DNA from: Betaproteobacteria bacterium | GTDB lineage: Bacteria > Pseudomonadota > Gammaproteobacteria > Burkholderiales > Usitatibacteraceae | Assembly: GCA_016720855.1 (NCBI GenBank) | Contig: JADKJU010000005.1 | Location: 249,636-313,635 of the forward strand | Direction: 5' to 3' | DNA: 64,000 nt | Shown here: piece by piece, positions 1 to 64,000 of the stretch | Position numbering within the stretch: position 1 is the first letter of the stretch | How the letters are laid out: each line of letters starts with the position of its first letter | Made by a program: the position numbers and the translations under genes | Notes under the pieces: model-generated | Told to the model about the DNA's origin: nothing | Databases searched by the model: none | What the model saw: the letters and a program-made list of their open reading frames with translations, nothing else

Positions 1-268
1 GGAGCACTTCCGGGAAGACGTCACGGGGCTCGACACGCAGGAGCAGGGGATCGTATTCGCCGAACGCATCCTCCGGCAGGAGGTTCAGCGCGACTTCATG
101 GCCGGCGCCGTTGCCCTCGAGGGCCGCTTCCACCTTGGGGAAGATGCCGCCATACCCGCCGTGAAGATAGGCGACCGTCGTTCCGGGCTCGTCGAGCAAC
201 TGACTGTCGGCATCGCGAAGCTCGTAGGAAATGGTGACAATGCTGCCCGCTTCAATTTGCCCGGCCAT
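1..268 (-). CDS. slyD: FKBP-type peptidyl-prolyl cis-trans isomerase, SlyD-like (N-terminal part; gene continues beyond window edge)
   Basis: Own translation of minus strand from ATG (complement of 266-268): MAGQIEAGSIVTISYELRDADSQLLDEPGTTVAYLHGGYGGIFPKVEAALEGNGAGHEVALNLLPEDAFGEYDPLLLRVEPRDVF. This is collinear with the SlyD FKBP core (..YLHG....L..ALEG...G......A..AYG.YD..L...V....F). It is absent from the ORF track because it is open at the edge. It overlaps the bcp stop by 17 nt. Confidence 0.7.
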   Translation of the reverse strand, partial: MAGQIEAGSIVTISYELRDADSQLLDEPGTTVAYLHGGYGGIFPKVEAALEGNGAGHEVALNLLPEDAFGEYDPLLLRVEPRDVFPEVL

Positions 269-731
269 TGAGCGCCTTCAACGCCTCCAGCACCTCGTCG
301 GCATGGTCTTTCGGGTTCACGTCGCGAAGGATGTGCCGCAGGATCCCCTTCTTGTCGATGATGAAGGTCGAGCGCGTAAGGCTCTCCCTGGGCCGCCCGT
401 CCACCACCTTCTTCTCGAGCACGTCGTATTTGCGGCACACCACGGAATCGTTGTCCGAGAGGAGTTGCACCGAGAGCCCCTGCGCGTCGCGAAACGCCGC
501 GTGCGACAGGACGTCGTCACGCGAGACCCCGAAGACGATGGTGTCGAGCTTCACGAATTCCTGCTCGAGGTCGCTGAAATCGGTCGCCTGCATGGTGCAG
601 CCGGGCGTCCCGTCCCTCGGGTAGAAGAAGAGGACGACGTTCAATTTCCCGCGGAAGCTGGAGAGATGCATCATCTCCATGCTGGCGTCGGGCAGCGAAA
701 AGGACGGGGCCGGATGTCCAACCTGTAACAT
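252..731 (-). CDS. bcp: thiol peroxidase / peroxiredoxin Bcp (AhpC/TSA family)
   Basis: 159-aa ORF with peroxidatic Cys motif FFYPRDGTPGCT. Full-length collinearity with the Bcp/PrxQ family. Confidence 0.9.
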   Translation of the reverse strand: MLQVGHPAPSFSLPDASMEMMHLSSFRGKLNVVLFFYPRDGTPGCTMQATDFSDLEQEFVKLDTIVFGVSRDDVLSHAAFRDAQGLSVQLLSDNDSVVCRKYDVLEKKVVDGRPRESLTRSTFIIDKKGILRHILRDVNPKDHADEVLEALKALNGRAN

Positions 732-835
732 GGGTATCCTCAGGACTCGAATCGATTCTAGCGGATTTCATGGCGCGCAAGGGTGGGCCCGGCGGCGGGC
801 GACAGGATGCGGCAAGGGGGAGCTTTCCGGGCCCG

Positions 836-1945
836 ATGCCGGCCGCGCGATTCCTTCGCGAATACTGGCAGAAGCGCCCGTTGCTGGTGCGCGGCGCCTT
901 CCCCGGTTTCGCCGACCCTCTCGGCGTCCGGGAGGTGCTCGCGCTTGCGCAATCGCCCGATGCCGAATCGCGAATCGTGAAGCGCGCCGGTCCCTGGTGG
1001 TCGCTCGAGCACGGTCCGTTCACGCGCAAGGTGCTCGAACGGCGGCCGCGCAAGGACTGGACCGTCCTCGTGCAGGACACCAACCATTTCAGCGCCGCCG
1101 CCGCGGCGCTGCTCGCGCGCTTCTCGTTCATCCCGCACGCGCGCGTGGACGACCTGATGGTCAGCTACGCGGTCCCGGGCGGAACCGTCGGGCCGCACGT
1201 GGATTCGTACGACGTCTTTCTCATCCAGGGCACGGGCCGGCGCCACTGGCAGGTCTCGGGGCAGCGGGATCTCGATTTCGTCCCGGGGCTGGACCTGAAG
1301 ATCCTCGCGCGCTTCGAGCCCGAGGAGGAATGGGTGCTCGAGGCCGGCGACATGCTCTACCTGCCCCCCGACGTCGCGCACTACGGGATTGCGCAGAGCG
1401 AATGCCTGACCTGGTCCGTGGGCTTTCGTGCGCCCTCGGACGCGGAGATAGCCGCCGGCTTCCTCGACTATCTCGGCGAGCGCCTCGATCTCGCCGGACG
1501 CCACGCCGACCCGGACCTGAAACCTGCGCGCGGAGCAGGGCGCATTCCCGCGGAACTCGTCGAGCACGTCGCGCAAACGCTCGACCGCATCCGCTGGAGC
1601 GGGCGCGACGCACTCGAATTCGCGGGCCGGTTCCTGTCCGAGCCCAAGGGGCATGTGTACTTCACGCCACGGGCGCGTCCCCTGCCCCGGGCGCGGTTCG
1701 AGGCGGCCGCCGCGCGCCGCGGGCTGGTGCTGGACAGGCGCGCGCGCCTGCTCTACGCCGGGGGCATGTTCTTCCTCAATGGCGAGGCAGTGTCCGCGCG
1801 CGGGCCATGTGCGGCGTGGTTGCGCAAGCTCGCGGACTCGCGCACGCTTGAAACGACGGCGCGCGCGCCATCGGCGTTCCGGGAACTGGCCCACGAATGG
1901 CACTCCCGGGGCGTCCTTCACCTGGGCGAGGAGAAGACACCATGA
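836..1945 (+). CDS. roxA: JmjC/cupin ribosomal protein oxygenase (YcfD/RoxA-like)
   Basis: ORF 770-1945. I prefer ATG 836 because MPAARFLREYWQKRPLLVRGAF matches the YcfD N-terminus (..HWQKRP..). The Fe(II) facial triad context GPHVDSYDVF is present. Confidence 0.8.
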   Translation: MPAARFLREYWQKRPLLVRGAFPGFADPLGVREVLALAQSPDAESRIVKRAGPWWSLEHGPFTRKVLERRPRKDWTVLVQDTNHFSAAAAALLARFSFIPHARVDDLMVSYAVPGGTVGPHVDSYDVFLIQGTGRRHWQVSGQRDLDFVPGLDLKILARFEPEEEWVLEAGDMLYLPPDVAHYGIAQSECLTWSVGFRAPSDAEIAAGFLDYLGERLDLAGRHADPDLKPARGAGRIPAELVEHVAQTLDRIRWSGRDALEFAGRFLSEPKGHVYFTPRARPLPRARFEAAAARRGLVLDRRARLLYAGGMFFLNGEAVSARGPCAAWLRKLADSRTLETTARAPSAFRELAHEWHSRGVLHLGEEKTP

Positions 1946-2448
1946 GCACGCTCGGCAAGCCCGAACCCCACCCCGCCTACCGGCAGATTGCAGGCATGGC
2001 GGAATCGAGACAGGCCATCGACGAGGTCATTTCCGTCGCGCAGAAATCCCTCTGCATTTTCGACTACACCCTTGACCAGCGCGGATTCGGCAGCCCGGCG
2101 CGCATGGAGACGCTGCGCCAATTCCTGCTCGCCGGCCGGGCGCACCGCCTGAGGATCGCGCTGCATGAGCCCGAACTGCTCGAGCGCCACGAGCCGCGCC
2201 TGATGATGCTGCTGCGCCAGCTCCCCGCCTCCATAGCGATCCACCGGACGGTCGGCCAGGCGCGCAACGCCTGCGATCCCTTCGTGCTGGCCGACGACCA
2301 CAGCGTCTGGCACCAGCAGCACCATGACCAGTTGCGCGCCATTGTTGCACTGCACTCTCCGGCCGACGCTTCCCCCCTCAAGGACCGCTTCGAGGAAATC
2401 TGGGAGCTGTCCGAGCCCGCGGTCAGCTCGACCACCACTGGCCTTTGA
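1942..2448 (+). CDS. conserved hypothetical protein, translationally coupled to roxA
   Basis: ATG 1942 overlaps the roxA stop (ATGA). 168 aa with GC3-rich coding signal. I recognise no catalytic motif. Confidence 0.55.
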   Translation: MSTLGKPEPHPAYRQIAGMAESRQAIDEVISVAQKSLCIFDYTLDQRGFGSPARMETLRQFLLAGRAHRLRIALHEPELLERHEPRLMMLLRQLPASIAIHRTVGQARNACDPFVLADDHSVWHQQHHDQLRAIVALHSPADASPLKDRFEEIWELSEPAVSSTTTGL

Positions 2449-2613
2449 AGCGACAGGGTTTTTTCGCTTAAACGGGCTATTCAAGGGATCCGGGCGATGG
2501 TATGATTTTGCGCTGGCCTTGGGCAGCGGCTATGGCATTCTGCATTGCAGCATTCGCCGATGTCCGGCCCAAGAACTCACCCCATAGACACCCATCCCCA
2601 AGGATCCGACCTC

Positions 2614-2852
2614 ATGAAAGCTTCCTACCTCCTCGCCATCCTCCTGGCTGCCGGCGTCGTCGCCTGCGGCAAGACCGAAGCCCCCGCCCCGCGCCCGCCC
2701 CCAAGGTCGAGGCGCCGAAGCCCGCCGAAGCGCCGAAGCCCGCTGAAGCGCCCGTCGCCGCGCCCGCCGCCGGCGCTCCGGCCGCAGACGCTGCCAAACC
2801 CGCCGAAGCCCCCAAGGCCGACGCGAAGCCCGCCGAAGCCCCGAAGAAGTAA
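2614..2852 (+). pseudogene. small lipoprotein with (K/A)PAEAP low-complexity tail, apparent -1 frameshift in a C-run
   Basis: ATG 2614 (AAGGA 10 nt upstream) encodes the signal plus lipobox MKASYLLAILLAAGVVAC. After the C-rich tract 2680-2702 the clean repeat tail APKPAEAPKPAEAP...KPAEAPKK-stop (2850-2852) lies in another frame. The starting frame runs on through the terminator into the IS. Confidence 0.6.
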
Positions 2853-2869
2853 ACGGGCTTCACGGCAGG

Positions 2870-2899
2870 AAAAAGCCGGCCCTCGGGCCGGCTTTTTTT
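2870..2899. terminator. bidirectional rho-independent terminator
   Basis: AAAAA-GCCGGCC-ctcg-GGCCGGC-TTTTTTT: a perfect 7-bp GC stem with a 4-nt loop, a T7 run downstream and an A5 run upstream. It starts 18 nt after the TAA at 2852. Confidence 0.85.
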
Positions 2900-2923
2900 C
2901 GCCTGGGGAAAGGGATGGAAAAG

Positions 2924-2934
2924 GGGTCTGTCCC
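2924..2934. repeat. left target-site duplication of the IS (gggtctgtccc)
   Basis: The identical 11-mer recurs at 4258-4268, immediately outside the inverted repeats. The exact length is ambiguous (9-11 bp) because the adjacent base also pairs as inverted repeat. Confidence 0.8.
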
Positions 2935-4257
2935 ACTACTGTCCGGTTAACGTGACGGGGTGAGACAAAAATGTCTTATCTGACGAGACGTTACGGATGA
3001 TTCAGCTTGGTGCCGACTTGAATGTGATTGCCGGTTTCGGCGATGTTCTCGGGTATCACAAGCCCGGGGACGCTCATGTACGTCGGCAAGACGCTGTTCG
3101 CGCAGATCATGGACTTCGTGCCCTGGACGAGTTTCCGGCGCATCGTGACTCGCTACGGTGGCGACCAACGCGTGCGCACACTCAATTGCGCCGAGCAGTT
3201 CCGCGTCTTGGCGTTTGCACAGCTGACGTGGCGGGAGAGCCTTCGCGACATCGAAGCGTGCCTGTCGGCGCAAGCCGGCAAGCTCTATCACATGGGTTTG
3301 CGCGAAGCGGTAGCGCGCTCCACGCTGGCCGATGCCAACGAGTCGCGCGACTGGCGAATCTGGGCCGATTTCGCGCAAGTGCTGATTCGCCGGGCGCGCC
3401 ACTTGTACGCCTCGGACAGCCTTGCCGTGGATCTGGCCAACACGGTATACGCGCTGGATTCGACCACCATCGACCTGTGCCTGTCGGTGTTTCCTTGGGC
3501 GCACTTCTGCTCGACCAAAGCCGCGGTGAAGATGCACACCCTGCTCGATCTGCGCGGCAACATCCCGAGCTTCATCCACGTCAGCGACGGCAAGCTGCAC
3601 GACGTCAATGTGCTCGATCTTCTGGTGCCCGAGTCCGGCGCCTTCTACGTCATGGATCGCGGCTACACCGACTACGCTCGACTCTACGTCCTGCACCAGG
3701 CGGCGGCGTTCTTCGTCACCCGCGCCCGATCGAACATGGATGCCAGGCGCCTGTACTCCGCCCCCAGCGACCGCAGCACCGGCGTGATCTGCGACCAAAC
3801 CATCGCCCTCAACGGCTTCTATGCGAGAAACGACTACCCCGAGCAGTTGCGTCGCATCCGCTTCAAGGTGCCCGAATCGGGCAAGACCCTGGTGTTCCTG
3901 ACCAACAATACGACCCTGCCGGCATTGACGATCGCCGCGCTCTACAAGAGCCGTTGGCAGGTCGAGCTGTTCTTCAAGTGGATCAAGCAGCATCTGCGGA
4001 TCAAGCGCTTCTATGGCACCACGGAGAACGCCGTCAAGACACAAATCTGGACGGCCGTATCCGTCTACGTGCTGGTGGCCATCGTGAAAAAGGAGTTGCA
4101 TCTCGAAGCCTCGCTCTACACGCTGCTACAGATTCTCTCGGTCACCGTATTCGAAAAAATGCCGCTGCAACAAGCCCTTGTCGACGATGCGCGACTCTTG
4201 ACCAACCCCCTCAACCCCAACCAACTGACTCTTCTCGGTTTTTAACCGGACAGTAGT
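2935..4257 (+). mobile_element. IS4-family insertion sequence, 1323 bp, apparently intact
   Basis: Perfect 16-bp terminal inverted repeats: ACTACTGTCCGGTTAA (2935-2950) and TTAACCGGACAGTAGT (4242-4257). It has a single DDE transposase ORF and flanking direct repeats. GC content is visibly lower than the neighbours. Confidence 0.9.
3076..4245 (+). CDS. IS4-family DDE transposase
   Basis: ORF 3028-4245. I prefer ATG 3076 (MYVGKTLFAQIMDFVPWTSFRRIVTRYGGDQRVRTL, the typical N-terminus of this transposase group). The C-terminal YKSRWQVELFFKWIKQHLRIK motif is the Y-(2)-R-(3)-E-(6)-K signature of IS4/IS5 DDE enzymes. Confidence 0.9.
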   Translation: MYVGKTLFAQIMDFVPWTSFRRIVTRYGGDQRVRTLNCAEQFRVLAFAQLTWRESLRDIEACLSAQAGKLYHMGLREAVARSTLADANESRDWRIWADFAQVLIRRARHLYASDSLAVDLANTVYALDSTTIDLCLSVFPWAHFCSTKAAVKMHTLLDLRGNIPSFIHVSDGKLHDVNVLDLLVPESGAFYVMDRGYTDYARLYVLHQAAAFFVTRARSNMDARRLYSAPSDRSTGVICDQTIALNGFYARNDYPEQLRRIRFKVPESGKTLVFLTNNTTLPALTIAALYKSRWQVELFFKWIKQHLRIKRFYGTTENAVKTQIWTAVSVYVLVAIVKKELHLEASLYTLLQILSVTVFEKMPLQQALVDDARLLTNPLNPNQLTLLGF

Positions 4258-4268
4258 GGGTCTGTCCC
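4258..4268. repeat. right target-site duplication of the IS (gggtctgtccc)
   Basis: Direct repeat of 2924-2934. Confidence 0.8.
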
Positions 4269-4309
4269 CTTTTTCATCCCGTCCCATTTTTCACCCCTTT
4301 CCCTATTCC

Positions 4310-5077
4310 CTAGACTTCCCGCCAGGCAAAGCCCTCGTCCTGCGTCGCCACGCCCACCCAGGACTCCTCGCAACCCAGGGCACCGGCCAGGGCGGCCGTG
4401 GCGAGCTCCGGCCGGTTGTTTTCCCTGGAGAGGTGGGCAGCGAGGATGTGCTTCAGGCGCGAACAGTCGATGCGCGACACGATCGCCGCGGACGCCGCGT
4501 TTTCAAGGTGGCCGAAACGCCCCGCGATGCGTTCCTTGAGGACCTTCGGATAGGATCCGCCCGCGAGCATTTCCGCGTCGTGGTTGCACTCCAGCACCAA
4601 CGCGTCGCACCCCGAGAGTTTTTCCTCGACGTGCAGCGTGGACATTCCCAGGTCCGTCACCACCGCCAGCCGCGCCGCGCCGTCGGAGAAGACGTACTGC
4701 ACCGGTTCCCTCGCGTCATGGGGCACCGGGAACGGATCCACGAGCAGGTCCCCCACATCGAACGTCGCGTGCGGATCGATGAAGCGCACGAGGGTGGCGG
4801 GAAAATCCAGTGGCAGGGAAAGGGCGGTACCGCGCGTGAGGTGCACGGGAATCGCATGGCGTTTCGCGAACCGCGCCACGCCTCCGAGATGATCGGTGTG
4901 CTCGTGGGTCACGACGATCGCCGCAAGGTTGGCCGGCGCAAGGCCCAGCTTCCCGAGCCGGAATGCGGTGTCGCCCAGCCCGAACCCGCAGTCCATGAGG
5001 ATGCGGGTCGCTCCCCGCTCGACCACCAGCCCGTTGCCGGAACTTCCGCTCCCGAGGGAGGCGAAACGCAGCGCCAT
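4310..5077 (-). CDS. MBL-fold metallo-hydrolase
   Basis: 255 aa with the metallo-beta-lactamase motif THEHTDHLGG. It sits downstream of bamC-dapA, as in many proteobacteria. Confidence 0.85.
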   Translation of the reverse strand: MALRFASLGSGSSGNGLVVERGATRILMDCGFGLGDTAFRLGKLGLAPANLAAIVVTHEHTDHLGGVARFAKRHAIPVHLTRGTALSLPLDFPATLVRFIDPHATFDVGDLLVDPFPVPHDAREPVQYVFSDGAARLAVVTDLGMSTLHVEEKLSGCDALVLECNHDAEMLAGGSYPKVLKERIAGRFGHLENAASAAIVSRIDCSRLKHILAAHLSRENNRPELATAALAGALGCEESWVGVATQDEGFAWREV

Positions 5078-5093
5078 CGGCGCGCCCGCCCCG

Positions 5094-6266
5094 CTACTTC
5101 AGCTGCTCGAGGAGGAGCGCCAGGATCCGCTTGGACGTGGGGGAAGCCTCCGCCTCGCCCTTCGCGTTCTGCACCACCACCTGCGAAGACGTGCTGTTGG
5201 ACTCGGTGACCTGCACGCGATACTGCGGCAGCGCGGGCTTCGCCGCCGGCCGCCAGAACGCCAGCTTGTCGAGGAAGCCCTCGTTGGAGGTCGCACCGGC
5301 CGCATCCGGGTCGAAATAGCGGACGAAGTAGGTGCCCTTGGAACGGTCGCGATCCTCGACAGTGAAGCCCGTCCGGTCCAGGGCGAGGCCAACCCGGCGC
5401 CACGCGCGATCGAAGCCGTCATTCACGACCAGGGGTCCGGCGCCATTGTTCTGGACGGTGGCATTGGGCGCGATGATCGTGGCGGCGGTGACCACCGAAG
5501 GAACCGTTCCCGGCTTGCCCGGCGAAGCGGGCGCAACCGGTTTCGCCGGGTCGGCCAGCTTCAGCAGCAGACGCGCGAGCATCTCGCCCTCCAGATCCCG
5601 GTCGCTGCCCGTGCCGCGGGGCTGCCAGACGGTCGTGTCCTGCATCTGCGAGGGGTACACCTCTTCCAGGCCACGATGGCTCACGTAGATCTCGGTCGTT
5701 CCCGGTTCCAGTCCGCGCTCGAGGCGGGTACGGAAGCGGTCCCGTTCACCCGTGGAATACATGCCTGGCAGGACGCGCTCCATGACGCCACGGATTCCGG
5801 TGGTCTCGATCTTCGGTCGCGTCTCCTGCCAGTTGGTTTCCAGGAACGCGGCCTCGACGGATTCGCGCGCGATCGAGAAGCCCATGTCCTGCCAGAAGGC
5901 GCGGACGATGGGCCAGACCTCGGCGGGCTCGGCTTTCGCGACGATCCAGCGCTGGTTCCCCTCGCGCTCGATGCGCGCGTTCGGCACCGCCGGCAGGACG
6001 CCCGACGGGGTCGCGGCGCGAGCGGCCGGCGTCCCCTGCGGGGCGCCCGCGCGGTCCTTGTTGTACTGCGAGTAGCTCGTGGATGCCTTCGGATCCGGCA
6101 CCGCAAAGCGCTCGTCCACGGCGGGCGTGGTCAGGTCCGGCGGCACTTCGAGGGGCCGTTCGCGCGTGCGCGCCTCGCGCTGCTGCTGCTCCGTCTTGAA
6201 GATTCCGCATCCGGATGCGAGGACGAGCGGAGCGAGAACGAATGCAAGCGTGCGAATGCGTGTCAT
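5094..6266 (-). CDS. bamC: outer membrane protein assembly factor BamC (lipoprotein)
   Basis: 390 aa with lipoprotein signal LVLASGC. It lies immediately downstream of dapA (classic dapA-bamC synteny). Confidence 0.8.
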   Translation of the reverse strand: MTRIRTLAFVLAPLVLASGCGIFKTEQQQREARTRERPLEVPPDLTTPAVDERFAVPDPKASTSYSQYNKDRAGAPQGTPAARAATPSGVLPAVPNARIEREGNQRWIVAKAEPAEVWPIVRAFWQDMGFSIARESVEAAFLETNWQETRPKIETTGIRGVMERVLPGMYSTGERDRFRTRLERGLEPGTTEIYVSHRGLEEVYPSQMQDTTVWQPRGTGSDRDLEGEMLARLLLKLADPAKPVAPASPGKPGTVPSVVTAATIIAPNATVQNNGAGPLVVNDGFDRAWRRVGLALDRTGFTVEDRDRSKGTYFVRYFDPDAAGATSNEGFLDKLAFWRPAAKPALPQYRVQVTESNSTSSQVVVQNAKGEAEASPTSKRILALLLEQLK

Positions 6267-6282
6267 GGAGGGGGATTCCGGT

Positions 6283-7161
6283 TCAGGAGAGGCAACCCGC
6301 GTCGCGCAGCGCGCCGGTCACGGTTTCGTGGAAGGCAGGGGCGAGCGGGGTGAGCGGCAGGCGGATTCCCTCGCCGATGCGGCCCATGCGGGCAAGCGCC
6401 CATTTCACGGGGATGGGATTGGCTTCGACGAAGAGCTTCTGGTGCAACGGAAGCAGCCGCTGATTCAACGTGATCGCCCGCTTCGTGTCGCCGGCGACTG
6501 CCGCCGCGCACATCTCGTGCATCGCGCGAGGCGCCACGTTGGCGGTGACGGAGATGTCGCCATGGGCGCCGAGCAGCATGTACGCGAGCGCGGTGCCGTC
6601 GTCGCCGGAAAAGACGAGGAACGGCCCGGGCTTGCGCTTGAGCAGATCGGAGCCGCGCTCCAGATTGCCGGTCGCGTCCTTGATGCCCACGATGCCGGGC
6701 ACCTGCGCGAGACGAAGCGTGGTATCCGTCGCCATGTCCGCCACTGTCCGGCCGGGGACGTTGTAGAGGATCATCGGCAGGTCCACCGCCTCGGCGATGG
6801 CCTTGAAGTGCCGGTACAGCCCCTCCTGGGAAGGCTTGTTGTAGTACGGGACGACGGAGAGGGAATAATCCGCCCCGACTTCCTTCGCGAATTTCGCGAG
6901 CTCGATCGCCTCGCTCGTGGAGTTGGCCCCGGTACCCGCGATGATCGGGATGCGGCCCTTGGCGTGCTCCACCGCCGTCCTGATGAGCAGGCAGTGCTCG
7001 TCCACGTCCACGGTGGGCGACTCTCCCGTCGTGCCGACGACGACGACGCCGTCCGTGCCTTCGGCGATGTGCCAGTCGAGCAGGGCCTTGAAACTTGGGG
7101 TGTCGAGCGCACCGTCCGCCAGCATGGGCGTGACGATCGCGACGAGGCTTCCGGTGAGCAT
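6283..7161 (-). CDS. dapA: 4-hydroxy-tetrahydrodipicolinate synthase
   Basis: 292 aa. [13 protein letters not shown]..., GTTGESPT and full-length DapA collinearity. Confidence 0.95.
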
Positions 7162-7227
7162 GGTTTACAGGGCCCGAGGAGGTCCAAAGACCGCGATTTT
7201 ACCGCATTCGCCCGCGCCAACGGCGGC

Positions 7228-7758
7228 CTATGCGCCGGAACCCTCCCGGCGGGCGCATAGGCGCTGGATGGCGGCCGGCCGAGGGTCGGTGACAACGATG
7301 TCCTCGTAGGCCACCACGCGCAGCTTTCCCCGGAACGCTTCGAGGAGCTCTCCCGGAGTCAGGAGGAAGTCGGGATTGGAGGGCTTGCCGAACCGCTCGT
7401 TGCCGCGGGCGAAGGTCTCGTAGACCAGCACGCCGTCCGGCTCGAGCGATCCGGCGAGAATCGGAAGCAGCGGCCGGTGCAGGTAGTGGGTCACCACGAT
7501 CGCGTCGAATCGCCGGCCCTCGAAGGGCCACGCGCCCGCCTCGAGATCAGCGCCCAGGAGCTCGACGCCCGCGGGCGGGTCGATGAAGAGCCCTGGGGCG
7601 CGATCGACGGCCACGACCTCGAAGCCCTGCATCGCGAGCAAGCGCGCATGGCGGCCGGATCCGCAGGCGAGATCGAGCACCTGCCCACCGGGGTGGATCA
7701 GGCTCGCCCACCGGACGACCCACGATGACGGGGAAAGGTTCGCCAGGTGCGCAGCCAT
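7228..7758 (-). CDS. class I SAM-dependent methyltransferase
   Basis: Only the C-terminal 176 codons of track ORF 7228-8679 look coding. ATG is at complement 7756-7758. SAM motif I is VLDLACGSGRHA. It lies 5 nt downstream of the FAD oxidoreductase stop. Confidence 0.75.
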   Translation of the reverse strand: MAAHLANLSPSSWVVRWASLIHPGGQVLDLACGSGRHARLLAMQGFEVVAVDRAPGLFIDPPAGVELLGADLEAGAWPFEGRRFDAIVVTHYLHRPLLPILAGSLEPDGVLVYETFARGNERFGKPSNPDFLLTPGELLEAFRGKLRVVAYEDIVVTDPRPAAIQRLCARREGSGA

Positions 7759-7763
7759 GCTCC

Positions 7764-8888
7764 CTACCCGAACAGTTCCGCGACCGTCTCCTCGCCGATA
7801 GCGAAGGCGGTGCTCATGCCGGTTCCGCTGGTGACCACCACGACGCGAATGCGATCGGCCACCGCCTCCCGCAGCAGCGGCGCAACGTCCGCCACGGGAT
7901 AGACCCCCATCCACCGCTCTGCCACTCCCGGACGCGGCAGGTCGAGCACCGCGTCCAACTCGTCGAGGATGAGCGCGTCCACGGACTCCAGGGAAAACGG
8001 CTCCGCGACCTGCGCGTAATCGTGCGAATCGCCCACGACCAGGGCGCCGTCGGCCCCTTGTGCCACGATGAGGTGCACACCGCGCGCCAGCGACTCGCCC
8101 GCGTCCGCCTCGAGCCTCGCCCTGAGCGCCGCCGCCGGGCGCAGGGCCGCGAAGCCCTCGTACCGGACGAGGCTCAGGTCGGACATCAACACGGAATCGA
8201 GACGGAACGCCGGCGGCTGCGGGACGGTCCGCAGCATCTGCAGCCGGCACTCGCGCAAGCCCGCTCGGCGTGAAACCCCCGGGAAAAGGGCGCGCAGTCC
8301 GGCACCGGGCGCCGCAATGACCGAACCCGCCGCGATCGTACCCTCGGCGTGGTGCACGCCACGCGAATCGATGCCGGTGACCGCCATGCCGCGATGGAAC
8401 GCGACGCCGTGCGCCTCCTCCAGCCAGCGCGCGAGCCGCGGCAGGGCCTCGCGCGGCTCCACCCGCAACTCGTGCGGGCTCCAGAGCGCTCCGGAAAGCC
8501 CCGGGGCGAGCATCGGCCAGCGACGGCGCGCGTGGATCGCGTCGTGCAGCTCGCAGCCCTCGCCGTGCGGACCGGCCGCATAGGCTGCGAGCAGCTCGCG
8601 CGCCTCGGGGCGGCGGGCCACGATGAGCGCGCCGCGCTGCAGCACCGCGATCCCGGCCTGCGGCGCCACCTGCGCCCACACGTCACGCGAACGCAGGGCG
8701 CGCCTGCGCGTGTCGCCCTCGGCCTGGCCCGTGACGGTGACGAAGCCGAAGTTCTGGATCGAGGCCCCGCGGACCTGCGGATCGCGATCGAGAACCGCCA
8801 CCTTCAGCCCGCGCTTAGCCGCCGCAAGCGCGTGGGCAAGGCCGACGATCCCCGCGCCGACGATGGCGAGATCCGGCGCAGAGGTCAT
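7764..8888 (-). CDS. FAD-dependent oxidoreductase (DAO family) of the phosphonate-cluster-associated type
   Basis: 374 aa with N-terminal dinucleotide fold DLAIVGAGIVGLAHA. It is co-directional and tightly packed with ald-phnX-phnW. The subfamily assignment is from memory of the clade annotated as associated with AEP catabolism. Confidence 0.75.
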   Translation of the reverse strand: MTSAPDLAIVGAGIVGLAHALAAAKRGLKVAVLDRDPQVRGASIQNFGFVTVTGQAEGDTRRRALRSRDVWAQVAPQAGIAVLQRGALIVARRPEARELLAAYAAGPHGEGCELHDAIHARRRWPMLAPGLSGALWSPHELRVEPREALPRLARWLEEAHGVAFHRGMAVTGIDSRGVHHAEGTIAAGSVIAAPGAGLRALFPGVSRRAGLRECRLQMLRTVPQPPAFRLDSVLMSDLSLVRYEGFAALRPAAALRARLEADAGESLARGVHLIVAQGADGALVVGDSHDYAQVAEPFSLESVDALILDELDAVLDLPRPGVAERWMGVYPVADVAPLLREAVADRIRVVVVTSGTGMSTAFAIGEETVAELFG

Positions 8889-8901
8889 GACCTTGTCCTG
8901 C

Positions 8902-10020
8902 TCAGGCCGCGACGAGCGGCTCCGGGTCGCTGAAGGCGTAGCCCAGCGCCTGCGCCACCTCGCGGTACGTGACCTTCCCTTCGCACACGTTCAGGCCGGA
9001 CATCAGATGCGGGTTGGCCGCGAGCGCCTTCTTCCAGCCGAGCGCCGCCAGTTGCTGCGTGAAGGGAAGCGTCGCGTTATTGAGCGCATACGTGGACGTG
9101 CGCGGCACCGCCCCGGGCATATTGGCCACGCAGTAGTGCACCACGCTGTCGACCACGTACGTGGGGTCGGTATGCGTGGTCGCGCGCGACGTCTCGAAAC
9201 AGCCGCCCTGGTCGATCGCCACGTCCACCACCACCGAGCCGGGCTTCATGCGCGCCACGTGCTCTCGCGTGACGAGTTTCGGCGCAGCCGCGCCCGGAAC
9301 CAGCACGCCCCCGATCACCAGGTCGGCCGACAGCAGGTGCGACTCGATGTTGTCGCGGTTTGAAAAGATGGTGATCGCCCGCGCGCCCAGCAGGCGTTCG
9401 ATGCGGCGAAGCGCGTCGATGCTGCGATCGATCACGACCACGATCGCGCCGGTGCCCACGGCGATCTGGGCGGCGTTCGATCCCACCACCCCCGCGCCGA
9501 GGATCACGATCTTGGTCGGCGCCACGCCCGCCACCCCTCCCAGCAGCACGCCCATCCCGCCGTGCGCCTTCTCCAGCGAATGCGCTCCCGCCTGGACGGC
9601 CATGCGCCCGGCGACCTCCGACATCGGCGCGAGCAGCGGCAACCCGCCGCCCTGTTGCGTCACGGTCTCGTAGGCGATGCACACGGCCCCGCTCGCCACG
9701 AGACCCTTGCACTGCTCGGGGTCCGGCGCCAGGTGAAGGTAGGTAAAGAGGACCTGCCCCGGCCGCAGCCGCCCGATCTCGACCGGTTGCGGCTCCTTCA
9801 CCTTCACGATCAGGTCGGCGGCGGCGAACACCTCGTCCGCCCCCGGCAATATCGTGGCGCCCGCCTTCTCGTAGACCGCGTCCGTCGCGCTGATGCCCGC
9901 GCCGGCGCCGCGCTCGACCACCACCTGGTGTCCTTGCGCCACGAGCTCGCGCACCGCGGAAGGCGTGAGGCCCACGCGGTATTCGTGGTCCTTGATTTCC
10001 TTCGGTACGCCGATGCGCAT
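8902..10020 (-). CDS. ald: alanine dehydrogenase
   Basis: I prefer the start MRIGVPKEIKDHEYRVGLTP (canonical Ald N-terminus). NAD fold ILGAGVVGSNAA. 372 aa. Confidence 0.9.
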   Translation of the reverse strand: MRIGVPKEIKDHEYRVGLTPSAVRELVAQGHQVVVERGAGAGISATDAVYEKAGATILPGADEVFAAADLIVKVKEPQPVEIGRLRPGQVLFTYLHLAPDPEQCKGLVASGAVCIAYETVTQQGGGLPLLAPMSEVAGRMAVQAGAHSLEKAHGGMGVLLGGVAGVAPTKIVILGAGVVGSNAAQIAVGTGAIVVVIDRSIDALRRIERLLGARAITIFSNRDNIESHLLSADLVIGGVLVPGAAAPKLVTREHVARMKPGSVVVDVAIDQGGCFETSRATTHTDPTYVVDSVVHYCVANMPGAVPRTSTYALNNATLPFTQQLAALGWKKALAANPHLMSGLNVCEGKVTYREVAQALGYAFSDPEPLVAA

Positions 10021-10100
10021 GGCGGCTCCGCTGTAGTGGCCGTCATCGGGCCGTTGCAAGGACCTGCGGCGTTCCTATCGACCCGGGCGCTTCGGGGCCG

Positions 10101-10931
10101 TCACGGCCGCTCGCCACGCGCAAGCCGTGCCTCGATGTCGTCCAGGCACGGGATCAGATCGGCAATCGAGTCGATCACGTAGTGCGCACCGCGCTGGTAC
10201 ATGGTCGGATAGATGCGGTCGCGATGCGCCTGCTTCACGCTCTCGGACATGGCGTTCCATTCGGCGAGCGGCACGCCCACCTCGTTGCCGGAGATCGCCA
10301 GGCCGATGGACCACGAGCCCGCGTTGATGCCCTCCTCGATGCCGGTGAGCGTGTCATCGACCTTCACGAGGGATTCGACCGGCGAGACCTGCAGCTCGAT
10401 CATGTTCTTGAGGACCATGTACGGGTACGGGCGGCCGGCAGGCACGTCGCCCGCGCCGCAGGTGTAGTCGGGGACGTAACCCTGCTTCTTCGCATCGGCC
10501 TGGTTGATGGCGAGCATGCCGGGCAGGTAGCCGGAGGTGGAGCCGATCCTGTAGCCCCGCCGGCGGCACTCCGCGATCACGTCGAGCGTGCCCGGAATGA
10601 GCGTCGAGTAATCGGAGAGGCACGCCTCCTGCATCGGCACGAAGTCGGCGAACATCCGGTCCACGTCGGCCGCGGTGGGTTCCTTGCCGTGCTTCTCGAC
10701 CCAGCGCTCCCGCACCGTCGGGATTTCCGAGATTCTCTGGATGTGGACCTTCTTGTGCGCCCCCATCGGCAGGCGGGCTTCGGCCATCGAGATCGGAACG
10801 CCCGCCTTCTCGTAGACCTTGATGAAGACCACCGCGGGCGCCATGCATCCGAAATCCATCGTCGTGCCTGCCCAGTCCAGGACAACGGCCTTCAGCTTGC
10901 CTCGGTACTGCCTCCGATACGTGAACGTCAT
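10101..10931 (-). CDS. phnX: phosphonoacetaldehyde hydrolase (phosphonatase)
   Basis: HAD motif I is VVLDWAGTT (Asp nucleophile). The Schiff-base Lys region is PMGAHKK. I prefer ATG 10931 (GGAG 12 nt upstream) over 10949 or 11036. Confidence 0.85.
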   Translation of the reverse strand: MTFTYRRQYRGKLKAVVLDWAGTTMDFGCMAPAVVFIKVYEKAGVPISMAEARLPMGAHKKVHIQRISEIPTVRERWVEKHGKEPTAADVDRMFADFVPMQEACLSDYSTLIPGTLDVIAECRRRGYRIGSTSGYLPGMLAINQADAKKQGYVPDYTCGAGDVPAGRPYPYMVLKNMIELQVSPVESLVKVDDTLTGIEEGINAGSWSIGLAISGNEVGVPLAEWNAMSESVKQAHRDRIYPTMYQRGAHYVIDSIADLIPCLDDIEARLARGERP

Positions 10932-11154
10932 TTTCGTCTTCTCCGTCATCTGGGAACGGGCCGGTCGCCCATTCGGGTTCGTTGCCTGGCACCACGCCAG
11001 TGTATTGCTTCGTGCTTCATGGAACCAATTCGGCATCGGGCGCGGTTGGGTTGGGAGGCGGCGGGGATGGTTGATCGCAATCCCCCATCCCCGGCCTCCT
11101 CCATTCGCCGCCCATCACCCTTCAATGCCATCGGCCGTCCGCCAAGGCGACGCA

Positions 11155-12288
11155 CTAGGCCGCAGCCCGCAGGGGCGCCATCTTGCTCACCCCCATGTCC
11201 CTGAGCGTCTCGGCCACCGCCCCGACCACGTTACGCATCTCGTTCGCGTCGATCGCGCCGATGCAGCCGACACGGAACGTCTCCACCTTCGTGAGCTTGC
11301 CGGGATAGAGGATGTAGCCGCGCGCCTTCACCTTCTCGTAGAAGGGCTTGAACGCGTAGTTGGGGTCGCCCGGCGCGTGGAAGGTGACGATGACCGGCGC
11401 CTGGATCGCGCGCGGCAGGAACGAGTTGAAGCCCACGCCGGCCATCCCCTCGATGAGGGTCTCGCAGTTCTTCGCGTAGCGCGCGCCGCGCGCCTTCGTC
11501 CCGCCCTCGGCCAGGAACTGATCCAGCGCCGCGCGAAAGGCCGCGACCACGTGCGTCGGCGGCGTGAAGCGCCATTGCGTCGTCTTCTGCATGTACGTCC
11601 ACTGGTCGAAGAGGTCCATGGCGAGCGAGTGCGAGTTGCCCTGGCTCTTCTCCAGGACCGCCTGCTTCACCATCACGAAGCCCATCCCCGGCACCCCCTC
11701 GATGCACTTGCCCGAGGCGGCGATCACCGCATCGATCGGGTATCGGGAAACATCGATGTCGATGGCGCCGAACGAGCTCATCGCGTCCACGATGAGCCCC
11801 TTGCCGTGGCGTGCGCACGCTTCCGCGATTTCCGGCAGCGGGTTCAGGATGCCGGTGCCCGTCTCGCAGTGCACCTGCGCGACGTGCGTGATCTCCGGGT
11901 CGGCCCTCAGCGCGCCGTCGATCATGGCGCCGGTCGGATGCTCGTCCTCCGGCATGTCTAGCGCAACGTGGTCGCGCCCGAGGTACGTGAGGATCTTCAG
12001 GATCCGCTGGCAGTAGGCGCCGTTCTGCGGGACGAGCACCTTGCCGCCTCGCGGCACCACGTTCGCCAGCGCCGCCTCCACCGAGAAGGTGCCGCTTCCC
12101 TGCAGCGGCACGCACACGTGCGAGCCGGCGCCGTGGATCACGTCCACGAGGTCCCTGCAGATGCTGGCGGTGATGGCGTTGAAGCCGGCGTCCCACGAGC
12201 CCCAGTCGCGCAGCATCGCCTGCTTGGTCGCGAGCGACGTGGTGAGCGGGCCGGGGGTGAGGAGGATGGGGTCGTTGCCGAGGATCAT
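11155..12288 (-). CDS. phnW: 2-aminoethylphosphonate--pyruvate transaminase
   Basis: 377 aa class-V aminotransferase. [18 protein letters not shown] and the PLP-Lys context ASGKCIEG. It is adjacent to phnX. Confidence 0.9.
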
Positions 12289-12303
12289 GAGCGTCTCCTG
12301 GAA

Positions 12304-14043
12304 TCAGGCGCGCCAGCGCTGGGTACGCCGGTCGAGCCACACTTGCAGCACATAGTAGACTCCGCAAACCGCCGCCGAGGTGAAGACGATGAGCGTGGCC
12401 ATCGCCGCCGCCGCGCCAATGTCGCCGGCCTCGTCGAGGTTCACGATCGCGACGGAGGCCACGACCGTCCTGGGCGAGTAGAGGAACATCACCGCCGAGA
12501 CCGTCGTCATCGCATTCACGAACAGATAGCGGCTGATTTCCAGGACGGCGGGCAGGCATACCGGCACCGTCACCCTGAAGAAGGTGCGCCAGAACGGCAC
12601 GCGCAGCGACGCCGACACCGCCTCGAACTCGCTGTCGATCTGCTTGAGCGCCGTGAGCGCCGTGAGATGCGACGACGTGTAGTAGTGCACCGTCGTGCAG
12701 ATGACGAGGATGGTCATGCTGCCGTAGAGCGCGTGCAGGGGATTGCCCTCCTCCACGAAGAAGAAGATGTAGCCCAGCCCCAGCACCATCCCCGGCACGC
12801 CCATGGGCAGCACGGCGAGAAGGCGCACGAAAGGCCGCCAGGCATCCATGCCGCGGGTCTTCTCGAGAAGATAGGCGGTGAGGAAGATGAACGCCGCGCC
12901 GGCCGTCGCGCACCAGAAGCCCATCCGGATGCTGTTCAGGTACGAATCGAACATCCCGGCCTCGACCAGGCCCATGCGGTAGTGGTCGAGCGACATGGCG
13001 AAATCGTACGGCCAGAACTTGATGAAGGAGGCGTACATCGCCATGCAGAGCACGGAGAGCATCACGATCGCGCCGAACCAGCAATAGGCGGACATGGCCA
13101 GGTCGAAGCCGCGCGCCGGCTTGGGCACATAGGGGACGGAGCGCGCCGTGAGGAGCGCCGACTGGCGCTTCTGCACGTAGCCGTCCACCAGGTAGGTGAC
13201 CGCCACGGGCACGAGCAGGATGATCGACACCACGGCGCCCTTGGCGAAGTCCTGCTGGCCGATCACGAGCTTGAAGATGTCGGTGGCGAGCATGTTGAAG
13301 TTGCCGCCGATCACCTTCGGGATGCCGAAGTCGCTCAGGGCGTACGTGAAGACCACCATGCAGGCGCTGATGAGGCCGTACTTTGCCCCCGGCAGGGTGA
13401 TGGTGAAGAACTTGCGCAGGGTGGGGGTGCCGAGCGAGTCGGCCGCCTCGTAAAGGCGCGCGTCCGTGAGCGAGAGCGCCGTCACCAGGATCATGAGCGC
13501 GTGCGGGAAGGTGGCAAACACGAGCGACAGGACGATGCCGGGCGCGCCGTAGATCTGCGTGTCGCCGAGCAGGAACTTCAGGACCCCCTGGTTCCCGAAC
13601 CAGAAGATGAAGGAGATCGCGGCAAGGAGCGAGGGCGCCAGGATCGGCACGAGCGCCACGCTGCGCAGGAGCGCCTTGAGCGGCATGCAGCTGCGCGTGA
13701 GCCCGTAGGCGTACGCGAACGCGAGCGGGATCGTGACGCCGGTCACCAGGGCGGATATCCACACGCTGTTCCAGATCGAGCGCAGGAGCGCAGGCGTCTG
13801 GAAATAGGCGCTGAAGTTCGCGAAGGCGACGAACTCCCCCGCGCGGTCCTGCATGCTCTTCACGAGAATCGTCGCGAGAGGGGCCAGCAGGAAGACGGCG
13901 AGCCCGATCCCGGCCGCGAGCAGGATCGCGTGCGCGATGCGGTCGCTCCAGTGGACGCGCAGGCGCGGCTGGTAGATGCCGCCGAAGAGTTGCGGCGCGC
14001 CCGGCGCGGCCGGGCTGCAGGCGGGATCCGGCGCCGCGCTCAC
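12304..14043 (-). CDS. phnU: 2-AEP ABC transporter, fused double permease
   Basis: 579 aa polytopic membrane protein of iron(III)/AEP-type fused permease architecture. It lies between the ATPase gene and phnW. Confidence 0.8.
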   Translation of the reverse strand: MSAAPDPACSPAAPGAPQLFGGIYQPRLRVHWSDRIAHAILLAAGIGLAVFLLAPLATILVKSMQDRAGEFVAFANFSAYFQTPALLRSIWNSVWISALVTGVTIPLAFAYAYGLTRSCMPLKALLRSVALVPILAPSLLAAISFIFWFGNQGVLKFLLGDTQIYGAPGIVLSLVFATFPHALMILVTALSLTDARLYEAADSLGTPTLRKFFTITLPGAKYGLISACMVVFTYALSDFGIPKVIGGNFNMLATDIFKLVIGQQDFAKGAVVSIILLVPVAVTYLVDGYVQKRQSALLTARSVPYVPKPARGFDLAMSAYCWFGAIVMLSVLCMAMYASFIKFWPYDFAMSLDHYRMGLVEAGMFDSYLNSIRMGFWCATAGAAFIFLTAYLLEKTRGMDAWRPFVRLLAVLPMGVPGMVLGLGYIFFFVEEGNPLHALYGSMTILVICTTVHYYTSSHLTALTALKQIDSEFEAVSASLRVPFWRTFFRVTVPVCLPAVLEISRYLFVNAMTTVSAVMFLYSPRTVVASVAIVNLDEAGDIGAAAAMATLIVFTSAAVCGVYYVLQVWLDRRTQRWRA

Positions 14044-14053
14044 GGGGTCACCA

Positions 14054-15142
14054 TCAGGCGGCGGGCGCTCCGAAGACGCGGATGCGGTCTGCCGGGACGG
14101 CGACCCGCAGCGTGTCGCCGGGTTTCACGCGGAATTCCGCGAGGTCGTTCACGGAAAGGTCGGCGATGAGCGGCTGTGCGATGCCGTTCACGCGCACCGT
14201 GAGCCGCGAGTAGGCGCCCAGGAACTCGATCTTCTCGACCACGGCGGACGCCGAGTTGGCCGTGGCGCCGTTCACGCCGCGCACCAGGACGTCCTCCGGC
14301 CTGAAGAAGACGCGCAGCGCACCGTCCTCGCCGGCCGTGGGGCCCACCACGCATTCGAATCGCTGCTCGCCCACGAGGATGCGGTTGCCGCCGGCGCGCG
14401 ACGCCGGCAGCAGGTTCGTCTTGCCCACGAAATCCGCAGCGAAGGGCGTGGCCGGGTCGCGGTAGATCTCCTCCGGGGTCCCGATCTGCTCGATCGCGCC
14501 ATGATTCATGACCACGATCCGGTCGGCCATCGAAAGCGCCTCCTCCTGGTCGTGGGTGACGAGGATGGTGGTGATGCCCAGCCGCTGCTGCAGCCCGCGG
14601 ATCTCGCCACGCAGGCGAACGCGCACGCGCGCATCGAGGGCCGAAAGCGGCTCGTCGAGGAGCATCAGCCCCGGCGACGTGGCGAGCGCGCGCGCGACCG
14701 CGATGCGTTGCTGCTGCCCGCCGGAGAGCTGGCTCGGGTACTTCGGCCCGCTGTCGGGCAGCCCCACGAGTGCCAGCAGCTCGGCGACGCGCGCCTCCCG
14801 CTCCGCGCGCCTGACACGCCGGTTGACCAGTCCGTAGGCGACGTTTTCCGCGATCGTGAGGTTGGGAAACAGCGCGTACGACTGGAAGACGATGCCGTAG
14901 TCGCGCTTCATCGGCGGCAGGAGGGAAATGTCGCGGCCGGCCTGCACGATCGTGCCGGAGGTCTGGACTTCCAGCCCCGCGATGATCCTGAGCAGCGTCG
15001 TCTTGCCGCATCCCGAGGGCCCGAGGAAGCAGAGCAGCTCGCCGGGCCGCACCGACAGGCTCACGTCCTTCAAGGCGACGAAGGAACCGAACTCCTTGCG
15101 GATGTTTCGCAGGATGAGGAAGTCGGGGGGCGGGGCGGACAT
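14054..15142 (-). CDS. phnT: 2-AEP ABC transporter ATP-binding protein
   Basis: I prefer the start MSAPPPDFLILRNIRKEF. Walker A GPSGCGKTT, signature LSGGQQQR, Walker B MLLDEP. Confidence 0.85.
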   Translation of the reverse strand: MSAPPPDFLILRNIRKEFGSFVALKDVSLSVRPGELLCFLGPSGCGKTTLLRIIAGLEVQTSGTIVQAGRDISLLPPMKRDYGIVFQSYALFPNLTIAENVAYGLVNRRVRRAEREARVAELLALVGLPDSGPKYPSQLSGGQQQRIAVARALATSPGLMLLDEPLSALDARVRVRLRGEIRGLQQRLGITTILVTHDQEEALSMADRIVVMNHGAIEQIGTPEEIYRDPATPFAADFVGKTNLLPASRAGGNRILVGEQRFECVVGPTAGEDGALRVFFRPEDVLVRGVNGATANSASAVVEKIEFLGAYSRLTVRVNGIAQPLIADLSVNDLAEFRVKPGDTLRVAVPADRIRVFGAPAA

Positions 15143-15212
15143 GGTGCTTTTGGAAGCGGACGGGGCCGGAGGGGCGAAGCACGCCCGCCCGGTCCCGGGG
15201 GTCATGCGCGCA

Positions 15213-16238
15213 TCACTTCTCCGACTTCGAGGCGTAGCGCTTCTGCCATTCCGCGAGGATCTTGTCGCGGTTCTTCGCGGCAAAGGCGAAGTCGTTCTTG
15301 ATGAGCTTCTTGTCGAGGTCCGCGGGCAGGTACGGCAGCGCGGGCTTCACGTCGGGGTGGGCGACGATCGCGAAGTTCTTCGAGTAGGCCTGGTTCGCCT
15401 CCTTGGTGACGGTCCAGTCCATGAGCTTCTTCGCGGCGTCCATCTTCTTCGAAGTCTTCACGATGCCGGAGGCCTCGATGTCCCAGCCCAGGCCTTCCTT
15501 CGGGAAGACGAGCTCGACCGGCGCGCCCTTCTGCTTCACGTCGTTGCCGCGGAAGTCGAAGGAGATGCCGACCACGAACTCGCCCGCACCGGACTGGCGG
15601 CAGGGCTTGGAGCCGGAGTGGGTGTACTGCGCGATGTTCTCGTGCAGCTGGTCCATGTACTTCCAGCCGCCTGCTTCGCCCATCGTCTGCAGCCAGGCCG
15701 TCACGTCGAAGTAGCCCGTGCCGGAAGAGGCGGGGTTGGGCATGGTGATCTGGCCCTTGTACACGGGCTTCACGAGGTCGGCCCACGACTCGGGCTTCGG
15801 GATGCCCTTCTTCTTGCCTTCCACCGTGTTGTAGCAGACCACCGCGGCGAATACGTCCATGCCCACCCAGGCCGGCGGGCGCGCCTTGTCGCTGAAGGTG
15901 GCGTTGAGCTTGCCGAAGCCCACCGGCGCGTAGGGTGCCAGCATGCCCTCGGCCTTGAAGATCTCCATCGACGAGGCCGCCACGCCGAAAATCACGTCGG
16001 CCTGCGGATTCGCCTTCTCGGCCAGGAGCTTTGCCGTGACGACGCCCGTGGAATCGCGCACGAACTTGAGCTCGATGTTCGGGTTGGTCTTGTTGAACGA
16101 CTCGCTGTAGGCCTTGAGCTGGTCGGTCTCGAGGGCGGTGTAGACGAGCAGTTCGGTCTTCTGGGCCCAGGCGGCGCCGGCCGTGAAGGCGAGGGCGACG
16201 GATGCGGCAAGGGCGAGCGGACGTAAGACGTGGCGCAT
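15213..16238 (-). CDS. phnS: 2-AEP ABC transporter periplasmic substrate-binding protein
   Basis: 341 aa with a Sec signal (AFTAGAAWA-QK). ...KFVRDSTGVVTAKLLAEKANPQADV... is typical of the AEP-binding protein family as I remember it. Confidence 0.8.
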   Translation of the reverse strand: MRHVLRPLALAASVALAFTAGAAWAQKTELLVYTALETDQLKAYSESFNKTNPNIELKFVRDSTGVVTAKLLAEKANPQADVIFGVAASSMEIFKAEGMLAPYAPVGFGKLNATFSDKARPPAWVGMDVFAAVVCYNTVEGKKKGIPKPESWADLVKPVYKGQITMPNPASSGTGYFDVTAWLQTMGEAGGWKYMDQLHENIAQYTHSGSKPCRQSGAGEFVVGISFDFRGNDVKQKGAPVELVFPKEGLGWDIEASGIVKTSKKMDAAKKLMDWTVTKEANQAYSKNFAIVAHPDVKPALPYLPADLDKKLIKNDFAFAAKNRDKILAEWQKRYASKSEK

Positions 16239-16341
16239 GGGATTCTCCTTCTGGTGGGAACGGTTGCGCGCGGGGCGTCAGGATGGCGCGCCGAGCCCGG
16301 ATTATCGCCGGATTGGCCGCAATCGCAATAGCTCGCCCGTA

Positions 16342-17625
16342 TCAGGGCGCCGGACGGGCCGCGGGCGTGATAGGGAACCCGCGGGGCAACGCCGTTCCCT
16401 CGATCCCGCCGGTCGGAAGGCCAAGGTGACGAAGCATCGTGGGCGCAAGGTCGATGAGGCTCGCTGTGCCTGGCATTGCGCCCCCACGATATCCCCCGCC
16501 CCTCAGCACGAGAAAGGGGCGCTGCTCGTAGGGGCCGAGGCCGCCATGCTGTCCGTTGCCCGGCCGCGATTCGCCGCCGAGGGCATTCTCGGCCACGTCA
16601 CTGCGGCCGCGCACCCCGTAGTCGTTTGGCTCGTCGTCACCGGCAAGGTTCACGGCTACGGCGAGCGTGCCGCCGTTCGGCAGGCCCAGCCCGGAGAGCG
16701 CTTCCCCCGCGAAGACGCGGCCGGCGAAATCCTGCGCCTCCAGCCAACTCACGAGGTCCGGAAGCCTCGCCCTCCCCTCGTCCGCGACATGGATGATGAC
16801 CGCCGTTCCCTGCGGCGCGACAACGACGTCGCGCGAATCGAGCGCGGACTTCAGCCCGGCCTCAACCAGCCTCGCGTCCACGTCAACGCGCCGGCGTATC
16901 GTCTGCATCCCGTGGTCGGAGCACACCACGAGCAGGATGCGCTCGCCGGCGGGATCGAGGCGCTCCACTCGCTCGAGCACGCTTGCAACATTGCGGTCTG
17001 CCTCGCCAATCGCGCCCCGGTGCAGGGGTGAACCCAGGGGCGCATGGTGCCCGGTGTGGTCGGGTTCGGAGAGCCAGAGCACAGCGAGGGGCGGCCGGCG
17101 TCGCTCGATCACCTCGTCGCAGAAGCGCTGCGTCATCACCCGGTCTCCATCGGCACCCACTTCGATGGCAAGGCCATCGTCGAGTCGCGTGCGTCCCGGT
17201 CCGAAGGAGCCAGACCGGTGGTAGACGTAGCCGGCGCCTTCCGGATCGAGGACGTAGGCGGCGCCCGGCGAGACGTTGGACATCGCGACGGCGTGACCGA
17301 GGGGAGCAACGCGTTCGTGCATCGTCGGGCAACCGAGTGCCCGCCCGGTTGCGCGGCGAAGCCGATCGAGGAAATCGGGGCGGCCAACGGAAAAACATTC
17401 GAGCCCGCCCCCCTCGTCGAGCACCATGGTGTTGCCGAGCAGGCCATGGGCGGCGGGCAGGCAACCGGTGGCGATCGAGGCGGCGCTGGTGCGCGTGGTC
17501 GACGGGAACACACCGCGAAACTCGACGAAGTGCGCGCCCTCCTCGCCCAGGCGCGCGAGCGTCGGCGCCGTCTCGCGATCGACGAGATCCGCGCGCAGGC
17601 TGTCGCAGACCACGAGCACGGCCAT
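16342..17625 (-). CDS. alkaline-phosphatase-superfamily phosphodiesterase/pyrophosphatase-like enzyme (NPP/PhnA-like fold)
   Basis: 427 aa. The metal and nucleophile motifs of the AP superfamily are VVCDSLRAD, FPSTTRTS (Thr nucleophile context), EPDHTGHH and CSDHGM. Confidence 0.75.
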   Translation of the reverse strand: MAVLVVCDSLRADLVDRETAPTLARLGEEGAHFVEFRGVFPSTTRTSAASIATGCLPAAHGLLGNTMVLDEGGGLECFSVGRPDFLDRLRRATGRALGCPTMHERVAPLGHAVAMSNVSPGAAYVLDPEGAGYVYHRSGSFGPGRTRLDDGLAIEVGADGDRVMTQRFCDEVIERRRPPLAVLWLSEPDHTGHHAPLGSPLHRGAIGEADRNVASVLERVERLDPAGERILLVVCSDHGMQTIRRRVDVDARLVEAGLKSALDSRDVVVAPQGTAVIIHVADEGRARLPDLVSWLEAQDFAGRVFAGEALSGLGLPNGGTLAVAVNLAGDDEPNDYGVRGRSDVAENALGGESRPGNGQHGGLGPYEQRPFLVLRGGGYRGGAMPGTASLIDLAPTMLRHLGLPTGGIEGTALPRGFPITPAARPAP

Positions 17626-17637
17626 CCGTGCCGTCGT

Positions 17638-18444
17638 TCAAGGGGCGTACCCGTAGTGGTCCCCGGACTTCACCAGCGTGCGCCGGTCGAGGTAGTCGTG
17701 GAAGTGCACCGTCACCTGGTCGGGGTCGATGAGGACGACCGCATAGGCCGGGGGCTCATGGCTCTTCGGCACATCCGTCTCGGTCACGAAGTCGAAAGGC
17801 ACCTGGTGGTTGAGGCCGCGCATCGTCGAGACGGGAATGCGGCGCCAGCTCCCGCACACCGGACGATGCACGTGACCGTAGAACAGGTGCCGGATATTTT
17901 CGCGTCCCTCGACCAGCCGCGCGAAGCGCTCCGGGTCCACGAGCGAGATCCGGTCCAGGCAGGGGATGCCGATGGGAAACGGAGGATGGTGCATGAAGAG
18001 GTACACGGGGCGGCCCGCCGACTCGTCGAGCCGGCGCGTGAGCCACGCGGCGCGCGCATCGCAGTAGCGGCCGCCGTTGACCCCCTCGTCGAGCGTGTCG
18101 AGGAACAGGAAGTCGCCTTCCGGGAGCCGCAACGCGGACTGCACGAATCCGCCTTCGTCGCAGGCGACGTCGGGAAAGACCGCGGCGAACGGCGCGCGCG
18201 CGTCATGGTTGCCGAGGAGCGGATACCAGGGCATCGGCAGCCGCTCGAGCTGGGTGCGAAGGCCGCGGTAGGCCGCCTCCTCGCCCTTGTGCGCCAGGTC
18301 GCCGGTGACCACGCAGAAGCGGGCGTCGGCGTGGTTCGCGACGACGTCGTCGATGCAACTGCGCAGGCGCTCGTAGGGGTCGAGATCGTAGAGCTTCACG
18401 CCGGGCGCGACGAGGTGGGTATCGGTGATGTGGATGATCTTCAT
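17638..18444 (-). CDS. calcineurin-like metallophosphoesterase (GpdQ/CpdA-like phosphodiesterase)
   Basis: 268 aa with all signature blocks: HITDTH, GDLAHKG, GNHD, MHHPP and GHVH. Confidence 0.85.
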   Translation of the reverse strand: MKIIHITDTHLVAPGVKLYDLDPYERLRSCIDDVVANHADARFCVVTGDLAHKGEEAAYRGLRTQLERLPMPWYPLLGNHDARAPFAAVFPDVACDEGGFVQSALRLPEGDFLFLDTLDEGVNGGRYCDARAAWLTRRLDESAGRPVYLFMHHPPFPIGIPCLDRISLVDPERFARLVEGRENIRHLFYGHVHRPVCGSWRRIPVSTMRGLNHQVPFDFVTETDVPKSHEPPAYAVVLIDPDQVTVHFHDYLDRRTLVKSGDHYGYAP

Positions 18445-18452
18445 CGGAGGGG

Positions 18453-20108
18453 TCAGGTGGAGACGGCGAGTGCGCCGGGTGCGTCGGGAAGGTTGGCATA
18501 GCCGCGGGTCGCGGCGTCGATGAGCAGGCGCGTGTAGGCGTCGGCGGGCCGGCGGAACACCGCCTGCGTGTCGCCCGCCTCGCGGATCGTGCCGTCGCGC
18601 AGGACCACGACGCGGGCGGCGACCTGCGCGATCACGCCGAGATCGTGGCTGATGAACAGGCAGGCAGTCCCGGATTTCTGCTGGAGCGCCTTGAGCAGGG
18701 AAAGGACCTGGGCCTGCACGGAAACGTCGAGGGCCGACGTGATCTCGTCGCAGATGATGAGGTCGGGCGTGGCGGCGAACGCGCGCGCGATGGCAACCCG
18801 CTGCTGCTGGCCGCCGGAGAGCTGCCGCGGATAGCAGTCCAGGAAGGAGGGGTCGAGCTGCAGCTGCTCGAGGAGCTCGACCGACCTCCGCCGCGCCTGC
18901 TCCCCGGCAAGGCCATGGAAGAGCGCCAGCGGCCGCGCGAGGATCGCCTCGATGCGGTGGCGGGGATTGAGCGAGGACAACGGGTCCTGGAAAATGATCT
19001 GGATGCGCCGGCGCATCCCGACGCTGCGCTCGCCGGCGAGGGCGGGCAGGTCCCGGCCATCGAACCGTACCGATCCCGAGTCAGGCGCGAGCAGGCCAGC
19101 GATGACGGCGGCCGCGGTGCTCTTGCCGCTTCCCGACTCCCCCACCAGCCCGAGCGTCTCTCCCGGGGCGATCTCGAAAGAGACATCCGACAGTGCGGGC
19201 CTCGCGCCGGCCGCGGCCTTGCCAAAGGGCCAGCGCCGTCGCACCCCGTAGCTGTAGCCGAGGCCGGAAACGCGCAGGAGCGCCTCTGCCGGGGACGCCG
19301 CCGCGGTGACGGCCGGTGCCCGGTCGATGCGGGGCACCGCGGCGATGAGTCGGCGCGTGTATTCGTGGGCCGGGTTGCGGTAGACCTGCCCGGTCGGCCC
19401 ATCCTCGACCACGCGGCCCTCGAGCATCACGAGTACGCGGTCGCACATCTCCGAGATCACGTTGAGATCGTGGCTCACGTACACCAGCGTGGCGCCGAAG
19501 CGCTCGCGCAGCCGCTGCACGAGCTCGAGCACCTGGATTTCCGTGGTCTTGTCGAGCGCGGTGGTGGGTTCGTCGAGGACGACCAGGCGCGCGTTGCCGG
19601 CGAGCGCCGCGGAGATGACGACGCGCTGCCGCTGGCCGCCGGAGAGCTCGTGCGGGAAGCGGTCGTAGAGGGTTTGCGGATCGGGCAGGTTGACGGCGAC
19701 GAACAGCTCCAGCGTCGCCTCGCGCGCCTCGCGCGCACCGCAGGCGCGGTGCAGGCGTACGGCCTCGGCGACCTGGCTGCCCACGCGAAGATGCGGCGTG
19801 AGCGAGCTCAGCGGATTCTGCGGAACGAAGGCCACGCGCCCGCCGCGCAACCGGGCGATGCCGGCGCGGTCGAGCTTCCGGATGTCCTTGCCTTCGAGGA
19901 GGATCTCGCCCGACGTGATGACGCCGCCGGGCCGGCAGTAGCCGAGGAGCGCGCGCGCGAGAGTCGATTTCCCCGAGCCGCTCTCGCCGACGATGCCGAG
20001 GCTTTCCCCTTCGTCCAGGGAGAAGGCCACGTCGATCACGGCCGCGCCGAGGGCGCCGTCGGGCCGTCGGTAGCTCAGGTTCAGCCCGCGCACGTCGAGG
20101 AAGCTCAC
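18453..20108 (-). CDS. ABC transporter ATP-binding protein with duplicated ATPase domains (DppD/DppF-type fusion)
   Basis: Two Walker A motifs (GESGSGKST twice) and two signatures (LSGGQRQR, LSGGQQQR). I propose a GTG start at 20108, which overlaps the stop of the upstream permease (GTGA). Confidence 0.85.
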   Translation of the reverse strand: MSFLDVRGLNLSYRRPDGALGAAVIDVAFSLDEGESLGIVGESGSGKSTLARALLGYCRPGGVITSGEILLEGKDIRKLDRAGIARLRGGRVAFVPQNPLSSLTPHLRVGSQVAEAVRLHRACGAREAREATLELFVAVNLPDPQTLYDRFPHELSGGQRQRVVISAALAGNARLVVLDEPTTALDKTTEIQVLELVQRLRERFGATLVYVSHDLNVISEMCDRVLVMLEGRVVEDGPTGQVYRNPAHEYTRRLIAAVPRIDRAPAVTAAASPAEALLRVSGLGYSYGVRRRWPFGKAAAGARPALSDVSFEIAPGETLGLVGESGSGKSTAAAVIAGLLAPDSGSVRFDGRDLPALAGERSVGMRRRIQIIFQDPLSSLNPRHRIEAILARPLALFHGLAGEQARRRSVELLEQLQLDPSFLDCYPRQLSGGQQQRVAIARAFAATPDLIICDEITSALDVSVQAQVLSLLKALQQKSGTACLFISHDLGVIAQVAARVVVLRDGTIREAGDTQAVFRRPADAYTRLLIDAATRGYANLPDAPGALAVST

Positions 20109-20998
20109 GTGCCCCCCACGTGGCCGCGCGCCGCATCCATGCCGAGCGCGCCTGCGAGCGCTTCCGCGCCGAAGTTGAGGCCGATGACCAGCGTGCTGAT
20201 GAAGACCGCCGGGAAGAGCACGAGCCACGGCGCGAAGGAGAGCTGGCCGACTCCTTCAGACACCATGAGGCCCCAGTCGGGGGTCGGCGGCGAGAGCCCC
20301 AGCCCGAGGTAGGACATCGTCGAGAGCAGCAGCACCGCGTGCGACATGCGGATCGCGAACTCGACGTACACCACGTCGAGCGTGTTGGGCAGGATCTCGC
20401 GGACGATGATCGAGGCGGCGCTCTCCCCGCGCAGCTGCGCGGCCTTCACGTACCCCAGGTTCACCTGGGTCAGGGCCTGCGCGCGCACGATGCGGACCAC
20501 GCCCGGGAAGTAGACCAGCCCGATGAGGCCCACCAGCACGCCCAGCGACTCCCCGAACCCGGTGATGAAGAGCGAGACGAAGAGGATTCCCGGGAGTGCC
20601 AGCTTGATGTCGCACAGGCGCATGAGGACGTCGTCGAGGACGCCACCGGACCACGCGGCAGCCACCCCCAGCAGGCTTCCCAGCACCACCGCGACCACCA
20701 CGCCCGTGAACGTGACGAGCAGCGCCATGCGCCCGCCGTGCAGCAGGCGGGAGAGATAGTCGCGGCCCAGCGCGTCCGTGCCGAGCAGGAACTCGCCGCC
20801 GGGCAACTCGACCCGTCCACCCACGAGCTCGGTGGGGTCGAAGGGCGCGATCCACGGGGAGAACAGCGCGAGAATGAGGTGGATCGCGACGAGCGAGAGG
20901 CCGAGAATCGCGGCGGGCCTGCGCAGTGCGAAGGTATCGATCCTCACGGCGCGATCACCGGCTGCGCGCGCGCGGATCGAGCGCCATGACGGCGGCAT
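20105..20998 (-). CDS. ABC transporter permease (DppC/OppC-like)
   Basis: 297-aa membrane ORF. The start is uncertain (ATG 20998 or GTG 20947), and either overlaps the upstream permease gene. Confidence 0.8.
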   Translation of the reverse strand: MPPSWRSIRARAAGDRAVRIDTFALRRPAAILGLSLVAIHLILALFSPWIAPFDPTELVGGRVELPGGEFLLGTDALGRDYLSRLLHGGRMALLVTFTGVVVAVVLGSLLGVAAAWSGGVLDDVLMRLCDIKLALPGILFVSLFITGFGESLGVLVGLIGLVYFPGVVRIVRAQALTQVNLGYVKAAQLRGESAASIIVREILPNTLDVVYVEFAIRMSHAVLLLSTMSYLGLGLSPPTPDWGLMVSEGVGQLSFAPWLVLFPAVFISTLVIGLNFGAEALAGALGMDAARGHVGGT

Positions 20999-21911
20999 CC
21001 GCGAGCAGGTTCATGGTGACCACGATCACCGCGGCGATGAGGCTGATCGCCTGCACGACCGCCACCTCGCGCTTCTCGACGGCGTTGATGAGGACGAGAC
21101 CCAGGCCGGGGTAGCCGAAGACCTTTTCCACGACGATGATGCCGCTGAGCAGGCCCGCCACATAGAGCGCGGCCGAGTTGAGCGCGGGGATGACGGAAGC
21201 CGGAAGCGCGTGGCGCAGCACGATGCGCAGGCGCGAGGCGCCGGCGAGGCGGGCTCGCTCGACGTAGTCGCTGTTGAGCGACTCGATGAACCCGGCGCGC
21301 ACGAGCCGCACCAGGTGCGCGATCGAGCCGATCACCACGGTGAGCACCGGCAGGAACGCAGCCCCGATGAGTGCCGACGGCGGATCGTTCGTGAACGCGG
21401 TGATGACGGCCGGGAAAACCGGGATCCAGATCGCGAAGCAGAGTATGAGGAAGTTGCCGGACGCGAACTCGGGGATCGAGTAACCCAGGATCGCGCCGGA
21501 GGACGCGGCGAAATCCGGCGCTCGCCCGCGCCAGAATGCCGCCGCGATGCCGATGGCGAGGGCGGCCGGGATCGCGACCAGCGCGGTGACCAGCCCCAGC
21601 AGCAGCGAGTTGCGCAGCGGGTAGGCGATCACCTCGGTCACGTTCGCCCTGCCGATGATGGTCGTGCCGAAATTGCCCCCGACGGCGCCGGAGAGCCACT
21701 CGACGTAACGAACGGCGGCCGGCCGGTCCAGGCCGAGCTCCGCGCGCTTTCGCGCGAAGTCGGCCTCGGTCATTTCCGCCGCCTCGTCCGCGGTGAGGCT
21801 AACCTGAAGGGCGTCCCCGGGCAGGATCTCCGTGGACACGAATACCAGCACCGTCACCAGCCAGATCACGAGTAACGACAGCGCGAGCCGCCGCCCGATC
21901 GCCTTCAGCAT
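20955..21911 (-). CDS. ABC transporter permease (DppB/OppB-like)
   Basis: 318 aa with typical N-terminus MLKAIGRRLALSLLVIWLVTVLVF. Confidence 0.85.
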   Translation of the reverse strand: MLKAIGRRLALSLLVIWLVTVLVFVSTEILPGDALQVSLTADEAAEMTEADFARKRAELGLDRPAAVRYVEWLSGAVGGNFGTTIIGRANVTEVIAYPLRNSLLLGLVTALVAIPAALAIGIAAAFWRGRAPDFAASSGAILGYSIPEFASGNFLILCFAIWIPVFPAVITAFTNDPPSALIGAAFLPVLTVVIGSIAHLVRLVRAGFIESLNSDYVERARLAGASRLRIVLRHALPASVIPALNSAALYVAGLLSGIIVVEKVFGYPGLGLVLINAVEKREVAVVQAISLIAAVIVVTMNLLADAAVMALDPRARSR

Positions 21912-21912
21912 C

Positions 21913-23460
21913 TCAGGCCTTCCACACCTCGTCGAAGCGGATCGACCAGAACTGCGAGTGGTTCGCGAGCCCGTGGACGTTCGACTTGTGCAGCAGCATG
22001 TTGCGGCGCCCCACGGGGTGGATGGCCGGAACCTCGTCGGCGAGAATCTGCTGCATGCGCACGTACAGGAACTTGCGCTTCGCCATGTCCGGTTCCGCGA
22101 CCGCCTCCGCGTAGAGCCTCATGTACTCGTCGCAGCCCGGGCCGCTCCAGTAGCCGCTCTCGTTGTTGTCGGGGCGCATGCGGTAGAGGCTCACGCCGGG
22201 ATTGCGCACGCCCGAAGGGCCGTAGGCGAAGCGGTGCTTGCGGGTCTTCGCCTTGTCCTCGACTCGCCAGTCGCGGTAGCCGTCGGAAGGACGCTGCTCG
22301 ATGGGGAGCGTGATGCCGGCGTCCTTCACCGTTTGAGAGACGACCTGGAAGACGCGCGGGATCTCGGGCCACGAGGCCGTGAAGTAGAAGGTGGGCAGCG
22401 TGATGCCGTTGGGATGGCCGGCTTCGGCGAGCAGCCTCTTCGCCTTCGCGACGTCGCGCTTGAAGGTGATCGGGAGGAACTCCGGATTGGCCGGCGTGAG
22501 GTGCGAGTCGTTGCCCACCCAGCCGGTCTTCGCGCCGTAGACGATCCGCATCACCTTCTCGCGGTCGATGGCGAGCGCGAACGCCTGCCGGATGCGCTTG
22601 TCGTTGAAGACCGAACCCTCGTACTTCGGCAGGATCATGAGGGCCTGGTCGCCCGCAAGCGCCGTATTGAGGACCGCGCCGGGAAGGCGCTCGAGCTCGG
22701 GAAGCAGGCCGGGGTCGACGCCGAGCACCGCGTCGAAGAGCCCGCCGCGAAAACCGTTCAGGGCGCTTTCCATGCGCCCCGGCGAACTCGCAATCTCGAG
22801 CCGGTCGACGTAGGGAAACCCCTTTCGCCAGTAGTTGGCGTTGCGTTCCATGACGAGCCGGCGCTTCGGATCGAGGTCGACTATCCGGAAGGGGCCGGTG
22901 CCGATGCCGTCCAGCCCGATCGTCGCGATGGGCGCGGCCGGCATGATCATCAGCTGGTACTCGCCCAAGATGAACGGAAACTCGCTGTTGGGCTTGTCGA
23001 GGTGAATGCGCACCTTGTGCGTTCCGGTCTTCTCCACCTTCCTGATCTGCCGCGCGAAGGAGGTCTTCTCCTGGTGGAAGGCGAAGGAGGAGACCACGTC
23101 GTCGGCGGTCATGTCCCTGCCGTTGTGGAACACCACCCCCTCGCGCAGCTGGATGTCCCAGACCTTGACGTCGGTGCTGGGCGTCCATGACGTGGCGAGC
23201 TCGGGCTCCACCTGCAGCCGGTCGTTCACGTAGGCGAGCCCGTTGAAAGCGCTGCGCGTATTGATGTCGAGCAGGTAATAGGGGTGGCGGCCGTTGTTCG
23301 CGTCCCCCATGCGGTTGTTGGGATAGAGGTTGGTGTAGACGAACTTCCCGCCGGCCCTGGGCTTGGGCTGCGCCAGCGCCTCGGCAGGCCCGAGAATGTC
23401 CTTCAGGCCCAGGCCGGCGAGCGCGGCACCGCCAGCGACGAACAGTTCACGACGATTCAT
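21913..23460 (-). CDS. ABC transporter substrate-binding protein, family 5 (peptide/opine/nickel type), Tat-exported
   Basis: 515 aa with twin-arginine signal MNRRELFVAGGAALAGLG...ALA. Family-5 SBP length and composition. Confidence 0.8.
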   Translation of the reverse strand: MNRRELFVAGGAALAGLGLKDILGPAEALAQPKPRAGGKFVYTNLYPNNRMGDANNGRHPYYLLDINTRSAFNGLAYVNDRLQVEPELATSWTPSTDVKVWDIQLREGVVFHNGRDMTADDVVSSFAFHQEKTSFARQIRKVEKTGTHKVRIHLDKPNSEFPFILGEYQLMIMPAAPIATIGLDGIGTGPFRIVDLDPKRRLVMERNANYWRKGFPYVDRLEIASSPGRMESALNGFRGGLFDAVLGVDPGLLPELERLPGAVLNTALAGDQALMILPKYEGSVFNDKRIRQAFALAIDREKVMRIVYGAKTGWVGNDSHLTPANPEFLPITFKRDVAKAKRLLAEAGHPNGITLPTFYFTASWPEIPRVFQVVSQTVKDAGITLPIEQRPSDGYRDWRVEDKAKTRKHRFAYGPSGVRNPGVSLYRMRPDNNESGYWSGPGCDEYMRLYAEAVAEPDMAKRKFLYVRMQQILADEVPAIHPVGRRNMLLHKSNVHGLANHSQFWSIRFDEVWKA

Positions 23461-23513
23461 GCGTTACTCCTCCAGTGGCCATGTCGCGGCGATATCGATC
23501 CCCGGCCGGCGGC

Positions 23514-23533
23514 GGGGCCCGAATGCGGGCCCC
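23514..23533 (-). terminator. GC-rich hairpin between dctP and the downstream ABC operon (possible terminator)
   Basis: GGGGCCC-gaatgc-GGGCCCC, a 7-bp stem 14 nt after the dctP stop. There is no U-run, so function is uncertain. Confidence 0.3.
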
Positions 23534-23546
23534 CTTTCGCGGCTGT

Positions 23547-24659
23547 TCAGATCTCGGCCGCCCCGGCGATGAGCGTCGAGAGCTTCGCCGTCTGGCTCGT
23601 GTAGGGCACCACGACCGCCGCGAAAGCGCGCTGCGAGTCGAGCACCTTCTTGAAGAACGGGTCCTTGGCCTCGAGGGCTCCCAGCACCTTCTTCGCCGAC
23701 TTGATGAAGGCCGGCGCATAGTCCGGCGGCGCGTCGAAGACCGTGACGCCCTTCTTCTTGATCTCCACGAGCGCCTTGGCGTTCTCGACCTGGAAGTACA
23801 TGATCGAGTCGAAGAGCGAGGTGTTGATCGCGACCTCGACGATCGCCTTCAGGTCCGGCGGGAGCGCCTTCCACTTCGCGCCGTTGATCACGATGTCGGC
23901 GATGTCGATGGCCTGGTGGATGCCCTGGATCGAGTAGAACTTGAAGACGTCCTGCAGGCCCACCTTGATGTCGCTCGCGGGGTTGATCCACTCCACCCCG
24001 TCGATCACGCCGCGCTCGGCCGCGGGGATGAGCTCGGCGCCGGAGAGGTTCACCGGGATGCCGCCCATGTCCTTGAGCACGTCGCTCGGCAGCCCCGAGG
24101 AGATGCGGAAGCGCATCTTCGTGAACTCGGCAACCGTCTTCGGCGGCTTCTTGAACCAGCCGAAGCACTCGGGTCCGTCCGCCGCGTAGAGAAACGCCAT
24201 CACGTCCGTCTTGAGCATCTTCTGGTAGTACTCGAGGTAGAGCTCACGGCCCCCGCCCTGCAGGTACCACGCGAGCTGGCCCATCTGGTCGAGGCCGCTG
24301 CCGGAGCCGCCGAGGGGCGAGCTGAAAAGGCCGCCTGCCGGATGCTTGCCCGTGGCGTAGTGCGTCCACCACTGGCCTGAGTCGATCACGCCCTTGTTCA
24401 CGGCATCGAGGATCTCGTTGGGCTTCACGATGGCGCCGCTCGTGAGGACCTCGATCTGCAGGCGCCCAGCCGACATCTTGTTGATGTTGGCGGAGAACCT
24501 GCCCAGCAGGTCCATGTGCGGCGTGCCCGAGGGATTGGCGCTCTGCAACTTCCACTTGATGGGCTGGCCCTGGGCCTGCGCTGCGGCCGGGATCAACGCC
24601 GCACCGGCCGCGAGGCCCACACCGGCGGTTTTCAGGAACTTTCTGCGTTGCATGGTCAT
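23547..24659 (-). CDS. dctP: TRAP transporter substrate-binding protein (DctP family), Tat signal
   Basis: 370 aa. MTMQRRKFLKTAGVGLAAGAA...AQA. It follows dctQ and dctM on the same strand. Confidence 0.85.
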   Translation of the reverse strand: MTMQRRKFLKTAGVGLAAGAALIPAAAQAQGQPIKWKLQSANPSGTPHMDLLGRFSANINKMSAGRLQIEVLTSGAIVKPNEILDAVNKGVIDSGQWWTHYATGKHPAGGLFSSPLGGSGSGLDQMGQLAWYLQGGGRELYLEYYQKMLKTDVMAFLYAADGPECFGWFKKPPKTVAEFTKMRFRISSGLPSDVLKDMGGIPVNLSGAELIPAAERGVIDGVEWINPASDIKVGLQDVFKFYSIQGIHQAIDIADIVINGAKWKALPPDLKAIVEVAINTSLFDSIMYFQVENAKALVEIKKKGVTVFDAPPDYAPAFIKSAKKVLGALEAKDPFFKKVLDSQRAFAAVVVPYTSQTAKLSTLIAGAAEI

Positions 24660-24686
24660 CTCCTCCTTGCTTGGGGTGGGTGGAGC

Positions 24687-26009
24687 CTACTTCGGACCGA
24701 ACACGAGGTTCGGGACATACAGGATGATCTGCGGGAAGAAGTAGAGGATCAGGACGGCAATCCATTGCAGGGCCATGAACGGCAGCATGCCCTTGTAGAT
24801 GTCCGCCAGATCCCATTGCGGCATGATGCCCTTCAGGTAGTAGGCCGACAACGCGACCGGCGGCGAGAGCCAGCAGGTCTGCAGCGTCACGGCGAGCAGG
24901 ATGCTGAACCACACCATGTCGACATTGAGGGCGGTGAGCAGGGGCAGGAAGATCGGCACGATGATGACGACGATCGGCACCCACTCCAGCGGCCATCCCA
25001 GGATGAAGCACAGCACCAGGATCGACAGGATGAGCAACTCGGGCGAGATATTCCACGCGACCATCACGTTGGCGATGTAGGTCGGCGTGCCGAGCGCGGA
25101 GAAGACGGACCCCAGGAACGTGGAGGCGACGAGCAGGACCATCACCATGCTCGCGGTCTGCGCCGTCCGGAACACCGAGTCCTTGAACACCGCCCACGTG
25201 AGGCAGCGATGGGCCGCCGCGGCCACCAGGGCGCCGATGCAGCCGAGGGCTGCGCCCTCGGTCGGCGTGGCCCAGCCCGAGACGATCGCCCCCAGCGTCG
25301 AGAGGATCAGCAGCGTTGGCGGCATCATGCCCAGCAGCAGCTCGCGGGCGATGTAGCTCTTCGGCACGTCGAGTTCCTTCGCCGAGAGCGGCGGCCCCAG
25401 GCTCGGGTTTCTCCACACACGCACGGCGGTGTAGGTGAAATAGAGCGCCGCGAGGAGGATGCCCGGCAGCAGCGCAGCACCATAGAGCCGGGCGACCGAC
25501 ACGGAGAGCACCGGGCCCATCACGACCAGCATCACGCTCGGGGGGATGAGAATGCCGAGCGTGCCGCCGGCGCAGATCGTCCCCGCGGACAGCCTCACGT
25601 CGTAGCCCGAGCGCATCATCACCGGCGCGGCCATGAGCGCGATGATCGTCACCGAGGCGCCGACGATGCCCGTGGCGGCCGCGAAGAGCGCCGCCGTGAA
25701 GATGGTCGCGAGGTAGAGCGAGCCGTGCACGCGCCCGAAGGCGAGCTGTACCGCGTGGAACAGGCGGTTCATGATTCCCGCGCTCTCCAGGACGTAGCCC
25801 ATGAAGGTGAAGAGCGCGACGGCGGCGAGCACCGTCTCCATCATCGAGTCGATGACCTGGTAGGTCATCAGGTAGAACACGCGATCGCCCAGGCCGATGT
25901 AGCCGAACACCATCCCCAGGAAGACCAGCGTGAAGGAGATCGGGAAGCCGCCGAGGATGACGACGAACATCATCCCCAGCAGAACGAGGCCCAGGACTTC
26001 GTTGCTCAT
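24687..26009 (-). CDS. dctM: TRAP transporter large permease
   Basis: 440 aa polytopic membrane protein with a typical DctM sequence. Confidence 0.9.
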   Translation of the reverse strand: MSNEVLGLVLLGMMFVVILGGFPISFTLVFLGMVFGYIGLGDRVFYLMTYQVIDSMMETVLAAVALFTFMGYVLESAGIMNRLFHAVQLAFGRVHGSLYLATIFTAALFAAATGIVGASVTIIALMAAPVMMRSGYDVRLSAGTICAGGTLGILIPPSVMLVVMGPVLSVSVARLYGAALLPGILLAALYFTYTAVRVWRNPSLGPPLSAKELDVPKSYIARELLLGMMPPTLLILSTLGAIVSGWATPTEGAALGCIGALVAAAAHRCLTWAVFKDSVFRTAQTASMVMVLLVASTFLGSVFSALGTPTYIANVMVAWNISPELLILSILVLCFILGWPLEWVPIVVIIVPIFLPLLTALNVDMVWFSILLAVTLQTCWLSPPVALSAYYLKGIMPQWDLADIYKGMLPFMALQWIAVLILYFFPQIILYVPNLVFGPK

Positions 26010-26039
26010 GCGTGCTCCCCGGGGCGTCCGAAGGCGGGA

Positions 26040-26579
26040 TCAGACGAGTTCACTGGGCGCCCCCTGGTTGCGGTAGTCGACGCCCGTGCGCAGCGTCTTG
26101 AAGCACTTGATCACCTCAGCGACGCCCTGCACCAGAAGCAGGGCGGACGAGAGCGGAATCACCGACTTGTACCAGTAGGCCGGCGGGCGCCAGGTGGTCA
26201 TGAGGGCCTCCTTGAGATCCCAGGACTCGCGGGCGAAGTCGAAACTGACCCAGGTGAACATCGCCATGCCGGGCAGGAAGAAGAGCAGGTACTGCGCGAT
26301 GTCCATGCGCACCTGCGTCTTGAGCGACCAGTCCTTGGAGAAGAAGTCCGTGCGGATGTGCTTCTGCAGGTGCAGCGTGTACGCCGCGGCCAGGAAAAAG
26401 TGCGCGCCGTAGCACATCGTCGCGATGTCGTTCGCCCAGATGGTCGGCGTGAAGAACTTGCGCACCATGACTTCGTAGGCGAGGACGAGGAACATCGGCA
26501 CGATGAGCCAGGAGCTCAGCTTGCCCGCCCCGATGCTCACGCGGTCGATGAAATCGGCGATCTTGTCCAGTGTGTCCAT
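26040..26579 (-). CDS. dctQ: TRAP transporter small permease
   Basis: Only the last 179 codons of track ORF 26040-27008 are coding. ATG is at complement 26577-26579 (MDTLDKIADFIDRVSIGAGKLSSWLIVPMF). Four predicted TM segments. Confidence 0.8.
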   Translation of the reverse strand: MDTLDKIADFIDRVSIGAGKLSSWLIVPMFLVLAYEVMVRKFFTPTIWANDIATMCYGAHFFLAAAYTLHLQKHIRTDFFSKDWSLKTQVRMDIAQYLLFFLPGMAMFTWVSFDFARESWDLKEALMTTWRPPAYWYKSVIPLSSALLLVQGVAEVIKCFKTLRTGVDYRNQGAPSELV

Positions 26580-26656
26580 TGCGGCGGCGTTCCTCCTCGT
26601 TGTTCTTCTTCCGAATCCGGTCCCGTCGCTGCGCAGCGGCGCGCGCGGGTTGCCGC

Positions 26657-26911
26657 CTATCGCGCCTCGGTGAGCCTCCCGGCGCCGATTCCGTACCCCG
26701 TGAGCGTGCGGTCCGCGTGCCGCAGCCGCCATGAGAGCATGCGCCTCGCGTAGCGCAGCGACGCCTCGCGGTGCGCCGGGTCCTCCGCCACGTTCCGCAG
26801 CCGGTGCGGGTCGCACTGCAGGTCGAACGGGAGCGGCTCGAGGCCGGCGAACGCGGGAAGCGGTCGTCGTCCTCGCGACCCGGCCCGGGACACCTGGTTC
26901 CGGAAATTCAT
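26657..26911 (-). pseudogene. 84-codon ORF resembling only the extreme C-terminus of a sulfatase/AP-superfamily enzyme (probable gene remnant)
   Basis: MNFRNQ...LEPLPFDLQCDPHRLRNVAEDPAHREASLRYARRMLSWRL resembles the sulfatase C-terminal motif (L.DL..DP.E..N.A.DP........L...L). It has a strong GGAGGAG Shine-Dalgarno 6 nt before the ATG. It sits in the 440-bp gap between the ALDH gene and dctQ. Confidence 0.4.
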
Positions 26912-27021
26912 TTGGGTTCTCCTCCCGTCGGTGGGGGCGGTCCCGGCAAACGCCGGGCCGCCCCTCATGATGGAGCCGCGGTGCTTCTCCTTCGCGACGG
27001 CCCGGCACGGGCCGCCACGTC

Positions 27022-28491
27022 CTACCACCTCATGTGAATGTTCTTCACCTGCGTATAGCTCACCATTTCCTCGAACGTCTCCTCGACGCCCAGGCCGCTC
27101 TGCTTCCATCCACCGTACGGCGCACCGAGGTAGCGGCCGCTGCCGTTGATCCAGACGTAACCCGCGTCCACCCGCTCCGCCGTCTCCATGGCGAGATCCA
27201 GCCGGTTGGTCACGATGGCCGCCGTGAGGCCGTACTGCGTGCCATTCGCCATCGCGATCATCTCTTCCATGTCCGTCCACGCGAGGACGGACATCACCGG
27301 CCCGAAGATCTCCTCCGAAGCGATACGCATGTCCTGGCTCACGCCGTCGAACACCGTGGGCGCGAGAAAGAGGCCGTCGGCGAGCTTCGGGTCCGCCGGT
27401 CGCCCGCCCCCCGTGAGCAGTTTCGCCCCCTGCGCCTTGCCCGCCTCGATGAAGCCCGTGATGCGGTCGTACTGCTTGCGCGAGACGATGGGCCCGAACT
27501 CGTTCGACTCGATCCACGGGAAGCCCACGGGCAGAGCTTCGGCGAGCTTCACGATCTCGTCCACGACGGCGCGGTGCAGCGACCCGTGCACGAACACGCG
27601 CGAGGTCGAGCTGCAGGACTGGCCCTGCCGGTTCATGTTCATCCCCTTGATCGCGGCGGCCGCGGCCTGCTTCGGATCCGCGTCGGGGAAGATGATGATG
27701 GGATTCTTGCCGCCCAGCTCCAGCGTGCAGCGCTTGAGTCCCTCGGCGGCGCCCCGGGCGACGAGGCGCCCGGTCTCCACCGAGCCCACGAATCCGATGC
27801 GCGAGACAAGCGGGTGCGCAACGAGCGCCGCGCCCGTGCGGCCGTCGCCCGCGACCACGTTCACGACGCCCGGCGGGAAGATCCCGTCGGCCAGTTCCGC
27901 CAGGCGGAAGCTGGAAATGGGCGCCTGCTCCGAACTCTTGATCACCACGCAGTTGCCGGCCGCGAGCGGCGCCGCGGCCTTCTCGCCGCAGAAGCGGAAC
28001 GGGTGGTTGAAGGGATTGAGCTTCGCGACGACACCGTAGGGTTGCCGGCGGGTCAGGTTGAGGTGGCGCGGCCCCTGCGAGCTCGTCTCGCCTTTCACCT
28101 CGGTGATGAGGCCGGCGAAGTAATCGAGGCTGTCCGCGGTCCAGTGCATGTCGCCTTCCATGCCCTTCACCGCATTGCCCGCGTCCACGGCGTCGATGAT
28201 CGCCAGCGCCTTCGCCTCGTCGCGGATGCGCCTGGCGAACGCCTCGAGGCACTTCGCGCGCTCCTTGAGGCCCACCTTGCGCCAGGTCTCGAAGCCCTTC
28301 GCCGCCGCCTTCACGGCCAGGTCGACGTCCGTTTCGTCCGCGTACGGCACCGTGGCGAGCACGCGCCCCGTCGAGGGGCTCGTGGAATCGAAGGTCCTGC
28401 CGCTAGCCGCCGCGTGCCAGGCGCCGCCGTAGTAGTGGCCCCGGTTGGTGAACGGCAGGTCCGGCTCGCCGTGCGGATTGGCGCCGCTCAC
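27022..28491 (-). CDS. NAD(P)-dependent aldehyde dehydrogenase (operonic with phnA)
   Basis: I propose a GTG start at 28491, which overlaps the ADH stop (GTGA). Catalytic motifs ELGGKNP and QGQSCSS. 489 aa. Confidence 0.85.
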   Translation of the reverse strand: MSGANPHGEPDLPFTNRGHYYGGAWHAAASGRTFDSTSPSTGRVLATVPYADETDVDLAVKAAAKGFETWRKVGLKERAKCLEAFARRIRDEAKALAIIDAVDAGNAVKGMEGDMHWTADSLDYFAGLITEVKGETSSQGPRHLNLTRRQPYGVVAKLNPFNHPFRFCGEKAAAPLAAGNCVVIKSSEQAPISSFRLAELADGIFPPGVVNVVAGDGRTGAALVAHPLVSRIGFVGSVETGRLVARGAAEGLKRCTLELGGKNPIIIFPDADPKQAAAAAIKGMNMNRQGQSCSSTSRVFVHGSLHRAVVDEIVKLAEALPVGFPWIESNEFGPIVSRKQYDRITGFIEAGKAQGAKLLTGGGRPADPKLADGLFLAPTVFDGVSQDMRIASEEIFGPVMSVLAWTDMEEMIAMANGTQYGLTAAIVTNRLDLAMETAERVDAGYVWINGSGRYLGAPYGGWKQSGLGVEETFEEMVSYTQVKNIHMRW

Positions 28492-29594
28492 GGGACGATC
28501 GCCGCGCGCAGCACCTTGCGGTCCTCGGCGTCCTTCATGGCCTGGCCGACCTGGTCGAGACTGTACTTTCCGTCCACCAGCGCGTGGAAGGGGAAGCGCT
28601 TGCGGTTGCCGTGCACGAAATCGAGCGCCTCGATGAGGTGCCTGGGGTGGTAGTTGTGCACGCCGCGGATGGTGAGGAGCTTGCGCAGGATCATGTTGGC
28701 GTCGATCGTGACGTTCGAGCCCGGGTTCACGGTGCCGCCGAACACGAAGCGCCCGCCCGTGCGCAGGAACTGCAGGCCGGGGATCGCCACCTCGGGGTAG
28801 CCGCACACCTCGATCACCGCGTCGGCGCCTTCGGGGCGGCAGAGCGCGCGCACCTGCTCCACGAGCCCCGCTTCGGGCATCGACGAGGGATCGAACACGT
28901 GGTCGCAGCCGAACGCCAGGCCCAGTTCGCGCCGCGAGGCGACGTTGTCCAGGCCGATCACCAGGCGCGCTCCGCGACCCTTGGCGAGCGCGGCGCCATA
29001 GAGGCCGAGGAGCCCCAGGCCGAAGATGACGACGGCATCGCCCAGCTTCACCTGCGCCTGCTCCGTGACGGACACCATCGTCGCCACGCCGCAGTTGACC
29101 GGGGTCGCCTCCTCATCCGTGAGGTCGTCCGGGAGCTTCAGGATCCAGGACCTCGGCAGCACGTAGCAGTACTCGCCGAACCCGCCGTGGTGGTGGGGTT
29201 CCGTCGTCACCGCCATGTGGCCGTACTTGTCCACACCCGGGGACTTCTGCGGGAGGTCCAGCACCTCGGTGTAGTAGTTGTTGCCCGGGATGAAGTACTC
29301 GCTCCAGGTGATGCGGTCGCCGGACTGTAGCGGTGCCCCGCGCATGTCATGAGTGATGCCCTCGCCCAGTTCGAGGATCGTGCCGATGATCTCGTGACCC
29401 AGCAGGCCGGGGCACGGATTCGGCCGGTGGCCCAGGTAGGAGTGGATGTCCGACCGGCAGATGGTGGACATGCGGATCTTCACGAGGACCTCGTCCCGGC
29501 GCGGCGCGCGCACCGGGAAGAGGCGGATCTCGAAGGGCTTGTTGGGCGCGTCGTAGATCGCGAGGCGGCCCATCAGGTCGGCGGCGATCGCCAT
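28488..29594 (-). CDS. zinc-dependent (MDR) alcohol dehydrogenase of the phosphonate-catabolism-associated type
   Basis: 368 aa. Zn ligand contexts CRSDIH and GHEIIG, NAD fold VIFGLGLLGL. It is wedged between phnA and the ALDH gene with 1-nt and 4-nt junctions. Confidence 0.85.
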   Translation of the reverse strand: MAIAADLMGRLAIYDAPNKPFEIRLFPVRAPRRDEVLVKIRMSTICRSDIHSYLGHRPNPCPGLLGHEIIGTILELGEGITHDMRGAPLQSGDRITWSEYFIPGNNYYTEVLDLPQKSPGVDKYGHMAVTTEPHHHGGFGEYCYVLPRSWILKLPDDLTDEEATPVNCGVATMVSVTEQAQVKLGDAVVIFGLGLLGLYGAALAKGRGARLVIGLDNVASRRELGLAFGCDHVFDPSSMPEAGLVEQVRALCRPEGADAVIEVCGYPEVAIPGLQFLRTGGRFVFGGTVNPGSNVTIDANMILRKLLTIRGVHNYHPRHLIEALDFVHGNRKRFPFHALVDGKYSLDQVGQAMKDAEDRKVLRAAIVP

Positions 29595-29595
29595 G

Positions 29596-30867
29596 TCAGT
29601 GCGCGGGGCCGTTGAGGGCGAACTCGAAGAGCTGCCAGCTCTTGAGCACCTGCACGCCGCCCTTGATCCGGTAGTCGTCGTTGAGGGGCCGGTTGATGAT
29701 GAACGGCACCTTGGCCTCCGAGACCCCGCCGTGGGTGCGCAGGCGATGGCCCTCGAGACCCTTGAGGTCGTGGTCCTTCTCCGAGGCGCCGATGCACACG
29801 TCGTGCGTGGAAATCACCACCACGTCGGCCTCGCGGTCCTCCGGCAGGCTGTGCACCTCGCAGGCGTCCTTCTTGCCGAGGACCGACTCGATGCCCCGGA
29901 TCGGCCGGATCACTTCCATCACCTGCTCCGGGGTCACCTTGCCCGCCCCGCCGGTGATCCACACGCGCACGAAGCCGCCGAGCGCGCCGTGGTGGGCGAC
30001 GAAGGCGTCCGTGATCGGGCAGATCACCTGCACGGCGCCCTTGCCGAGCTTCGCGTCGAGGATGTCCTGCAACCAGATGACGTTGGGCTTGCCCTCGGCG
30101 TTCGACTTGTCGTTCATGCCGTGGTCGGCCGTGAGCGCCACCGTGGCGCCCAGCTCCGCCAGGCGCCCGAAGCGCCAGTCGAGCTCCTGGTAGAAGCGGC
30201 GGGCCTCGGACTCGGTCGGCGCGTACTTGTGCTGGATGTAGTCCGTGAGCGAGAGGAACAGGATGTCGCGGTGTGACTGCTCGAGCAGCTTGATACCGGC
30301 GTCCAGCACGAATAGCGAAAGTTCCATCGAGTACATGTCGGGCTGCGGGTGGCCCAGCCAGGCGGCCGCGTTGTCGATGCCGTGCTCGGCCAGCGTGGTC
30401 GAGGCGGACTTCTCCGAGGAAAAGCACACGTTGCCCTTCGTGACGTCGAGGCCCTTGCCGAGCTGCGTCCTCAGCTTGTCCTTGGCCGTGATCGCGACCA
30501 CCTTCGCGCCGGCATCGGCGAAGCCCTTGAGCACGGTGTCGCCGCGCAGCAACTCCGGGCCCGTCATCACGACCGCCTTGCCCGTCTTCACGTCCAGGTA
30601 GTAGTTGCCCGAGATGCCGTGCTTCGAGGCCGGCGTGCCGGTCACCACCGACATGTTGTTGGGGCAGGTGAACGACGGCACGGTGCCTTCGGCCACGACG
30701 GCGAAGCCTTCTTTCATGAACCGGGCGATGTTCGGGACGGCGCCTTCCGCGATGAACTGCTGCAGGTAGGCCGGGTCGCCGCCGTCGATGATCACGACGG
30801 CGACGGGCCGGTCCGGCCAGCGGTAGCTCGTGCCGTTCACCACGACGGGGGGTCTTGCGTTCGCCAT
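29596..30867 (-). CDS. phnA: phosphonoacetate hydrolase
   Basis: I prefer the start MANARPPVVVNG. AP-superfamily motifs are VIIDGGDP, PSFTCPNNMS (Thr nucleophile), LTDYIQHK and TADHGMN. Length and order match PhnA. Confidence 0.85.
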   Translation of the reverse strand: MANARPPVVVNGTSYRWPDRPVAVVIIDGGDPAYLQQFIAEGAVPNIARFMKEGFAVVAEGTVPSFTCPNNMSVVTGTPASKHGISGNYYLDVKTGKAVVMTGPELLRGDTVLKGFADAGAKVVAITAKDKLRTQLGKGLDVTKGNVCFSSEKSASTTLAEHGIDNAAAWLGHPQPDMYSMELSLFVLDAGIKLLEQSHRDILFLSLTDYIQHKYAPTESEARRFYQELDWRFGRLAELGATVALTADHGMNDKSNAEGKPNVIWLQDILDAKLGKGAVQVICPITDAFVAHHGALGGFVRVWITGGAGKVTPEQVMEVIRPIRGIESVLGKKDACEVHSLPEDREADVVVISTHDVCIGASEKDHDLKGLEGHRLRTHGGVSEAKVPFIINRPLNDDYRIKGGVQVLKSWQLFEFALNGPAH

Positions 30868-30967
30868 GAATCCACTCCTTCCCATGGGGCCGCCAGTCGG
30901 GCCTGGCAAGGCCGGGGCAGCGGGGTTTCCGATTGCGTTTGCCGAAAGCTAGCAGCTTCGCCTAATA

Positions 30968-30980
30968 TCGCATAAATCGA
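30968..30980. promoter_or_regulatory. candidate LysR-type T-N11-A box in the phnA / lysR divergent region
   Basis: TCG-CATAAAT-CGA (T-N11-A with a 3-bp dyad). It lies about 100 bp upstream of the phnA ATG and 30 bp upstream of the LysR ATG. Pattern match only. Confidence 0.3.
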
Positions 30981-31009
30981 AAATTCATCCAGACTCATCG
31001 TTTGAATCA

Positions 31010-31882
31010 ATGTATGAAAAGTGGCTCAAGGCGTTCCACATGGTGGCTTCCCACGGCGGCGTGGGAAGGGCCGCCAAGGCGCTGAACGTCGGCCAGCCCA
31101 CCATCTCGGCCCACCTCAAGACCCTCGAGGACTACTTCCGCGTGGAGCTCTTCTACCGCCAGGGACGGCGAGTGGAGCTCACCGAAGTGGGGCGATCCCT
31201 GCACGAGATCACCCGGAGCCTCTACGGCCACGAGTCCGAGGCCGTCGCTTTCCTGCGCTCCGCGGGCCGCAGCGAGCACGGGCGGCTGCGCGCCGGCGCG
31301 GTGGGGCCCTTCGACGTGATGGAGATGGTTCACGCGTTCCACGCAAAGCACCGGTGGGTGGACTTGTCCGTCGATGTCCTCCCGCGCCGGGAGTTGGTGA
31401 CCCGCCTGCGGGCCTTCGATCTGGACGTGGGGGTCTTCGCCGACGCACCGGAGGAAGCCGACTTCCACTCGTTCGTCTACGACCGCCACCCCGTGCGCAT
31501 CATCGTCCCGGCCCTGCACCGCCTGGCGCGAAGGAAGCGAATCCAGATCAATGACCTCGAGGGCGAACCCTTCGTCCTGCGCGACCCCTCGTCAGTCACC
31601 CGGCGGGCCTTCGAGCAGGCCCTGCAGCGCGCCGCCGTGAAGGTCCGCCCCGTCATCCAGACCAACAGCCGGGAAGCCGTCCGCGAGGCGGTCGCCCGGG
31701 GGATGGGGCTCGGCGTGATCTCGGAGCGGGAACACGCCCCGCACCCGAACATCCATGTCCTCACGGTCGAGGACGCCGACATGAGCACGGGCGCCTGGGT
31801 GGCCTGCCTCGCCGCCCGCCGCGGCCGCCCCCTCATCGACACGTTCATGAAGCTGGTCCAGCAGAACCGCCCGGCCGGATGA
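31010..31882 (+). CDS. LysR-family transcriptional regulator (divergent from the phnA operon)
   Basis: 290 aa with N-terminal wHTH FHMVASHGGVGRAAKALNVGQPTISAHLKTLE. Confidence 0.9.
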   Translation: MYEKWLKAFHMVASHGGVGRAAKALNVGQPTISAHLKTLEDYFRVELFYRQGRRVELTEVGRSLHEITRSLYGHESEAVAFLRSAGRSEHGRLRAGAVGPFDVMEMVHAFHAKHRWVDLSVDVLPRRELVTRLRAFDLDVGVFADAPEEADFHSFVYDRHPVRIIVPALHRLARRKRIQINDLEGEPFVLRDPSSVTRRAFEQALQRAAVKVRPVIQTNSREAVREAVARGMGLGVISEREHAPHPNIHVLTVEDADMSTGAWVACLAARRGRPLIDTFMKLVQQNRPAG

Positions 31883-31907
31883 CGGCGGCGGCCGTCATTT
31901 CGGTTTG

Positions 31908-31935
31908 TTGACAATCGAACCTCGCCCTGTAGATT
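31908..31935 (+). promoter_or_regulatory. sigma70-like promoter with overlapping dyad (candidate GntR operator)
   Basis: TTGACA (31908-31913), 16-nt spacer, TAGATT (31930-35). The inverted repeat GACAATC (31910-16) / GATTGTC (31932-38) brackets it. Confidence 0.4.
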
Positions 31936-32662
31936 GTCGCCATATCAACTTCACCTGCCCCGCCCCGTGCCCCAATCCACCGCCAAGCCCACGGAAGACC
32001 CGCCGCTCGCCGCCCGTGTGCACGCCGATATCGAGAGGCAGATCCTCTCGGGCAAGGTGCTGCCAGGAGCAAAGTTGGTCGAGGAGGACGTGGCCGACCG
32101 GCTGCGGGTGAGCCGCGGTCCGGTGCGCGAGGCCTTCCGCGCCCTCGAGCAGGCGGGCCTCGTCCGCATGGAGAAGAACCGCGGCGTCTTCGTGCGCGAG
32201 GTTTCCCTGCGGGAAGCCGACGAGATCTACGAAGTGCGCGCCGGGCTCGACGAGCTCATCGGCCGGCTGGTCGCCGCGCGGCTCACCGCCGCGCGCCTCG
32301 CCGAGCTGCGCCGCCTGCTCACCCGCATGGAGCTTGCCGCCCGCACCGAGGACGTGGACAGCTATTACCCCCTCAACGTGGCGTTCCACGATCACCTCGC
32401 ACTCGCCGCGGGCAACGGGACGCTCCTTGCCTCCTATCGCATCCTCGTGAACCAGCTGCACCTGTATCGGCGCGAGACGCTCGCGCGCGGCGCGGGCAGC
32501 TTCGACATCTCCACCAGCGAGCACCAGCGCATCGTCGACCTGCTCGCCGAAGGCGACGGCGTGAAGGCCGGCCAGCTCCTCTTCGAGCACGCGATGGAAA
32601 GCCGCGAGCGCCTGCACGCGACCCTCCAGACCCCGATCCGGAAAGACGCAGGAACCCCATGA
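31934..32662 (+). CDS. GntR-family (FadR/FCD subfamily) transcriptional regulator, phosphonate-utilisation associated
   Basis: wHTH LVEEDVADRLRVSRGPVREAFRALEQAGLV plus a helical FCD domain. The stop overlaps the next gene start (ATGA at 32659). The track start, TTG 31934, sits inside the putative -10 element, so the true start is probably downstream (for example GTG 31967). Confidence 0.8.
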   Translation: MSPYQLHLPRPVPQSTAKPTEDPPLAARVHADIERQILSGKVLPGAKLVEEDVADRLRVSRGPVREAFRALEQAGLVRMEKNRGVFVREVSLREADEIYEVRAGLDELIGRLVAARLTAARLAELRRLLTRMELAARTEDVDSYYPLNVAFHDHLALAAGNGTLLASYRILVNQLHLYRRETLARGAGSFDISTSEHQRIVDLLAEGDGVKAGQLLFEHAMESRERLHATLQTPIRKDAGTP

Positions 32663-34116
32663 ACGCCGCCGTGAGGCCCCCCAGCCGCCCCAGGTTCCGC
32701 GCCGAGGCCCTGCGCATCGGCGGCGAGCGCGTCGCACGCGATCGCGTGATCGAGGTGAGGAACCCGTACACCGGCGAGGTCGTGGGCACCGTCCCCAGGG
32801 CCTCCGTCGAGGACGTGCGCCGCGCCTTCGCGATCGCGCGCGCGTACCGCGCCACGCTCTCGCGCCACGAGCGCTCCAGCCTCCTCCTCAGGGCCGCCGC
32901 CCTTCTTCGTGCCCGGGTCGACGAGGCTTCGGACCTGATCACGCTCGAGTCGGGCCTGTGCAAGAAGGACACGGTCTACGAAGTGGGTCGCGTGTGCGAT
33001 GTGCTGACCTTCGCCGCGATGGAAGCGCTCAGGGACGACGGCCAGTCGTTCTCCTGCGACCTCACGCCGCACGGCAGGAAGCGCCGCGTCTTCACGCGAC
33101 GCGATCCGCTGATAGGCGTCATCTCGGCCATCACGCCGTTCAACCACCCGATGAACCAGGTGGCGCACAAGGTCGCGCCGTCGGTGGCGACCAACAACCG
33201 GATCGTGCTCAAGCCCACCGAGAAGACGCCACTGTCGGCGCTGTATCTCGCGGACCTGCTCTACGAGGCCGGCCTGCCGCCCGAGATGCTCCAGGTCGTG
33301 ACGGGCGACCCGCGCGAGATCGCGGACGAGCTCATCACCAACGAGCACGCCGACATGGTCACCTTCACCGGCGGCGTCGCCATCGGCAAGCACATCGCCC
33401 GGACGGCCGGTTACCGCCGCGTGTGCCTCGAACTGGGCGGCAACGACCCGGTCATCGTCATGGAGGACGCCGACATCGAGGAGGCCGCCGCGCTCGCTGC
33501 GCAGGGCTCCTACAAGAACAGCGGACAGCGCTGCACCGCCGTGAAACGCATGCTCGTCCACGAGAAGGTGGCCGACCGATTCGTCGAGCTCCTCGTCGAG
33601 AAGACGAAGGCCTGGACGTACGGCGACCCCTCCGATCCCGCCGTGGATATGGGTACGGTCATCGACGAAGCGGCGGCGAGGACCTTCGAGGCACGCGTGA
33701 ACGAGGCCATCGCGCAAGGCGCGCGGCTGCTCGCCGGCAACGAGCGCCGCGGCGCGCTCTATTCCCCCACCGTGATCGACCGCGTCATGCCGGAAATGAC
33801 CGTCGTCCGCGAGGAGACCTTCGGCCCCGTCTCCCCCGTGATGCGCTTCTCGTCGATCGACGAAGCGATCGCTCTTTCAAACGCGACGGCCTTCGGGCTC
33901 TCTTCGGGCGTGTTCACCAACCGCCTGGACTACATCGCGCGCTTCATCGCGGAGCTCAACGTGGGCTCGGTCAACGTGCGCGAGGTGCCCGGCTACCGGC
34001 TCGAGCTCACGCCCTTCGGCGGCATCAAGGACTCGGGCCTGGGCTACAAGGAAGGCGTGCAGGAGGCGATGAAGAGCTTCACGAACCTGAAGACATTCAG
34101 CCTCCCGGCGTTCTGA
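32659..34116 (+). CDS. phnY: aldehyde dehydrogenase, putative phosphonoacetaldehyde dehydrogenase
   Basis: 485 aa. ELGGNDP and GQRCTAV catalytic motifs. Coupled to the GntR phosphonate-type regulator. The PhnY subfamily assignment is from memory and context only. Confidence 0.6.
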   Translation: MNAAVRPPSRPRFRAEALRIGGERVARDRVIEVRNPYTGEVVGTVPRASVEDVRRAFAIARAYRATLSRHERSSLLLRAAALLRARVDEASDLITLESGLCKKDTVYEVGRVCDVLTFAAMEALRDDGQSFSCDLTPHGRKRRVFTRRDPLIGVISAITPFNHPMNQVAHKVAPSVATNNRIVLKPTEKTPLSALYLADLLYEAGLPPEMLQVVTGDPREIADELITNEHADMVTFTGGVAIGKHIARTAGYRRVCLELGGNDPVIVMEDADIEEAAALAAQGSYKNSGQRCTAVKRMLVHEKVADRFVELLVEKTKAWTYGDPSDPAVDMGTVIDEAAARTFEARVNEAIAQGARLLAGNERRGALYSPTVIDRVMPEMTVVREETFGPVSPVMRFSSIDEAIALSNATAFGLSSGVFTNRLDYIARFIAELNVGSVNVREVPGYRLELTPFGGIKDSGLGYKEGVQEAMKSFTNLKTFSLPAF

Positions 34117-34236
34117 ATGCTTCCGGACCGGCGTCAAAGTGTCATAATCGGCGACTCGAGCCCGACCGCAAGCTCGCCAAAGTGAGGTGATCCTTTCCGA
34201 GGGACAGTCGTCCCGACGAAGTCGCAAGCGACCGCA

Positions 34237-35943
34237 GTGCAGACACTCCTCAATCTTCTCGCCAGCGTGGCCCTGCTCGTCTGGGGCACGCACATCGTGC
34301 GCACGGGCATCCTGCGCGTCTACGGCGCCGACCTGCGGCGCGTGCTGTCGAAGAGCGTCTCCAGCCGCGGCTCGGCCTTCCTCGCGGGGCTCGGCGTCAC
34401 CAGCCTCGTGCAGTCCTCGAGCGCAACCGCGCTCATCACCAGCGGCTTCGTCTCGCAGGAACTCATCGCGCTCGCCCCGGCTCTTGCCATCATGCTGGGC
34501 GCCGACGTGGGCACCTCGCTCATGGCGCAGGTGTTTTCGCTGGATCTCTCGTGGCTTTCGCCGCTCGCCATCTTCTTCGGCGTGATCTTCTTCCTCACGC
34601 GCAGGAACACCAAGGCCGGGCAGATCGGCCGCGTGTCGATAGGGCTCGGTCTCATCATCCTCGCCCTGCAGCTCATCCAGGCGGCCGCGAAGCCCATCGT
34701 GTCGGCCGCGGGAACGAAGGTGCTGTTCGACTCCCTGACGGGCGACCCGATGCTCGACATGCTGATCGGCGCGCTGTTCGCCCTGTTCTCGTGGTCGAGC
34801 CTGGCGGTGGTGCTGCTCTCGGCCACGCTCGCCGCCACGAGCGTCATCTCGGTGCCCGTCGCGATGTGCCTCGTGCTGGGCGCAAACCTGGGCAGTGGCG
34901 CGCTCACGGTCTTCGCGACGATGGGCACGCCGGGCGGAGGGCGGCGGGTCGCCTTCGGCAACCTGCTCTTCAAGCTGGTCGGCTGCCTGGTGTTCTCGTT
35001 GGCCCTGCCGCTGGCGCTGCAGGCCATCGCGCATTTCGACGCCGACCCGCGCCGGCAGGTGCTGCACTTCCACGTGATGTTCAACGTGATCCTGGCCGGC
35101 GGCTTCATCTTCTTCACCGACTCCATCGCGCGCCTGCTGGAGAAGTGGCTCCCGGAAACCGCCGGCAGCGGCACCGTCACCGCCGAGCCCCGCCACCTCG
35201 ACGGCGGCGCGCTCGATACGCCGACGCTGGCCCTTGCCAATGCCGCGCGCGAGACGCTCAGGATCGGCGACATCGTCGAGCAGATGCTCAACGGCATGCT
35301 GGAAGTGCTGCGCACCAACGACGAGAAGCGGGTCGACGAGCTGATCCGCCTCGACGACGACGTCGACCGCCTCTACACCGCGGTGAAGCTCTACCTCACC
35401 CAGATCAGCCGCGAGGCGCTGGACGAAAAGGACGGCCGGCGCTGGGCCGAGATCATCTCGCTCACCATCAACCTGGAGCACGTGGGCGACGTGATCGAGC
35501 GCATCCTCGTCGACATCAAGGACAAGAAGATCGCGCACCGGCTCTCGTTCTCGGAAGCGGGGATGCAGGAACTCGCCGACCTGCATGCGAAGCTGGTGGC
35601 GAACCTGCGCCTGGGACTGTCGGTCTTCCTCACCGGGGACGTGAGGAGCGCGCAGATGCTCCTCGAGGAAAAGGAGAAGTTCCGCGACCTCGAGCGCTCC
35701 TACGCGAGCCAGCACCTCGACCGCCTCTCGGTCCAGTCGGTGCAGTCCATCGAGACGAGCTCGCTGCACCTGGACATCATCAGCGACATGCGCCGCATCA
35801 ATTCCTTCTTCTGCTCGACCGCCTACCCGATCCTCGAGCAGGCGGGGCAGCTGAGGAAGAGTCGGCTCAGGCCCGCCACAGCGGCCGGCGACGCCACGGG
35901 CGCCTTTACCGCCAAGACCGACCTGGCTCGCGGGGCCAAGTAA
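34237..35943 (+). CDS. Na/Pi cotransporter family protein with C-terminal PhoU-like domain (YjbB/NptA type)
   Basis: 568 aa with a GTG start. LLASVALLVWGTHIVRTGILRVYGADLR is the hallmark N-terminus. The C-terminal half has paired PhoU-like helical repeats. Confidence 0.85.
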   Translation: MQTLLNLLASVALLVWGTHIVRTGILRVYGADLRRVLSKSVSSRGSAFLAGLGVTSLVQSSSATALITSGFVSQELIALAPALAIMLGADVGTSLMAQVFSLDLSWLSPLAIFFGVIFFLTRRNTKAGQIGRVSIGLGLIILALQLIQAAAKPIVSAAGTKVLFDSLTGDPMLDMLIGALFALFSWSSLAVVLLSATLAATSVISVPVAMCLVLGANLGSGALTVFATMGTPGGGRRVAFGNLLFKLVGCLVFSLALPLALQAIAHFDADPRRQVLHFHVMFNVILAGGFIFFTDSIARLLEKWLPETAGSGTVTAEPRHLDGGALDTPTLALANAARETLRIGDIVEQMLNGMLEVLRTNDEKRVDELIRLDDDVDRLYTAVKLYLTQISREALDEKDGRRWAEIISLTINLEHVGDVIERILVDIKDKKIAHRLSFSEAGMQELADLHAKLVANLRLGLSVFLTGDVRSAQMLLEEKEKFRDLERSYASQHLDRLSVQSVQSIETSSLHLDIISDMRRINSFFCSTAYPILEQAGQLRKSRLRPATAAGDATGAFTAKTDLARGAK

Positions 35944-35978
35944 CACCGCGGCCGGCGCTATCCGGGCCGGGACCCTCC

Positions 35979-37832
35979 TCAGGCCCGGTCGGGAACAGCC
36001 CGCCGCAGCGCACCCCATTGCAGCGCCGCCACCAGCCCGAGCAGGCCCAGGCCGGCGGCATCGGTGACGAGGCCCGGCTTGATGAGCAGGAACGCCGCCG
36101 CCGCGAGGAGGAATCGCTGCCACAGGACGAGATGCCCGAGCAGGTAGCCGTAGAGGGAGGCGGCCAGCGCCATGACGCCCAGGACGGCGGTGCCGGTGGC
36201 GAGCGCGATGGTCCCCCAGTCGCCGATGGCCAGGAGCGCCGGCTCGTAGACGAACATGAAGGGCACGATGAAGCCGGCGGCCGCGATGCGCACCGACTCG
36301 AATCCCGCGCGCCACATGTTGGCCTTCGCAAGCGCCGCCGCCGCGAAGACGGCCAGCGCCACCGGCGGGGTGATCGCGGAAAGCACCGCGAAGTAGAGCG
36401 CGAACATATGCGCCGCGGGTGTGACCACGCCCAGCTTGACCAGCGCCGGCACGAGGAGCGACACCATCACGATGTAGGCCGGGGTCGTGGGCATGCCCAT
36501 GCCCAGCACGATTCCGGCCATCGCGGTGAGGACCAGCGCGAGGATGAGGCTGTTCTGCGCCAGCGCGATGACGATCTGCGTGAAGGTGATGCCGAGCCCG
36601 GTGAGGGAGATGACGCCGATCACGATACCGGCGCAGGCGCAGGCCATCGCGACCGAGAGCGCGTCCCGGGAGCCGCCTTCTAGCGCCTCCAGGACCGTGC
36701 GCCAGGAGATGCCCTCGCGTGTGCTCCTGCGCATGAGGGCGACCGGAATGGTCGCGACCGTGCCGACGAGCGCGCAAAGCGGCGCGCTGTACGACATCGA
36801 CATGCCGGCAAGAACCAGCAGGATGGGGATGAAGAGGTGGCCGCGCTCCTTCATCACCGCGACGAAGCGCGGAAGCTCGGCACGCGGCACGCCCACGAGG
36901 CCGACGCGCTTCGCCTCGAAGTGGACCGCGAAGAAGAGCGCCACGTAGAAGAGCAGTGCCGGGATCCACGCCCAGACGGTGACCTGGAAGTAGCTCACCG
37001 CGAGATATTCGGCCATGACGAAGGCCGCGGCACCCATGATCGGGGGCATGATCTGCCCGCCCGTGGAGGCGCTCGCCTCCACCGCCGCGGCGAACGGCGC
37101 CCGGAAGCCGGTCTTCTTCATGAGCGGGATGGTGATCGGCCCGTCCACCATCACGTTCGCGACGGCGCTGCCGGAGATGGTGCCGAACAGGCTCGAGCTC
37201 ACGATCGCGACCTTGCCCGGCCCGCCCGCCGTGTGCCCGGTGAGCGAGAGCGCGAAGTCCATGAATAGCCTGCCCGTGCCGCTCTTCTCCATGAAGGCGC
37301 CGAAGAGCACGAAGACGATCACGTACGAGGCGGATACGCCCAGCGTCGAGCCGAAAATGCCGTCGGTGGACAGGTACATCTGCTCGAGCAGCACCTGCAT
37401 CTTGATGCCCGAGTAGAAGACGGCGTAGGCGAGGAACACGAGCGCGGTGAGGGGCAGGGACCACCCGATCACCCGCCGCGTCGCATCGAGCACCAGGATG
37501 ACCGTGAGCACCGCCATCGCCTTGTCCCAGGCGCTCAGGTCGTCGATGTAGATGATGCGATTGACGATGTACTGGTAGTTGACGAAGAGGTAGCCGACCA
37601 CCAGTGCCGCGGCGGCGATCAGAGCCAGGTCCAGCCCGAGGAGACGACGCGGGCCCCCGCGCTTTCCGCCGGCCGGGAAGAGCAGGAAGACGAGGACGAG
37701 CGCGAACAGGAGGTGCGTGCCGCGGAAGATCATCGCCTCGGGAGGCGCGGAGGCCGCGAACCACATGTGGTAGAGCGACATCGCGACCGCGATGCCGCCC
37801 GTGGCCCAGCGCAGCGCTGCCGTCATCGACAC
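35979..37832 (-). CDS. TAXI-type TRAP transporter fused permease (4TM/12TM)
   Basis: 617 aa. ...SLYHMWFAASAPPEAMIFRGTHLLFAL... is typical of the TAXI-associated fused permease. Confidence 0.85.
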   Translation of the reverse strand: MSMTAALRWATGGIAVAMSLYHMWFAASAPPEAMIFRGTHLLFALVLVFLLFPAGGKRGGPRRLLGLDLALIAAAALVVGYLFVNYQYIVNRIIYIDDLSAWDKAMAVLTVILVLDATRRVIGWSLPLTALVFLAYAVFYSGIKMQVLLEQMYLSTDGIFGSTLGVSASYVIVFVLFGAFMEKSGTGRLFMDFALSLTGHTAGGPGKVAIVSSSLFGTISGSAVANVMVDGPITIPLMKKTGFRAPFAAAVEASASTGGQIMPPIMGAAAFVMAEYLAVSYFQVTVWAWIPALLFYVALFFAVHFEAKRVGLVGVPRAELPRFVAVMKERGHLFIPILLVLAGMSMSYSAPLCALVGTVATIPVALMRRSTREGISWRTVLEALEGGSRDALSVAMACACAGIVIGVISLTGLGITFTQIVIALAQNSLILALVLTAMAGIVLGMGMPTTPAYIVMVSLLVPALVKLGVVTPAAHMFALYFAVLSAITPPVALAVFAAAALAKANMWRAGFESVRIAAAGFIVPFMFVYEPALLAIGDWGTIALATGTAVLGVMALAASLYGYLLGHLVLWQRFLLAAAAFLLIKPGLVTDAAGLGLLGLVAALQWGALRRAVPDRA

Positions 37833-37847
37833 GGCCGCACTCCTGCG

Positions 37848-38786
37848 CTACATCGCCCCGACTTCCTTGTAGTACTTCACCGCGCCGGGGTGGAACGGGA
37901 CGCCGATGTCCTCCGCCATCATCTTCGGGGTGAGGCCGGTCATGGCCTTGTTGATCGCGGCCATGTCGGCCACGTTGGCGGCCATGGCCTTCACCATCGC
38001 GTACACCTGCTGCTCGGGAAGGCTGCAGGCGACGACGAGGTGCGCGGAATAGACGATCGCGGGCACGTCCTGGTCCTGCTTCGGGTATGTGCCGCCCTTG
38101 ATGACGCCCTTCACGTAGCCGGGGTTCATTCTGCGCATCGCCGCGACGATCTCGTCCGTCACCGGCACCATCCTGATGTCGCGCCCCGAGGCGACGTCCA
38201 TCACCGAGGAGGCGGGAATCGTCGTGCCGAGCGTGAACACCTGCGCGTGGCCGTCCTTCATGAGCGCCGCCGCGTCCGTGTAGCTGTTGACGAAGCTCAC
38301 CTTTGCGCTCTGGTAGGAGAGCCCGACGGACTGCAGGATCTGCTGCGAGATGAGCTCCGCGGTGTTGCCCTTCGGCTGCACCGCGATCGACTTCCCCTTG
38401 AGGTCGGCGATGCCCTTGACGCCGCTGTCCGCGAGCGCCACCACCTGGAAGTACTGCGGGTAGAGGTTCGCGAGCTGGCAGGCCTTGGTGACCTTCTGCG
38501 GGTACGGCGGGCGCCCGTGGACGCCGTCGACCGAGGTGATGCTGTTGCCGAAGCCCACGTCGGCCTTGCCCTCGTCCACGCCGCGGATGTTGGCGATGCC
38601 GGCGCCGGGGCTGGTCTGGACCTGGAGGCCGGGGATCGCCTTCTCCCACATGCTCTTGAGCTGGCCGCCGAGCGGCACCCAGACTCCGCCCTGCGGGCCT
38701 GTCATCAGGCGGATCGTCTGCGCCTGCGAGGCGCCGGCGGTGAATGCGGCGGCGACAGCCACCGCGAGGGAAAGCCTGCGGATCAT
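37848..38786 (-). CDS. TAXI-family TRAP transporter solute-binding protein
   Basis: 312 aa. Signal peptide, then IRLMTGPQGGVWVPLGGQL and GVDEGKADVGFG, the TAXI hallmarks. Confidence 0.85.
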   Translation of the reverse strand: MIRRLSLAVAVAAAFTAGASQAQTIRLMTGPQGGVWVPLGGQLKSMWEKAIPGLQVQTSPGAGIANIRGVDEGKADVGFGNSITSVDGVHGRPPYPQKVTKACQLANLYPQYFQVVALADSGVKGIADLKGKSIAVQPKGNTAELISQQILQSVGLSYQSAKVSFVNSYTDAAALMKDGHAQVFTLGTTIPASSVMDVASGRDIRMVPVTDEIVAAMRRMNPGYVKGVIKGGTYPKQDQDVPAIVYSAHLVVACSLPEQQVYAMVKAMAANVADMAAINKAMTGLTPKMMAEDIGVPFHPGAVKYYKEVGAM

Positions 38787-38967
38787 GATGTGCTCCTCCG
38801 TATTGTCGGTTGTCGTTCCGTGTAGGCCCTAGACTTGACCGCGCGAGTATCGCACAGGGTCCGGGGCGGCCGCATTGCGCCAGGCGGCCCCGTCGCGTTC
38901 CGCCCGGGACGCCATCGGCAGCGATCCCGGGGACCGCTACACTGTCTCCTTTCGCCAGGAGCCGCCC

Positions 38968-40347
38968 ATGAAGAAGCTCGCAGGTTCGCCTCGCGACGCC
39001 GCAGCCATCGTCGAGGCCATCCGCAAGTCGCCGCTCGGCAAGGTGAAGGTCGCCGTGTCGGACATCGACGGCATCCTGCGCGGCAAGCTCCTGCACAAGG
39101 ACAAATTCCTCGCCGCCGTCGAGGGCGGCTTCGGCTTCTGCGACGTGGTGTTCGGCTGGGACTCGGGCGACCAGTGCTACGACAACACGAAGCTCACCGG
39201 CTGGCACCACGGCTTTCCCGATGCGATGGTGAGGCTGGACCTCAACACCTACCGCACCGTGCCCTGGGACGGCGGCATCCCCTTCTTCCTCGGGCACTTT
39301 GTGAAGGCGGACGGCTCTCCTCTCCCGATCTGCCCGCGCCAGGTGCTACGCCGCGTGCTTGCGCGTGCGGAAAAGATGGGCTTCGCCGCAATGGTCGGCT
39401 CCGAGTACGAGTTCTTCAACTTCGCCGAGACGCCGCAGAGCTGGGCCGCCAAGAAGGGCGTGGGGCCGGAGCCGATCACGCAAGGCATGTTCGGCTATTC
39501 GCTGCTGCGCACCAACGCCAATCGCGAGTACTTCAATGCCCTCATGGACGACCTGGGCACCTTCGGCATCCCCATCGAGGGCCTGCACACGGAAACCGGC
39601 CCGGGCGTGTACGAGGCGGCGATCATGTTCTCGGAAGCGCTGGAGGCGGCGGACCGCGCGCTCCTCTTCAAGACGGGAGCCAAGGAGATCGGCGCGCGCT
39701 TCGGCATCATGCCGTCCTTCATGGCCAAGTGGAGCCAGCAGTATCCGGGTTGCTCCGGTCACCTGCACCAGAGCCTTTCCGACGGGAAGAAAAACCTCTT
39801 CTCCGACGCGAAGGGCCGCCACGGCGGCATGTCGAAGCTCTTCGAGAGCTACCTCGCGGGCCAGATTGCCGCACTCATGGAAATGGCACCGATGTACTGG
39901 CCGACCGTGAATTCCTACAAGCGCCTCGTTGATGGCTTCTGGGCGCCGGTGAAGCCGACCTGGGGCGTGGACAACCGCACCGCCAGCTTCCGCGTCATTT
40001 CCGGCAGCCCCAAGGCGACGCGCCTGGAGACGCGCTGCCCCGGCGCCGACATGAACCCCTACCTCGCCACGGCCGCGGTGATCGCCGCCGGGCTGCACGG
40101 CGTGGAGAAGGGCTTGAAGCTCACCGCGAAACCCGTCCACGGCACCAACGAAGGCGCGGAGAACATCCCGCGCGCACCGCGCACGCTCATCGAGACCACG
40201 CGCATCTTCCGCGACTCCAAGGTCGCCCGCGACTGGTTCGGCGACGACTTCGTGGACCACTTCGCCGCCACGCGCGAATGGGAATGGCGCCAGTGGCTGG
40301 ACGCCGTGACCGACTGGGAATTGAAGCGCTACTTCGAGATCATCTAG
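38968..40347 (+). CDS. glutamine synthetase family protein (gamma-glutamyl-amine synthetase, PuuA/GlnA4-like)
   Basis: I prefer ATG 38968 (AGGAG 7 nt upstream). 459 aa with GS catalytic-domain collinearity (..GPGVYEAAI.. , ..NRTASFRV..). Confidence 0.8.
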   Translation: MKKLAGSPRDAAAIVEAIRKSPLGKVKVAVSDIDGILRGKLLHKDKFLAAVEGGFGFCDVVFGWDSGDQCYDNTKLTGWHHGFPDAMVRLDLNTYRTVPWDGGIPFFLGHFVKADGSPLPICPRQVLRRVLARAEKMGFAAMVGSEYEFFNFAETPQSWAAKKGVGPEPITQGMFGYSLLRTNANREYFNALMDDLGTFGIPIEGLHTETGPGVYEAAIMFSEALEAADRALLFKTGAKEIGARFGIMPSFMAKWSQQYPGCSGHLHQSLSDGKKNLFSDAKGRHGGMSKLFESYLAGQIAALMEMAPMYWPTVNSYKRLVDGFWAPVKPTWGVDNRTASFRVISGSPKATRLETRCPGADMNPYLATAAVIAAGLHGVEKGLKLTAKPVHGTNEGAENIPRAPRTLIETTRIFRDSKVARDWFGDDFVDHFAATREWEWRQWLDAVTDWELKRYFEII

Positions 40348-40368
40348 CGCGGTTGCGATGCGACGCGC

Positions 40369-41979
40369 CTAGCGGTACTCCGCCCGCCATTTCGCAACCT
40401 CCGAGAGCAGGCCCTCGGGTCGCTCGACGATCACCTCGGGCTCCCCGTCGAGCACGCGGCCGCGCTCCGCATCGAGGCAGATCGTCTCCCCTTCACGAAG
40501 CGTGCGCGTGCCCAGCATGATCGCGCGCGCCTTCTCGTCGATGCGCAGGGTGGTACAGCCCACCAGGCAGACCTTGCCCATCTGCCGCGCGACCACCGCG
40601 GCGTGGGACGTGCGCCCTCCCCGCGCGGTCAGCACGCCGGCGGCCAACGCGATGCCGGCGATGTCCTCCGTACTGGTGTCGTTTCTCACGAGAATGACCG
40701 GCCCGCCGGCGGCAAGCCTCTCGCACGCCTTCGTGTCGAGCGCGATGGCGCCCACCGCGAGCCCGATGCTGGCGGGCTGCGCGAACGCGAGGGCCGCCTC
40801 GCCTTCGTCCGCGACGCGGCGGCGCTCGATCGCCGCCAGGTCGATGCCGTCGAGCCGGGCGAGCGCCTGCGCAGGCGTGCAAAGGCCCTCGCGCACCTGC
40901 TCGACCGCCATGCGCAGCGCCGCCCACGGCGTGCGCTTGGCCGTGCGCGACTGCAGCAGGTAGAGGCGTCCGTCTTGCACGGTGAACTCGAATTCCTGCG
41001 CATCGCCGAAGGTCGCCTCCAGCGTGTGGCGCAATTCGTCCAGCCGCTGCGCAACCTCGGGCAGCGCCACCGGAAGACGACCGGTGTCATTGACGGGATG
41101 CCGCCCCGACACCACATCCTCGCCCTGGGCGTTGAACAGGAAATCGAGATAGAGGCGGTTCTCGCCCGTGGAAGGGTCGCGCGTGAAGCCCACGCCGGAG
41201 CCCGATGTGCCCCCCGCGTTTCCGAACACCATGCGCTGAACCGTGACCGCGGTGCCGATCGCATGGTCGAGCCCGTGCAGCCGGCGGTACTCCTGCGCGC
41301 GCGCCGAATGCCACGAATCGAACACCGCGATCGTGGCCGCCTCGAGCTGCTCGCGCGGATCCTGCGGGAAGGCCGCCCCCGTCGTCTCCGCGAAGAGCTC
41401 CAGGTTCTCCGCCGTGAGCCGGGTGAGGCTCTCGAAATCGAGCTCGCGCGGGCCGGCCACGCCCGCCTGGGCGACTGCCGTCGCGGCCAGCTCGTCGAAG
41501 GCGGCACTATCGGCGCCATGGACGATCTGCGCGTACTGCTGCACGAGGCGCCGGTAGGAATCCCAAACCAGGCGCGGGTTCCCGGTGAGCCGCAGGAGCC
41601 CGCGCACGGTGCGGTCGCACAGCCCGATGTTGAGCACCGTGTCCATCATGCCGGGCATCGAAACCGGCGCTCCGGAGCGCACGGAAACGAGCAGGGGCCT
41701 TCTTTCGCCGCCGAACGACAGCCCGCAGGCCTGCTCCAGGCGACGCGACCACTCGCCGAGCGCGGCGTGAAGCGGCGCCCGGGCCTCCTCGGGATTGCGC
41801 TCGTGGAGCCGGCACCAGTCCGTTCCGAGCACGAAGGCATGCGGGACCGGCATCCCAGCCGCCGCCATCCGCTGCAGGTTGCAGGCCTTGAATCCCATCG
41901 CGTTTGCATTGCCCGGCACCGCACCGGCGTGGGGGATTCCGATGCCGAACACCGTGCAGGCGCTGTCGGGGGCGGTCAT
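40369..41979 (-). CDS. pyruvate-phosphate-dikinase-like protein: ATP-grasp nucleotide domain plus phosphohistidine swivel domain, no PEP/pyruvate TIM barrel
   Basis: 536 aa. The N-terminal two thirds are collinear with the PPDK N-domain (SVRSGAPVSMPGMMDTVLNIGL, FEFTVQDGRLYLLQSR). The swivel motif is TARGGRTSHAAVVARQMGKVCLVG. The ORF ends about 60 aa after it. Confidence 0.8.
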   Translation of the reverse strand: MTAPDSACTVFGIGIPHAGAVPGNANAMGFKACNLQRMAAAGMPVPHAFVLGTDWCRLHERNPEEARAPLHAALGEWSRRLEQACGLSFGGERRPLLVSVRSGAPVSMPGMMDTVLNIGLCDRTVRGLLRLTGNPRLVWDSYRRLVQQYAQIVHGADSAAFDELAATAVAQAGVAGPRELDFESLTRLTAENLELFAETTGAAFPQDPREQLEAATIAVFDSWHSARAQEYRRLHGLDHAIGTAVTVQRMVFGNAGGTSGSGVGFTRDPSTGENRLYLDFLFNAQGEDVVSGRHPVNDTGRLPVALPEVAQRLDELRHTLEATFGDAQEFEFTVQDGRLYLLQSRTAKRTPWAALRMAVEQVREGLCTPAQALARLDGIDLAAIERRRVADEGEAALAFAQPASIGLAVGAIALDTKACERLAAGGPVILVRNDTSTEDIAGIALAAGVLTARGGRTSHAAVVARQMGKVCLVGCTTLRIDEKARAIMLGTRTLREGETICLDAERGRVLDGEPEVIVERPEGLLSEVAKWRAEYR

Positions 41980-43913
41980 TGGACCACCAGCTCGCCAAGG
42001 ACCGCATCGCGAAGCTGCAGCGCCGTGTGCATCAGCGCGTCCGTCGCTGCCTCGAGGTTACGCGCGCACTCGACGAACCCGTAGAGACTGCCAAAGTCGC
42101 CCGGCTGCGCCGGGACAAGGATCTTGGCGGCCCGGTGGACCTCGTCGCTGCGCCGCTCGAGGGTCATGATGCGATGGATGGCTTCCAGGAAATCCTGCGT
42201 GTCCTCGCGCGGGCTTCCGCGGTGCAGCGTGCGCGCGGTCTCCACGGCCTTGAGGTACTCCTGCACGCTCTCGACCGAAATGGCGGCCAGGGGGCGAAGC
42301 GCCGCGTACAGCGGCTCGCCGCGCAAGTCATGGGGCATGAGCGCCAGGTGGAACGCGGCCTCCTCGAGTTCATCCACGATGTCGTCGGCCACCTCGATCA
42401 GGTCGCGGTAGGACTGCGCGCGCTCGGAATGGCGCGCCTGCGCGCGCGCGGTGTTCACGAATTCGTCGGCGCGGTGTTCCCAGGCCTTGGCGCGGCGGGC
42501 GTTTCGCGCGAACTCCTCGGCCGCGTCCGCAGCACCCGCATTCAGGAGCGCGTCGCGGATCCCGCTCGCGATCTCGAGGGCGAAGGCGGCGTGCTCGGCG
42601 GCGATGTCGAGGACGCTTTCCTGCGCCGACCGGAAGTAGCTCACCAGCTCCGCGCGCACCTCGTCGCGCACGAGGCCCTCGGGACGCCCGCCCTGAAGGC
42701 CCTGCGCGCAGGTGCGCATGACGTAGCGCATGAACTTCACGGCGGCGTCGCGGCCCAGCACGTCGTCCAGCCGCGCGCCGAAGGAAGACGGCGTCCGGGA
42801 GACGAACGCCAGCGAATCGAAGATCATCTGCTCCCCGCCGGCACGCAGGAAAGCCATGTGCCCGTGGTCGTTGTCGGCCGCCCACTTGAGCAGCTCCGCC
42901 ACCTCCTTCCTGGGCAGCAGCAGCCGCAGGCGCTTCCTCGCGCGGTTCCAGTCGATGAGGAAGACGAGCCGCGAGCCCATGAAGGCGAGGTAGTCCTCGA
43001 TCTCCGCGGCGCTCCCGGCCGTGTAGGTGCCGATGCACAGGTGGTACACGCCGTCCTTCATGCTCCGGTCGTTGCGCGAGAGCGTGTCCTCCCAGCGGAC
43101 ACGGCGCGCGTCGAAGAGCCCCTGGAAGAACATGAGCCGCTGCATGTGCACGTCGGTGTAGGTGAGCGTGACGCGATTGGCCTCGACGTGCACCACGAGG
43201 ACGTGCGCATCCGTCGTGCCGATGTCGTTCTGAAGCACCAGCCGATCGCCCGAGCGCGTGGCCGTGGTGCCCAGGCCCGGGTGGTCGAACTTGACGGATG
43301 CCGTGCGGTTCACGCCGCGCATGAAGGCCGCCACCAGCGGCCGGTCGCCCGGCGCGATCCCGTAGGCATGGGCGCCGTCGATGATCTCGGACGAGACGCG
43401 CACCTGCAGCCCGTTCAGGGCCTTGTGCATGTCCATCACCAGGCGATGGACGCTGTCGGTGCCGTCCTGTCCGCCCGAGGTGAGCGCAACGATCTGGTCG
43501 CTGGTGATCTGCTCGTCCGTGCCGCACCAGGGCAGTCCGGACAGGCGCTGGCGGCGCTCGTCGAATGCAGCCACGTCGTCGCCGGAGGCCTTCAGCGGCG
43601 CGAGCATCGCATCGACCTCGGCCAGCAGGCGCGTGCAAAGGCGATCCACGCCCGGCATGAAGTAGCGGCCATCCCCGATCCGCGTTGCGCAGGCCGCGAC
43701 CTCGTCGAACCCCGCCGCGGCCAGCCCCGCCGCCTCGCGCTCGGCGCGCAATTCAGGCGCGGCGCTGCCCGGATGGTCCGCATGGCCCTGCGCGACCTGC
43801 AGGACGGTAAACAGGTACTTCGCGCGGTCGTTGGCCGACAGCGCCTCGTTCAGCAACGCAGGCAGGCGCAAGCCTTCCTCACCCAGCGCTTCGACGATCC
43901 GCGATTTTTCCAT
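41976..43913 (-). CDS. 645-aa protein of unknown function with C-terminal DUF47/PhoU-like helical domain; translationally coupled to the PPDK-like gene
   Basis: The stop overlaps the downstream ATG (ATGA at 41976-41979). The last ~200 aa show two DUF47-type repeats (WEHRADEFV...LIEVADDIVDELEEAAFHLAL and LERRSDEVHR...LEAATDALMHTALQL). I do not recognise the N-terminal ~430 aa. Confidence 0.7.
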   Translation of the reverse strand: MEKSRIVEALGEEGLRLPALLNEALSANDRAKYLFTVLQVAQGHADHPGSAAPELRAEREAAGLAAAGFDEVAACATRIGDGRYFMPGVDRLCTRLLAEVDAMLAPLKASGDDVAAFDERRQRLSGLPWCGTDEQITSDQIVALTSGGQDGTDSVHRLVMDMHKALNGLQVRVSSEIIDGAHAYGIAPGDRPLVAAFMRGVNRTASVKFDHPGLGTTATRSGDRLVLQNDIGTTDAHVLVVHVEANRVTLTYTDVHMQRLMFFQGLFDARRVRWEDTLSRNDRSMKDGVYHLCIGTYTAGSAAEIEDYLAFMGSRLVFLIDWNRARKRLRLLLPRKEVAELLKWAADNDHGHMAFLRAGGEQMIFDSLAFVSRTPSSFGARLDDVLGRDAAVKFMRYVMRTCAQGLQGGRPEGLVRDEVRAELVSYFRSAQESVLDIAAEHAAFALEIASGIRDALLNAGAADAAEEFARNARRAKAWEHRADEFVNTARAQARHSERAQSYRDLIEVADDIVDELEEAAFHLALMPHDLRGEPLYAALRPLAAISVESVQEYLKAVETARTLHRGSPREDTQDFLEAIHRIMTLERRSDEVHRAAKILVPAQPGDFGSLYGFVECARNLEAATDALMHTALQLRDAVLGELVVQ

Positions 43914-44085
43914 CGCTTCGGGTTTCCGGGAGTCCTCACTGGAATCTACCGGGACGCCGTGTATGCCTCATGTCATAGGTCAACAGGTCGCCAATCGGCG
44001 CGGTTCCAGTGCATCATTCGCCGTACCCGCCGGACGATTCCGGCGTTTCACCCGCCCGCAAACCCCCTTTCCAGTCCCTTCCGCC

Positions 44086-45220
44086 ATGGCACTTTCCCGC
44101 TTCGCGTTTCCCACGACCATCCATTTCGGCCCCGGTGCGCGCCGCCTGGTCGATGACCACCTCAAGAGCCAGGGCATCGCTCGCCCGCTCATCGTCACCG
44201 ACCGCGGGCTTGCCGCGCTGCCGATCCTCGCGGAGTTGCGCGCGCTCCTGCCCGGGCTCGCGGTGCAGACCTATTCCGGCGTGCACGGCAACCCGACGAA
44301 GTCGCAGGTGGACGCGGGAGTCGCCGCCTTCAAGGCGCACCGCGCCGATTGCGTGATCGGCTTCGGCGGGGGCGCGGCGCTCGACGTCGCCAAGGCCGTG
44401 GCGCTCATGGCCGTGCACGAGGGCGACATCCTCGAATACGCGTGGGACCACCCGGACGTGCGCCCGATCGTGAACGCGCTGCCGCACTTCGTGGCACTGC
44501 CGACGACCAGCGGGACCGGAAGCGAGGTGGGGCGCTCCTCGGTCATCTCGCACGACACGACGCACGTGAAGAAGATCGTCTTCTCGCCGGCGCTCCTGGC
44601 GAAGGCGGTGTTCGCGGATCCGGAACTCACCCTGGCGCTGCCCCCTCCCATCACCGCGGCGACCGGCCTGGATGCCCTCACGCACAATGTGGAGAGCTAC
44701 CTCTCGCCCGCCTATCACCCGCTTTGCGACGGCATTGCGCTCGAAGGCACCCGCATCGCTGCCCGCGCGCTCGCGCTGGCGGTGCGCGAGCCGGCGAACC
44801 TGCAGGCCCGCTCCGACATGATGATGTCCTCGATGATGGGCGCGATCGCCTTCCAGAAGGACCTGGGCGCTGTGCATTCCTGCGCCCACGCGCTGGGCAC
44901 GGTGGTGGACATGCACCACGGGCTCGCCAACGGCATCATGATCGACCACGTGATGCGCTTCAATGCCGATGCGGCCGCGCAGAAGATGGGCGAGCTCGCG
45001 CGCGTCTGCGGCGCGGGGCGCCTCGGCAAGCGACTTCGTGGCCTGGCTCGGCCGGCTGAAGCAGGAAGTCGGAGTCCCCGCGAAGCTCGGATCGAAAGGC
45101 GTCACCGCCGCGCACATTCCCGCGCTTGTCGAGGTGGCCGTGAAGGACACCTGCCACCAGACCAACCCGAAACCGTGCACCGCCGACGATTTTCGCCGGA
45201 TCTTCGAAGGCGCGATATAG
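44086..45220 (+). pseudogene. iron-containing (group III) alcohol dehydrogenase with an apparent 1-nt frameshift near 45012-45020
   Basis: ATG 44086 gives MALSRFAFPTTIHFGPGA..., GGGAALDVAKA and HSCAHALG. After ..MGELARVCG the frame turns into Arg-rich junk. The +1 frame carries the expected C-terminus ..DFVAWLGRLKQEVGVPAKL...FRRIFEGAI-stop (45220). The combined length of 378 codons is normal for the family. Confidence 0.75.
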
Positions 45221-45240
45221 TGATGCCTCCCTCACCCCGC

Positions 45241-45261
45241 CCCTCTCCCGGAGGGAGAGGG
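45241..45261. repeat. perfect 9-bp GC hairpin CCCTCTCCC-gga-GGGAGAGGG preceded by CCCTCACCCC (boxC-like intergenic element)
   Basis: Seen directly in the sequence. It lies between the Fe-ADH stop and the next ATG (45270). The right arm contains the only purine-rich Shine-Dalgarno candidate for that gene. Confidence 0.5.
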
Positions 45262-45269
45262 AGAAAAGC

Positions 45270-46088
45270 ATGCATCCACTGAAAATCGGGATTTCCGCCC
45301 GGCTCCTCTACCCGGATCCGCAGCGCACCTTCCTGCCCACGAAGACGGTGCAGTACCTCGAGCAATCCGTCGCCAGCTGGGTGATGTCGGGCCAGGTGCT
45401 GGCCTTCATGGTGCCGGAGATGAGCCTTTCGTCTCCGCACCTGCCGGCCAACGTCACGGTGAAGGACTACGTCGATGCGCTCGACGGCCTGGTCCTGCAG
45501 GGAGGAGCGGACATAGCGCCGGAATCCTATGGCGAGACGCCCCTCAATCCGGCGTGGTCCGGGGACCGCGTCCGCGACCGCTACGAGATCGAACTCTTCG
45601 AGGAGACGGTCCGCCAGGGCAAGCCCGTGTTCGGCATCTGCCGCGGCTGCCAGCTCATCAACGTGGCCCTGGGGGGCACGCTCTACCAGGACATCAACAC
45701 GCAGGTGCCGGAGACGCTCCTGCACCGCTGCGACAAGCGCTACGAGGACAACTTCCACGCCATGCGCGTCATCGAAGGAAGCTGGCTCTCCGCGGTGTAC
45801 CCGGGCGCCGCGATCACGCGCGTCAACACCATCCACCACCAGTCGGTGAAGGCCCTCGGCCGGGGCCTCGTCGTCGAGGCCGTCAGCGAGCCCGACGGCA
45901 TCGTGGAGGCCATGCGCTGGGAGGGCCCGAGCTTCGTGCTGGGCGTGCAATGGCACCCCGAATTCATGGATCCGTCCGACGCGGCGCTGCTCGACGGCAA
46001 GCCGCTGCAGGCCGCGTTCCTGGCCGCCTGCCGCAGCCGCAAGACGACCGGCAATCCCTCGCCCGTGACTGCCGTCATGGCTGCCTGA
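45270..46088 (+). CDS. gamma-glutamyl-gamma-aminobutyrate hydrolase family protein (peptidase C26, PuuD-like)
   Basis: 272 aa with nucleophile elbow GICRGCQLIN and His context VQWHPE. Confidence 0.85.
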   Translation: MHPLKIGISARLLYPDPQRTFLPTKTVQYLEQSVASWVMSGQVLAFMVPEMSLSSPHLPANVTVKDYVDALDGLVLQGGADIAPESYGETPLNPAWSGDRVRDRYEIELFEETVRQGKPVFGICRGCQLINVALGGTLYQDINTQVPETLLHRCDKRYEDNFHAMRVIEGSWLSAVYPGAAITRVNTIHHQSVKALGRGLVVEAVSEPDGIVEAMRWEGPSFVLGVQWHPEFMDPSDAALLDGKPLQAAFLAACRSRKTTGNPSPVTAVMAA

Positions 46089-46194
46089 AGTGGCGTCCGA
46101 TCGACCAACCCCCGGGAGCACCCGACGGGGAATCCGTCCGGCCTGCGAATCCCCTTTGCATCCACCCGCGGTTCCACCTGCTGCGATCGCCTCC

Positions 46195-47574
46195 ATGCCC
46201 ACGCTGAGAATCACCAACCCCGCCAACGGCAAGCCCGTCGCCTCCCTCCCCGCCGACGACGCCGCGAGCGTCAAGGCGAAATTCGCCGCCGCGCGCGCCG
46301 CGCAGCCCGCGTGGGCGAGGACGCCGCTGAAGAAGCGGCTCGCGGCAATCGCGAAGTTCCGCGCCCTCGTCATCGCGCAGACCGAAGAACTCGCCGCCAT
46401 CCTCACCACCGAGGTCGGCAAGCCCATCTCGCAGTCCAGGAACGAGCTGAAGGGCCTCATCGGCCGCCTCGATTTCTTCCTGGAGGAAACCGCCCGCACG
46501 CTCAGGCCCCGCAAGGTGGCCGGCGCGAAGGGCGGCGCGATGCAGGAAGTGATCGGCCACGAGCCGCTCGGCGTCGTCGCCAATGTCTCGGCCTGGAACT
46601 ACCCGTACTACGTCGGCGCCAACGTGTTCGTCCCCGCGCTCGCCACGGGCAACGCGGTTCTCTACAAGCCGTCCGAATTCGCGACCCTCACCGGCCTCGC
46701 CATCGCGCGGATGCTGCACGAGAGCGGAATTCCCGACGACGTCTTCATCCCCGTCATCGGCACGGGCGAGGTCGGCGCGGCGCTCGTGAAGCAGCCCGTG
46801 GACGGCGTCTTCTTCACCGGCTCCTACGGGACCGGCAAGCGCATCGCCCAGGCCGTGCGCGGGCGCATGATCCGCCTGCAGCTCGAGCTCGGCGGCAAGG
46901 ACCCGGTGTACGTCTGCGAGGACGTGGACGTGGCGGCCGCCGCGGCGGGAATCGCCGATGGCGCGTTCTACAACACCGGCCAGAGCTGCTGCTCGGTCGA
47001 GCGCATCTACGTTCACGAGGCCGTCTTCGAGGCCTTCCTCGCCGCCTTCGTGAAAGAGGTGAAGGGATTCAAGTCGGGCGACCCGCAGGCGGAGGCGACG
47101 TACATCGGCCCGCTCACCCGCGCGCCGCAGCTGAAGGTGCTCGAGCAGCAGGTGGCGGATGCGAAGCGCAAGGGCGCGAAGATACTCGCCGGCGGCCGGC
47201 GCGTGAAGGCGAAGGGCCACTGGTTCGAGCCCACCGTGATGGTGAACGTGGATCACTCGATGAGCGTGATGCGCGAGGAGAGTTTCGGCCCGATCATCGG
47301 CCTCATGCCGGTCAAGGACGACGCCGAGGCCGTTCGCCTCATGAACGACACGGACTACGGCCTGACTGCCGGCGTCTACACGAGGGACCGCAAGCGGGCG
47401 CAGCGGGTCCTTGCGCAGGTGCACGCGGGAAGCGTGTACTGGAACTGCTGCGACCGCGTGAGCCCGCGCCTGCCCTGGTCCGGCGTCGGGCATTCCGGCA
47501 TCGGGCTCACCCTTTCCACCCATGGCATCGAGGCCTTCACGCGCACCAAGGCGTGGCATCTCAAGACCCCCTGA
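46195..47574 (+). CDS. NAD(P)-dependent aldehyde dehydrogenase
   Basis: I prefer the start MPTLRITNPANGK. ELGGKDP and TGQSCCSVER. 459 aa. Confidence 0.85.
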   Translation: MPTLRITNPANGKPVASLPADDAASVKAKFAAARAAQPAWARTPLKKRLAAIAKFRALVIAQTEELAAILTTEVGKPISQSRNELKGLIGRLDFFLEETARTLRPRKVAGAKGGAMQEVIGHEPLGVVANVSAWNYPYYVGANVFVPALATGNAVLYKPSEFATLTGLAIARMLHESGIPDDVFIPVIGTGEVGAALVKQPVDGVFFTGSYGTGKRIAQAVRGRMIRLQLELGGKDPVYVCEDVDVAAAAAGIADGAFYNTGQSCCSVERIYVHEAVFEAFLAAFVKEVKGFKSGDPQAEATYIGPLTRAPQLKVLEQQVADAKRKGAKILAGGRRVKAKGHWFEPTVMVNVDHSMSVMREESFGPIIGLMPVKDDAEAVRLMNDTDYGLTAGVYTRDRKRAQRVLAQVHAGSVYWNCCDRVSPRLPWSGVGHSGIGLTLSTHGIEAFTRTKAWHLKTP

Positions 47575-47588
47575 ACCCGGAGAATTCC

Positions 47589-48041
47589 ATGCGCATCGCC
47601 TGGCTGGTCTCAATCCTGCTCGCGGCACCGCTTGCCGTCCTGGCCCAGAACAAGAACTCCAACGACTATCGCGAAGGCTACCGGAGCGGCTACGACGACG
47701 GCTTCGCGAGCGGCTATCGCAAGGGCCTCGACGAAGCTTCCCGGGGCGCGCCGCCGGCAGCCGCTCCTCCGATGGCCGTCCCGCCACCGCCACGGACGGG
47801 TCCCATCACCGTCTCGACGGCCCACTACGGCACCTCCGCGAGGAGTTGCGACGCCACGCGCTGGGTCGCGCGCAAGGTGAATGGCCGGCGCACCGCGTCG
47901 TTCGAAGTGACCAACGACATGTGCGGCGACCCGGCCAAGGGCGACCGCAAGGAGCTCGAGATCACCTACTTCTGCGGCTCGATCGCGAAGACCGCGTCCG
48001 CCTACGAGCACCGCACCGTTTCCCTCGACTGCACGTACTGA
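47589..48041 (+). CDS. secreted hypothetical protein (150 aa)
   Basis: Only the tail of track ORF 46311-48041 is coding. Signal peptide MRIAWLVSILLAAPLAVLA-QN, a Gly/Tyr-rich stretch (YREGYRSGYDDGFASGYRKG), a Pro-rich linker and a 4-Cys C-terminal domain. Confidence 0.6.
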   Translation: MRIAWLVSILLAAPLAVLAQNKNSNDYREGYRSGYDDGFASGYRKGLDEASRGAPPAAAPPMAVPPPPRTGPITVSTAHYGTSARSCDATRWVARKVNGRRTASFEVTNDMCGDPAKGDRKELEITYFCGSIAKTASAYEHRTVSLDCTY

Positions 48042-48050
48042 GGCCCGCGT

Positions 48051-48731
48051 TTGGAAACGGAACTCGCCGCCCTGCTCCGGACCGCATTCGTGGCGCTGGC
48101 CGCGCTGCTGCCGATCACGAATCCGCCGGGCAACGCGCCCATCTTCCTGTCGCTCACGCGCGCCATGGACGAACCGGGACGCCGGGCCATGGCCAGGCGC
48201 GTGGGGCTGAACTGCCTCGTGCTGCTCGTTGCCGCCGCGTATGTCGGCAACTACGTGCTCGCGTTCTTCGACATTTCCCTGGCCGTGGTGCGCGTAGGCG
48301 GCGGGCTCCTCGTGGCGGCGACGGCATGGCGTCTGCTCGCAGCCGAAGGCGAGGCGAGCGGCGACGCGCCCGGCTCGACCCGCGAGGCCTCCCCCGAGGA
48401 AGTGGCGGGCCGCGCGTTCTATCCCCTGTCCTTCCCGATCACCGTGGGCCCGGGCTCGATCTCGATTGCGATCACGCTGGGCGCAAGCCTGCCCGCGCGT
48501 GGCGCTGCACGCCTTTCCTCCTCCCTGGGACTGCTCGCAGGCATCTGGGTGGCCTCACTGGCAATCTGGCTCGCCTACCGCTACGCCTCGCACCTCGTGC
48601 GGCTGCTGGGCACGTCGGGGACGGCCGTGTTCCTGCGGCTCTCGGCTTTCATCCTGCTCTGCATCGGCGTGCAGATCTGCTGGGATGGCATCGCGGAACT
48701 GCTCGCGCCCTGGCGTCCGGCGATGCGGTGA
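48051..48731 (+). CDS. MarC-family (UPF0056) integral membrane protein
   Basis: 226 aa with the hallmark LLPITNPPGNAPIFLSL. The start is TTG and uncertain. Confidence 0.8.
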   Translation: METELAALLRTAFVALAALLPITNPPGNAPIFLSLTRAMDEPGRRAMARRVGLNCLVLLVAAAYVGNYVLAFFDISLAVVRVGGGLLVAATAWRLLAAEGEASGDAPGSTREASPEEVAGRAFYPLSFPITVGPGSISIAITLGASLPARGAARLSSSLGLLAGIWVASLAIWLAYRYASHLVRLLGTSGTAVFLRLSAFILLCIGVQICWDGIAELLAPWRPAMR

Positions 48732-48747
48732 GGAAGAAGACGCGACC

Positions 48748-49485
48748 ATGACCCAGCTTCAAGGCAAGGTGGCCGTGGTGACCGGGGGTGCGGGGAGCCT
48801 CGGGCTTGCAGCCGTGCGCGCGCTCCTCGAGGACGGCGCCCGTGTGGCGCTCGTGGACCTGGATGCCCTGCGCCTCGATACGCTGTCGAGGTTCCTGCGC
48901 GGCGACCGGATCGTCGTGGCCGCCGACGTCACGGATGCGTTCGCCGTTCGCGCAGCCCACGAGCGCGTTCGCGCCGAGTTCGGTCCCGTGGACATTCTGG
49001 TGAATGCCGCCGGCGCCACCTCCGAGGCTGTCGTCGCGGCCATCGACGAGGCCGCCTGGCGGCGCACCCTCGGCGCGCGCCTGGACGGCACCTTCCTATG
49101 GGCGCGCGCCGTGCTCCCGGAAATGGCCGCGCGCGGCTGGGGGCGCATCGTGAACGTGGGGGGGCAGGGCTCGGCCGCGACCCCACGCGGGCCGGCCGAT
49201 GCGGCCGCTTCGGGCGGGGTCGCCTCGTTCACCCTGGCACTCGCCCGCGAAGGCGCGCCGCGCGGCGTCACGGTGAACGCCATCGCACCCGCCTTCGTTC
49301 GCTCCGCGTCCATCACGGAAAACCTCTCCGAGGCGCAGCGCCGGCAGGCGCTTGCCAGGATTCCGGCCGGGCGCTTTGGCGAGCCCGAGGAGTTCGCGCA
49401 TGCCGTGCGCTACCTCGTCTCGCCCCTCGCGGGCTTCGTGACCGGGGAAATCCTGGGCCTGGACGGCGGGCTGCACCTCACCTGA
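48748..49485 (+). CDS. short-chain dehydrogenase/reductase-fold protein lacking the catalytic Ser-Tyr-Lys
   Basis: Rossmann motif VTGGAGSLG is present. Aligned by eye to FabG (NVGS...NYAAAKAG..LARE), the window protein reads NVGG...ADAAASGG..LARE, so Ser to Gly, Tyr to Asp and Lys to Ser. Confidence 0.75.
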   Translation: MTQLQGKVAVVTGGAGSLGLAAVRALLEDGARVALVDLDALRLDTLSRFLRGDRIVVAADVTDAFAVRAAHERVRAEFGPVDILVNAAGATSEAVVAAIDEAAWRRTLGARLDGTFLWARAVLPEMAARGWGRIVNVGGQGSAATPRGPADAAASGGVASFTLALAREGAPRGVTVNAIAPAFVRSASITENLSEAQRRQALARIPAGRFGEPEEFAHAVRYLVSPLAGFVTGEILGLDGGLHLT

Positions 49486-49517
49486 CCCTGCGCCGGGCCG
49501 GGCGCGATGCCGATTTC

Positions 49518-49531
49518 TTGATCTCCCTTAA
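49518..49531 (+). promoter_or_regulatory. degenerate FNR/Dnr-type box upstream of the hemerythrin gene
   Basis: TTGATCTCCCTTAA (TTGA-N6-TTAA). TAGTCT at 49554-49559 lies where a -10 element falls if the box is centred at -41.5. Confidence 0.35.
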
Positions 49532-49582
49532 ATTTCCGCGGGACGCACCCCGGTAGTCTGGCTCCTCCATTCTGGAGGGTCG

Positions 49583-50155
49583 ATGCCCGCTTCGCCGACC
49601 GAACAGTCCGGCGCCCCGTCCCCGGGGGACGCCCTCGGCACCTGCTACCGCTGCATGGCGCGAATGCTCGATCGCCTGGAGCGGCTCGCCGCCGAGTTCG
49701 ATTCCTCCTTGCACGAAGCGCCGCCCGCGGATGCTGCGGACCGCGCCGGCGCGCTGGTTGCCGACATCGACGAGGCGCTCGCCGTGCACATGGGGGACGA
49801 GGAAAAGGACATCTTCCCGGCCCTGCTCGCGGCGGCCGATTCCCCCGCCCGCCGGGCCCAGGCCTTCGAACTGGTCTCCTCGCTGCTGGTCGAGCACCAT
49901 GAACTGGCGGAGCTGTGGCACGCGCTTCGCATCCCGCTCCTCGCGCTGGGCAGCGGGGTCGCCGTCAGCCTGCCCGGCGGCACGGCCGCGGACTTCCTCC
50001 AATTCGCGCGGCGCCACCTGGAACGCGGGGAACTCGAGCTCGCCGACCTGATGCGCGTAATCGGCCCGCAAAGGTCACGCGAGATCGGCGTCGCCATGGC
50101 GCAGCGCCACGACGATACGCACCTGCGAATCAAGGACTGCCCGCTGAAGCCCTGA
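49583..50155 (+). CDS. hemerythrin (HHE cation-binding) domain protein
   Basis: 190 aa. HMGDEEKDIFPAL and EHHELAE motifs. GGAGGG Shine-Dalgarno upstream. Confidence 0.75.
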   Translation: MPASPTEQSGAPSPGDALGTCYRCMARMLDRLERLAAEFDSSLHEAPPADAADRAGALVADIDEALAVHMGDEEKDIFPALLAAADSPARRAQAFELVSSLLVEHHELAELWHALRIPLLALGSGVAVSLPGGTAADFLQFARRHLERGELELADLMRVIGPQRSREIGVAMAQRHDDTHLRIKDCPLKP

Positions 50156-50170
50156 ACCGGGGTCGGGCAA

Positions 50171-50193
50171 CTTCCGGTGCCTGGCACCGGAAG
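50171..50193. terminator. 10-bp perfect hairpin between convergent hemerythrin and ctaA genes
   Basis: CTTCCGGTGC-ctg-GCACCGGAAG. There is no U-run. It lies 16 nt after one stop and 5 nt before the other. Confidence 0.45.
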
Positions 50194-50197
50194 GTCG

Positions 50198-51265
50198 TCA
50201 GCGCAGGGTTCTTGCGAGCCAGACGGCCGCAGTGAGGACGACGACCGCGCCGCCCTGGTGGGCGGTGGCGATGCCGACCGGCACGGCCATCAGCAGCGTC
50301 GTGATGCCGAGCACGACCTGGAGCAGCGTGGCACCGGCCAGCGTGCCGGCGGCAAGACGCGATTCCTTGCTTGCGGTGCGCGAGGCGAACACCCGCCACG
50401 CGAGGATCCACGCACCCGCGAGGACGACGAGCGCGAGCGTGCGGTGCACGAACTGCACGGTGGCCATGTTGTAGGCGAAATTGCGCCACCACGGCTCGAT
50501 CAGCAGGATCTCGGGCGGAACCCAGTGGCCGTTCATGAGTGGCCAGGTGTTGTAGGCGAAGCCGGCGCGGATGCCGGCCACGAACCCGCCAGTGAGCGCC
50601 ATCGCGAACACGACGACAGCGAAGGCGAGACCGGCGCGCCGCAGTGCGTCGGTCGCGCCCGACCGCGCCGGGCGCAGGATGCCATGCGCCACCCAGAACA
50701 TGCACGCGTATATGAGCAGCGCCAGGCCCAGGTGTGCCGTGAGCCGGAACTGGCTCACCTGCGGATCGTCCACCAGACCGCTCTTCACCATGTACCACCC
50801 CATCCCGCCCTGCAGCCCGCCCAGCAGCAGGATGCCCGCGAGCTTCCAGCCCAGGGGCCGGTCCAGCCGCCCGCGCAGCCAGAAGTAGAGGAAAGGCACG
50901 AAGAAGGCCACGCCGATGAGTCGCCCGAGCAGCCGATGGAAATACTCCCACCAGAAGATCGACTTGAACCCCTCGAGGCCCATGTCGTGGTTGCGCAGCC
51001 TGAACTCGGGCGTGAGCTTGTACTTGTCGAAGGTCTCGGCCCACTGCGCCTCGTTCAGGGGCGGGAGCGCGCCCACCAGGGGCTTCCACTCGACGATGGA
51101 CAGGCCGGAATGGGTGAGGCGGGTCGCCCCGCCCACCACGACCATCGCAAAGACCAGGGCGCAGCAGGCCAGCAGCCAGAAAGCCACAGCCCGGCGGCCC
51201 TTGCCCGGGGTCGCGTAAGGGGAGGCCGCCGCCGCGGCGATCGGGAGGGCGTTCACGGGGTCCAT
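50198..51265 (-). CDS. ctaA: heme A synthase (COX15/CtaA family, proteobacterial type)
   Basis: I prefer ATG at complement 51263-51265. GGATRLTHSGLSIVEWKP, WWEYFHRLLGR and FVHRTLA are conserved His-bearing helices. Confidence 0.85.
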   Translation of the reverse strand: MDPVNALPIAAAAASPYATPGKGRRAVAFWLLACCALVFAMVVVGGATRLTHSGLSIVEWKPLVGALPPLNEAQWAETFDKYKLTPEFRLRNHDMGLEGFKSIFWWEYFHRLLGRLIGVAFFVPFLYFWLRGRLDRPLGWKLAGILLLGGLQGGMGWYMVKSGLVDDPQVSQFRLTAHLGLALLIYACMFWVAHGILRPARSGATDALRRAGLAFAVVVFAMALTGGFVAGIRAGFAYNTWPLMNGHWVPPEILLIEPWWRNFAYNMATVQFVHRTLALVVLAGAWILAWRVFASRTASKESRLAAGTLAGATLLQVVLGITTLLMAVPVGIATAHQGGAVVVLTAAVWLARTLR

Positions 51266-51319
51266 TTTAGGTGCCGGCTCCACTTCCGGCCATGTCCCGA
51301 AGGCCCAAAAAGGCTTTTC

Positions 51320-51333
51320 TTGAACCCGTTCAA
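51320..51333. promoter_or_regulatory. FNR/Dnr-type box (perfect palindrome) in the ctaA / oxidase divergent region
   Basis: TTGAACCCGTTCAA = TTGA-N6-TCAA. TAGCAT at 51356-51361 has class-II spacing (box centre to predicted start site about 41.5 nt). The first downstream start codon with a Shine-Dalgarno is 51417. Confidence 0.6.
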
Positions 51334-51416
51334 GTTTTTCCGGCGCCCGGCTGCCTAGCATACCCCCGGTGACGTGCCGAACCTCGCGGCCCGCGCCCAT
51401 TCCAGGAGAAGTCCCC

Positions 51417-51602
51417 ATGAGCCAGGTACCCGCCACGCCCGGTGCGGCCGACGATGCCGACGTGCACGACGAACCGATTCCGATGATGCAGCAACTCATC
51501 GACAACCCGTTCCTGCTCCTGTTCCTCGGGGTCGCGATGCCCACCGTCCTCTACATCGTCTGGGGCGTGATGGAAATCGTGGGCATCCCGCTCACCAAGT
51601 GA
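51417..51602 (+). CDS. small single-TM membrane protein heading the oxidase operon
   Basis: 61 aa with AGGAGA Shine-Dalgarno and one hydrophobic helix (FLLLFLGVAMPTVLYIVWGVMEIV). It may be analogous to small accessory subunits of B-type oxidases. Confidence 0.5.
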   Translation: MSQVPATPGAADDADVHDEPIPMMQQLIDNPFLLLFLGVAMPTVLYIVWGVMEIVGIPLTK

Positions 51603-51630
51603 CCGCCGCGACCACCCCGGAGAAGACCCC

Positions 51631-52185
51631 ATGAGCGCCATCCAATCCCCGCCCCAGAGAGTCTGGTGGAAGCAACCCCTCGACCGAGTCGAAGGCACCT
51701 GGATCGTCATCGCCTTCGTGTGGTGCATGGTCATGTTCTTCATGATGCCGTACTGGCACGTCTACGGTAAGCAGAACCTCTCCAACGAGGCCTACCGCTC
51801 CACGCCCGAGGCGTTCCTCGCCAAGGCGCAGGCGATGGTGGACAAGCACACCGTGCGCACCGTCACGGAGCAGAACATTCCCGTCGTGCACCCCGTGCCG
51901 GGCGCCGACGTCTATCTCGTGGCGCGCCTGTGGCAGTGGTGGCCGGTGCTGGAACTCGAGGAAGGCCAGACCTACCGCCTGCACATCATGTCCACCGACT
52001 GGCTGCACGGCTTCTCCCTGCAGCCCGAGAACATCAACATCCAGGTGCATCCCGGCTACGAGCACGTCGTGACCATGACGCCCACCAAGGAAGGCACCTA
52101 CTCGATCATCTGCAACGAGTACTGCGGCATCAACCACCACACGATGGCGAGCAAGCTCTACGTCGTCAAACCGAAGAAGCAGTAG
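51631..52185 (+). CDS. heme-copper oxidase subunit II, single-TM, CuA cupredoxin domain (B-family/ba3-like)
   Basis: 184 aa. The CuA ligands are intact: DWLHGF ... CNEYCGINHHTM (C-x3-C-x3-H-x2-M). Collinear with ba3 subunit II (..DVIHGF....ICNQYCGLGHQNM). Confidence 0.85.
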   Translation: MSAIQSPPQRVWWKQPLDRVEGTWIVIAFVWCMVMFFMMPYWHVYGKQNLSNEAYRSTPEAFLAKAQAMVDKHTVRTVTEQNIPVVHPVPGADVYLVARLWQWWPVLELEEGQTYRLHIMSTDWLHGFSLQPENINIQVHPGYEHVVTMTPTKEGTYSIICNEYCGINHHTMASKLYVVKPKKQ

Positions 52186-52195
52186 GGAGATCGCC

Positions 52196-53926
52196 ATGGC
52201 CGTCAATCGCAATTTCCGCACCTGCCCGTCCACCGGACTCGTCTACCACGAGCCCGCCGAGGCGCTCATCCGCTGGAACGCCGTCGCCGGCGTCGTCTCG
52301 CTCCTCGTGGGCGGCGTCCTGGCCCTGCTGGTCACGCTCACGCGCTGGCCGGCGGTGAGGCTCCTGCCGCCCGACTGGTTCTACCTCGTGCTCACCGCGC
52401 ATGGCCTGGACATGCTGGTGTTCTGGATCATCTTCTTCGAGATCGCGGTGCTCTACTTCGCCGCCTCGACGCTGCTCAAGTGCCGCCTGGCGACGCCGAA
52501 GGTGGCCTGGGTGGCCTTCTGGCTGATGATCGTGGGCGCGATCACGAACAACGTCGCCGTGTTCAAGGGCGATTCCAGCGTCATGTTCACGTCCTACGTG
52601 CCGATGGGGGCTCACCCGCTCTTCTACCTCGGGCTCATCCTCTTCGCCGTGGGCGCGCTCGTCGCCTGCTTCGTGTTCTTCGGCACGCTCGTCGTGGGCA
52701 AGTCGGAGAAGACCTACAACGGCTCGATCCCGCTGGTGACCTTCGGCGCCGTGACCGCGGCGATCATCGCGGTATTCACCATCGCCGCGGGCGCCATCAT
52801 CCTGATACCGACCTTCATGTGGTCCGTGGGGCTGGTCTCGCACATCGACTCCCTCATGTACCGCACGGTCTGGTGGGCGTTCGGGCACTCCTCGCAGCAG
52901 ATCAACGTCGCCGCGCACGTGTCCGTGTGGTACGCGATCGCCGCCATCGTCTTCGGCGCCAAGCCGATGAGCGAGAAGGTGAGCCGCACGGCCTTCGTGC
53001 TCTACATCCTGTTCCTGCAGCTCGCGAGCGCGCACCACCTGCTCGCCGACCCGGGCCTCACCTCCAACTGGAAGATCTTCAACACCAGCTACGCGATGTA
53101 CCTCGCCGTGCTCGCCTCCATGGTGCACGGCCTCACGGTGCCGGGCGCGATCGAGGTGGCGCAGCGCGAGAAGGGCTTCAACAAGGGCCTTTTCGAGTGG
53201 CTGAGGAAGGCCCCGTGGGGCAATCCCAGCTTCTCGGGCATGTTCATGTCGCTCGTGGGCTTCGGCTTCCTGGGCGGGATCTCGGGCGTCATGATGGGCA
53301 CCGAGCAGTTGAACCTCATCATCCACAACACGATCTACGTGCCGGGCCACTTCCACGCGACGGTGGTCGTGGGAACCACGCTCGCCTTCATGGCGCTCAC
53401 GTACTTCCTGATCCCGACCCTTTTCCGGCGCGAACTGATGTTCCCGGCGATGGCCAAGTGGCAGACCTACGTCTATGGCCTGGGCATGATGGGATTCTCG
53501 GTCTTCATGATGGGCGCCGGAACGCTCGGCGTGCCGCGCCGCCATTGGGACATGGCCTTTTCCGGCGCGGTCCTGCCGCACGAGTTCCCCGGCACGGCCT
53601 ATCTCATGATGGGCCTCATGGCGGTCTCGGGCATCCTCGCGACCGTGGGCGGCGCGATGTTCCTCATCAACACGGTGGGGTCGGTGTTCCTCGGCAAGAA
53701 GATCCAGACGCCGGGCTTCGCCCGCGTGTCGGTGAAGGATGGCATGGCCCCGGCGCCGACGCCGGAATTCGCGGCGCCCGCAGTCCCCGCGGTGCACGGC
53801 TCCATCGGCATCGGCGGTTTCGTGGCGCCGGGCACCTTCGTGCTGGCGATGGTGTTCCTCACGTCTTTCATCCTCTACTACTTCGTGAACTGGAAGTACC
53901 TGTCGACCGTCTGGCCGCTGAAGTAG
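52196..53926 (+). CDS. heme-copper oxidase superfamily subunit I, B-family-like but lacking the cross-linked Tyr (NOR-like active site)
   Basis: 576 aa. The His ligands are LTAHG (helix II), WWAFGH (VI), SAHH (VII) and GHFHATV (X). Aligned by eye with Thermus ba3 RTLFWWTGHPIVY, it reads RTVWWAFGHSSQQ, so Gln occupies the Tyr237 position. Confidence 0.85.
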   Translation: MAVNRNFRTCPSTGLVYHEPAEALIRWNAVAGVVSLLVGGVLALLVTLTRWPAVRLLPPDWFYLVLTAHGLDMLVFWIIFFEIAVLYFAASTLLKCRLATPKVAWVAFWLMIVGAITNNVAVFKGDSSVMFTSYVPMGAHPLFYLGLILFAVGALVACFVFFGTLVVGKSEKTYNGSIPLVTFGAVTAAIIAVFTIAAGAIILIPTFMWSVGLVSHIDSLMYRTVWWAFGHSSQQINVAAHVSVWYAIAAIVFGAKPMSEKVSRTAFVLYILFLQLASAHHLLADPGLTSNWKIFNTSYAMYLAVLASMVHGLTVPGAIEVAQREKGFNKGLFEWLRKAPWGNPSFSGMFMSLVGFGFLGGISGVMMGTEQLNLIIHNTIYVPGHFHATVVVGTTLAFMALTYFLIPTLFRRELMFPAMAKWQTYVYGLGMMGFSVFMMGAGTLGVPRRHWDMAFSGAVLPHEFPGTAYLMMGLMAVSGILATVGGAMFLINTVGSVFLGKKIQTPGFARVSVKDGMAPAPTPEFAAPAVPAVHGSIGIGGFVAPGTFVLAMVFLTSFILYYFVNWKYLSTVWPLK

Positions 53927-53949
53927 GCTCGGGCGATCGGGAGACCTCC

Positions 53950-54819
53950 ATGAACAGCCGCGTGAAACTCTTCTTCGACCTGTTCAAGCTCCGCATCGGC
54001 TTCGCGATCGGGCTCACCGCCCTGGCGGGGGCCCTCGCGGTCCCCGGCCGGCAGGCAGGCGCTTGGCAGGTGGCGCTCCTGGTCGCGTGCGTCATCGCCG
54101 CTTCGGCGGCGGCAGGCGCGTTCAACCAGTACGTCGAGCGCGACCTCGATGCGCGCATGGGACGCACGCGCGGCCGCGCCTTCGTCACCGGCCAGCTCAA
54201 GCACGGGCCGTTCTGGCTCGGCGTGATCGGCCTCATGCTGGCGCTTGCCGTGTGCGCTGCGGCGGTCGCCGTGAATGCCGTCGCCGCCCTGTTCGTGTTC
54301 CTGGGCGCCTTCTTCTACGGCGTCGTCTATACGGTCATCCTCAAGCGGCGCACGTGGATGAACATCGTGATCGGGGGCCTCGCCGGCAGCTTCGCGGTGC
54401 TCGCCGGGGCGACCGCCGTCACCCCGGGCGAGATCGGCCCCGTGGCCGCCTCGCTCGCCTGGGTGCTGTTCCTCTGGACGCCGCCGCACTTCTGGAGCCT
54501 CGCCATCGCCTTCCAGGACGACTACCGCGCCGCGGGCGTGCCGATGCTTCCGGTGGTCGTGGGCGAGGCCCGCGCGGCCCGGGTCGTGCTCGGCGGCACC
54601 GTCGTGCTCGTCGCCTCATCCTTCCTGCCGCTCCTCTTCGGCCTGGGCACCCTCTATGCGGCCGGCGCGATCGCCGGCGGACTCCTGTTCCTGCGCGGGG
54701 CCGCGCGCCTTGCGGCCGATCCTTCCCGCACCACGGCGATGGGGAGCTTCCATGCCTCCCTCGCCCAGCTCTCGCTCCTGCTCATCGGCGTGATCGCGGA
54801 CGCGGCCTGGCGGGCCTAG
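53950..54819 (+). CDS. ctaB: protoheme IX farnesyltransferase (heme O synthase)
   Basis: 289 aa UbiA-family protein. NQYVERDLDARMGRTRGR and WTPPHFWSLA motifs. Confidence 0.9.
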   Translation: MNSRVKLFFDLFKLRIGFAIGLTALAGALAVPGRQAGAWQVALLVACVIAASAAAGAFNQYVERDLDARMGRTRGRAFVTGQLKHGPFWLGVIGLMLALAVCAAAVAVNAVAALFVFLGAFFYGVVYTVILKRRTWMNIVIGGLAGSFAVLAGATAVTPGEIGPVAASLAWVLFLWTPPHFWSLAIAFQDDYRAAGVPMLPVVVGEARAARVVLGGTVVLVASSFLPLLFGLGTLYAAGAIAGGLLFLRGAARLAADPSRTTAMGSFHASLAQLSLLLIGVIADAAWRA

Positions 54820-54824
54820 CCCGC

Positions 54825-55658
54825 ATGGGTACCGGTTGCCGAACGCGCTGGCTGCAGACGGCGGCCGCGTTCGCCTTCGGGGTCGTCCTCGGGACCGCGC
54901 AGGCGCGTGCGGAATCCGGGGGCGCCGCCCTGGATGCGAACGCGACCCTCGAACGCAGCCAGCGCGCCCTCGGCAACCCGGTGGGCGACTACGCGTTCAA
55001 GGCGGCCGACGGCAAGCCGGTGCGGCTTTCGCAGTTCCGCGGCCGCCCGCTCCTCGTCAACTTCGTGTACACGGCCTGCTCGCAGGTCTGCCCGACCACC
55101 ACGCGATTTCTCGCGGGTGCGGTCGCCGAAGCCGATCGCATGCTCGGCCCCGGCCGCTATGCCGTGGCCACGATCGGCTTCAACTATCCCTATGACACGC
55201 CGGAGGCGATGCGCGCCTTCGCCCGCGCGCAGGGCATCGATCGCCGCGACTGGGTCTTCCTGAGCCCCGAGGCCGGGGTGGTGGAAAGCATCACCCGCGA
55301 CCTCGGGTTCAGCTTTGCCGCTTCCTCCGGCGGCTTCGACCATCTCACGCAAGTCACGCTCATCGACGAGGAAGGCCGCGTGGCCGCGCAGGTGTATGGC
55401 GAGAGCTTCGAGGTGCCGATGCTCGTGGGCCCGCTCAAGGCCCTGCTCACCAATGCTCCCCTGCCGCAATTCTCCGTCGCCAATCTCCTCGAGCGCGTTC
55501 GATTGCTGTGCACCGTGTATGATCCTCGAAGCGGGCGCTATCGCCTGGACTACAGCATCGTGCTCGAGATTCTCATCGGCGCGTCCATCGTGCTCGCCAC
55601 GTTCTTCTTCCTGTTCCGCGAATGGCAACGGCACCGGCGCCGGTTGCGCGCGGGCTGA
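54825..55658 (+). CDS. SCO1/SenC copper chaperone with C-terminal membrane-anchor extension
   Basis: 277 aa. Thioredoxin-fold CxxxC is FVYTACSQVCP. There is an extra ~70-aa tail ending in a TM helix (ILIGASIVLATFFFLF). Confidence 0.85.
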   Translation: MGTGCRTRWLQTAAAFAFGVVLGTAQARAESGGAALDANATLERSQRALGNPVGDYAFKAADGKPVRLSQFRGRPLLVNFVYTACSQVCPTTTRFLAGAVAEADRMLGPGRYAVATIGFNYPYDTPEAMRAFARAQGIDRRDWVFLSPEAGVVESITRDLGFSFAASSGGFDHLTQVTLIDEEGRVAAQVYGESFEVPMLVGPLKALLTNAPLPQFSVANLLERVRLLCTVYDPRSGRYRLDYSIVLEILIGASIVLATFFFLFREWQRHRRRLRAG

Positions 55659-55662
55659 TGCC

Positions 55663-57600
55663 ATGCTCGCCCTCCTGCAAAGGCTCCTGCAGCGGCTCTT
55701 CCTCGGCGCGGAAAGGATCGCCAACGCCATCTTCGGGGAACGCCTCAATCCGCTCTACCACCTCGGGGCGATCAGCTACTACCTGTTCTGGGTCGTGCTC
55801 GCGAGCGGGCTCTACCTCTACGCCTTCTTCGACACGAGCGTGACCGGCGCCTACGCTTCCGTCGAGCGCCTCACCCACGACCAGCGATGGATCGGCGGGA
55901 TCCTCAGGAGCCTGCACCGCTACGCCTCCGACGGCATGGTGCTCACCATGGTGCTGCACCTGACGCGCCACTTCGCCTTCGACCGGCACCGCGGCTTCCG
56001 CTGGTTCTCGTGGGTGAGCGGCGTGATCCTGCTCTGGCTCGTGTACGCCTCGGGCATCAACGGCTACATGCTGCCCTGGGACCAGCTCGCGCAGTTCACC
56101 GTGACCGCCACCGCCGAGTGGTTCGACGCGCTGCCGGTGTTCAACGGCCTGCTCATGCGCAATTTCCTGAGCGCCGACAGCGTGAACGACCGGTTCTTCT
56201 CCCTGCTCTCGTTCCTGCACATCGGCCTGCCGCTGGGCGTGCTGGCGCTCCTGTGGATCCACACGCACCGCGTGCCGCAGGCGAAGACGCTGCCGCCCAA
56301 CCCGCTCATGGTCGCGCTCGGCGCGGCGATGATCGCGCTCTCCGTCGTGAAGCCGGCGCTGAGCCAGCTGCCCGCCGACCTCGCGACGACGGCGTCCTCG
56401 ATCGAGTTCGACTGGTTCTACCTGCCTACCTACGCCCTCATCTACCGCTGGACGCCCGGCGCCGTCTGGGCGCTCGTCGTCCCCCTCACGATTCTCGCCG
56501 TGCTGGCACCGTGGCTGCCGCCGAAGTTCGGGCGGCGCGCCATTCGCGCGTTCCACGTGCTGGCCCATCCCGACAATCGCATCGTCCCGGTGAAGGAGGA
56601 CGAGTCGATCCTCGACGCCTGCCTGCGCGAAGGGCTTCCCATGCCCTTCGATTGCCGCAACGGCGGCTGCGGCGTTTGCAAGTGCACGGTGCTGCACGGG
56701 GAGGTGGAATTGGGCGCCTACCAGGAAAGTGCCCTGTCCACCGCGGACCGCGAGGCCGGCCGCGTGCTCTCCTGCGTGGCGAAGCCCCTTTCCGATGTCG
56801 AGATCGAATACGAACCCACGGACGAATCCGCGCGTCCCGTCACCCTGCATGACGCGCGAGTGGTCTCCATGGACCTGCTCGCGCCGGACGTCATGCGCGT
56901 TCGCCTCGAGGTCGAAGGGGGAGCGAGGATCCCCTTCTACGCCGGCCAGTACATCAACATCCTGCTGGACGACGGCCAGAAGCGCGCCTTCTCGTTCGCC
57001 ACCCCTCCGCACGAGCCCGGCCCGATCGAGCTGCACATCCGCCGCATCGAAGGCGGGCGATTCACCACGCACGTCTTCACCGCCATGAAGGTCGGCGATC
57101 ATATTCGCTTCGAGGGACCGGTGGGCTCCTTCTTCCTGCGCGAGGACGGGGACAAGCCCGTCATCTTCGTGGCCGGGGCCACCGGATTCGCACCCGTGAA
57201 GAGCATGGTGGAGCACGCGCTGCATGCCGGCGTGACCCGGCCCATGGTGCTCTACTGGGGCACGCGCAACCTCGCCGACATGTACCTTCGCGAACTTCCC
57301 GAGCGCTGGGCGAAGGAGCATGCGAACTTCCGCTTCGTTCCCGTGCTCTCCGATGCGGTGCCCGGCGACGGCTGGGAGGGCAGGAAGGGCCTTGTCCACG
57401 AGGCGATCCTCGCCGACTATCCCGACCTCGGGGGGCATCGCATCTACGCCTGCGGCTCGGTGAAGATGGTCGAGGCCGCGCAACCTGCGTTCGCCAAGCA
57501 GGGGCTCTCGCCCGACGACTGCTTTTCCGATGCGTTCAAGCTCGCACCGCGCATCCATTCGAAGGACGCCGATCTCGTGCGCCTGGGGGGGCGCCCATGA
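55663..57600 (+). CDS. fusion protein: di-heme cytochrome b (bc1/b6-type N-domain) + plant-type [2Fe-2S] ferredoxin + FAD/NAD(P)H ferredoxin-reductase domain
   Basis: 645 aa. Two His pairs are each spaced 14 residues apart (SLHRYASDGMVLTMVLH and FLHIGLPLGVLALLWIH). The 2Fe-2S motif is CRNGGCGVCKC...SCVA. FNR motifs are RAFSFA, FVAGATGFAP and YACGS. Confidence 0.85.
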   Translation: MLALLQRLLQRLFLGAERIANAIFGERLNPLYHLGAISYYLFWVVLASGLYLYAFFDTSVTGAYASVERLTHDQRWIGGILRSLHRYASDGMVLTMVLHLTRHFAFDRHRGFRWFSWVSGVILLWLVYASGINGYMLPWDQLAQFTVTATAEWFDALPVFNGLLMRNFLSADSVNDRFFSLLSFLHIGLPLGVLALLWIHTHRVPQAKTLPPNPLMVALGAAMIALSVVKPALSQLPADLATTASSIEFDWFYLPTYALIYRWTPGAVWALVVPLTILAVLAPWLPPKFGRRAIRAFHVLAHPDNRIVPVKEDESILDACLREGLPMPFDCRNGGCGVCKCTVLHGEVELGAYQESALSTADREAGRVLSCVAKPLSDVEIEYEPTDESARPVTLHDARVVSMDLLAPDVMRVRLEVEGGARIPFYAGQYINILLDDGQKRAFSFATPPHEPGPIELHIRRIEGGRFTTHVFTAMKVGDHIRFEGPVGSFFLREDGDKPVIFVAGATGFAPVKSMVEHALHAGVTRPMVLYWGTRNLADMYLRELPERWAKEHANFRFVPVLSDAVPGDGWEGRKGLVHEAILADYPDLGGHRIYACGSVKMVEAAQPAFAKQGLSPDDCFSDAFKLAPRIHSKDADLVRLGGRP

Positions 57601-58097
57601 ACCGCCCGCTGCGCTACCTCCTGCAGGGCCTCCTCTATGGCGCCTTCGCGGCCACCCTGGGCTATTTCTCGACCTCGCCGGCGTTCGAGCCGCTTCCCCC
57701 GGGCCACGCGCTCATCCGCCTGTCGCTCAACCACGCCGGACAACGCAAGGTGGCCTGCCGCACGCGCACGCCCGAGGAACTCGCGAAACTGGCGCCCAAC
57801 ATGCGGGCAGCGGAAGACTGCTCGCGCGAGCGCGCGCCCGTGCTGGTGAAAGTGGAGCTCAATGGCAAGTCCGTGGCCGACATCGTCGCGGCGCCGACGG
57901 GCCTGTCGCGCGACGGCGCGTCGGTGGCCTACCGGCGCATACCCGTCGTCGCGGGCACGTACCTCGTGAAGGTGAGCATCGCGGACAACGCGGCGGGACT
58001 TTTCGACCGCGTGCGTGAGGAGGAAGTGCGTCTCGAGCCGGGCCGCGTGCTGGTGATCGACTTCGAACCCGGCAAGGGCGGGATCGTGTTGCGCTAG
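57597..58097 (+). CDS. 166-aa membrane-anchored hypothetical protein
   Basis: ATGA overlap with the preceding gene and 2 nt from the next. One N-terminal TM (YLLQGLLYGAFAATLGYF). Strong GC3 coding signal. No motif recognised. Confidence 0.6.
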   Translation: MNRPLRYLLQGLLYGAFAATLGYFSTSPAFEPLPPGHALIRLSLNHAGQRKVACRTRTPEELAKLAPNMRAAEDCSRERAPVLVKVELNGKSVADIVAAPTGLSRDGASVAYRRIPVVAGTYLVKVSIADNAAGLFDRVREEEVRLEPGRVLVIDFEPGKGGIVLR

Positions 58098-58099
58098 CC

Positions 58100-59677
58100 A
58101 TGAAAGCCGCCTCCCTGTCGCTTCCCCGCCCCGGCCGTGCCGCGCTCGTCGTGGAGCGGGTGGACGCGCTCTTCGACCGCGCCTTCGGCCAGCGCCTGAA
58201 CCCGTGGCGGCATCTCGGCGCGCTCGGCTTCCTGTTCTTCTGGATCTGCTGCGCCTCGGGCATCTGGATCTACGTCGGCTACGACACCAGCACCCTCGGC
58301 GCGCACGAGAGCCTGGCCGCGATGGACCGCAACGAGTGGCCGCTTGGCGCGCTGGCGCGCGCGCTGCACCGCTACAGCGCCGACGCCCTCGTGGTGGTGA
58401 CCGCGCTTCACCTCGCGCGGGAACTGGCGCGCCGGCACTACGCGGCGTTCCGCCTCTACGCGTGGCTCACCGGGCTCGTCGTCCTGGTGCTGATGTTCGC
58501 CGCCGGCATCGGCGGCTACTGGCTGCCCTGGGACCAGCTCGCGCAGTGGAGCCTCACGGCCACCACGGAATGGTTCGACGCGCTGCCGGTCTTCGACGGC
58601 GCCCTGTCGCGCAACGTCATCGCCGGCAGCCAGGTGAACGACCGCTTCTTCTCCCTCCTCATCTTCCTGCACATCGGCCTGCCGCTCGCCATGCTCGGCG
58701 CGATGTGGGCGCACGTGCAGCGCGTGAGCCCCGCACGCACCAATCCGCCGGGCGCGCTGGGGTGGGGATCCCTCGCCATGCTGGCGGCGCTTTGCCTCGC
58801 CAAGCCCGTCTCGCTGATGCCTGCGGCCGACCTGGCTTTCCTGCCCGCCAGGATCCCCGTCGACTGGTTCTATCTCTTCCCGCACCCGCTCATGGCCTGG
58901 CTCGGACCCGACGGGCTGTGGTGGGCGACGGCCGCCTTTCTCGCGGGCCTCGCAACCCTGCCGTGGGCCACGCGCGTCGCGCGCGCACCGGCGGCCCGCG
59001 TGAGCCTGGCCAACTGCAACGGCTGTGCGCGCTGCTTCGCGGACTGCCCGTACGACGCGGTGGTGATGGTGGCGCGCACCGACGCGCGTCCGCATCCGCG
59101 TCAGGCACAGGTGAACCCTGACCTGTGCGCGGGCTGCGGCATCTGCACCGGCGCCTGCCCATCGTCCACGCCGTTCCGCCGGGACGAGGCGCTGGTCACC
59201 GGCATCGACATGCCCTCCATGGCCATCGGCGAAATGCGCGACCGGCTGGAGGCGCGCACGGCTGCCCTCGTGGGCCGCCCGCGCATCGTGGTCTTCGGTT
59301 GCCGCTGGGGAGCGGATAGCGAAAGCCTCGCAGGGCCCTCCACCGCCGCGATCGAATTCGTCTGCGGCGCGATGCTGCCCCCCTCGTTCGTGGAATACGC
59401 GCTGCGCGCAGGGGCCGACGGCGTGCTCGTCGCCAGTTGCCGCGAAGGCGACTGCGAGTTCCGCACCGGCGACCAGCTCATCGCTGCGCGGCTGGGCGCC
59501 GAGCGCAAGCCTGCATTGCGATCGAGCGTGGCGCGTGAGCGCGTCCGGCTGGTCCCCGCCGGGCGCACCGATACCGGATTCCTGCGCACGCAGCTCGATG
59601 CCTTCCGCGCGGACCTCGAACGACTCGAATCCCGCCATGCCTCACCCCCCAAACGCCAGGAGAAGCACCATGGCTAG
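58100..59677 (+). CDS. fusion protein: di-heme cytochrome b + 2x[4Fe-4S] ferredoxin + MvhD/FlpD-like (hydrogenase iron-sulfur subunit) domain
   Basis: 525 aa. The cytochrome b part is paralogous to 55663-56500 (ALHRYSADALVVVTALH and FLHIGLPLAMLGAMWAH). Cluster motifs are CNGCARCFADCP and CAGCGICTGACP. The MvhD-like segment is IVVFGCRWGA...FVCGAMLPPSFVEYALRAGADGVLVASCREGDCEF. Confidence 0.8.
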   Translation: MKAASLSLPRPGRAALVVERVDALFDRAFGQRLNPWRHLGALGFLFFWICCASGIWIYVGYDTSTLGAHESLAAMDRNEWPLGALARALHRYSADALVVVTALHLARELARRHYAAFRLYAWLTGLVVLVLMFAAGIGGYWLPWDQLAQWSLTATTEWFDALPVFDGALSRNVIAGSQVNDRFFSLLIFLHIGLPLAMLGAMWAHVQRVSPARTNPPGALGWGSLAMLAALCLAKPVSLMPAADLAFLPARIPVDWFYLFPHPLMAWLGPDGLWWATAAFLAGLATLPWATRVARAPAARVSLANCNGCARCFADCPYDAVVMVARTDARPHPRQAQVNPDLCAGCGICTGACPSSTPFRRDEALVTGIDMPSMAIGEMRDRLEARTAALVGRPRIVVFGCRWGADSESLAGPSTAAIEFVCGAMLPPSFVEYALRAGADGVLVASCREGDCEFRTGDQLIAARLGAERKPALRSSVARERVRLVPAGRTDTGFLRTQLDAFRADLERLESRHASPPKRQEKHHG

Positions 59678-61097
59678 CCTTCACTCCGCCCATGCCCACT
59701 CCCTCGCTTCGGCTGCCGACCAATCGGCGAGCGGCACCACATTCGGGATCACCGTGGGGCGCGACGCCTCCGCGCGCCTCGCGACCGGCTGGCTCGCGCT
59801 CGGCATCGCCGCGCTCGTCGGATCCGGCGTGTTCTCGCTCCTGCTCGTGCTCGCGCGCACGCCGGGGCTCAAGGAAATCTTCCCCGTCGCCGATTTCTTC
59901 CAGGTGGCGCTCGTCGCGCACGTGGACCTGTCGGTCCTCGTCTGGTTCCTTGCCTTCGCGGGCGTGCTGTGGAGCCTTGCGTGCGATGCCCGCGGCATCG
60001 CCGTGGGCTGGGTCGCCCTGGCGCTGTGCGCCGCCGGGACGCTGGCGCTTTGCGTGGCCCCGCTCGCGGGGAACGCGGTGCCGGTGCTGGCCAACTACAT
60101 CCCCGTCATCGACAACGCCGCGTTCCTGGGCGGTCTTGCCGCCATCGGCGCCGGCGTCGCGCTTGCGGCGACGCGCACGTTCTGGGCGGCTCGCGCCTTT
60201 GCCCCGACCCTCGACGGCGAGTCGGCGCTACGCTGGGGAATCCTCGGATCGGCCGTCGCGACGGCCATTGCCCTGGCCGCCTTCGGCTGGTCGTGGATGG
60301 AGCTCTCGCCGCACCTCGAGCGCAAGGCCTACTACGAGCTGCTCTTCTGGGGCGGCGGCCACGTGCTGCAGTTCACGTGGACCCTGCTCATGCTCGCCGG
60401 CTGGCTGTGGCTTGCGAGCGCTCTGGGGCTGCGCCCGGCACTTTCGCCTCGCGTGACGCTTCTCGTCTTCACGATCGCGCTGGCCTGCGTGTTCGTCACC
60501 CCCGTCATCTACATCGCCCACCCGGTCGCCTCGGTGGAGCACCACAAGCTGCAAACCTGGCTCATGCGTTTCGGCGGCGGGCTCGCGATCCCGCCGGTTC
60601 TCCTCGCGCTCCTGTGGGCGATGCGCAGCCTGCCATCCCTCGACGCGCAGAAGCGCCCGATCTTCGGGGCGCTCGCGGCCTCCATCGGGCTCTTCGCGGC
60701 CGGCGGCCTCATCGGCTTTGCCATCAGCGGGGCCAACGTGAAGATCCCGGCGCACTATCACGGCTGCATCGTCGGGGTGACGCTCGCGTTCATGGGACTG
60801 GCCTACCACCTCCTGCCGCAGCTCGGTTTCGCCGCGCCGCGCTCGCGTCTGGCCGCGTGGCAGCCCTGGCTCTACGGCGGAGGGCAGCTCGCGCACATCG
60901 TGGGCCTGGTGTGGTCGGGCGGATACGGCGTTGAACGCAAGGTGGCGGGCGCCGCGCAGGTGCTGCGCACGCCGCAGGAGGTGGCGGGCATGGGGCTCAT
61001 GGGCCTGGGCGGCCTGGTAGCGATCCTGGGCGGCCTCGCGTTCGTGATCGTCGTGATCGGCGCCCTGCGTCGTCCCGCCGGCGCCGAGACCGCCTGA
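59670..61097 (+). CDS. highly divergent heme-copper-oxidase subunit-I homologue (12 TM) retaining all six canonical His ligands
   Basis: I prefer ATG 59670 (AGGAGA Shine-Dalgarno). 475 aa. His84 (LVAHVD), His231 (LLFWGGGH), His291/292 (VEHH) and His362/364 (AHYHG) sit at nearly the same positions as ba3 H72, H233, H282/283 and H384/386. There is no Tyr at His+4 (HVLQF). Confidence 0.65.
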   Translation: MASLHSAHAHSLASAADQSASGTTFGITVGRDASARLATGWLALGIAALVGSGVFSLLLVLARTPGLKEIFPVADFFQVALVAHVDLSVLVWFLAFAGVLWSLACDARGIAVGWVALALCAAGTLALCVAPLAGNAVPVLANYIPVIDNAAFLGGLAAIGAGVALAATRTFWAARAFAPTLDGESALRWGILGSAVATAIALAAFGWSWMELSPHLERKAYYELLFWGGGHVLQFTWTLLMLAGWLWLASALGLRPALSPRVTLLVFTIALACVFVTPVIYIAHPVASVEHHKLQTWLMRFGGGLAIPPVLLALLWAMRSLPSLDAQKRPIFGALAASIGLFAAGGLIGFAISGANVKIPAHYHGCIVGVTLAFMGLAYHLLPQLGFAAPRSRLAAWQPWLYGGGQLAHIVGLVWSGGYGVERKVAGAAQVLRTPQEVAGMGLMGLGGLVAILGGLAFVIVVIGALRRPAGAETA

Positions 61098-61108
61098 GCG
61101 CACCGGTC

Positions 61109-61909
61109 ATGACGCGCGAAGAGCGCATGCTTTCCGCGACCGCGGCCGCATGCGCGGCGCTGGTCTTCATCATCGTCGCTGCCAGCGCCTGGCTGAGGCT
61201 CGTGGCCGTGCCCTGTCCGCCGGCAGGGTGCGAGGGATTCACGCTCACCGATGCCGTGCGCCTCGCGCACCGCGTGGCCGCCATGGGCGTGACGGTCCTG
61301 GCCCTCGTCATCATCGCGCTGGCGTGGAAGGCGCCCCGGCGCTGGGGCCTGCGCATCGCCGCGGCCATCCTCTTCGGCCTCGTGGCCGCGCTCGCCGTCA
61401 TCGGCCGCCGGTCGGCGGGAGCCGCCCCGCCCGAGGTGATGCTCGCCAACCTGCTGGGGGGCCTCACGCTTCTTGCGGTCTCCGTGGCCCTGGCCGTCGC
61501 CCCGCGCCAGCCGCGGGGACGGATCGCACTCCCCTTCGCTGCCGCAGCGTTGCTGTTCGCCGTGTCCACAGGGACGGGGGGCCTGCTGGTCATGGCACCG
61601 CCGGCCGACACCGCGTCGCTGGGCCTCGCCCATCGCGCCCTTTCCTGGGCCACCCTGGCGGGCTGGGGGCTGCTGGCGTTCGCAAGCGCACCCCCGGCCG
61701 GTGTACGTGCGGCAACGCGCCTCGCCGCCGCGCTCATGGCGCTTCAGGTCCTGCTCGCGCTGTCGTTGCCCGCCGGGCCACTGGCGCGTTGGCTTCACAA
61801 CCTGCTCACGTCCGCGGCGCTTCTCCCCGTCATTGCTGCAGCGCTGTCCTGCCGGGCCCCCTTGCGCCCCGATCCCGCGCACCCCGAACGCCTGCCTGCC
61901 GGATCCTGA
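61109..61909 (+). CDS. polytopic membrane protein, CtaA/COX15-like (putative)
   Basis: 266 aa with about 8 hydrophobic segments. A Cys pair lies in the first loop (CPPAGC), followed by AHRVAAMG. Later helices carry His (LAHRAL, WLHNLL). The family call is by pattern only. Confidence 0.4.
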   Translation: MTREERMLSATAAACAALVFIIVAASAWLRLVAVPCPPAGCEGFTLTDAVRLAHRVAAMGVTVLALVIIALAWKAPRRWGLRIAAAILFGLVAALAVIGRRSAGAAPPEVMLANLLGGLTLLAVSVALAVAPRQPRGRIALPFAAAALLFAVSTGTGGLLVMAPPADTASLGLAHRALSWATLAGWGLLAFASAPPAGVRAATRLAAALMALQVLLALSLPAGPLARWLHNLLTSAALLPVIAAALSCRAPLRPDPAHPERLPAGS

Positions 61910-61960
61910 GCGGCAGCCGGGTTATCATGGGCGCTCCCAACGCCCTGTGCCCATCCCTTC

Positions 61961-62674
61961 ATGCAGCCCGGAGAACCGCGCTCACGCGGGCCCGACATCC
62001 CGGTCGAGCAATTCCTCGTCAACCTGCCGCTCTTCAGCGATCTCACGCCCGAGGAGATCCAGCGCGTCGCGGGCGGCACTCGCCGCATCTACGCGACCAA
62101 GGGCGAGACGCTTTTCACGCGAGGCGACCGTTGCGAGGGCTTCCACGTCGTCCTCTACGGGCAGGTGAAGCTCTTCGTCACTTCACCCCAGGGCTCCGAG
62201 AAGGTGATCGAGATCATGGGCCCGGGCATCTCGTTCGGCGAGGCGGTCCTCTTCATGGACATCCCCTACCCCGTCTCGGCGCAGGCGCTCAAGGATTCGC
62301 TCCTGCTGCACGTCTCCAAGAGCCTCGTCTCGGAGGAGATCGTGCGCGATCCCCGCTTCGCGAGGCGGCTGCTGGCCGGCATGTCGAAGAAGCTTCACCA
62401 GCTCATCCACGACGTGGAGGCCTACTCGCTTCGCTCGGGGCTGGAGCGCGTGATCGGCTACCTGCTGCGCGACGACGCCATTTCCGACGGCTCCGCGCGC
62501 TCGACGAGCGTGACGCTGCCCGCCAACAAGATGATCGTGGCCTCGCGCCTCAATCTCACGCCGGAGTACTTCTCGCGCATCCTGCACGAGCTGGCCGGCG
62601 CGGGGCTGATCGTGATGGAGGGCCGTTCGGTTTCGGTCCCCGACATCGAGCGCCTGCGTACCTACACCGGCTGA
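61961..62674 (+). CDS. Crp/Fnr-family transcriptional regulator, Dnr/NnrR type (no FNR Cys cluster)
   Basis: 237 aa with a cNMP-like beta-barrel and a C-terminal HTH carrying the E--SR recognition motif (TPEYFSRIL), which reads TTGA-N6-TCAA boxes. The N-terminus lacks the Cys-x2-Cys-x5-Cys of FNR. Confidence 0.8.
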   Translation: MQPGEPRSRGPDIPVEQFLVNLPLFSDLTPEEIQRVAGGTRRIYATKGETLFTRGDRCEGFHVVLYGQVKLFVTSPQGSEKVIEIMGPGISFGEAVLFMDIPYPVSAQALKDSLLLHVSKSLVSEEIVRDPRFARRLLAGMSKKLHQLIHDVEAYSLRSGLERVIGYLLRDDAISDGSARSTSVTLPANKMIVASRLNLTPEYFSRILHELAGAGLIVMEGRSVSVPDIERLRTYTG

Positions 62675-62684
62675 ACGCGCAACC

Positions 62685-63854
62685 ATGGCCGCCCGCACCT
62701 CATCCAAGCCGAAATGCGGACCGCCGGCCGCCGCAAACCTCCTCGCCCCCCAGGTCGAGGAGTGGCTCAAGGCCGCCGCCCTCGACGTGGCCGACGACGG
62801 GATCGTCATCTCCGATGCGTCGACCCCCGATGCGCCGATCGTCTATGTGAGCCCGTCGTTCGAGCGGCTCGTGGGTTACTGCGCCGCCGAAATCATCGGC
62901 ACCAACTGCCGCATGGTGCAGGGGCCGGGCACCGATCACGAGACCGTGAAGGGCATCGCGATCGCGCTGCAGAAGGGCAAGGTCTTCCAGGGCGAGATCC
63001 TCAACTATCGCAAGGACGGCACGCCCTTCTGGAATTTCCTGCGCATCGCGCCCATCCGCGACGCCGCCGGGAAAGTCACCCACCATGTGGGCACCCAGTC
63101 GGACGTGACCGAGCTGCACCACGCGCGCGAGCGCGAGCACGACTTGCAGGACACGGTCGCCCACGCCTCGCGCGTGCGCACGGTGGCCGCGCTGGGCGCG
63201 TCGCTCGCGCACGAAGTGAATCAGCCGCTCGCGGCCATCATCACCAACGCCGAGGCGGCGCTGCGCTTCCTCGACGCCGGCAACCCGGCGGAAGTGCGCG
63301 AGGCCCTGGTGGCCATCGCCGGCGATGCGCGGCGCGCCGGCGAGATCATCCATCGCGCGCACCGACTCGTTCGCAAGCAGCCCGCGGCAGCCGAGGCCGT
63401 CGATCCCGCGCGCACCGCCTCCGAGGTTCTCGACTTCGCGCGTGCACGGCTTCGCCATGCCGGCGTCAAGGCGCGTCTCGAGGCGGCCGGAACGCTGCCG
63501 CGCGTAATGGCCGATCCCATCCAGCTCCACCAGGTGCTCCTCAATCTCGTGGTGAATGCGATCGAGGCGATGGAGGGCGCGGCGCCCGGCACCGAGCGCA
63601 CGCTGGTCGTGGCGATCGAGCGCGAAACGGGCGGCGTGCGCCTTCGCGTGCAGGACACCGGTCCAGGCGCCGACGACGAATCCCTGGCCCGCATGTTCCG
63701 GACATTCCATACGACGAAGGCCCGCGGCACCGGCCTGGGACTGCTCGTCACGCGCTCCCTCGTGGAGGCGCACGGGGGGCGGCTGGAAGTTGCGCGCAAC
63801 CCCGGCCGCGGCCTCGTCTTCACGATCCACCTGCCCGGAGAAGAGCCGAAATGA
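62685..63854 (+). CDS. LOV-domain sensor histidine kinase
   Basis: 389 aa. The LOV core is GIVISDAS.PDAPIVYVSPSFERLVGY...GTNCRMVQGPGTD...EILNYRKDGTPFWN...THHVGTQSDVT (photoactive Cys in NCR). HisKA motif SLAHEVNQPL. HATPase motifs DTGPG and GTGLGL. Confidence 0.85.
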   Translation: MAARTSSKPKCGPPAAANLLAPQVEEWLKAAALDVADDGIVISDASTPDAPIVYVSPSFERLVGYCAAEIIGTNCRMVQGPGTDHETVKGIAIALQKGKVFQGEILNYRKDGTPFWNFLRIAPIRDAAGKVTHHVGTQSDVTELHHAREREHDLQDTVAHASRVRTVAALGASLAHEVNQPLAAIITNAEAALRFLDAGNPAEVREALVAIAGDARRAGEIIHRAHRLVRKQPAAAEAVDPARTASEVLDFARARLRHAGVKARLEAAGTLPRVMADPIQLHQVLLNLVVNAIEAMEGAAPGTERTLVVAIERETGGVRLRVQDTGPGADDESLARMFRTFHTTKARGTGLGLLVTRSLVEAHGGRLEVARNPGRGLVFTIHLPGEEPK

Positions 63855-64000
63855 TCGCCGCCGAAGGCGTAAGCCTCTACATCATCGACGACGACCCGTC
63901 CGTGCGCGCCTCCCTCACTCGCCTGCTGCGCGCCGAGGGCGCGAATCCAGAGACGTTCGCCACGGCAGAGGACTTTCTCGACTTCCTCCCCAGTGTCGCC
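63851..64000 (+). CDS. response regulator receiver domain (FixJ/NarL-like), N-terminal part only
   Basis: ATGA overlap with the kinase stop. MIAAEGVSLYIIDDDPSVRASLTRLLRAEG... It is truncated by the window end. Confidence 0.75.
   Translation, partial: MIAAEGVSLYIIDDDPSVRASLTRLLRAEGANPETFATAEDFLDFLPSVA

Follow-up and report, generated by a model that had tools for sequence, protein, structure and literature searches.

Identification of a probable eNOR-type operon

Bioinformatics analysis of the window (the whole 64 kb stretch of betaproteobacterial DNA that was analysed) revealed that the region containing 52196-53926 probably encodes a nitric oxide reductase of the eNOR family, accompanied by its cofactor-assembly genes. 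The assignment of the protein to this family is based on a diagnostic active-site residue, the proteins it clusters with and the structure of its operon, and the enzyme is predicted to act as an NO reductase. It is a betaproteobacterial copy of the eNOR family, which was reportedly described by Hemp and Gennis in 2008; since the family is already known, the enzyme itself is ordinary, and it is the accessory redox gene set that is conserved but still unexplained. Genomes like this one are scored as lacking an NO reductase, and their N2O production and capacity for low-O2 denitrification are underestimated. The operon adds one Casimicrobiaceae/Usitatibacter-like betaproteobacterium to the potential N2O producers.

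The operon comprises the genes for a small peptide, subunit II, subunit I, CtaB, SCO1 and two cytochrome b fusion proteins, with ctaA being divergent. The following features were recognised:

49583-50155, plus strand: hemerythrin-domain protein (190 aa; PF01814, E-value 3e-10), the 5' neighbour of the operon
50198-51265, minus strand: ctaA, heme A synthase (COX15/CtaA; PF02628, E-value 7.7e-112), divergent from the operon
51320-51333, no strand assigned: palindromic box TTGAACCCGTTCAA of FNR/Dnr type between ctaA and the eNOR genes, 84 bp 5' of the first ORF
51417-51602, plus strand: conserved 61-aa single-TM peptide with one hydrophobic segment, preceded by AGGAGA
51631-52185, plus strand: eNOR subunit II (184 aa; PF00116), one TM helix and a CuA cupredoxin domain
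52196-53926, plus strand: eNOR subunit I (576 aa; PF00115, E-value 3e-66)
53950-54819, plus strand: ctaB/cyoE, heme O synthase (TIGR01473, 239.8 bits against a cut-off of 210.3)
54825-55658, plus strand: SCO1/SenC copper chaperone (PF02630, E-value 1.8e-12), with a CSQVCP motif and a C-terminal TM segment
55675-57600, plus strand: fusion of di-heme cytochrome b, [2Fe-2S] ferredoxin, FAD- and NAD(P)H-binding domains (PF00033, PF00111, PF00970, PF00175)
57597-58097, plus strand: conserved 166-aa protein, no Pfam or NCBIfam match
58100-59677, plus strand: fusion of di-heme cytochrome b, 2x[4Fe-4S] and FlpD/MvhD-like domains (PF00033, PF12838, PF02662)
59670-61097, plus strand: HCO2, a second and strongly diverged protein of the heme-copper oxidase fold (475 aa; PF00115, E-value 1.9e-16), lacking a subunit II of its own
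61109-61909, plus strand: truncated CtaA/COX15-like membrane protein (266 aa, about 8 TM)
61961-62674, plus strand: Crp/Fnr-family regulator (PF00027 and PF13545)
62685-63854, plus strand: PAS-domain histidine kinase, FixL-like (PF13426, PF00512, PF02518)

Judging by the translations and the lengths of homologues, the start codons of ctaB and senC most likely lie at 53950 and 54825, respectively. An exact-sequence look-up of subunit I returned no match, and a protein with 94% identity provided the gene context instead; the counts of related loci were drawn from the closest 80 loci listed, all of at least 69% identity. No NCBIfam model scored above its own cut-off for either eNOR subunit, and the same applied to the small peptide, HCO2, the 166-aa protein and the regulator.

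Active site of subunit I

The top PDB sequence match of subunit I was the ba3 oxidase of Thermus thermophilus (E-value about 1e-48, about 25-30% identity). According to the alignment of these two proteins, ba3 residues H72/H233/H282/H283/H384/H386 correspond to H69/H231/H280/H281/H385/H387 of subunit I, with H69 and H387 serving the low-spin heme, H385 the high-spin heme, and H231, H280 and H281 the CuB/FeB site. In helix VI, GHPIVY of ba3 is aligned to GHSSQQ of subunit I without gaps, and thus Tyr237 of ba3 corresponds to Gln235, while the preceding Val236 is replaced by Gln234. The six His ligands, Q234 and Q235 are invariant across 82 homologues (69-94% identity), and the QQ motif is also seen in relatives at 41-62% identity. 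Both the complete set of six His ligands and the replacement of the cross-link Tyr by Gln had been proposed in a sequence-only reading of this DNA, and both were confirmed by the alignment and by the conservation of these residues.

An AlphaFold2 (AF2) model of subunit I (pLDDT 82.5, pTM 0.86) has the ba3 oxidases of Thermus and Aquifex as its closest structural matches (TM 0.76-0.78; 0.76-0.81 for T. thermophilus ba3). The window enzyme shares with the T. thermophilus enzyme (PDB 1EHK, 1XME) the six His, a single-TM CuA subunit II and a small extra TM peptide, and the K-channel residues Y248, S261, S309 and T315 of ba3 are kept as Y246, S259, S308 and T314. The two enzymes differ not only in the QQ pair but also at ba3 T312 and Y244, which are replaced by H311 and Val, respectively. 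The published description of the eNOR K-channel, including the Ser equivalent to ba3 S309, matches the residues of the window protein (PMC11214002).

Subunit II and the small peptide

Subunit II aligns to the CuA domain of Thermus ba3 and has a single hydrophobic segment (residues 19-44). None of its CuA ligands (H126, C161, E163, C165, H169 and M172) varies among 78 homologues. The complete CuA site and the one TM helix noted from the sequence earlier were thus confirmed. E21 of subunit II, found in 77 of these 78 homologues, was assigned by eye as the likely counterpart of ba3 subunit II E15 at the entrance of the K-channel.

A Pfam search with the 61-aa peptide gave no match. This ORF is located 5' of the subunit II gene in all 61 of 61 loci, has the conserved core DNPFLLLF..G..PTVLYI.WGVMEI, and has counterparts in Thermus, Defluviimonas and the low-GC locus L087. 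The peptide is probably a small subunit of eNOR.

Cofactor assembly and regulation

The ctaB gene was found in 44 of 49 loci and SCO1/SenC in 47 of 49, and ctaA occurs 5' of the operon in 33 of 61 related loci; the window CtaA also matches NF045570 (E-value 9.5e-93, below the cut-off of that model). CtaA is present in many eNOR operons (PMC11214002). The locus has the dedicated heme O and heme A synthase genes that had been recognised from the sequence, with TIGR01473 above cut-off for the former and PF02628 for the latter. The O/A-type hemes suggested on these grounds are likewise predicted here, in agreement with the heme As found in both heme sites of the eNOR from Rhodothermus marinus DSM 4252 (PMC11214002).

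Within the 64 kb window, TTGA-N6-TCAA occurs only twice, and the box TTGAACCCGTTCAA is one of these sites. Of 75 related loci, 53 have this motif no more than 260 bp 5' of the small ORF, where the background rate would give about 2.5. Close to the hemerythrin gene, which occupies the same position in loci L001 and L005, there is a weak FNR-like box, TTGATCTCCCTTAA (49518-49531). The Crp/Fnr-family regulator has no FNR-type N-terminal Cys cluster, and a homologue is encoded within 10 kb in 15 of 34 fully covered loci. Of the Dnr-type regulator and box postulated earlier, the box was substantiated. The lack of the Cys cluster makes the regulator Dnr/NnrR-compatible; as no curated model reached its cut-off, it is only a putative Dnr-type protein. 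The histidine kinase that follows it, also kept in L001 and L005, matches the FixL model NF041777 with an E-value of 3e-50, below the cut-off.

Genomic context and physiological role

Close relatives of the enzyme are found in more than 560 species-level genomes and in thousands of metagenome proteins. In Usitatibacter palustris (81% identity), the operon adjoins nirS and genes for a cytochrome c, a hemerythrin, NnrS and two Crp/Fnr regulators, and nirS is located within 10 kb in at least 13 related loci. In Thermus, the gene of a related QQ protein adjoins nirS, a cytochrome c552 gene and an Rrf2 regulator gene.

An operon of this kind, with the cytochrome b fusions as part of it, is already described for Ferrigenium straubiae strain KS. 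Its gene set as described, which is the level of this comparison, matches that of the window: eNOR II, eNOR I, heme o synthase, sco1, a protein termed "eNOR scaffold protein of unknown function" and two cytochrome b proteins, one of the type cytochrome b/[Fe-S]/FAD/NADH and one of the type cytochrome b/[Fe-S] (bioRxiv 10.64898/2026.01.22.701106). Unlike in the window, ctaA is not found at the operon of F. straubiae. Four eNOR-operon proteins were detected in the F. straubiae proteome (bioRxiv 10.64898/2026.01.22.701106).

These data bear on the possibility that the protein belongs to the eNOR family but serves here for NO detoxification only, or acts on another small substrate, rather than in respiratory NO reduction. 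In favour of this possibility, a search for nir, nor, nos and nar genes in the other ~50 kb of the window found none. Moreover, it has been left open whether eNOR homologues use other substrates or have a more general role (PMC8756737), the only family member assayed, that of R. marinus, has a kcat of 0.68 NO per s (PMC11214002), and the conserved accessory redox module has no assigned role. Nevertheless, nirS adjoins eNOR in many close relatives and in Thermus, all members of the clade have identical active-site residues, and eNOR I/II are the most abundant transcripts among the heme-copper oxidoreductases of F. straubiae during autotrophic denitrifying Fe(II) oxidation (bioRxiv 10.64898/2026.01.22.701106). 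A non-respiratory role is hence considered improbable.

Relationship to other heme-copper oxidoreductases

The position of the cross-link Tyr is occupied by Tyr in O2 reductases, Glu in cNOR and qNOR, Asn in sNOR and Gln in eNOR (PMC8756737, Table A4). The Gln of the window protein is therefore the published diagnostic residue of eNOR, which supports the sequence-only reading of the protein as a B-family-related heme-copper enzyme of NO-reductase type that lacks the cross-link Tyr. Its more specific label, "sNOR/eNOR-like", is narrowed to eNOR by the same residue. That reading also considered few of the predicted NOR families to be characterised; in the case of eNOR this no longer applies, as the R. 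marinus enzyme was purified in 2024 and reduces NO, not O2 (PMC11214002).

In neighbour-joining (NJ) trees, built on corrected p-distances from two taxon samples, subunit I clustered with further QQ-bearing proteins and lay outside the B-family clade with GHPxVY (bootstrap 96). Its placement outside that clade counts in favour of the eNOR reading. In these crude trees, the bootstrap value of the QQ clade decreased from 97 to 43.5 once Thermus, Defluviimonas and L087 were added. The QQ clade-mates include a haloarchaeal protein and a Thermus megaplasmid protein, both 41-44% identical to subunit I; the latter has GHFK instead of GHFH, i.e., His/Lys ligation, which has been reported for some eNORs.

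The window enzyme agrees with the eNOR family in having Gln at the Tyr position, all six His and a subunit II with CuA and a single TM; polar residues resembling a K-channel, the location of ctaA and ctaB within or beside the operon, and nirS-linked relatives are further points in common. The betaproteobacterial clade adds to this the cytochrome b fusions, HCO2 and the CtaA-like protein, which are not discussed in the main text of the 2024 study (PMC11214002). The cNOR/qNOR enzymes (NorB) catalyse the same reaction and also lack the cross-link Tyr, with a polar Glu at helix VI His+4, but they lack CuA and instead have either a cytochrome c subunit or a quinol site, whereas the window enzyme has Gln and a complete CuA subunit; they appeared only as distant structural matches (4xyd among those of HCO2). 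In gNOR, one active-site His is replaced by Asp and the cupredoxin subunit lacks the CuA ligands, in contrast to three His and a complete CuA here (PMC11214002).

The closest Tyr-bearing relatives (35-45% identity) are proteins of Hodarchaeales and Thermoproteota with a GHxxQY motif. They have Gln at His+3 and a helix VII Tyr (Y270) in common with subunit I and keep Tyr at His+4, and they are thus presumably O2 reductases. This group may correspond to the published K family, which clusters beside eNOR (bioRxiv 592808).

Such relatives, together with a fold and ligand set of ba3 oxidases, the invariant Y270 and the usual oxidase assembly genes ctaA, ctaB and sco1, would be compatible with an O2-reducing B-/K-type terminal oxidase in which a migrated Tyr replaces the cross-link Tyr, as in cbb3. 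In cbb3 enzymes, the migrated Tyr precedes the HH pair of helix VII by six residues, counted from its first His. This explanation was judged by where Tyr residues lie in the sequence and by comparing the clades. No Tyr was found at the cbb3-type position of subunit I, which is Leu, while Y270 stands 10 residues before HH. Y270 is also kept in the GHxxQY group, where the canonical Tyr is kept as well, and it must therefore have another role. In addition, Murali et al. found no migrated Tyr in these families, the R. marinus eNOR did not reduce O2 with a range of donors (PMC11214002), and the FNR/Dnr box and nirS linkage point to anoxic/NO conditions. Accordingly, O2 reduction with a migrated Tyr is regarded as very unlikely, and the eNOR assignment is retained.

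The II-I-...-senC order of the operon resembles the norSY-senC order of ammonia oxidisers. This likeness, drawn in the sequence-only reading, stands as far as gene order is concerned, and sNOR, too, is a candidate NOR that derives from the B family and has a CuA-type cupredoxin subunit and a senC neighbour (PMC11214002), but the identification as an sNOR can practically be dismissed: sNOR has Asn at the Tyr position (PMC8756737, Table A4), where the window protein and its 82 homologues have Gln, and shows another K-channel pattern without the Ser equivalent to ba3 S309 (PMC11214002), which is conserved here as S308.

Proposed mechanism

In the proposed mechanism of the window eNOR, a periplasmic donor (cytochrome c or cupredoxin) would deliver electrons to CuA of subunit II, from where they would pass to the low-spin heme (H69/H387) and further to the binuclear centre formed by the high-spin heme (H385) and a non-heme metal (H231/H280/H281). 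Gln235 and its neighbour Gln234 would occupy the place of the His-Tyr cross-link of O2 reductases and of the FeB-ligating Glu of cNOR. The binuclear centre would then catalyse 2 NO + 2 e- + 2 H+ -> N2O + H2O. Cytoplasmic protons would probably be brought in by a K-channel analogue consisting of E21 of subunit II and T314, H311, S308, Y246 and S259 of subunit I; with proton uptake from the cytoplasm, the NO reduction step would be electrogenic. Both this uptake and the identity of the non-heme metal are inferred. CtaB and CtaA would provide hemes of the O/A type, which in the characterised enzyme are heme As, SCO1 would load copper, and transcription would probably be switched on from the FNR/Dnr-type box at low O2 or in the presence of NO. 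The non-heme metal could be either Fe or Cu, and the operon has a SCO1 gene.

Downstream accessory module

The less understood part of the locus is its downstream portion, which encodes the diverged HCO paralogue, the CtaA-like protein and the cytochrome b fusions. Where the downstream sequence is long enough, HCO2, the CtaA-like protein and NAD(P)H-linked cytochrome b fusions accompany eNOR in about 95% of the related loci. The fusion with [2Fe-2S], FAD and NAD(P)H domains was present in 39 of 49 loci, that with [4Fe-4S] and FlpD-like domains in 35, HCO2 in 47 and the 166-aa protein in 48; the last is also encoded beside an HCO2-like gene in the distant locus L085. Linkage of the module is tight and ancient, being observed in 47 of 49 loci and in the distant low-GC loci L085 and L087.

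The PDB sequence search with HCO2 gave no match. The protein is related to eNOR subunit I with a probability of 99.5% in hhalign, and its AF2 model (pLDDT 88) has ba3 as the top Foldseek match (TM 0.66-0.74). HCO2 retains the heme ligands; H84, H231, Q234, H362 and H364 are invariant, while the two His of helix VII vary within the HCO2 family. Two candidate readings of HCO2 were considered and set aside. The "N2O red" and NOD types of Murali et al. lie near cNOR/qNOR (PMC11214002), whereas HCO2 aligns best with eNOR/ba3, and a canonical 2-His-1-Glu metal site (E290/H291) shows conservation among proteobacterial members only and does not extend to the distant proteins P0254 and P0269.

A Pfam search with the truncated CtaA-like protein found no match, and profile-profile comparison aligned it to CtaA over 232 columns (probability 94.3%, E-value 1e-7). 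In two database proteins, P0371 and P0390, a CtaA-like protein is fused to HCO2.

Gene linkage and these two fusions raise the possibility, offered tentatively, that the two cytochrome b fusions, the 166-aa protein, HCO2 and the CtaA-like protein form an unrecognised membrane machine dedicated to eNOR. The module may be an NAD(P)H-driven system for heme A(s) synthesis and insertion; a parallel would be mitochondrial Cox15, which depends on ferredoxin and ferredoxin reductase. If the module truly supplies or inserts the A-type heme, it would address a question raised for Ferrigenium, namely by what route a cofactor that depends on O2 can be made during denitrification. Alternatively, it may be a second NO-handling or an NAD+-reducing respiratory complex, similar to the speculation made for Ferrigenium, whose counterpart of the NAD(P)H-linked fusion was proposed to be a quinol:NAD+ oxidoreductase (bioRxiv 10.64898/2026.01.22.701106). 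In the same preprint, the two cytochrome b genes were considered "rather unusual" and were proposed as Ferrigenium markers (bioRxiv 10.64898/2026.01.22.701106); however, at least one of the two fusions was found in 45 of 49 loci, which come from many Burkholderiales, Casimicrobiaceae and Usitatibacter genomes.

Gene Content of the Operon

Five closely spaced ORFs occupy positions 51417–55658 of the plus strand, and a heme A synthase gene lies divergent from them. The G+C content is about 65–72% all along, with no compositional break.

Genes of the operon and the adjoining heme A synthase gene
51417–51602, plus strand: 61-aa peptide with a single transmembrane (TM) segment, no family match
51631–52185, plus strand: cupredoxin protein of 184 aa, subunit II (PF00116)
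52196–53926, plus strand: heme-copper oxidase (HCO) subunit I of 576 aa (PF00115; E-value, 3e-66)
likeliest start 53950, plus strand: heme O synthase (TIGR01473, score over the cut-off)
likeliest start 54825, plus strand: SCO1/SenC protein (PF02630)
50198–51265, minus strand: heme A synthase, ctaA (PF02628; E-value, 8e-112)

A hemerythrin-domain protein is encoded immediately upstream of ctaA (49583–50155), and a degenerate FNR-like box, TTGATCTCCCTTAA, is found before its gene at 49518–49531. A DDE transposase gene (DUF4372 and DDE_Tnp_1; 3028–4245) lies far away and appears to have no relation to the operon.

Active-Site Residues of Subunits I and II

The top PDB sequence match of subunit I is the corresponding subunit of the ba3 oxidase, a B-family O2 reductase, from Thermus thermophilus (phmmer; E-value, about 1e-48). 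Residues H72, H233, H282, H283, H384 and H386 of ba3 correspond to H69, H231, H280, H281, H385 and H387 of the window protein, respectively. The helix VI region aligns without gaps (LFWWTGHPIVYFWLL in ba3 vs VWWAFGHSSQQINVA in the window), placing the cross-link Tyr237 of ba3 opposite Gln235, and thus the claim of the sequence-only reading that this Tyr is replaced by Gln with all six His kept was borne out. Neither the six ligand His nor the two Gln residues (234 and 235) vary among 82 non-identical homologues (69–94% identity), and the His residues are invariant also in a 40-sequence alignment reaching B-family oxidases.

Subunit II, read earlier as a complete CuA protein with one TM helix, indeed has a single hydrophobic segment (residues 19–44) and all CuA ligands, H126, C161, E163 (backbone position), C165, H169 and M172, which are invariant in 78 homologues. 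Of the K-channel residues of ba3, Y248, S261, S309 and T315 are retained in subunit I as Y246, S259, S308 and T314, while T312 and Y244 are replaced by H311 and V242. E21 of subunit II is conserved and, as assigned by eye, is the likely counterpart of ba3 E15. Among other polar residues of subunit I, N237, Y270 and H311 are invariant in the 82 close homologues and H241 is found in 81 of them; none of the four is common to ba3.

Subunit I is modeled confidently by AF2 (pLDDT, 82.5; pTM, 0.86), and the structures nearest to this model belong to ba3 oxidases from Thermus and Aquifex; the PDB copy searched with the model contained no structure of eNOR, one of the NO-reductase families of the superfamily. 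L087, an eNOR locus that is distant and of low GC, encodes the last TM helix of subunit I as an ORF of its own (42 aa; 3004–3132) containing …GTFAIAIIFLATFIILYFLNYKYL…. In the window, the corresponding segment (53800–53926) forms the C-terminal end of subunit I, joined through a linker (residues 510–537) that is modeled with low confidence (pLDDT < 50).

Relatives and Phylogeny

Representatives of 50%-identity clusters were searched exhaustively with HMMER for relatives of subunit I, and the full-length ones were grouped by their helix VI motif.

Groups of subunit I relatives (P-numbers are database proteins; identities are to the window protein)
QQ group: GHxxQQ; 41–54%; the window protein, P0121, P0125 and P0128 (haloarchaeon Natrarchaeobius)
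QY group: GHxxQY; 35–45%; Hodarchaeales and Thermoproteota proteins
Classical B family: GHPxVY; 25–33%; Thermus-type ba3 oxidases
His-poor group: FHxxHY; 32–34%; P0170, P0200 and P0224
HCO2-like group (HCO2 is the second, diverged HCO-fold gene of the window): GGGHxLQ(Y/F); 28–29%; P0254 and P0269

The grouping therefore indicates that Gln234 (His+3) is ancestral to the whole lineage and that Gln235 (His+4) is specific to eNOR. According to the literature, 'K family' O2 reductases cluster beside eNOR (bioRxiv 592808), and the QY group may correspond to this published family.

In neighbor-joining trees, the window protein falls within the QQ clade and outside the B-family clade (bootstrap, 96). 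Monophyly of the QQ clade had a bootstrap value of 97 in the first taxon sample and 43.5 after the addition of three more QQ sequences; because of this drop, the tree was counted as consistent with eNOR, not as decisive.

In cbb3 oxidases, a substitute Tyr is located six residues ahead of the helix VII HH pair. Subunit I of the window has Leu at this position. Y270, found 10 residues ahead of the pair, was ruled out as a replacement Tyr because the QY group, in which the canonical Tyr is retained, conserves it to the same extent.

The three proteins of the His-poor group, one of them from a Dehalococcoidia MAG, form a separate group of HCO homologues with FH(V/I)xHY in helix VI. Tyr takes the place of two His in these proteins, the first of the helix VII pair (FLYHL) and that of the high-spin heme (G/AY(F/L/V)H), and no match was found when a named family with this ligand pattern was sought.

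Probable Assignment to the eNOR Family

The residue at the cross-link position is Y in O2 reductases, E in cNOR and qNOR, N in sNOR and Q in eNOR (table of Hemp & Gennis, reproduced in PMC8756737), and Gln served as the criterion for eNOR calls in the same work. The sequence-only reading had proposed an NO-reductase-type enzyme, either sNOR- or eNOR-like. The sNOR alternative does not hold, as sNOR has N where the window protein has Gln235, and the residues thus support the NO-reductase-type reading and sharpen it to a probable eNOR.

Murali et al. 2024 (PMC11214002) purified the eNOR of Rhodothermus marinus and found reduction of NO (0.68 per s at 25 °C) but not of O2, with heme As at both heme sites. 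The same study reports CtaA in many eNOR operons, a K-channel-like set of polar residues, low-spin heme ligation by His/Lys in some eNORs, and the absence of a migrated Tyr from these NOR families. Judged by its residues, subunit I of the window fits every sequence-level statement of PMC11214002 on eNOR.

A tblastn search of plasmids revealed an eNOR homologue of 44% identity on the Thermus thermophilus TF24 megaplasmid pTF24b (locus L088, 8283–10668), with GHGAQQ in helix VI and GHFK in place of GHFH (His to Lys, low-spin heme ligand). His/Lys ligation of this kind has been described for some eNORs, and its presence here links the QQ clade to the published family. The homologue adjoins genes for nirS, cytochrome c552, a radical SAM protein and an Rrf2 regulator. 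It carries the annotation b(o/a)3-type oxidase.

The gene set eNOR II, eNOR I, heme o synthase and sco1 has been described in a 2026 preprint on Ferrigenium straubiae (strain KS; bioRxiv 10.64898/2026.01.22.701106), where eNOR I/II transcripts were top among the heme-copper oxidoreductases during denitrifying Fe(II) oxidation and four operon proteins were detected in the proteome. Other Gallionellaceae are also on record with eNOR. The window operon is therefore probably a further member of a known, biochemically anchored family.

Genomic Context and Regulation

The nearest relatives come from Casimicrobiaceae, Usitatibacter and Burkholderiales genomes, and relatives overall are encoded in at least 568 stretches of species-representative genomes and in more than 8000 protein clusters. 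The operon of Usitatibacter palustris (81% identity) adjoins nirS and genes for cytochrome c, hemerythrin, DUF2249, NnrS and two Crp/Fnr proteins. At least 13 of the fetched related loci have nirS within 10 kb; no nir, nos or nar genes were found in the remaining ~50 kb of the window. Hemerythrin genes near eNOR or nirS are seen in Usitatibacter and also on a Defluviimonas plasmid.

The intergenic region between ctaA and the eNOR genes contains TTGAACCCGTTCAA at 51320–51333, a TTGA-N6-TCAA site of which the window has just one other. In 53 of 75 related loci (vs ~2.5 expected), such a site lies upstream of the small ORF at a distance of no more than 260 bp. The cluster is followed by a gene for a Crp/Fnr regulator without the FNR Cys cluster, and then by one for a FixL-like PAS kinase.

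Downstream Accessory Module and HCO2

Downstream of sco1, a further five genes follow on the plus strand.

Genes of the accessory module
55675–57600, plus strand: di-heme cytochrome b-[2Fe-2S]-FAD-NAD(P)H fusion
57597–58097, plus strand: 166-aa protein with two conserved Cys, no Pfam/NCBIfam match
58100–59677, plus strand: di-heme cytochrome b-2x[4Fe-4S]-FlpD fusion
59670–61097, plus strand: HCO2, second HCO-fold protein, no cupredoxin partner of its own
61109–61909, plus strand: 266-aa membrane protein, no Pfam match

The Ferrigenium operon likewise has two cytochrome b genes, one for a cytochrome b/[Fe-S]/FAD/NADH protein and the other for a cytochrome b/[Fe-S] protein, as well as a gene for an 'eNOR scaffold protein of unknown function'; the cytochrome b genes were termed unusual and suggested as markers of the genus (bioRxiv 10.64898/2026.01.22.701106). 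However, of the 49 loci that extend 8 kb or more downstream, 45, from many betaproteobacterial genomes, have at least one of the two fusions, which shows that these genes are widespread beyond Ferrigenium. In the same set, HCO2 was found in 47 loci and the 166-aa protein in 48.

HCO2 is too diverged to match any PDB sequence, yet its alignment to eNOR subunit I has a probability of 99.5%. Its predicted fold is a confident 12-TM HCO (pLDDT, 88) with ba3 as the top structural match. It retains all three His that ligate the hemes, together with the His of helix VI and a Gln at His+3, and has Phe in place of Tyr. A helix VII His pair is not a family-wide feature: proteobacterial members have E-H there, and in distant ones the pair is missing. 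By hhalign, the 266-aa protein is identified as a shortened homologue of CtaA/COX15 (probability, 94.3%; E-value, 1e-7; 232 columns), and in two database proteins, P0371 and P0390 (762 and 777 aa), the CtaA-like part is joined to the C-terminus of HCO2.

The accessory genes are candidates for NAD(P)H-driven synthesis or insertion of heme A(s), a role ranked level with the quinol:NAD+ oxidoreductase and supercomplex proposed in the preprint. The interest of the cluster lies mainly in how widely these genes are mis-annotated and in its conserved, unexplained accessory module. More than 6700 HCO2 homologues are present in databases, with hypothetical protein or cbb3-type oxidase subunit I as their annotation.

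Linkage is also kept in two distant low-GC contigs: the order is peptide-II-eNOR I(GHSSQQ)-42-aa peptide-HCO2-ctaB-sco1 in L087, and FlpD-166-aa homologue-DUF420-HCO2 in L085.

Follow-up and report, generated by a model that had tools for sequence, protein, structure and literature searches.

In the 64,000-nucleotide stretch of DNA that we analysed (the window), the gene cybFNR was found in a cluster of haem-copper oxidase genes, in which the following features were annotated:

49583-50155, + strand, hemerythrin-domain protein (Pfam)
50198-51220, - strand, haem A synthase CtaA, start approximate (Pfam COX15-CtaA, E 7e-112)
51631-52185, + strand, COX2-like subunit II with intact CuA ligands, H...CNEYCGINHHTM (Pfam, alignment)
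52196-53926, + strand, COX1, a B-family-related, sNOR-like subunit I (ba3 oxidase, E about 1e-49)
53950-54819, + strand, haem O synthase CtaB/CyoE (Pfam UbiA)
54825-55658, + strand, SCO/SenC copper chaperone with CSQVC (Pfam SCO1-SenC)
55663-57600, + strand, cybFNR, a 645-aa fusion of cytochrome b, [2Fe-2S] ferredoxin and FAD/NAD(P)H reductase (one ORF, Pfam, homologues, AF2)
57597-58097, + strand, p166, N-terminal TM helix and periplasmic Ig-like beta-sandwich, overlapping the cybFNR stop by 4 nt (AF2)
58100-59677, + strand, cybFlpD, a paralogous six-TM cytochrome b with 2x[4Fe-4S] and an MvhD/FlpD domain (Pfam)
59670-61097, + strand, HCO2, a very divergent haem-copper oxidase subunit I (Pfam COX1, E 2e-16)
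61961-62674, + strand, CRP/FNR-family regulator without an N-terminal Cys cluster (Pfam, sequence)

The cybFNR ORF begins with an ATG at 55663, a start Met that is common to the aligned homologues, and ends with a stop codon at 57598-57600. The SCO gene stops with a TGA at 55656-55658, in agreement with the original prediction, which had placed cybFNR 4 nt after it; the junctions from there on are this 4 nt gap, the 4 nt overlap with p166 and a 2 nt gap. The cluster had also been said to lack cytochrome c and Rieske genes. Indeed, CxxCH was absent from all ORFs of 40 aa or more in the 45-64 kb part of the window, and the Rieske motif C.H...C..H was found nowhere in the window. In other genomes, a cytochrome c gene was seen about 8 kb away from one cluster (L002) and a cupredoxin inside two others (L085 and L093). 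The CRP/FNR-family regulator is, judging by its sequence, presumably Dnr/NnrR-like; no FNR/Dnr box (TTGAT-N4-ATCAA) was detected in the window with up to one mismatch allowed. The region between 27 and 48 kb of the window encodes unrelated metabolism.

The proposed fusion of a cytochrome b with a [2Fe-2S]-FAD-NAD(P)H reductase was confirmed, as a single ORF carries Pfam domains in both halves: Cytochrome_B at residues 26-201 (E 3e-23), Fer2 at 304-375, FAD_binding_6 at 398-490 and NAD_binding_1 at 502-607, all of them above the curated cut-offs. The AF2 model of the protein reached a pLDDT of 79.5 and a pTM of 0.74. Within the gene we distinguished:

55663-56532, + strand, cytochrome b module, aa 1-290, six TM helices (AF2 DSSP, hydropathy, cytochrome b6 match)
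55915-55917, + strand, His85 in helix B, predicted P-side haem (bL) ligand (invariant; alignment to bc1)
55957-55959, + strand, His99 in helix B, predicted N-side haem (bH) ligand (invariant)
56218-56220, + strand, His186 in helix D, predicted bL ligand (invariant)
56260-56262, + strand, His200 in helix D, predicted bH ligand (invariant)
56407-56424, + strand, Qo-type motif F249-D-W-F-Y-L254 in the ef loop, PEWYFL in bc1 (conserved; matches 'PDWF')
56548-56817, + strand, plant-type [2Fe-2S] ferredoxin domain with Cys331, 336, 339 and 371 (Pfam Fer2; invariant cysteines)
56848-57138, + strand, FAD-binding beta-barrel with R441-x-F-S444, here R441-A-F-S (Pfam FAD_binding_6; invariant motif)
57160-57537, + strand, NAD(P)H-binding domain with G505-x-T-G-F-A-P511 (here G505-A-T-G-F-A-P), Y595-A-C-G-S599 and F625 (Pfam NAD_binding_1; Foldseek)
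57538-57597, + strand, C-terminal tail, disordered in the AF2 model, with a conserved (V/K)LGG end (alignment, AF2)

The membrane part has six hydrophobic helices, not four. DSSP analysis of the AF2 model placed them at residues 30-54 (A), 75-105 (B), 114-131 (C), 174-203 (D), 213-229 (E) and 265-284 (F), with cd1/cd2 and ef helices besides; the extra pair corresponds to helices E and F of bc1 and subunit IV. The extra helices of the original prediction were therefore recovered, but its length of 330 aa for the membrane part was not, since this part ends at about 290 aa. Similarly, a cytochrome b of the bc1/b6 type was verified while its description as bc1-type has to be corrected: the nearest solved relative is cytochrome b6 (E 9e-23), which matches better than bc1 cytochrome b (E about 1e-11). 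The two predicted His pairs, each with a spacing of 14, are His85/His99 and His186/His200, and they were invariant in 69 full-length homologues and in 22 diverse cytochrome b fusions. We take His85 to be the counterpart of bc1 His83 (bovine numbering). In the 22 diverse fusions, G35, G49, G120, G134 and R82 were also invariant and R102 nearly so; by comparison with bc1 cytochrome b, the glycines are presumably the haem-contact residues and the two arginines the haem-propionate ones. A heme cn as in b6f was considered and rejected, as the position of cytochrome b6 Cys35, which we assume to be the heme cn ligand, is taken by His33 in cybFNR and by Tyr in most homologues. Comparison with solved relatives did not establish a recognisable Qi-site signature. 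At the opposite face, the P-side cd/ef region is strongly conserved: across all fusion classes D250 of the Qo motif is invariant, W251 is at least 90% conserved, and the cd1 helix (GYMLPWDQ...P158) is kept in register with bc1/b6. Six TM helices, a positive-inside charge bias (13 K+R in 65 N-side residues versus 4 in 98 P-side residues) and a sequence without an export signal all place the reductase in the cytoplasm; a periplasmic reductase was ruled out by the helix count and the charge bias.

The ferredoxin domain begins about 10 residues past helix F. Its assignment, with the flavin domains, to the oxygenase-reductase type held in homology searches, where GcoB (5ogx) was the best match (E 1e-50) and BenC, T4moF and Fre came next; Foldseek gave a TMt of 0.91 for Fre (1qfj). 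NADH-to-acceptor reductases (GcoB, BenC, T4moF, CarAd, Fre and NqrF) are the nearest relatives of this C-terminal module, and the traits of BenC/GcoB are present in cybFNR, namely the plant-type Cys4 2Fe-2S motif, the RxYS-type FAD motif, the GxGxxP NAD motif and the order Fer2-FAD-NAD. However, the score with the NCBIfam BenC model was 207 bits where 430 are required, and none of the other equivalogs reached its cut-off. A scan of the window ORFs from 27 to 64 kb identified no partner oxygenase gene. A 'YWG(T/V)R' segment that follows strand 2 is similar to Fre and GcoB, and the sequence is suggestive of NADH rather than NADPH as the substrate.

Homologue searching at E <= 1e-5 returned 3979 proteins, and the 120 listed of them were 63-89% identical to cybFNR, 579-666 aa long and contained all five Pfam domains. 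These come from independent assemblies with the identical full-length architecture, so the fusion is genuine and an assembly artefact joining two genes was rejected. The same architecture thus occurs in thousands of metagenome proteins and in 80 fetched species genomes, the carriers of which are mostly uncultured Burkholderiales; a cultured carrier is Pelomicrobium sp. G1. The plasmid collection held no full-length cybFNR; the same search showed an annotated cybFlpD cluster on a Defluviimonas plasmid. In the searchable literature, we found no characterised cytochrome b-FNR fusion and no experiment on any family member. The fusion type is nevertheless not new, because Kao & Hunte already listed it in 2014 as the "PDWF-FeS clade" (PMC4122944), and cybFNR, by its motifs and domains, is a further member of it.

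The gene order around cybFNR is nearly universal: COX2, COX1 (Tyr to Gln, sNOR-like), CtaB, SCO, cybFNR, p166, cybFlpD (cytochrome b with [4Fe-4S] and MvhD) and HCO2. The seat in an oxidase operon, as originally proposed, was well supported by SCO upstream in 74/75 genomes and COX1 in 51/53, together with COX2 (51/53), CtaB (52/53), p166 (77/77), cybFlpD (64/65) and HCO2 (51/51). In COX1 the six His ligands are present, HH and HxH are kept, and the cross-link Tyr is replaced by Gln: its GHSSQQ aligns with GHPIVY of ba3 oxidase and is invariant in 61 homologues. With the cross-linked Tyr missing, an sNOR-kind NO reductase is a more probable identity for COX1 than an oxygen reductase, and the pairing of such a subunit I with a CuA subunit II makes an sNOR-like enzyme the more likely assignment. 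Haem-copper oxidases without this Tyr have been proposed to be NO reductases (PMC11214002); the text of the sNOR papers gives no residue signature for sNOR. The second enzyme, HCO2, conserves H, GH, (E)HH and HYH, has no Tyr at H+4 and has no adjacent cupredoxin subunit. Among the few clusters examined, NAD(P)H-type cytochrome b fusions appeared only where HCO2 was also present, whereas clusters with the CuA oxidase alone had cybFlpD and no NAD(P)H-type cytochrome b. It may therefore be HCO2 rather than CuA that cybFNR serves.

The paralogue cybFlpD is 41% identical to cybFNR in the cytochrome b module. In homologues of about 690 aa, the 166-aa p166 is fused to the C-terminus of cytochrome b-Fer4-FlpD proteins. 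This fusion with the paralogous cytochrome b, seen in other lineages, is our reason to regard p166 as a genuine subunit, likely a non-redox subunit of the cytochrome b complexes. Its AF2 model (pLDDT 91) had no significant fold match in the PDB, only generic Ig-like sandwiches. A hidden Rieske or cupredoxin carrier was rejected for p166, which showed no such fold match and no metal motif. Clusters of the sNOR form with cybFlpD-p166 after SCO were found in Alpha- and Betaproteobacteria. Among the distant cytochrome b-Fer4-FlpD homologues, 7 of the 9 fetched loci adjoin genes of haem-copper oxidase clusters: COX1, UbiA and SCO in L083, L085, L086, L088 and L093, UbiA and SCO in L091, and SCO in L084. 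NirS was present in three of the distant loci, and NnrS, hemerythrin and CRP-family genes were recurrent. In another lineage, the same cytochrome b is fused to a CPR-like flavodoxin-FAD-NADPH reductase (P0155) in an equivalent cluster, next to NnrS. That this CPR-type fusion arose independently on the same cytochrome b suggests that NAD(P)H oxidation is the selected function, and its seat in an equivalent cluster supports an electron flow from NAD(P)H to haem. In all three fusion classes, the one-electron carrier adjoins the cytochrome b module in the Pfam order, being Fer2 in cybFNR, [4Fe-4S] in cybFlpD and flavodoxin in P0155.

We put the probability at about 0.5 that cybFNR spans the membrane as the subunit that oxidises NAD(P)H and feeds electrons into the haem-copper reductase system of this operon; the direction of electron flow, the identity of the acceptor and the physiological role are what we infer from the features above. 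Cytoplasmic NAD(P)H would donate a hydride to FAD, and single electrons would then pass to the [2Fe-2S] cluster, which the linker of about 10 residues would keep at the cytoplasmic face. From there they would move to the N-side haem (His99/His200), on to the P-side haem (His85/His186), and leave at the Qo-like pocket formed by the cd helices and the ef-loop FDWF, via a bound quinone or by direct docking. The terminal acceptor would be the sNOR-like, Tyr-less oxidase through its CuA subunit, or HCO2, which has no CuA, or both, with p166 as a structural periplasmic subunit and cybFlpD as a second input module fed by an Fe-S donor. Since electrons would go from the N side to the P side, this step would consume membrane potential, which suits the detoxification of NO (or O2) or the disposal of excess reductant and not energy conservation. 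The delivery of electrons to the CuA site, as in the original prediction, is purely what we infer; HCO2 or a quinone could equally be the acceptor. The usual donors of CuA oxidases are soluble cytochrome c or cupredoxins, and genes for such donors may lie in other parts of the genome. In bc1, haem bL is too distant from a P-side surface partner for direct transfer without quinol, so a direct step from bL to CuA is not self-evident. A bacterial precedent for the route as a whole is the relay from an NADH oxidoreductase in the cytosol through the haem b membrane protein MsrQ to periplasmic MsrP (PMC12525009).

The invariance of the FDWF motif and the conservation of the P-side cd/ef region indicate that a quinone may be involved, and from the invariant Qo-type Asp and the conserved P-side surface, quinol/quinone chemistry appears to fit at least as well as protein docking. 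It is possible, though we hold it to be rather unlikely, that cybFNR is a non-pumping NAD(P)H:quinone oxidoreductase, the haems of which reduce pool quinone at the P-side Qo-like pocket or at an N-side site. The oxidases would then use quinol or the ordinary respiratory chain, and the operon link would reflect co-regulation or a local quinol supply, for example to HCO2, which without a cupredoxin or cytochrome c subunit could be quinol-dependent. Retention of the FDWF motif and of the in-register cd1 helix in all fusion classes speaks for this possibility, as do the ubiquinone bound as a possible acceptor in the analogous MsrQ (PMC12525009) and a menaquinone-biosynthesis gene beside cybFlpD-p166 in one locus (L089). 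However, sending cytoplasmic electrons to a P-side quinone squanders membrane potential where NDH enzymes already suffice, a general dehydrogenase would not be expected in strict 1:1 synteny with structural and assembly genes of oxidases, the heme cn Cys is missing (His33 here), and the comparison established no recognisable Qi-site signature.

It is improbable that cybFNR belongs to a Rieske-less bifurcating or reverse complex. Such a complex would oxidise quinol at the Qo site and split the electrons between a high-potential acceptor, with the CuA domain in the Rieske role, and NAD(P)+, reached through bL, bH, 2Fe-2S and FAD. The retained Qo motif in a window without a Rieske gene is compatible with this, and the 2x[4Fe-4S] and MvhD of the paralogue are low-potential-type clusters typical of bifurcating systems. 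An Asp in position 2 of the Qo motif is correlated with menaquinone systems (PMC4122944), and NAD(P)H production has been proposed for anammox R/b complexes that possess NAD(P)-binding oxidoreductase subunits (PMC12954380; PMC5600118). However, our own calculation, in which textbook potentials of +90 mV for ubiquinone and -320 mV for NAD+ were used, showed that an electron driven against the membrane potential would call for a high-potential acceptor at about +650 mV or above. The potential of CuA is near +250 mV. In addition, BenC- and CPR-type reductases physiologically run from NAD(P)H to the acceptor, and the CPR-type fusion would be especially hard to reverse. We give very little credence to a Q-cycle-like machine in which a mobile CuA domain replaces Rieske and the second electron is driven inward to make NAD(P)H; if true, NO or O2 reduction would pay directly for reductant synthesis. 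About as improbable is that the cytochrome b is mainly a membrane anchor or quinol tap for a redox module that serves a cytoplasmic partner without periplasmic export, such as a conserved hemerythrin-type di-iron protein or Fe-S repair: hemerythrin genes directly follow cybFlpD-p166 in four other lineages and occur in the window cluster, and four-helix di-haem cytochromes often anchor cytoplasmic or periplasmic oxidoreductases (PMC5600118), but the conserved haems, P-side loops and periplasmic p166 are not required of a mere anchor and the hemerythrin gene of the window is not adjacent to cybFNR.

sNOR-type oxidases have been proposed as major N2O sources in nitrifiers and denitrifiers (PMC11214002). 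Their near-obligatory pairing with Rieske-less cytochrome b fusions provides a concrete, testable donor hypothesis, and experiments are feasible because a cultured carrier exists in Pelomicrobium sp. G1 (L034). If the NADH-driven route is true, the operon would encode an NAD(P)H:NO (or O2) reductase independent of the respiratory chain, and a further, independently assembled bacterial system of NAD(P)H-driven transmembrane electron export would stand beside NOX and Fre-MsrQ. For the evolution of bc complexes, cybFNR offers a natural experiment, as a cytochrome b that has a Qo pocket but no Rieske protein.

Compared with known systems, cybFNR shares with b6/bc1 cytochrome b the bis-His haems, the heme-contact Gly, the propionate Arg, the cd1 helix and the ef-loop Qo motif. 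Unlike b6f and bc1, it is accompanied neither by a Rieske protein (no motif in the window) nor by a cytochrome c1 or f (no CxxCH in 45-64 kb), ends after helix F and has no heme cn Cys. Its redox module is attached at the N side, which makes a bc1-style Q cycle impossible for it. Homology to BenC/GcoB/T4moF/CarAd and Fre extends over the C-terminal 350 aa, with the same domain order and motifs (35% identity with GcoB); those enzymes are soluble and reduce oxygenases or free flavin, whereas the module of cybFNR is tethered to a membrane cytochrome. NqrF of Na+-NQR is also a membrane-tethered [2Fe-2S]-FAD-NADH module that feeds a transmembrane path, and it was matched by Foldseek (E about 1e-22) and by TIGR01941 (E 1e-32), the latter with 113 bits against a cut-off of 295. 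However, NqrF has only one TM helix and hands electrons on to Nqr subunits and flavins, while cybFNR has six TM helices and b haems; other nqr genes were absent from the window ORFs scanned (27-64 kb). The dehydrogenase domain of NOX belongs to the FNR superfamily, as does that of cybFNR. The earlier statement that cybFNR is built from parts unrelated to NOX can thus be kept for the membrane domain but not for the dehydrogenase domain. The membrane part gave no Pfam match to the six-TM ferric-reductase domain (PF01794), which has its haems on helices 3 and 5, only to Cytochrome_B and Cytochrom_B_N_2. In function, NOX, FRE, STEAP and MsrQ-Fre resemble the proposed route, as they lead electrons from NAD(P)H via flavin and transmembrane b haem(s) to a P-side acceptor (PMC12525009); the acceptor of cybFNR is presumably an enzyme complex or quinone and not O2, Fe(III) or MsrP.

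The sNOR cluster of ammonia oxidisers (norS-norY-senC-orf1) is similar to the one in the window in its CuA subunit II, Tyr-less B-family-like subunit I, SenC/SCO and a further gene, and the window adds ctaB, cybFNR and HCO2. A product of orf1 (NE0681) was not found in the literature, where NE0681 appears only as an unnamed, co-induced gene. Anammox Rieske/cytochrome b complexes likewise join a cytochrome b with an N-side NAD(P)-linked Fe-S flavoprotein (PMC12954380; PMC5600118). They differ in keeping Rieske, in having separate subunits and menaquinone, and in a proposed flow towards NAD(P)H. The closest likeness in architecture is to the PDWF-FeS clade, described in 2014 (PMC4122944) and perhaps again, as subfamily H, in 2017 (PMC5600118), with an xDWF Qo motif, C-terminal non-Rieske Fe-S domains and gene clusters that lack Rieske; cybFNR has the xDWF motif and the Fe-S/flavin fusion, in a window cluster without a Rieske gene. 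These papers list the architecture only, and the link to an sNOR-like/HCO2 operon, p166 and the CPR-type variant are not described there. Within the clade, 4Fe-4S and MvhD were reported for Magnetospirillum and Turneriella, and a 'ferredoxin and flavin oxidoreductase' for Alicycliphilus denitrificans BC (PMC4122944). The window carries both of these architectures, the MvhD type in cybFlpD and the flavin oxidoreductase type in cybFNR.

The cybFNR gene, which encodes a fusion of cytochrome b with [2Fe-2S], FAD and NAD(P)H reductase domains, was found to be one uninterrupted ORF of 645 codons (55663-57600, plus strand). Its ATG, the start Met being the same in the aligned homologues, followed the TGA of the SCO/SenC gene after a gap of 4 nt, as originally predicted. 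Pfam matches above the curated cut-offs were obtained in order for Cytochrome_B (residues 26-201, E 3e-23), Fer2 (304-375), FAD_binding_6 (398-490) and NAD_binding_1 (502-607), confirming the proposed joining of cytochrome b to a ferredoxin/ferredoxin-NAD(P) reductase module. The source assembly is a MAG (locus tags IPP91_); an assembly artefact joining two genes was rejected, since the same architecture was present in independent assemblies. A word-indexed search returned 3979 homologous proteins at E <= 1e-5, and all 120 matches listed, which came from JGI, ENA, NCBI and Logan assemblies, were 63-89% identical to cybFNR, 579-666 aa long and carried all five Pfam domains. A scan with patterns within the cytochrome b part, run on a single genome of each species, yielded at least 600 matching stretches, at least 594 of which encoded relatives. 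The best 80 of these relatives spanned most or all of cybFNR and came nearly all from uncultured Burkholderiales (Usitatibacteraceae, Casimicrobiaceae), Pelomicrobium sp. G1 being the sole isolate among them. Clustering at 50% left a single full-length representative (P0121), and therefore the complete fusion appears to be a compact, young family.

The AlphaFold2 model of cybFNR (69-row alignment, pLDDT 79.5, pTM 0.74) contained six transmembrane (TM) helices (A 30-54, B 75-105, C 114-131, D 174-203, E 213-229, F 265-284), as well as short cd1/cd2 helices and an ef helix. Lys and Arg made up 13 of 65 residues in the segments expected to be cytoplasmic and 4 of 98 in the periplasmic loops, which also held 11 acidic residues. 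This bias indicated an N-in/C-in topology like that of bc1/b6f, which would place the reductase in the cytoplasm, in agreement with the original prediction. The nearest solved relative of the membrane half was cytochrome b6 (E 9e-23); the match to bc1 cytochrome b came next (about 1e-11). Both His pairs, His85/His99 and His186/His200, were spaced by 14 residues as had been claimed, and in 22 diverse relatives (39-62% identity) the four His were invariant together with R82, G35, G49, G120, G134, D140, D250 and P231, while R102 was nearly so (at least 90%). From what is known of bc1, we take the four glycines to be heme contacts in helices A and C, and R82 and R102 to bind the heme propionates. 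In the bovine bc1 register adopted here, where H83/H182 are the bL and H97/H196 the bH ligands, His85/His186 should hold the heme on the periplasmic (P) side and His99/His200 that on the cytoplasmic (N) side. Helices E and F with the loop between them correspond to the Qo-forming part of subunit IV/bc1: in the ef loop, IEFDWFYLPTYALIYR aligned with the bc1 Qo motif IKPEWYFLFAYAILR, with D250 invariant and W251 nearly invariant, and the cd1 helix GYMLPWDQ...ALP158 was in register with bc1 with zero indels. His33, Tyr in most homologues, occupied the position of b6 Cys35, so a heme cn as in b6 was rejected.

The plant-type [2Fe-2S] domain began about ten residues past helix F (Cys331/336/339/371) and preceded an FAD barrel motif (R441-A-F-S) and an NAD(P)H domain (G505-A-T-G-F-A-P, Y595-A-C-G-S, F625); all of these cofactor residues were invariant in the homologue alignment. 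The top solved relatives of this half were the NADH-dependent reductases GcoB (5ogx, E 1e-50, 35% identity), BenC, T4moF and CarAd, followed by Fre (TMt 0.91) and NqrF, and the module reached no NCBIfam equivalog cut-off. By resemblance to GcoB and Fre, NADH seems a likelier substrate than NADPH. The last 20 residues (57538-57597, plus strand) ran past the usual end of BenC-type reductases and were disordered in the model, ending in a conserved (V/K)LGG; this tail could be a docking peptide.

The surrounding genes were arranged as follows.

Genes around cybFNR; fractions give presence as a neighbour of cybFNR among related genomes with enough flanking sequence.
49583-50155, plus strand, hemerythrin
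50198 to about 51220, minus strand, CtaA
about 51417-51602, plus strand, small one-helix ORF just upstream of COX2
51631-52185, plus strand, COX2, subunit II with CuA ligands intact, 51/53
52196-53926, plus strand, COX1, oxidase subunit I, 51/53
53950-54819, plus strand, CtaB, 52/53
54825-55658, plus strand, SCO, 74/75
55663-57600, plus strand, cybFNR
57597-58097, plus strand, p166, 166-aa protein, 77/77
58100-59677, plus strand, cybFlpD, paralogous cytochrome b, 64/65
59670-61097, plus strand, HCO2, second heme-copper oxidase (HCO) subunit I, 51/51
61109-61909, plus strand, 266-aa membrane protein
61961-62674, plus strand, CRP-family regulator

The 45-64 kb region had no CxxCH-containing ORF, and the window as a whole lacked a Rieske motif, which bears out the claim that the cluster has neither cytochrome c nor Rieske protein. 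The small one-TM ORF held the same position ahead of COX2 at four other loci (L001, L002, L088, L093) and may be the equivalent of subunit IIa of B-type oxidases. The hemerythrin gene accompanied these clusters regularly, lying upstream of ctaA in the window and directly after cybFlpD-p166 in four other lineages (L084, L088, L091 and L093); NO/O2 sensing and a cytoplasmic redox partnership are both possibilities for it. The CRP/FNR-family regulator was without the N-terminal Cys cluster of FNR and so looks Dnr/NnrR-like, and a TTGAT-N4-ATCAA box was absent from the whole window at up to 1 mismatch.

COX1 aligned best with the Thermus ba3 oxidase (about 1e-49) and kept all six His ligands. It had GHSSQQ in place of ba3 GHPIVY, therefore the cross-linked catalytic Tyr237 of ba3 is Gln in COX1, and this Gln was invariant in 61 homologues. 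The proposed NO reductases eNOR, sNOR and nNOR are B-family-related HCOs in which this Tyr is missing and a CuA subunit is present (PMC11214002). The sNOR cluster of ammonia oxidisers has subunit II, subunit I and senC in succession, an order kept by COX2-COX1-SCO; by Tyr loss, CuA subunit and gene order, COX1 can thus be called sNOR-like. In N. europaea, the unnamed NE0681 ('orf1'), which adjoins senC in the sNOR cluster, was reported to be co-induced 2.2-fold under O2 limitation. HCO2 was a highly divergent subunit I (Pfam COX1 E 2e-16) with zero matches among PDB sequences; its conserved motifs were H, GH, (E)HH and HYH, position H+4 was not Tyr (GHVLQF), and it had no cupredoxin or cytochrome c subunit adjoining it. 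It lay downstream of cybFlpD wherever flanks allowed (51/51), was also present in the more distant locus L083, and may represent an undescribed HCO family. In a closely related MAG (L001 / L012, 14034-15457) HCO2 was called as two pieces of 355 and 119 aa, which suggests a frameshift or assembly error there.

Two further C-terminal modules were found on the six-helix cytochrome b. The fusion with the widest distribution (500-700 aa) carried 2x[4Fe-4S] and an MvhD/FlpD domain; cybFlpD, with six TM helices, is the window's paralogue of this form, which normally accompanies sNOR-like clusters outside the window's lineage. The other, with one representative (P0155, 827 aa), carried flavodoxin, FAD_binding_1 and NAD_binding_1, a module assigned by its domains as cytochrome-P450-reductase (CPR)-like and NADPH-dependent. 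In all three fusion classes the Pfam domain adjoining cytochrome b was a one-electron carrier (Fer2, [4Fe-4S] or flavodoxin). That one type of cytochrome b has been joined to NAD(P)H-oxidising modules of two unrelated kinds suggests that the selected function is to oxidise NAD(P)H and pass the electrons into the hemes; of the sequence-level arguments for this function it is the strongest.

The p166 gene overlapped the cybFNR stop codon by 4 nt and its product had zero Pfam or NCBIfam matches. A p166 homologue was fused, after a TM helix, to the C-terminus of cyb-Fer4-FlpD proteins of about 690 aa (P0136, P0137, P0159, P0244, P0259), which is Rosetta-stone evidence for a physical complex with cytochrome b; p166 is thus a predicted subunit of cytochrome b complexes. 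Its model (pLDDT 91) consisted of one TM helix and an Ig-like beta-sandwich for which fold comparison with the PDB gave nothing significant, and H46, C54, an EELAKLAPNMR helix and C75 were strictly conserved. A Rieske or cupredoxin redox carrier was rejected, as nothing of either kind appeared in the fold comparison, and from the model we read p166 as a structural periplasmic subunit.

Clusters of distant relatives had related contents. On a Defluviimonas (Alphaproteobacteria) plasmid, a small ORF, a COX2-like gene, "cbb3-type subunit I", cyoE and SCO were followed by cyb-Fer4-FlpD ("cytochrome b N-terminal domain-containing protein"), a 172-aa hypothetical protein and hemerythrin; the PGAP label 'cbb3-type cytochrome c oxidase subunit I' is misleading. 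L093 had the same order and then CRP, NnrS, cupredoxin, a multiheme protein and cytochrome cd1 nitrite reductase, and L085 was similar. L084 and L091 carried SCO, cybFlpD::p166 and hemerythrin, while L083 had COX1, UbiA, cybFlpD, p167, HCO2, PCuAC, CtaG, SCO, cyb-CPR and NnrS; no oxidase genes were present on the short contigs L089, L090 and L092. In two lineages the cluster had a DsrC-like gene at a distance of a few kb (L001, 21410-21745; L083, 13071-13409). From these contexts, the ancestral module appears to have comprised an sNOR-like oxidase, assembly genes, cybFlpD, p166 and hemerythrin in an NO/denitrification setting, to which the window's lineage and L083 would each have added HCO2 and an NAD(P)H-type cytochrome b. 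In a small sample that also included L088, L093, L091 and L084, NAD(P)H-type fusions (Fd-FNR in the window; flavodoxin-FAD-NAD in L083, 8001-10484) occurred only where HCO2 was present, and CuA-oxidase-only clusters carried just cybFlpD and p166. There are hints here that cybFNR may serve HCO2 and not CuA.

The best-supported reading is that cybFNR would be an electron-input module for the heme-copper reductases of its operon. Electrons would pass from NAD(P)H to FAD, to [2Fe-2S], to bH and to bL, four steps suggested by the topology, the order of domains, the residues that bind cofactors and the direction in which BenC/CPR-type reductases normally work, and then from bL to a P-side acceptor. 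This last step is the weak point of the path: the architecture, heme ligands, cytoplasmic reductase and operon link of the original prediction stood, but CuA as the specific acceptor became one candidate beside HCO2 and quinone. Quinone involvement is plausible because the Qo-motif Asp is invariant and the P-side surface is conserved; a quinone would sit in the retained Qo-like pocket and then serve either oxidase. The same pocket would suit a non-pumping NAD(P)H:quinone reductase, the nearest rival. Alternatively, the cytochrome b might serve a cytoplasmic reaction, such as one with hemerythrin, as its anchor or quinol tap. A Rieske-less bifurcating or reverse complex producing NAD(P)H is unlikely unless the organisms use menaquinone, since its high-potential partner would need about +650 mV by calculation with textbook potentials (ubiquinone +90 mV, NAD+ -320 mV, against the membrane potential) and CuA lies near +250 mV. 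NAD(P)H production has been proposed for anammox R/b complexes (PMC12954380; PMC5600118).

Kao & Hunte (2014, PMC4122944) named a "PDWF-FeS clade", with Magnetospirillum and Turneriella cytochrome b fused to 4Fe-4S and MvhD in clusters without a Rieske gene. Thus cybFNR belongs to an already catalogued, uncharacterised fusion type; the literature searched contained no experimental work on such fusions, and the sNOR literature searched no mention of them. Three things apparently extend the earlier papers: the p166 subunit, the CPR-type analogue and the close operon association with sNOR-like/HCO2 oxidases. Given the function that we infer, cybFNR supplies a specific and testable proposal for the electron donor of sNOR-type enzymes, and is a natural Rieske-less Qo site.

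As an electron input, cybFNR would move N-side electrons across to the P side, a step that dissipates membrane potential, and by analogy the route suits detoxification or reductant disposal rather than energy conservation. Hmp and NorVW are comparable routes of this kind. The closest homologous membrane-tethered input module to the reductase half is NqrF. A bacterial precedent is MsrQ/MsrP, in which a cytosolic NADH oxidoreductase passes electrons to a heme b membrane protein and on to a periplasmic enzyme, and MsrQ itself holds bound ubiquinone (PMC12525009).

Follow-up and report, generated by a model that had tools for sequence, protein, structure and literature searches.

A Rieske-less cytochrome b fused to ferredoxin and MvhD-type domains accompanies eNOR clusters in Proteobacteria

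One gene of the window (the whole analysed stretch of 64,000 nucleotides) encodes a protein that combines, as profile, motif and fold comparisons confirm, a six-helix b6/bc1-type cytochrome b, two [4Fe-4S] motifs and an MvhD/FlpD domain. Its cofactor ligands are invariant in the aligned homologues, it is strictly linked to eNOR genes, and in many relatives it is fused to a further module, which in the window is encoded just upstream as a separate protein, p166. The protein would be the "split" form of a widespread four-module redox protein accompanying proteobacterial eNOR clusters. We tentatively read it as a Rieske-less transmembrane wire, a serious candidate for the route by which the eNOR module is supplied with electrons from the cytoplasm, whether these serve catalysis or the maturation of metal centres.

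Modules of the fusion protein

The gene, its parts and its upstream neighbour are as follows.

58100..59677, + strand: cytochrome b – 2x[4Fe-4S] – MvhD fusion gene, ORF of 525 aa (Pfam domains)
58187..58717, + strand: cytochrome b four-helix core, helices A–D, residues 30–206 (PF00033; cytochrome b6 6rqf_I, E 8e-16)
58718..58975, + strand: helices E and F with the ef loop (profile, Foldseek, invariant residues)
58994..59167, + strand: cytoplasmic 2x[4Fe-4S] ferredoxin domain, residues 299–356 (Fer4 family matches; eight invariant Cys)
59288..59626, + strand: MvhD/FlpD-type domain, residues 397–509 (PF02662; PDB MvhD chains; Foldseek)
57597..58097, + strand: p166, 166 aa, beta-sandwich head anchored by a single membrane helix, adjoining the fusion in 77 of 80 loci

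The first-pass annotation of this DNA had called a cytochrome b, a 2x[4Fe-4S] ferredoxin and an MvhD-like domain, and all three calls were borne out by Pfam, motifs, PDB chains and Foldseek. The Cytochrome_B family (PF00033) matched residues 30–206 of the fusion with E 7e-23 and 81.9 bits against the curated cut-off of 27.2, the Fer4 dicluster matched residues 299–356, and FlpD/MvhD (PF02662) matched residues 397–509 with E 1.1e-13, its 51.7 bits against a cut-off of 22.3 upholding the MvhD assignment.

Similarly to bc1 cytochrome b, or b6 with subunit IV, the fusion has the fold of helices A–F (about 285 columns aligned with bc1 cytochrome b by Foldseek), four haem histidines with the H-x13-H spacing that is read off its sequence, and the cd-loop motif LPWDQ; an acidic residue followed by Trp may stand at the PEWY position. 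The histidines H90, H104, H191 and H205, the bis-His haem ligands of helices B and D, are invariant in 19 aligned homologues; H90 and H191 would ligate the p-side haem, and H104 and H205 the n-side one. The L-D255-W256-F stretch of the ef loop aligned to the PEWY quinol-site motif of b6f subunit IV in a weak profile match (best E 1.1e-3), D255 and W256 being invariant in the same 19 homologues. Unlike the bc1 and b6f proteins, the fusion has L-D-W-F for PEWY and lacks helices G and H, there is no gene for a Rieske protein, cytochrome c1 or cytochrome f nearby, and a cytoplasmic Fe-S head follows helix F at the inner face, near the inner haem.

Both CxxCxxCxxxCP motifs of the ferredoxin domain (C306/309/312/316-P317 and C343/346/349/353-P354) are invariant in the 19 homologues, and in the AF2 model, which is of moderate confidence (pLDDT 73.8), there are six helices and the domain starts about 10 residues past helix F. 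In the MvhD part, the cysteines C401, C422, C447 and C452 are likewise invariant in the 19 homologues and align to conserved cysteines of solved MvhD chains; they presumably bind a [2Fe-2S] cluster. The solved MvhD chain 9sw2_D was matched by sequence (E 1.6e-10), and Foldseek matched the fold to 5odc_D (TM 0.73) and 8rvu_F (TM 0.77), although the N-terminal CCxxC of MvhD is down to a single Cys in the fusion.

The same order of domains is found in HdrA2 of Methanosarcina, whose residues 570–773, a ferredoxin domain and then MvhD, match residues 297–511 of the fusion head with E 1.3e-22, and the C-terminal ferredoxin domain of HdrA (5odc_A, 557–631) resembles that of the fusion. In Mvh–Hdr complexes the pair of a ferredoxin domain and MvhD is an electron wire. 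The fusion differs from these complexes in being without the HdrA flavoprotein core, HdrBC and a hydrogenase or formate dehydrogenase partner; it scores 79.7 bits against the HdrA2 family NF040770, with a cut-off of 1100, and only by the C-terminal ferredoxin-plus-MvhD part. In concept it is close to NarI/NarH, HdrE/HdrD, QmoC and DsrM/DsrK, where a two-haem membrane stem is wired to cytoplasmic Fe-S clusters and connects the quinone pool or the periplasm with a cytoplasmic redox site. However, the stems of those systems are NarI-type cytochromes b and their Fe-S clusters lead to a known catalytic subunit, whereas the stem of the fusion has the bc1/b6 fold and no catalytic subunit is evident.

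Among the best 150 most diverse representatives, 59 carry p166 fused C-terminally past MvhD by means of a membrane helix, and this helix is retained in the fused forms. p166 represents a fourth module of this protein and has its own gene here. Its AF2 model is confident (pLDDT 88.5), and the beta-sandwich head would be periplasmic. No metal-binding motif or redox-protein fold was seen in p166. We considered p166 as a substitute for the Rieske protein or a cupredoxin and rejected it: Pfam assigns it to no family, its fold matches nothing in the PDB below E 1e-3, and its Cys pair is not universal, with roughly half of the diverse family keeping it.

An identical fusion protein was found by a protein database search among NCBI deposits (P0001), from a Betaproteobacteria MAG on a 512-kb contig. 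A chimeric mis-assembly, named earlier as something that would undo the call, was checked for: the full architecture occurs in the best 120 of 3035 database matches, and 549 matches to the fusion were confirmed in species-representative genomes. Given the identical deposited protein, these genome matches, the invariant ligands and a base composition uniform across the region, the chance of a mis-assembly, chimera or pseudogene is negligible. The family is found in Alpha-, Beta- and Gammaproteobacteria, and by the species-representative matches most host taxa are ordinary heterotrophic denitrifiers; the proteobacterial, denitrification-type setting assumed at the outset was correct. Cultivated carriers of the cluster include Noviherbaspirillum sp. 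ST 5-3, Piscinibacter caeni MQ-18 and Pelomicrobium sp. G1. When the soluble head alone was used as a query in search of a free-standing ancestor, the matches listed appeared, by their length and short contigs, to be mostly fragments of members of the same family.

The view that such an architecture had not been described holds in part. It has already been mentioned in passing: a 2026 preprint includes both cytochrome b fusions in its list for the eNOR operon of Ferrigenium straubiae (bioRxiv 10.64898/2026.01.22.701106), and one protein tabulated in a 2022 paper consists of cytochrome b6, a DMSOR-beta-like domain and FlpD. Judged from the description in the preprint, the "bc1 chain C-like" genes of F. 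straubiae agree with ours in operon layout and in the two fusion types; the second protein is given there as "cytochrome b and [Fe-S]", with NAD+ reduction proposed, and neither MvhD nor p166 was recognised (bioRxiv 10.64898/2026.01.22.701106).

The paralogue and alternative heads

A related gene lies upstream of p166.

55663..57600, + strand: paralogue, cytochrome b – [2Fe-2S] ferredoxin – FAD/NAD(P)H reductase with a BenC-like head, 645 aa (Pfam and NCBIfam)

The membrane domains of the two proteins are 47% identical over 262 aa (E 4e-75), in agreement with the paralogy proposed by the first-pass annotation, and the two runs of DNA identity quoted there are indeed present in both genes, each occurring exactly twice in the window, once per cytochrome b gene, with 0 expected. 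At the protein level the runs correspond to LPWDQLAQ and FDALPV, both invariant motifs, the third-codon-position GC content is 0.94–0.97, and the DNA identity of the two genes overall is 60%; thus, the runs reflect motif conservation and codon bias. The cytochrome b domains of the MvhD type (81 sequences) and of the FNR type (50 sequences) are reciprocally monophyletic. The 60% identity, the GC content of about 0.95 at third positions, the invariant motifs and the separate clades led us to reject a recent duplication or gene conversion as the source of the runs. The identity between the two types within the same genome (46.5%) is not above that between genomes, and the duplication is ancient.

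Among the 80 loci, which were chosen for the MvhD-type gene, the FNR-type paralogue is present in 52 and missing from 28, the alphaproteobacterial loci among them. Hence the MvhD-type gene, presented earlier as the second of two copies, does not behave functionally as one. In one genome (locus L086), the FNR-type head is replaced by a non-homologous P450-reductase/CysJ-type unit of flavodoxin, FAD and NAD(P)H domains. Both BenC-type and P450-reductase-type heads are one-way electron donors, from NAD(P)H to an acceptor. The suggestion that alternative heads on duplicated stems serve one terminal enzyme is plausible, and it gains strength from the strict eNOR linkage and from this third, non-homologous NAD(P)H head.

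The eNOR cluster and its relatives

The other features of the cluster in the window are listed below.

51320..51333, + strand: TTGA-N6-TCAA box (FNR/Dnr-type core) between ctaA and the eNOR genes; 2 window matches against 0.13 expected
51631..52185, + strand: eNOR subunit II, cupredoxin domain with the CuA motif CNEYCGINHHTM (PF00116; motif read from the translation)
52196..53926, + strand: eNOR subunit I, B-family-related haem-copper oxidoreductase (PF00115, E 3e-66)
53950..54819, + strand: haem O synthase CtaB, UbiA family (PF01040, E 3e-46)
54825..55658, + strand: SCO1/SenC copper chaperone, extended C-terminally by one more membrane helix (PF02630)
59670..61097, + strand: divergent subunit-I-like haem-copper protein (PF00115, E 2e-16), in 57 of 80 loci
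61961..62674, + strand: Crp/Fnr-family regulator at the cluster end (cNMP_binding and HTH_Crp_2)

The CuA motif of subunit II has the form C-x-E-x-C-x3-H-x2-M. In subunit I, the cross-link Tyr is replaced by Gln, as seen when FGHSSQQ is aligned with FGHPIVY of the T. thermophilus ba3 oxidase. Since Gln in this position is diagnostic of eNOR (PMC8756737), the neighbouring haem-copper enzyme, and with it the terminal enzyme of the cluster, is assigned as eNOR; the same signature rules out the sNOR norSY-senC cluster of ammonia oxidisers. NO reductase activity has been demonstrated for the eNOR of Rhodothermus marinus only (PMC11214002). The first-pass annotation had missed both the identity of the terminal enzyme and the fact that p166 belongs to the same protein as the fusion.

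The start of the subunit-I-like gene overlaps the stop of the fusion by 8 nt, and in its product all six canonical histidines align with those of eNOR subunit I, with Phe at the Tyr position. The cluster genes in the window generally abut or overlap, which suggests translational coupling within an operon; terminator-like sites in the window are not above the chance frequency. The TTGA-N6-TCAA box is found at most 600 nt upstream of eNOR subunit II in 34 of 60 loci, where the background rate is 0.05 per 600 nt. No match to the strict FNR consensus TTGAT-N4-ATCAA was obtained with up to one mismatch allowed; only the relaxed core is enriched. By the ORF list and Pfam there is no Rieske gene in the window cluster, nor was an HdrA-type flavoprotein or hydrogenase/dehydrogenase gene found in it. 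The genes upstream of approximately 49.5 kb (a short-chain dehydrogenase, an Fe-alcohol dehydrogenase and a PEP-utilising enzyme) belong to ordinary metabolism and are unrelated to the cluster.

The 80 loci were picked by similarity to the fusion and are uninformative on eNOR clusters without it. SCO1 is present in 77 of them, p166 in 77, eNOR subunit I in 71, subunit II in 64, and CtaA in only 27. The loci without eNOR are those with little upstream sequence; among the sampled loci with contigs reaching far enough the linkage is complete. Three more distant relatives (27–42% identity) also adjoin an eNOR-I-like gene, and the contig of a fourth (L084) is too short to judge. The L086 cluster comprises PCuAC, CtaG and SCO1. 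One representative has the cytochrome b joined directly to the divergent subunit-I-like protein, and in one SCO1 is fused to the cytochrome b.

The extra genes recurring in the 80 loci encode a CtaA-like membrane protein, NirS, a hemerythrin, possibly a DUF2249-like protein, and a small membrane protein. Among the extra ORF families that recur most in these loci there is no Rieske protein, cytochrome c1 or f, Hdr, Mvh/hydrogenase or other bifurcating partner, and no ferredoxin; no c-type cytochrome gene is recurrent there except NirS (17 loci), and the clusters share no recurrent candidate gene for a donor in the cytoplasm.

Direction and purpose of the electron flow

By analogy with its paralogues, we regard outward as the likeliest direction of electron flow through the MvhD-type fusion. 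In the proposed four-module protein, a six-helix Rieske-less b6/bc1-type cytochrome b would hold two haems and a PEWY-like pocket at the periplasmic side, the cytoplasmic 2x[4Fe-4S] ferredoxin domain would sit directly past helix F, beside the inner haem, an MvhD-type [2Fe-2S] domain would follow, and p166 would contribute a membrane-anchored periplasmic beta-sandwich. A low-potential cytoplasmic donor would dock at the MvhD/ferredoxin head, and the electrons would pass from the [2Fe-2S] cluster through the two [4Fe-4S] clusters to the inner haem, the outer haem and a periplasmic-side site, ending at the eNOR module; the sister paralogues would take NAD(P)H as the donor via a flavin head. This outward wire is consistent with the invariant ligands and the six-helix model with the ferredoxin beside helix F, with the eNOR linkage, the conserved FNR/Dnr-type box and the abutting genes, and with the direct fusion of the cytochrome b to the subunit-I-like protein in one representative. 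The heads of the paralogue (BenC-type) and of its L086 counterpart (P450-reductase-type), both being one-way donors that take electrons from NAD(P)H, also argue for outward flow. For F. straubiae, the two cytochrome b fusions are reported alongside eNOR in the proteome of cells oxidising Fe(II) under denitrifying conditions (bioRxiv 10.64898/2026.01.22.701106). On the other hand, the clusters have no recurrent gene for a cytoplasmic donor, eNOR owns a CuA subunit which an ordinary cytochrome c could serve, and the authors of the preprint consider cytochrome b genes unusual for eNOR operons (bioRxiv 10.64898/2026.01.22.701106). Moreover, the PEWY-like motif, weakly aligned (E 1e-3), and the highly conserved cd loop suggest a quinone site, and the oxidation of quinol would explain these features no less well than an outward route does.

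If quinol is oxidised at the periplasmic side, the flow could be inward, in a Rieske-less Qo-type split where one electron goes to the strongly oxidising eNOR/NO couple and the other through the haems and the Fe-S/MvhD chain to a low-potential acceptor, ferredoxin or NAD+. Besides the weakly aligned PEWY-like motif and the invariant cd loop, this is favoured by the company of MvhD elsewhere, as to our knowledge all known MvhD modules connect with low-potential, bifurcating chemistry. A "quinol:NAD+ oxidoreductase / supercomplex" was proposed for F. straubiae, with NAD+ as the acceptor for the FNR paralogue (bioRxiv 10.64898/2026.01.22.701106), and a work on anammox Rieske/cytochrome b complexes contains a similar proposal, for the generation of NAD(P)H (PMC12954380). 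We nevertheless consider such a split unlikely: no gene for a Rieske protein or another high-potential acceptor recurs in the 80 loci, p166 is without a metal-binding motif or redox-protein fold, the P450-reductase-type head of L086 argues for NAD(P)H oxidation rather than NAD+ reduction, and the hosts, mostly ordinary heterotrophic denitrifiers, have no special need for reverse electron flow. Its form as a supercomplex of the fusion, p166 and eNOR, where NO reduction would pull one quinol electron and the other would be pushed through the membrane to the ferredoxin-level Fe-S chain, seems decidedly unlikely. The quinone-site-like motif would also suit an enzyme of general purpose, a ferredoxin- or NAD(P)H:quinone oxidoreductase co-located with eNOR by chance and with no specific partnership, but this is highly improbable: relatives with as little as 27% identity keep the linkage, as do the alpha-, beta- and gammaproteobacterial members, the gene overlap suggests translational coupling, and there is one representative each with a fusion to the subunit-I-like protein and to SCO1.

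Another purpose could be maturation: electrons taken by the fusions from the cytoplasm to the periplasmic face would reduce Cu(II) or Fe(III) there, or maintain SCO1 and the CuA cysteines in the reduced state, for the loading of the CuA and non-haem sites of eNOR. In a variant of this reading, they would donate electrons to haem A synthase, which in yeast receives electrons from the Arh1 reductase and the Yah1 ferredoxin. The assembly genes around the fusions (CtaB and SCO1 in the window; PCuAC, CtaG and SCO1 in L086) and the SCO1–cytochrome b fusion of one representative fit maturation, although CtaA is present in just 27 of the 80 loci. A further parallel is CcoG, the cupric reductase that cbb3 oxidase needs for its assembly: its gene directly follows those of the oxidase, and the protein is membrane-bound, has two [4Fe-4S] clusters and ends in an Ig-like domain on the periplasmic side (PMC7558416). 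The fusion with p166 would share with CcoG/FixG two [4Fe-4S] clusters, a periplasmic domain and an adjoining haem-copper oxidase operon, the order of Fer4, membrane helix and p166 beta-sandwich resembling the CcoG layout; however, CcoG/FixG has no haems and no MvhD, and Pfam detects no sequence relation (no Fer4_5, Fer4_18 or FixG_C in the fusion or p166). The NAD(P)H-type paralogues, in turn, mimic Fre/Steap, with a flavin domain and a pair of haems spanning the membrane. The eukaryotic metalloreductases of the NOX, Fre and Steap types likewise export electrons from an NAD(P)H-flavin domain through a two-haem six-helix stem, but the membrane domain is non-homologous, and the head of our fusion is Fe-S only, with no flavin. 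Metal reduction could do without a PEWY-like motif and a cytochrome b of the bc type, the small electron flux of assembly would hardly seem to call for two or three large systems in parallel, and only some half of the diverse family retains the Cys pair of p166. Maturation is possible, if somewhat doubtful. For the outward wire, we slightly favour electron supply to NO reduction, by eNOR and/or the subunit-I-like protein, over reductive maturation of metal centres.

Much of the NO that is reduced and of the N2O that is produced in the environment is thought to be due to enzymes of the eNOR family. The fusion would be a conserved, dedicated candidate for a redox partner of eNOR, in which a Rieske-less bc-type cytochrome b is set on a cytoplasmic HdrA/MvhD-like Fe-S chain. 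The heads of the family appear interchangeable, being of the Fe-S/MvhD, BenC and P450-reductase types, and the periplasmic module p166 is newly recognised. This matters for the electron supply of eNOR and for energy conservation, where the fusion may feed catalysis, serve maturation or yield a low-potential reductant driven by NO; if the supercomplex split were true, denitrifiers would gain low-potential reductant and membrane potential straight from NO respiration. For bioenergetics it would be a new use of the cytochrome b fold, and for denitrification research it gives concrete genes in cultivated hosts.

Domain composition, occurrence and paralogy of the fusion

In the first-pass annotation, the gene at 58100-59677 was read as a cytochrome b followed by two CxxCxxCxxxCP clusters and an MvhD domain, and this composition is supported by Pfam, by invariant ligands and by solved structures alike.

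Domains of the fusion protein
58100-59677, + strand: fusion ORF, 525 aa
residues 30-206: Cytochrome_B domain (Pfam, E 7e-23)
residues 299-356: 4Fe-4S dicluster domain (Pfam)
residues 397-509: FlpD/MvhD domain (Pfam, E 1.1e-13, well over the curated cut-off)

In an alignment of 19 homologues (52-81% identity), the histidines H90, H104, H191 and H205, all eight cysteines of the two CxxCxxCxxxCP motifs, and C401, C422, C447 and C452 of the MvhD part are invariant, as are D255, W256 and a large part of the cd loop. Solved structures of cytochrome b6 and of bc1 cytochrome b match the N-terminal part, solved MvhD chains match the C-terminal part, and the dicluster resembles the ferredoxin domain at the C-terminus of HdrA. 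On the AlphaFold2 model (pLDDT 73.8), bc1 cytochrome b superposes over approximately 285 columns, and MvhD with TM 0.73-0.77. By homology with bc1 and b6f we take the N-terminus to be cytoplasmic, the outer haem to be bound by H90 and H191, and the inner one by H104 and H205. With six transmembrane helices (A to F) in the model, the C-terminus would be back in the cytoplasm; the first [4Fe-4S] motif follows helix F after a gap of about 10-15 residues. The best profile matches of the E-F segment are to b6f subunit IV (E 1.1e-3, weak but consistent), and this alignment places L-D255-W256-F on P-E-W-Y, the quinol-oxidation motif. The head (residues 297-511) matches the final 200 residues of HdrA2 (E 1.3e-22, far under the family cut-off), where a ferredoxin domain is followed by MvhD in the same order; such a pair serves as an electron wire in archaeal complexes.

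A chimeric mis-assembly is ruled out, as an identical protein is present in NCBI on a 512-kb Betaproteobacteria MAG contig and many database proteins and genomes share the architecture. All of the best 120 of 3035 database matches have the same three domains, and the proposed architecture search gave at least 549 confirmed matches in species-representative genomes. The confirmed matches listed span Beta-, Gamma- and Alphaproteobacteria, with the isolates Noviherbaspirillum sp. ST 5-3, Pelomicrobium sp. G1 and Piscinibacter caeni MQ-18 among them. An exhaustive search of 1.84 billion representatives yielded 432 cluster representatives at E ≤ 1e-30.

The membrane part had been regarded as a duplicate of that encoded at 55663-57600, where the head is a [2Fe-2S] ferredoxin with an FAD/NAD(P)H reductase (the FNR-type paralogue). 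Indeed, the two parts share 47% identity over 262 aa, and each of the two DNA strings quoted in support occurs exactly twice, once per gene. The long exact runs fall on the codons for the invariant motifs LPWDQLAQ and FDALPV, and third codon positions are 94-97% G+C in both genes. A rough neighbour-joining tree (outgroup cytochrome b6; loci picked through the MvhD type) separates 81 MvhD-type and 50 FNR-type cytochrome b domains from across the genomes into two clean sister clades. Recent duplication is ruled out by these clades, by the DNA identity of just 60% between the cytochrome b domains of the window, and by same-genome paralogues (median 46.5% identity) being no closer than cross-genome ones. 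Judged from sequence, the duplication is shown to be old, the tree leaving the order of the two forms unset.

The eNOR gene cluster and its linkage to the fusion

When the haem-copper subunit I at 52196-53926 is aligned to the Thermus ba3 oxidase, FGHSSQQ stands against FGHPIVY, the cross-linked tyrosine being replaced by glutamine. This substitution is a published diagnostic of the eNOR nitric-oxide reductase family (PMC8756737; family description, PMC11214002), and hence we identify the neighbour as an eNOR. The CuA motif is kept in subunit II.

Gene cluster, in order
49583-50155, + strand: hemerythrin (HHE) domain protein, cluster edge
upstream of the cluster, opposite strand: CtaA
51320-51333: TTGA-N6-TCAA palindrome, ctaA/eNOR intergenic region
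51418-51603, + strand: 61-aa single-helix membrane ORF
51631-52185, + strand: eNOR II
52196-53926, + strand: eNOR I
next, + strand: CtaB
54825-55658, + strand: SCO1/SenC
55663-57600, + strand: cytochrome b–Fdx–FNR
57597-58097, + strand: p166, 166 aa
58100-59677, + strand: cytochrome b–FeS–MvhD
59670-61097, + strand: divergent subunit-I-like haem-copper protein, 475 aa
61109-61909, + strand: 266-aa polytopic membrane protein
last, + strand: Crp/Fnr regulator

The cluster genes overlap or lie 0-12 nt apart, and terminator-like sites show no excess over shuffled sequence. In 34 of 60 loci, the 600 nt ahead of eNOR II contain a TTGA-N6-TCAA box (background 0.05 per 600 nt). This conserved palindrome, about 300-400 nt upstream of the gene, is enriched approximately ten-fold over background; from the known consensus, it is probably a site of the FNR/Dnr regulator type.

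Several cluster members deserve separate mention. The 61-aa ORF just upstream of eNOR II (…QQLIDNPFLLLFLGVAMPTVLYIVWGV…) is similar to an ORF family of 14 other loci and is a candidate small subunit of eNOR. The hemerythrin, also encoded in two other clusters (L081 and L086), may serve in the sensing of NO or O2 or in the repair of iron centres. SCO1/SenC has a second hydrophobic helix at the C-terminus (…LEILIGASIVLATFFFLF…); both its ends would then be cytoplasmic, compatible with an SCO1–cytochrome b fusion found elsewhere. The subunit-I-like protein, whose start overlaps the fusion stop, retains the full set of six canonical histidine ligands, has Phe in place of the cross-link Tyr, and has no adjoining subunit II gene. 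The 266-aa protein bears a faint, sub-threshold similarity to COX15/CtaA, and its homologues are found in only the three closest of the 80 best loci.

The proposed co-occurrence search covered the 80 best genomic loci, chosen through similarity to the fusion.

Genes accompanying the fusion (loci of 80)
SCO1: 77
p166: 77
eNOR I: 71
eNOR II: 64
CtaB: 62
subunit-I-like protein: 57
FNR-type paralogue: 52
CtaA: 27

Wherever eNOR genes are absent, the fusion match is close to a contig end. In alphaproteobacterial loci, the MvhD-type gene is accompanied by p166 only, without the FNR paralogue or the subunit-I-like gene. Of four distant relatives (27-42% identity), three adjoin both SCO1 and an eNOR-I-like gene, and the contig of the fourth is too short for a verdict. 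These observations show that the fusion always accompanies an eNOR, and since the loci were chosen via the fusion, they do not imply the converse, that every eNOR has a fusion. The most recurrent extra genes in the 80 loci include those for NirS-like proteins (17 loci) and hemerythrin (14), and none for a Rieske protein, an Hdr, a hydrogenase or, NirS apart, a c-type cytochrome.

The NirS-like (cytochrome cd1 nitrite reductase) genes, called from translation (3817-5364 in locus L023, and 16 other loci), lie a few kb from the eNOR cluster, which supports a denitrification setting.

A fourth module and interchangeable heads

Many diverse representatives of the fusion are 650-750 aa long, and BLAST and local profile searches identify their C-terminal extension as p166. 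Among the best 150 representatives, 59 (median 699 aa) have cytochrome b, Fer4, MvhD and p166 in one chain, and a further 48, many of them fragments, have three domains. As p166 is fused in many relatives, the gene pair in the window is, by this sequence comparison, a four-module protein in split form. Fused forms retain the hydrophobic helix at the N-terminus of p166 and the Fe-S head must be cytoplasmic, so the p166 head should be periplasmic. p166 itself is modelled with confidence (pLDDT 88.5) as a membrane helix and a beta-sandwich; it belongs to no Pfam family, and the PDB fold search gave nothing below E 1e-3. A cysteine pair, invariant in close relatives, is found in only around half of the diverse members; conservation is better at an H/N-M-R motif and at several Arg, Asp and Gly residues.

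The cytoplasmic heads also vary. The head of the FNR-type paralogue is BenC-like (NCBIfam, E 4e-61). In L086, an otherwise similar cluster (eNOR I, CtaB, MvhD-type fusion, p166, subunit-I-like protein, PCuAC, CtaG, SCO1, NnrS), the stem carries a non-homologous flavodoxin–FAD–NAD(P)H head of the P450-reductase/CysJ type (8001-10484; P0473, 827 aa), by its domains a third kind of head on one cytochrome b stem. Both reductase classes are known donors that move electrons from NAD(P)H on to acceptors with haem or Fe-S centres. That one can stand in for the other suggests reduction of the stem from the cytoplasmic side, and argues against the NAD+-reducing 'quinol:NAD+ oxidoreductase' role that the F. 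straubiae preprint proposes for the FNR paralogue. By parsimony, outward flow would extend to the MvhD type.

Two single proteins depart from these forms. In P0417 (761 aa; locus L085, 2-2287), a six-helix cytochrome b without an Fe-S head is joined straight to the subunit-I-like protein, and in P0472 (676 aa) SCO1 is fused onto the N-terminus of cytochrome b. Either may be a genuine variant, or else a read-through in gene calling; they hint at physical association with the subunit-I-like protein and with SCO1.

Possible role and relation to known systems

The best explanation, which we hold tentatively, is that the cytochrome b fusion would deliver electrons outward to eNOR and/or the subunit-I-like protein, serving catalysis; direct feeding agrees with the strict linkage to eNOR, with the overlap of the genes and with there being several metabolic heads. 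It is less likely that the fusion instead aids eNOR assembly, a reading that agrees with its place among copper and haem assembly genes and with the case of CcoG (PMC7558416). CcoG, for which cupric reductase activity has been shown, is encoded beside the cbb3 genes; it is a membrane protein that has two [4Fe-4S] clusters and ends in a periplasmic Ig-like domain, and its donor is not known. No sequence relation of the fusion to CcoG is detectable. An inward flow with Qo-type splitting would agree with the PEWY-like motif and with published ideas on anammox complexes, but there is no Rieske-like acceptor for it and the P450-reductase-type head speaks against it; we consider it improbable. The remaining probability belongs to other roles.

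The fusion belongs to the cytochrome b superfamily, but has neither the Rieske protein nor the c1 or f subunit that define bc1/b6f, and it carries a genuine MvhD-family domain, but neither the HdrA core nor the hydrogenase of Hdr/Mvh systems. The first-pass annotation did not recognise the architecture as a described one. No curated NCBIfam family covers it, and its relatives bear generic names ('hydrogenase iron-sulfur subunit', 'cytochrome b N-terminal domain-containing protein'), yet the searchable literature contains two passing mentions. A table in a 2022 paper includes one protein that combines cytochrome b6, DMSOR-beta-like and FlpD domains, and the May 2026 preprint on F. straubiae calls both cytochrome b genes 'rather unusual' members of its eNOR operon and records the two proteins in the proteome during denitrifying oxidation of Fe(II), leaving MvhD and p166 unmentioned. 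By title and abstract, other literature on 'MvhD' or 'FlpD' with 'cytochrome b' concerns methanogens, sulfate reducers and acetogens. As a member of a family that is widespread yet functionally unstudied, the fusion is best classed as a cytochrome b and Fe-S membrane wire with a bc-type fold, dedicated to eNOR and working by an inferred mechanism.
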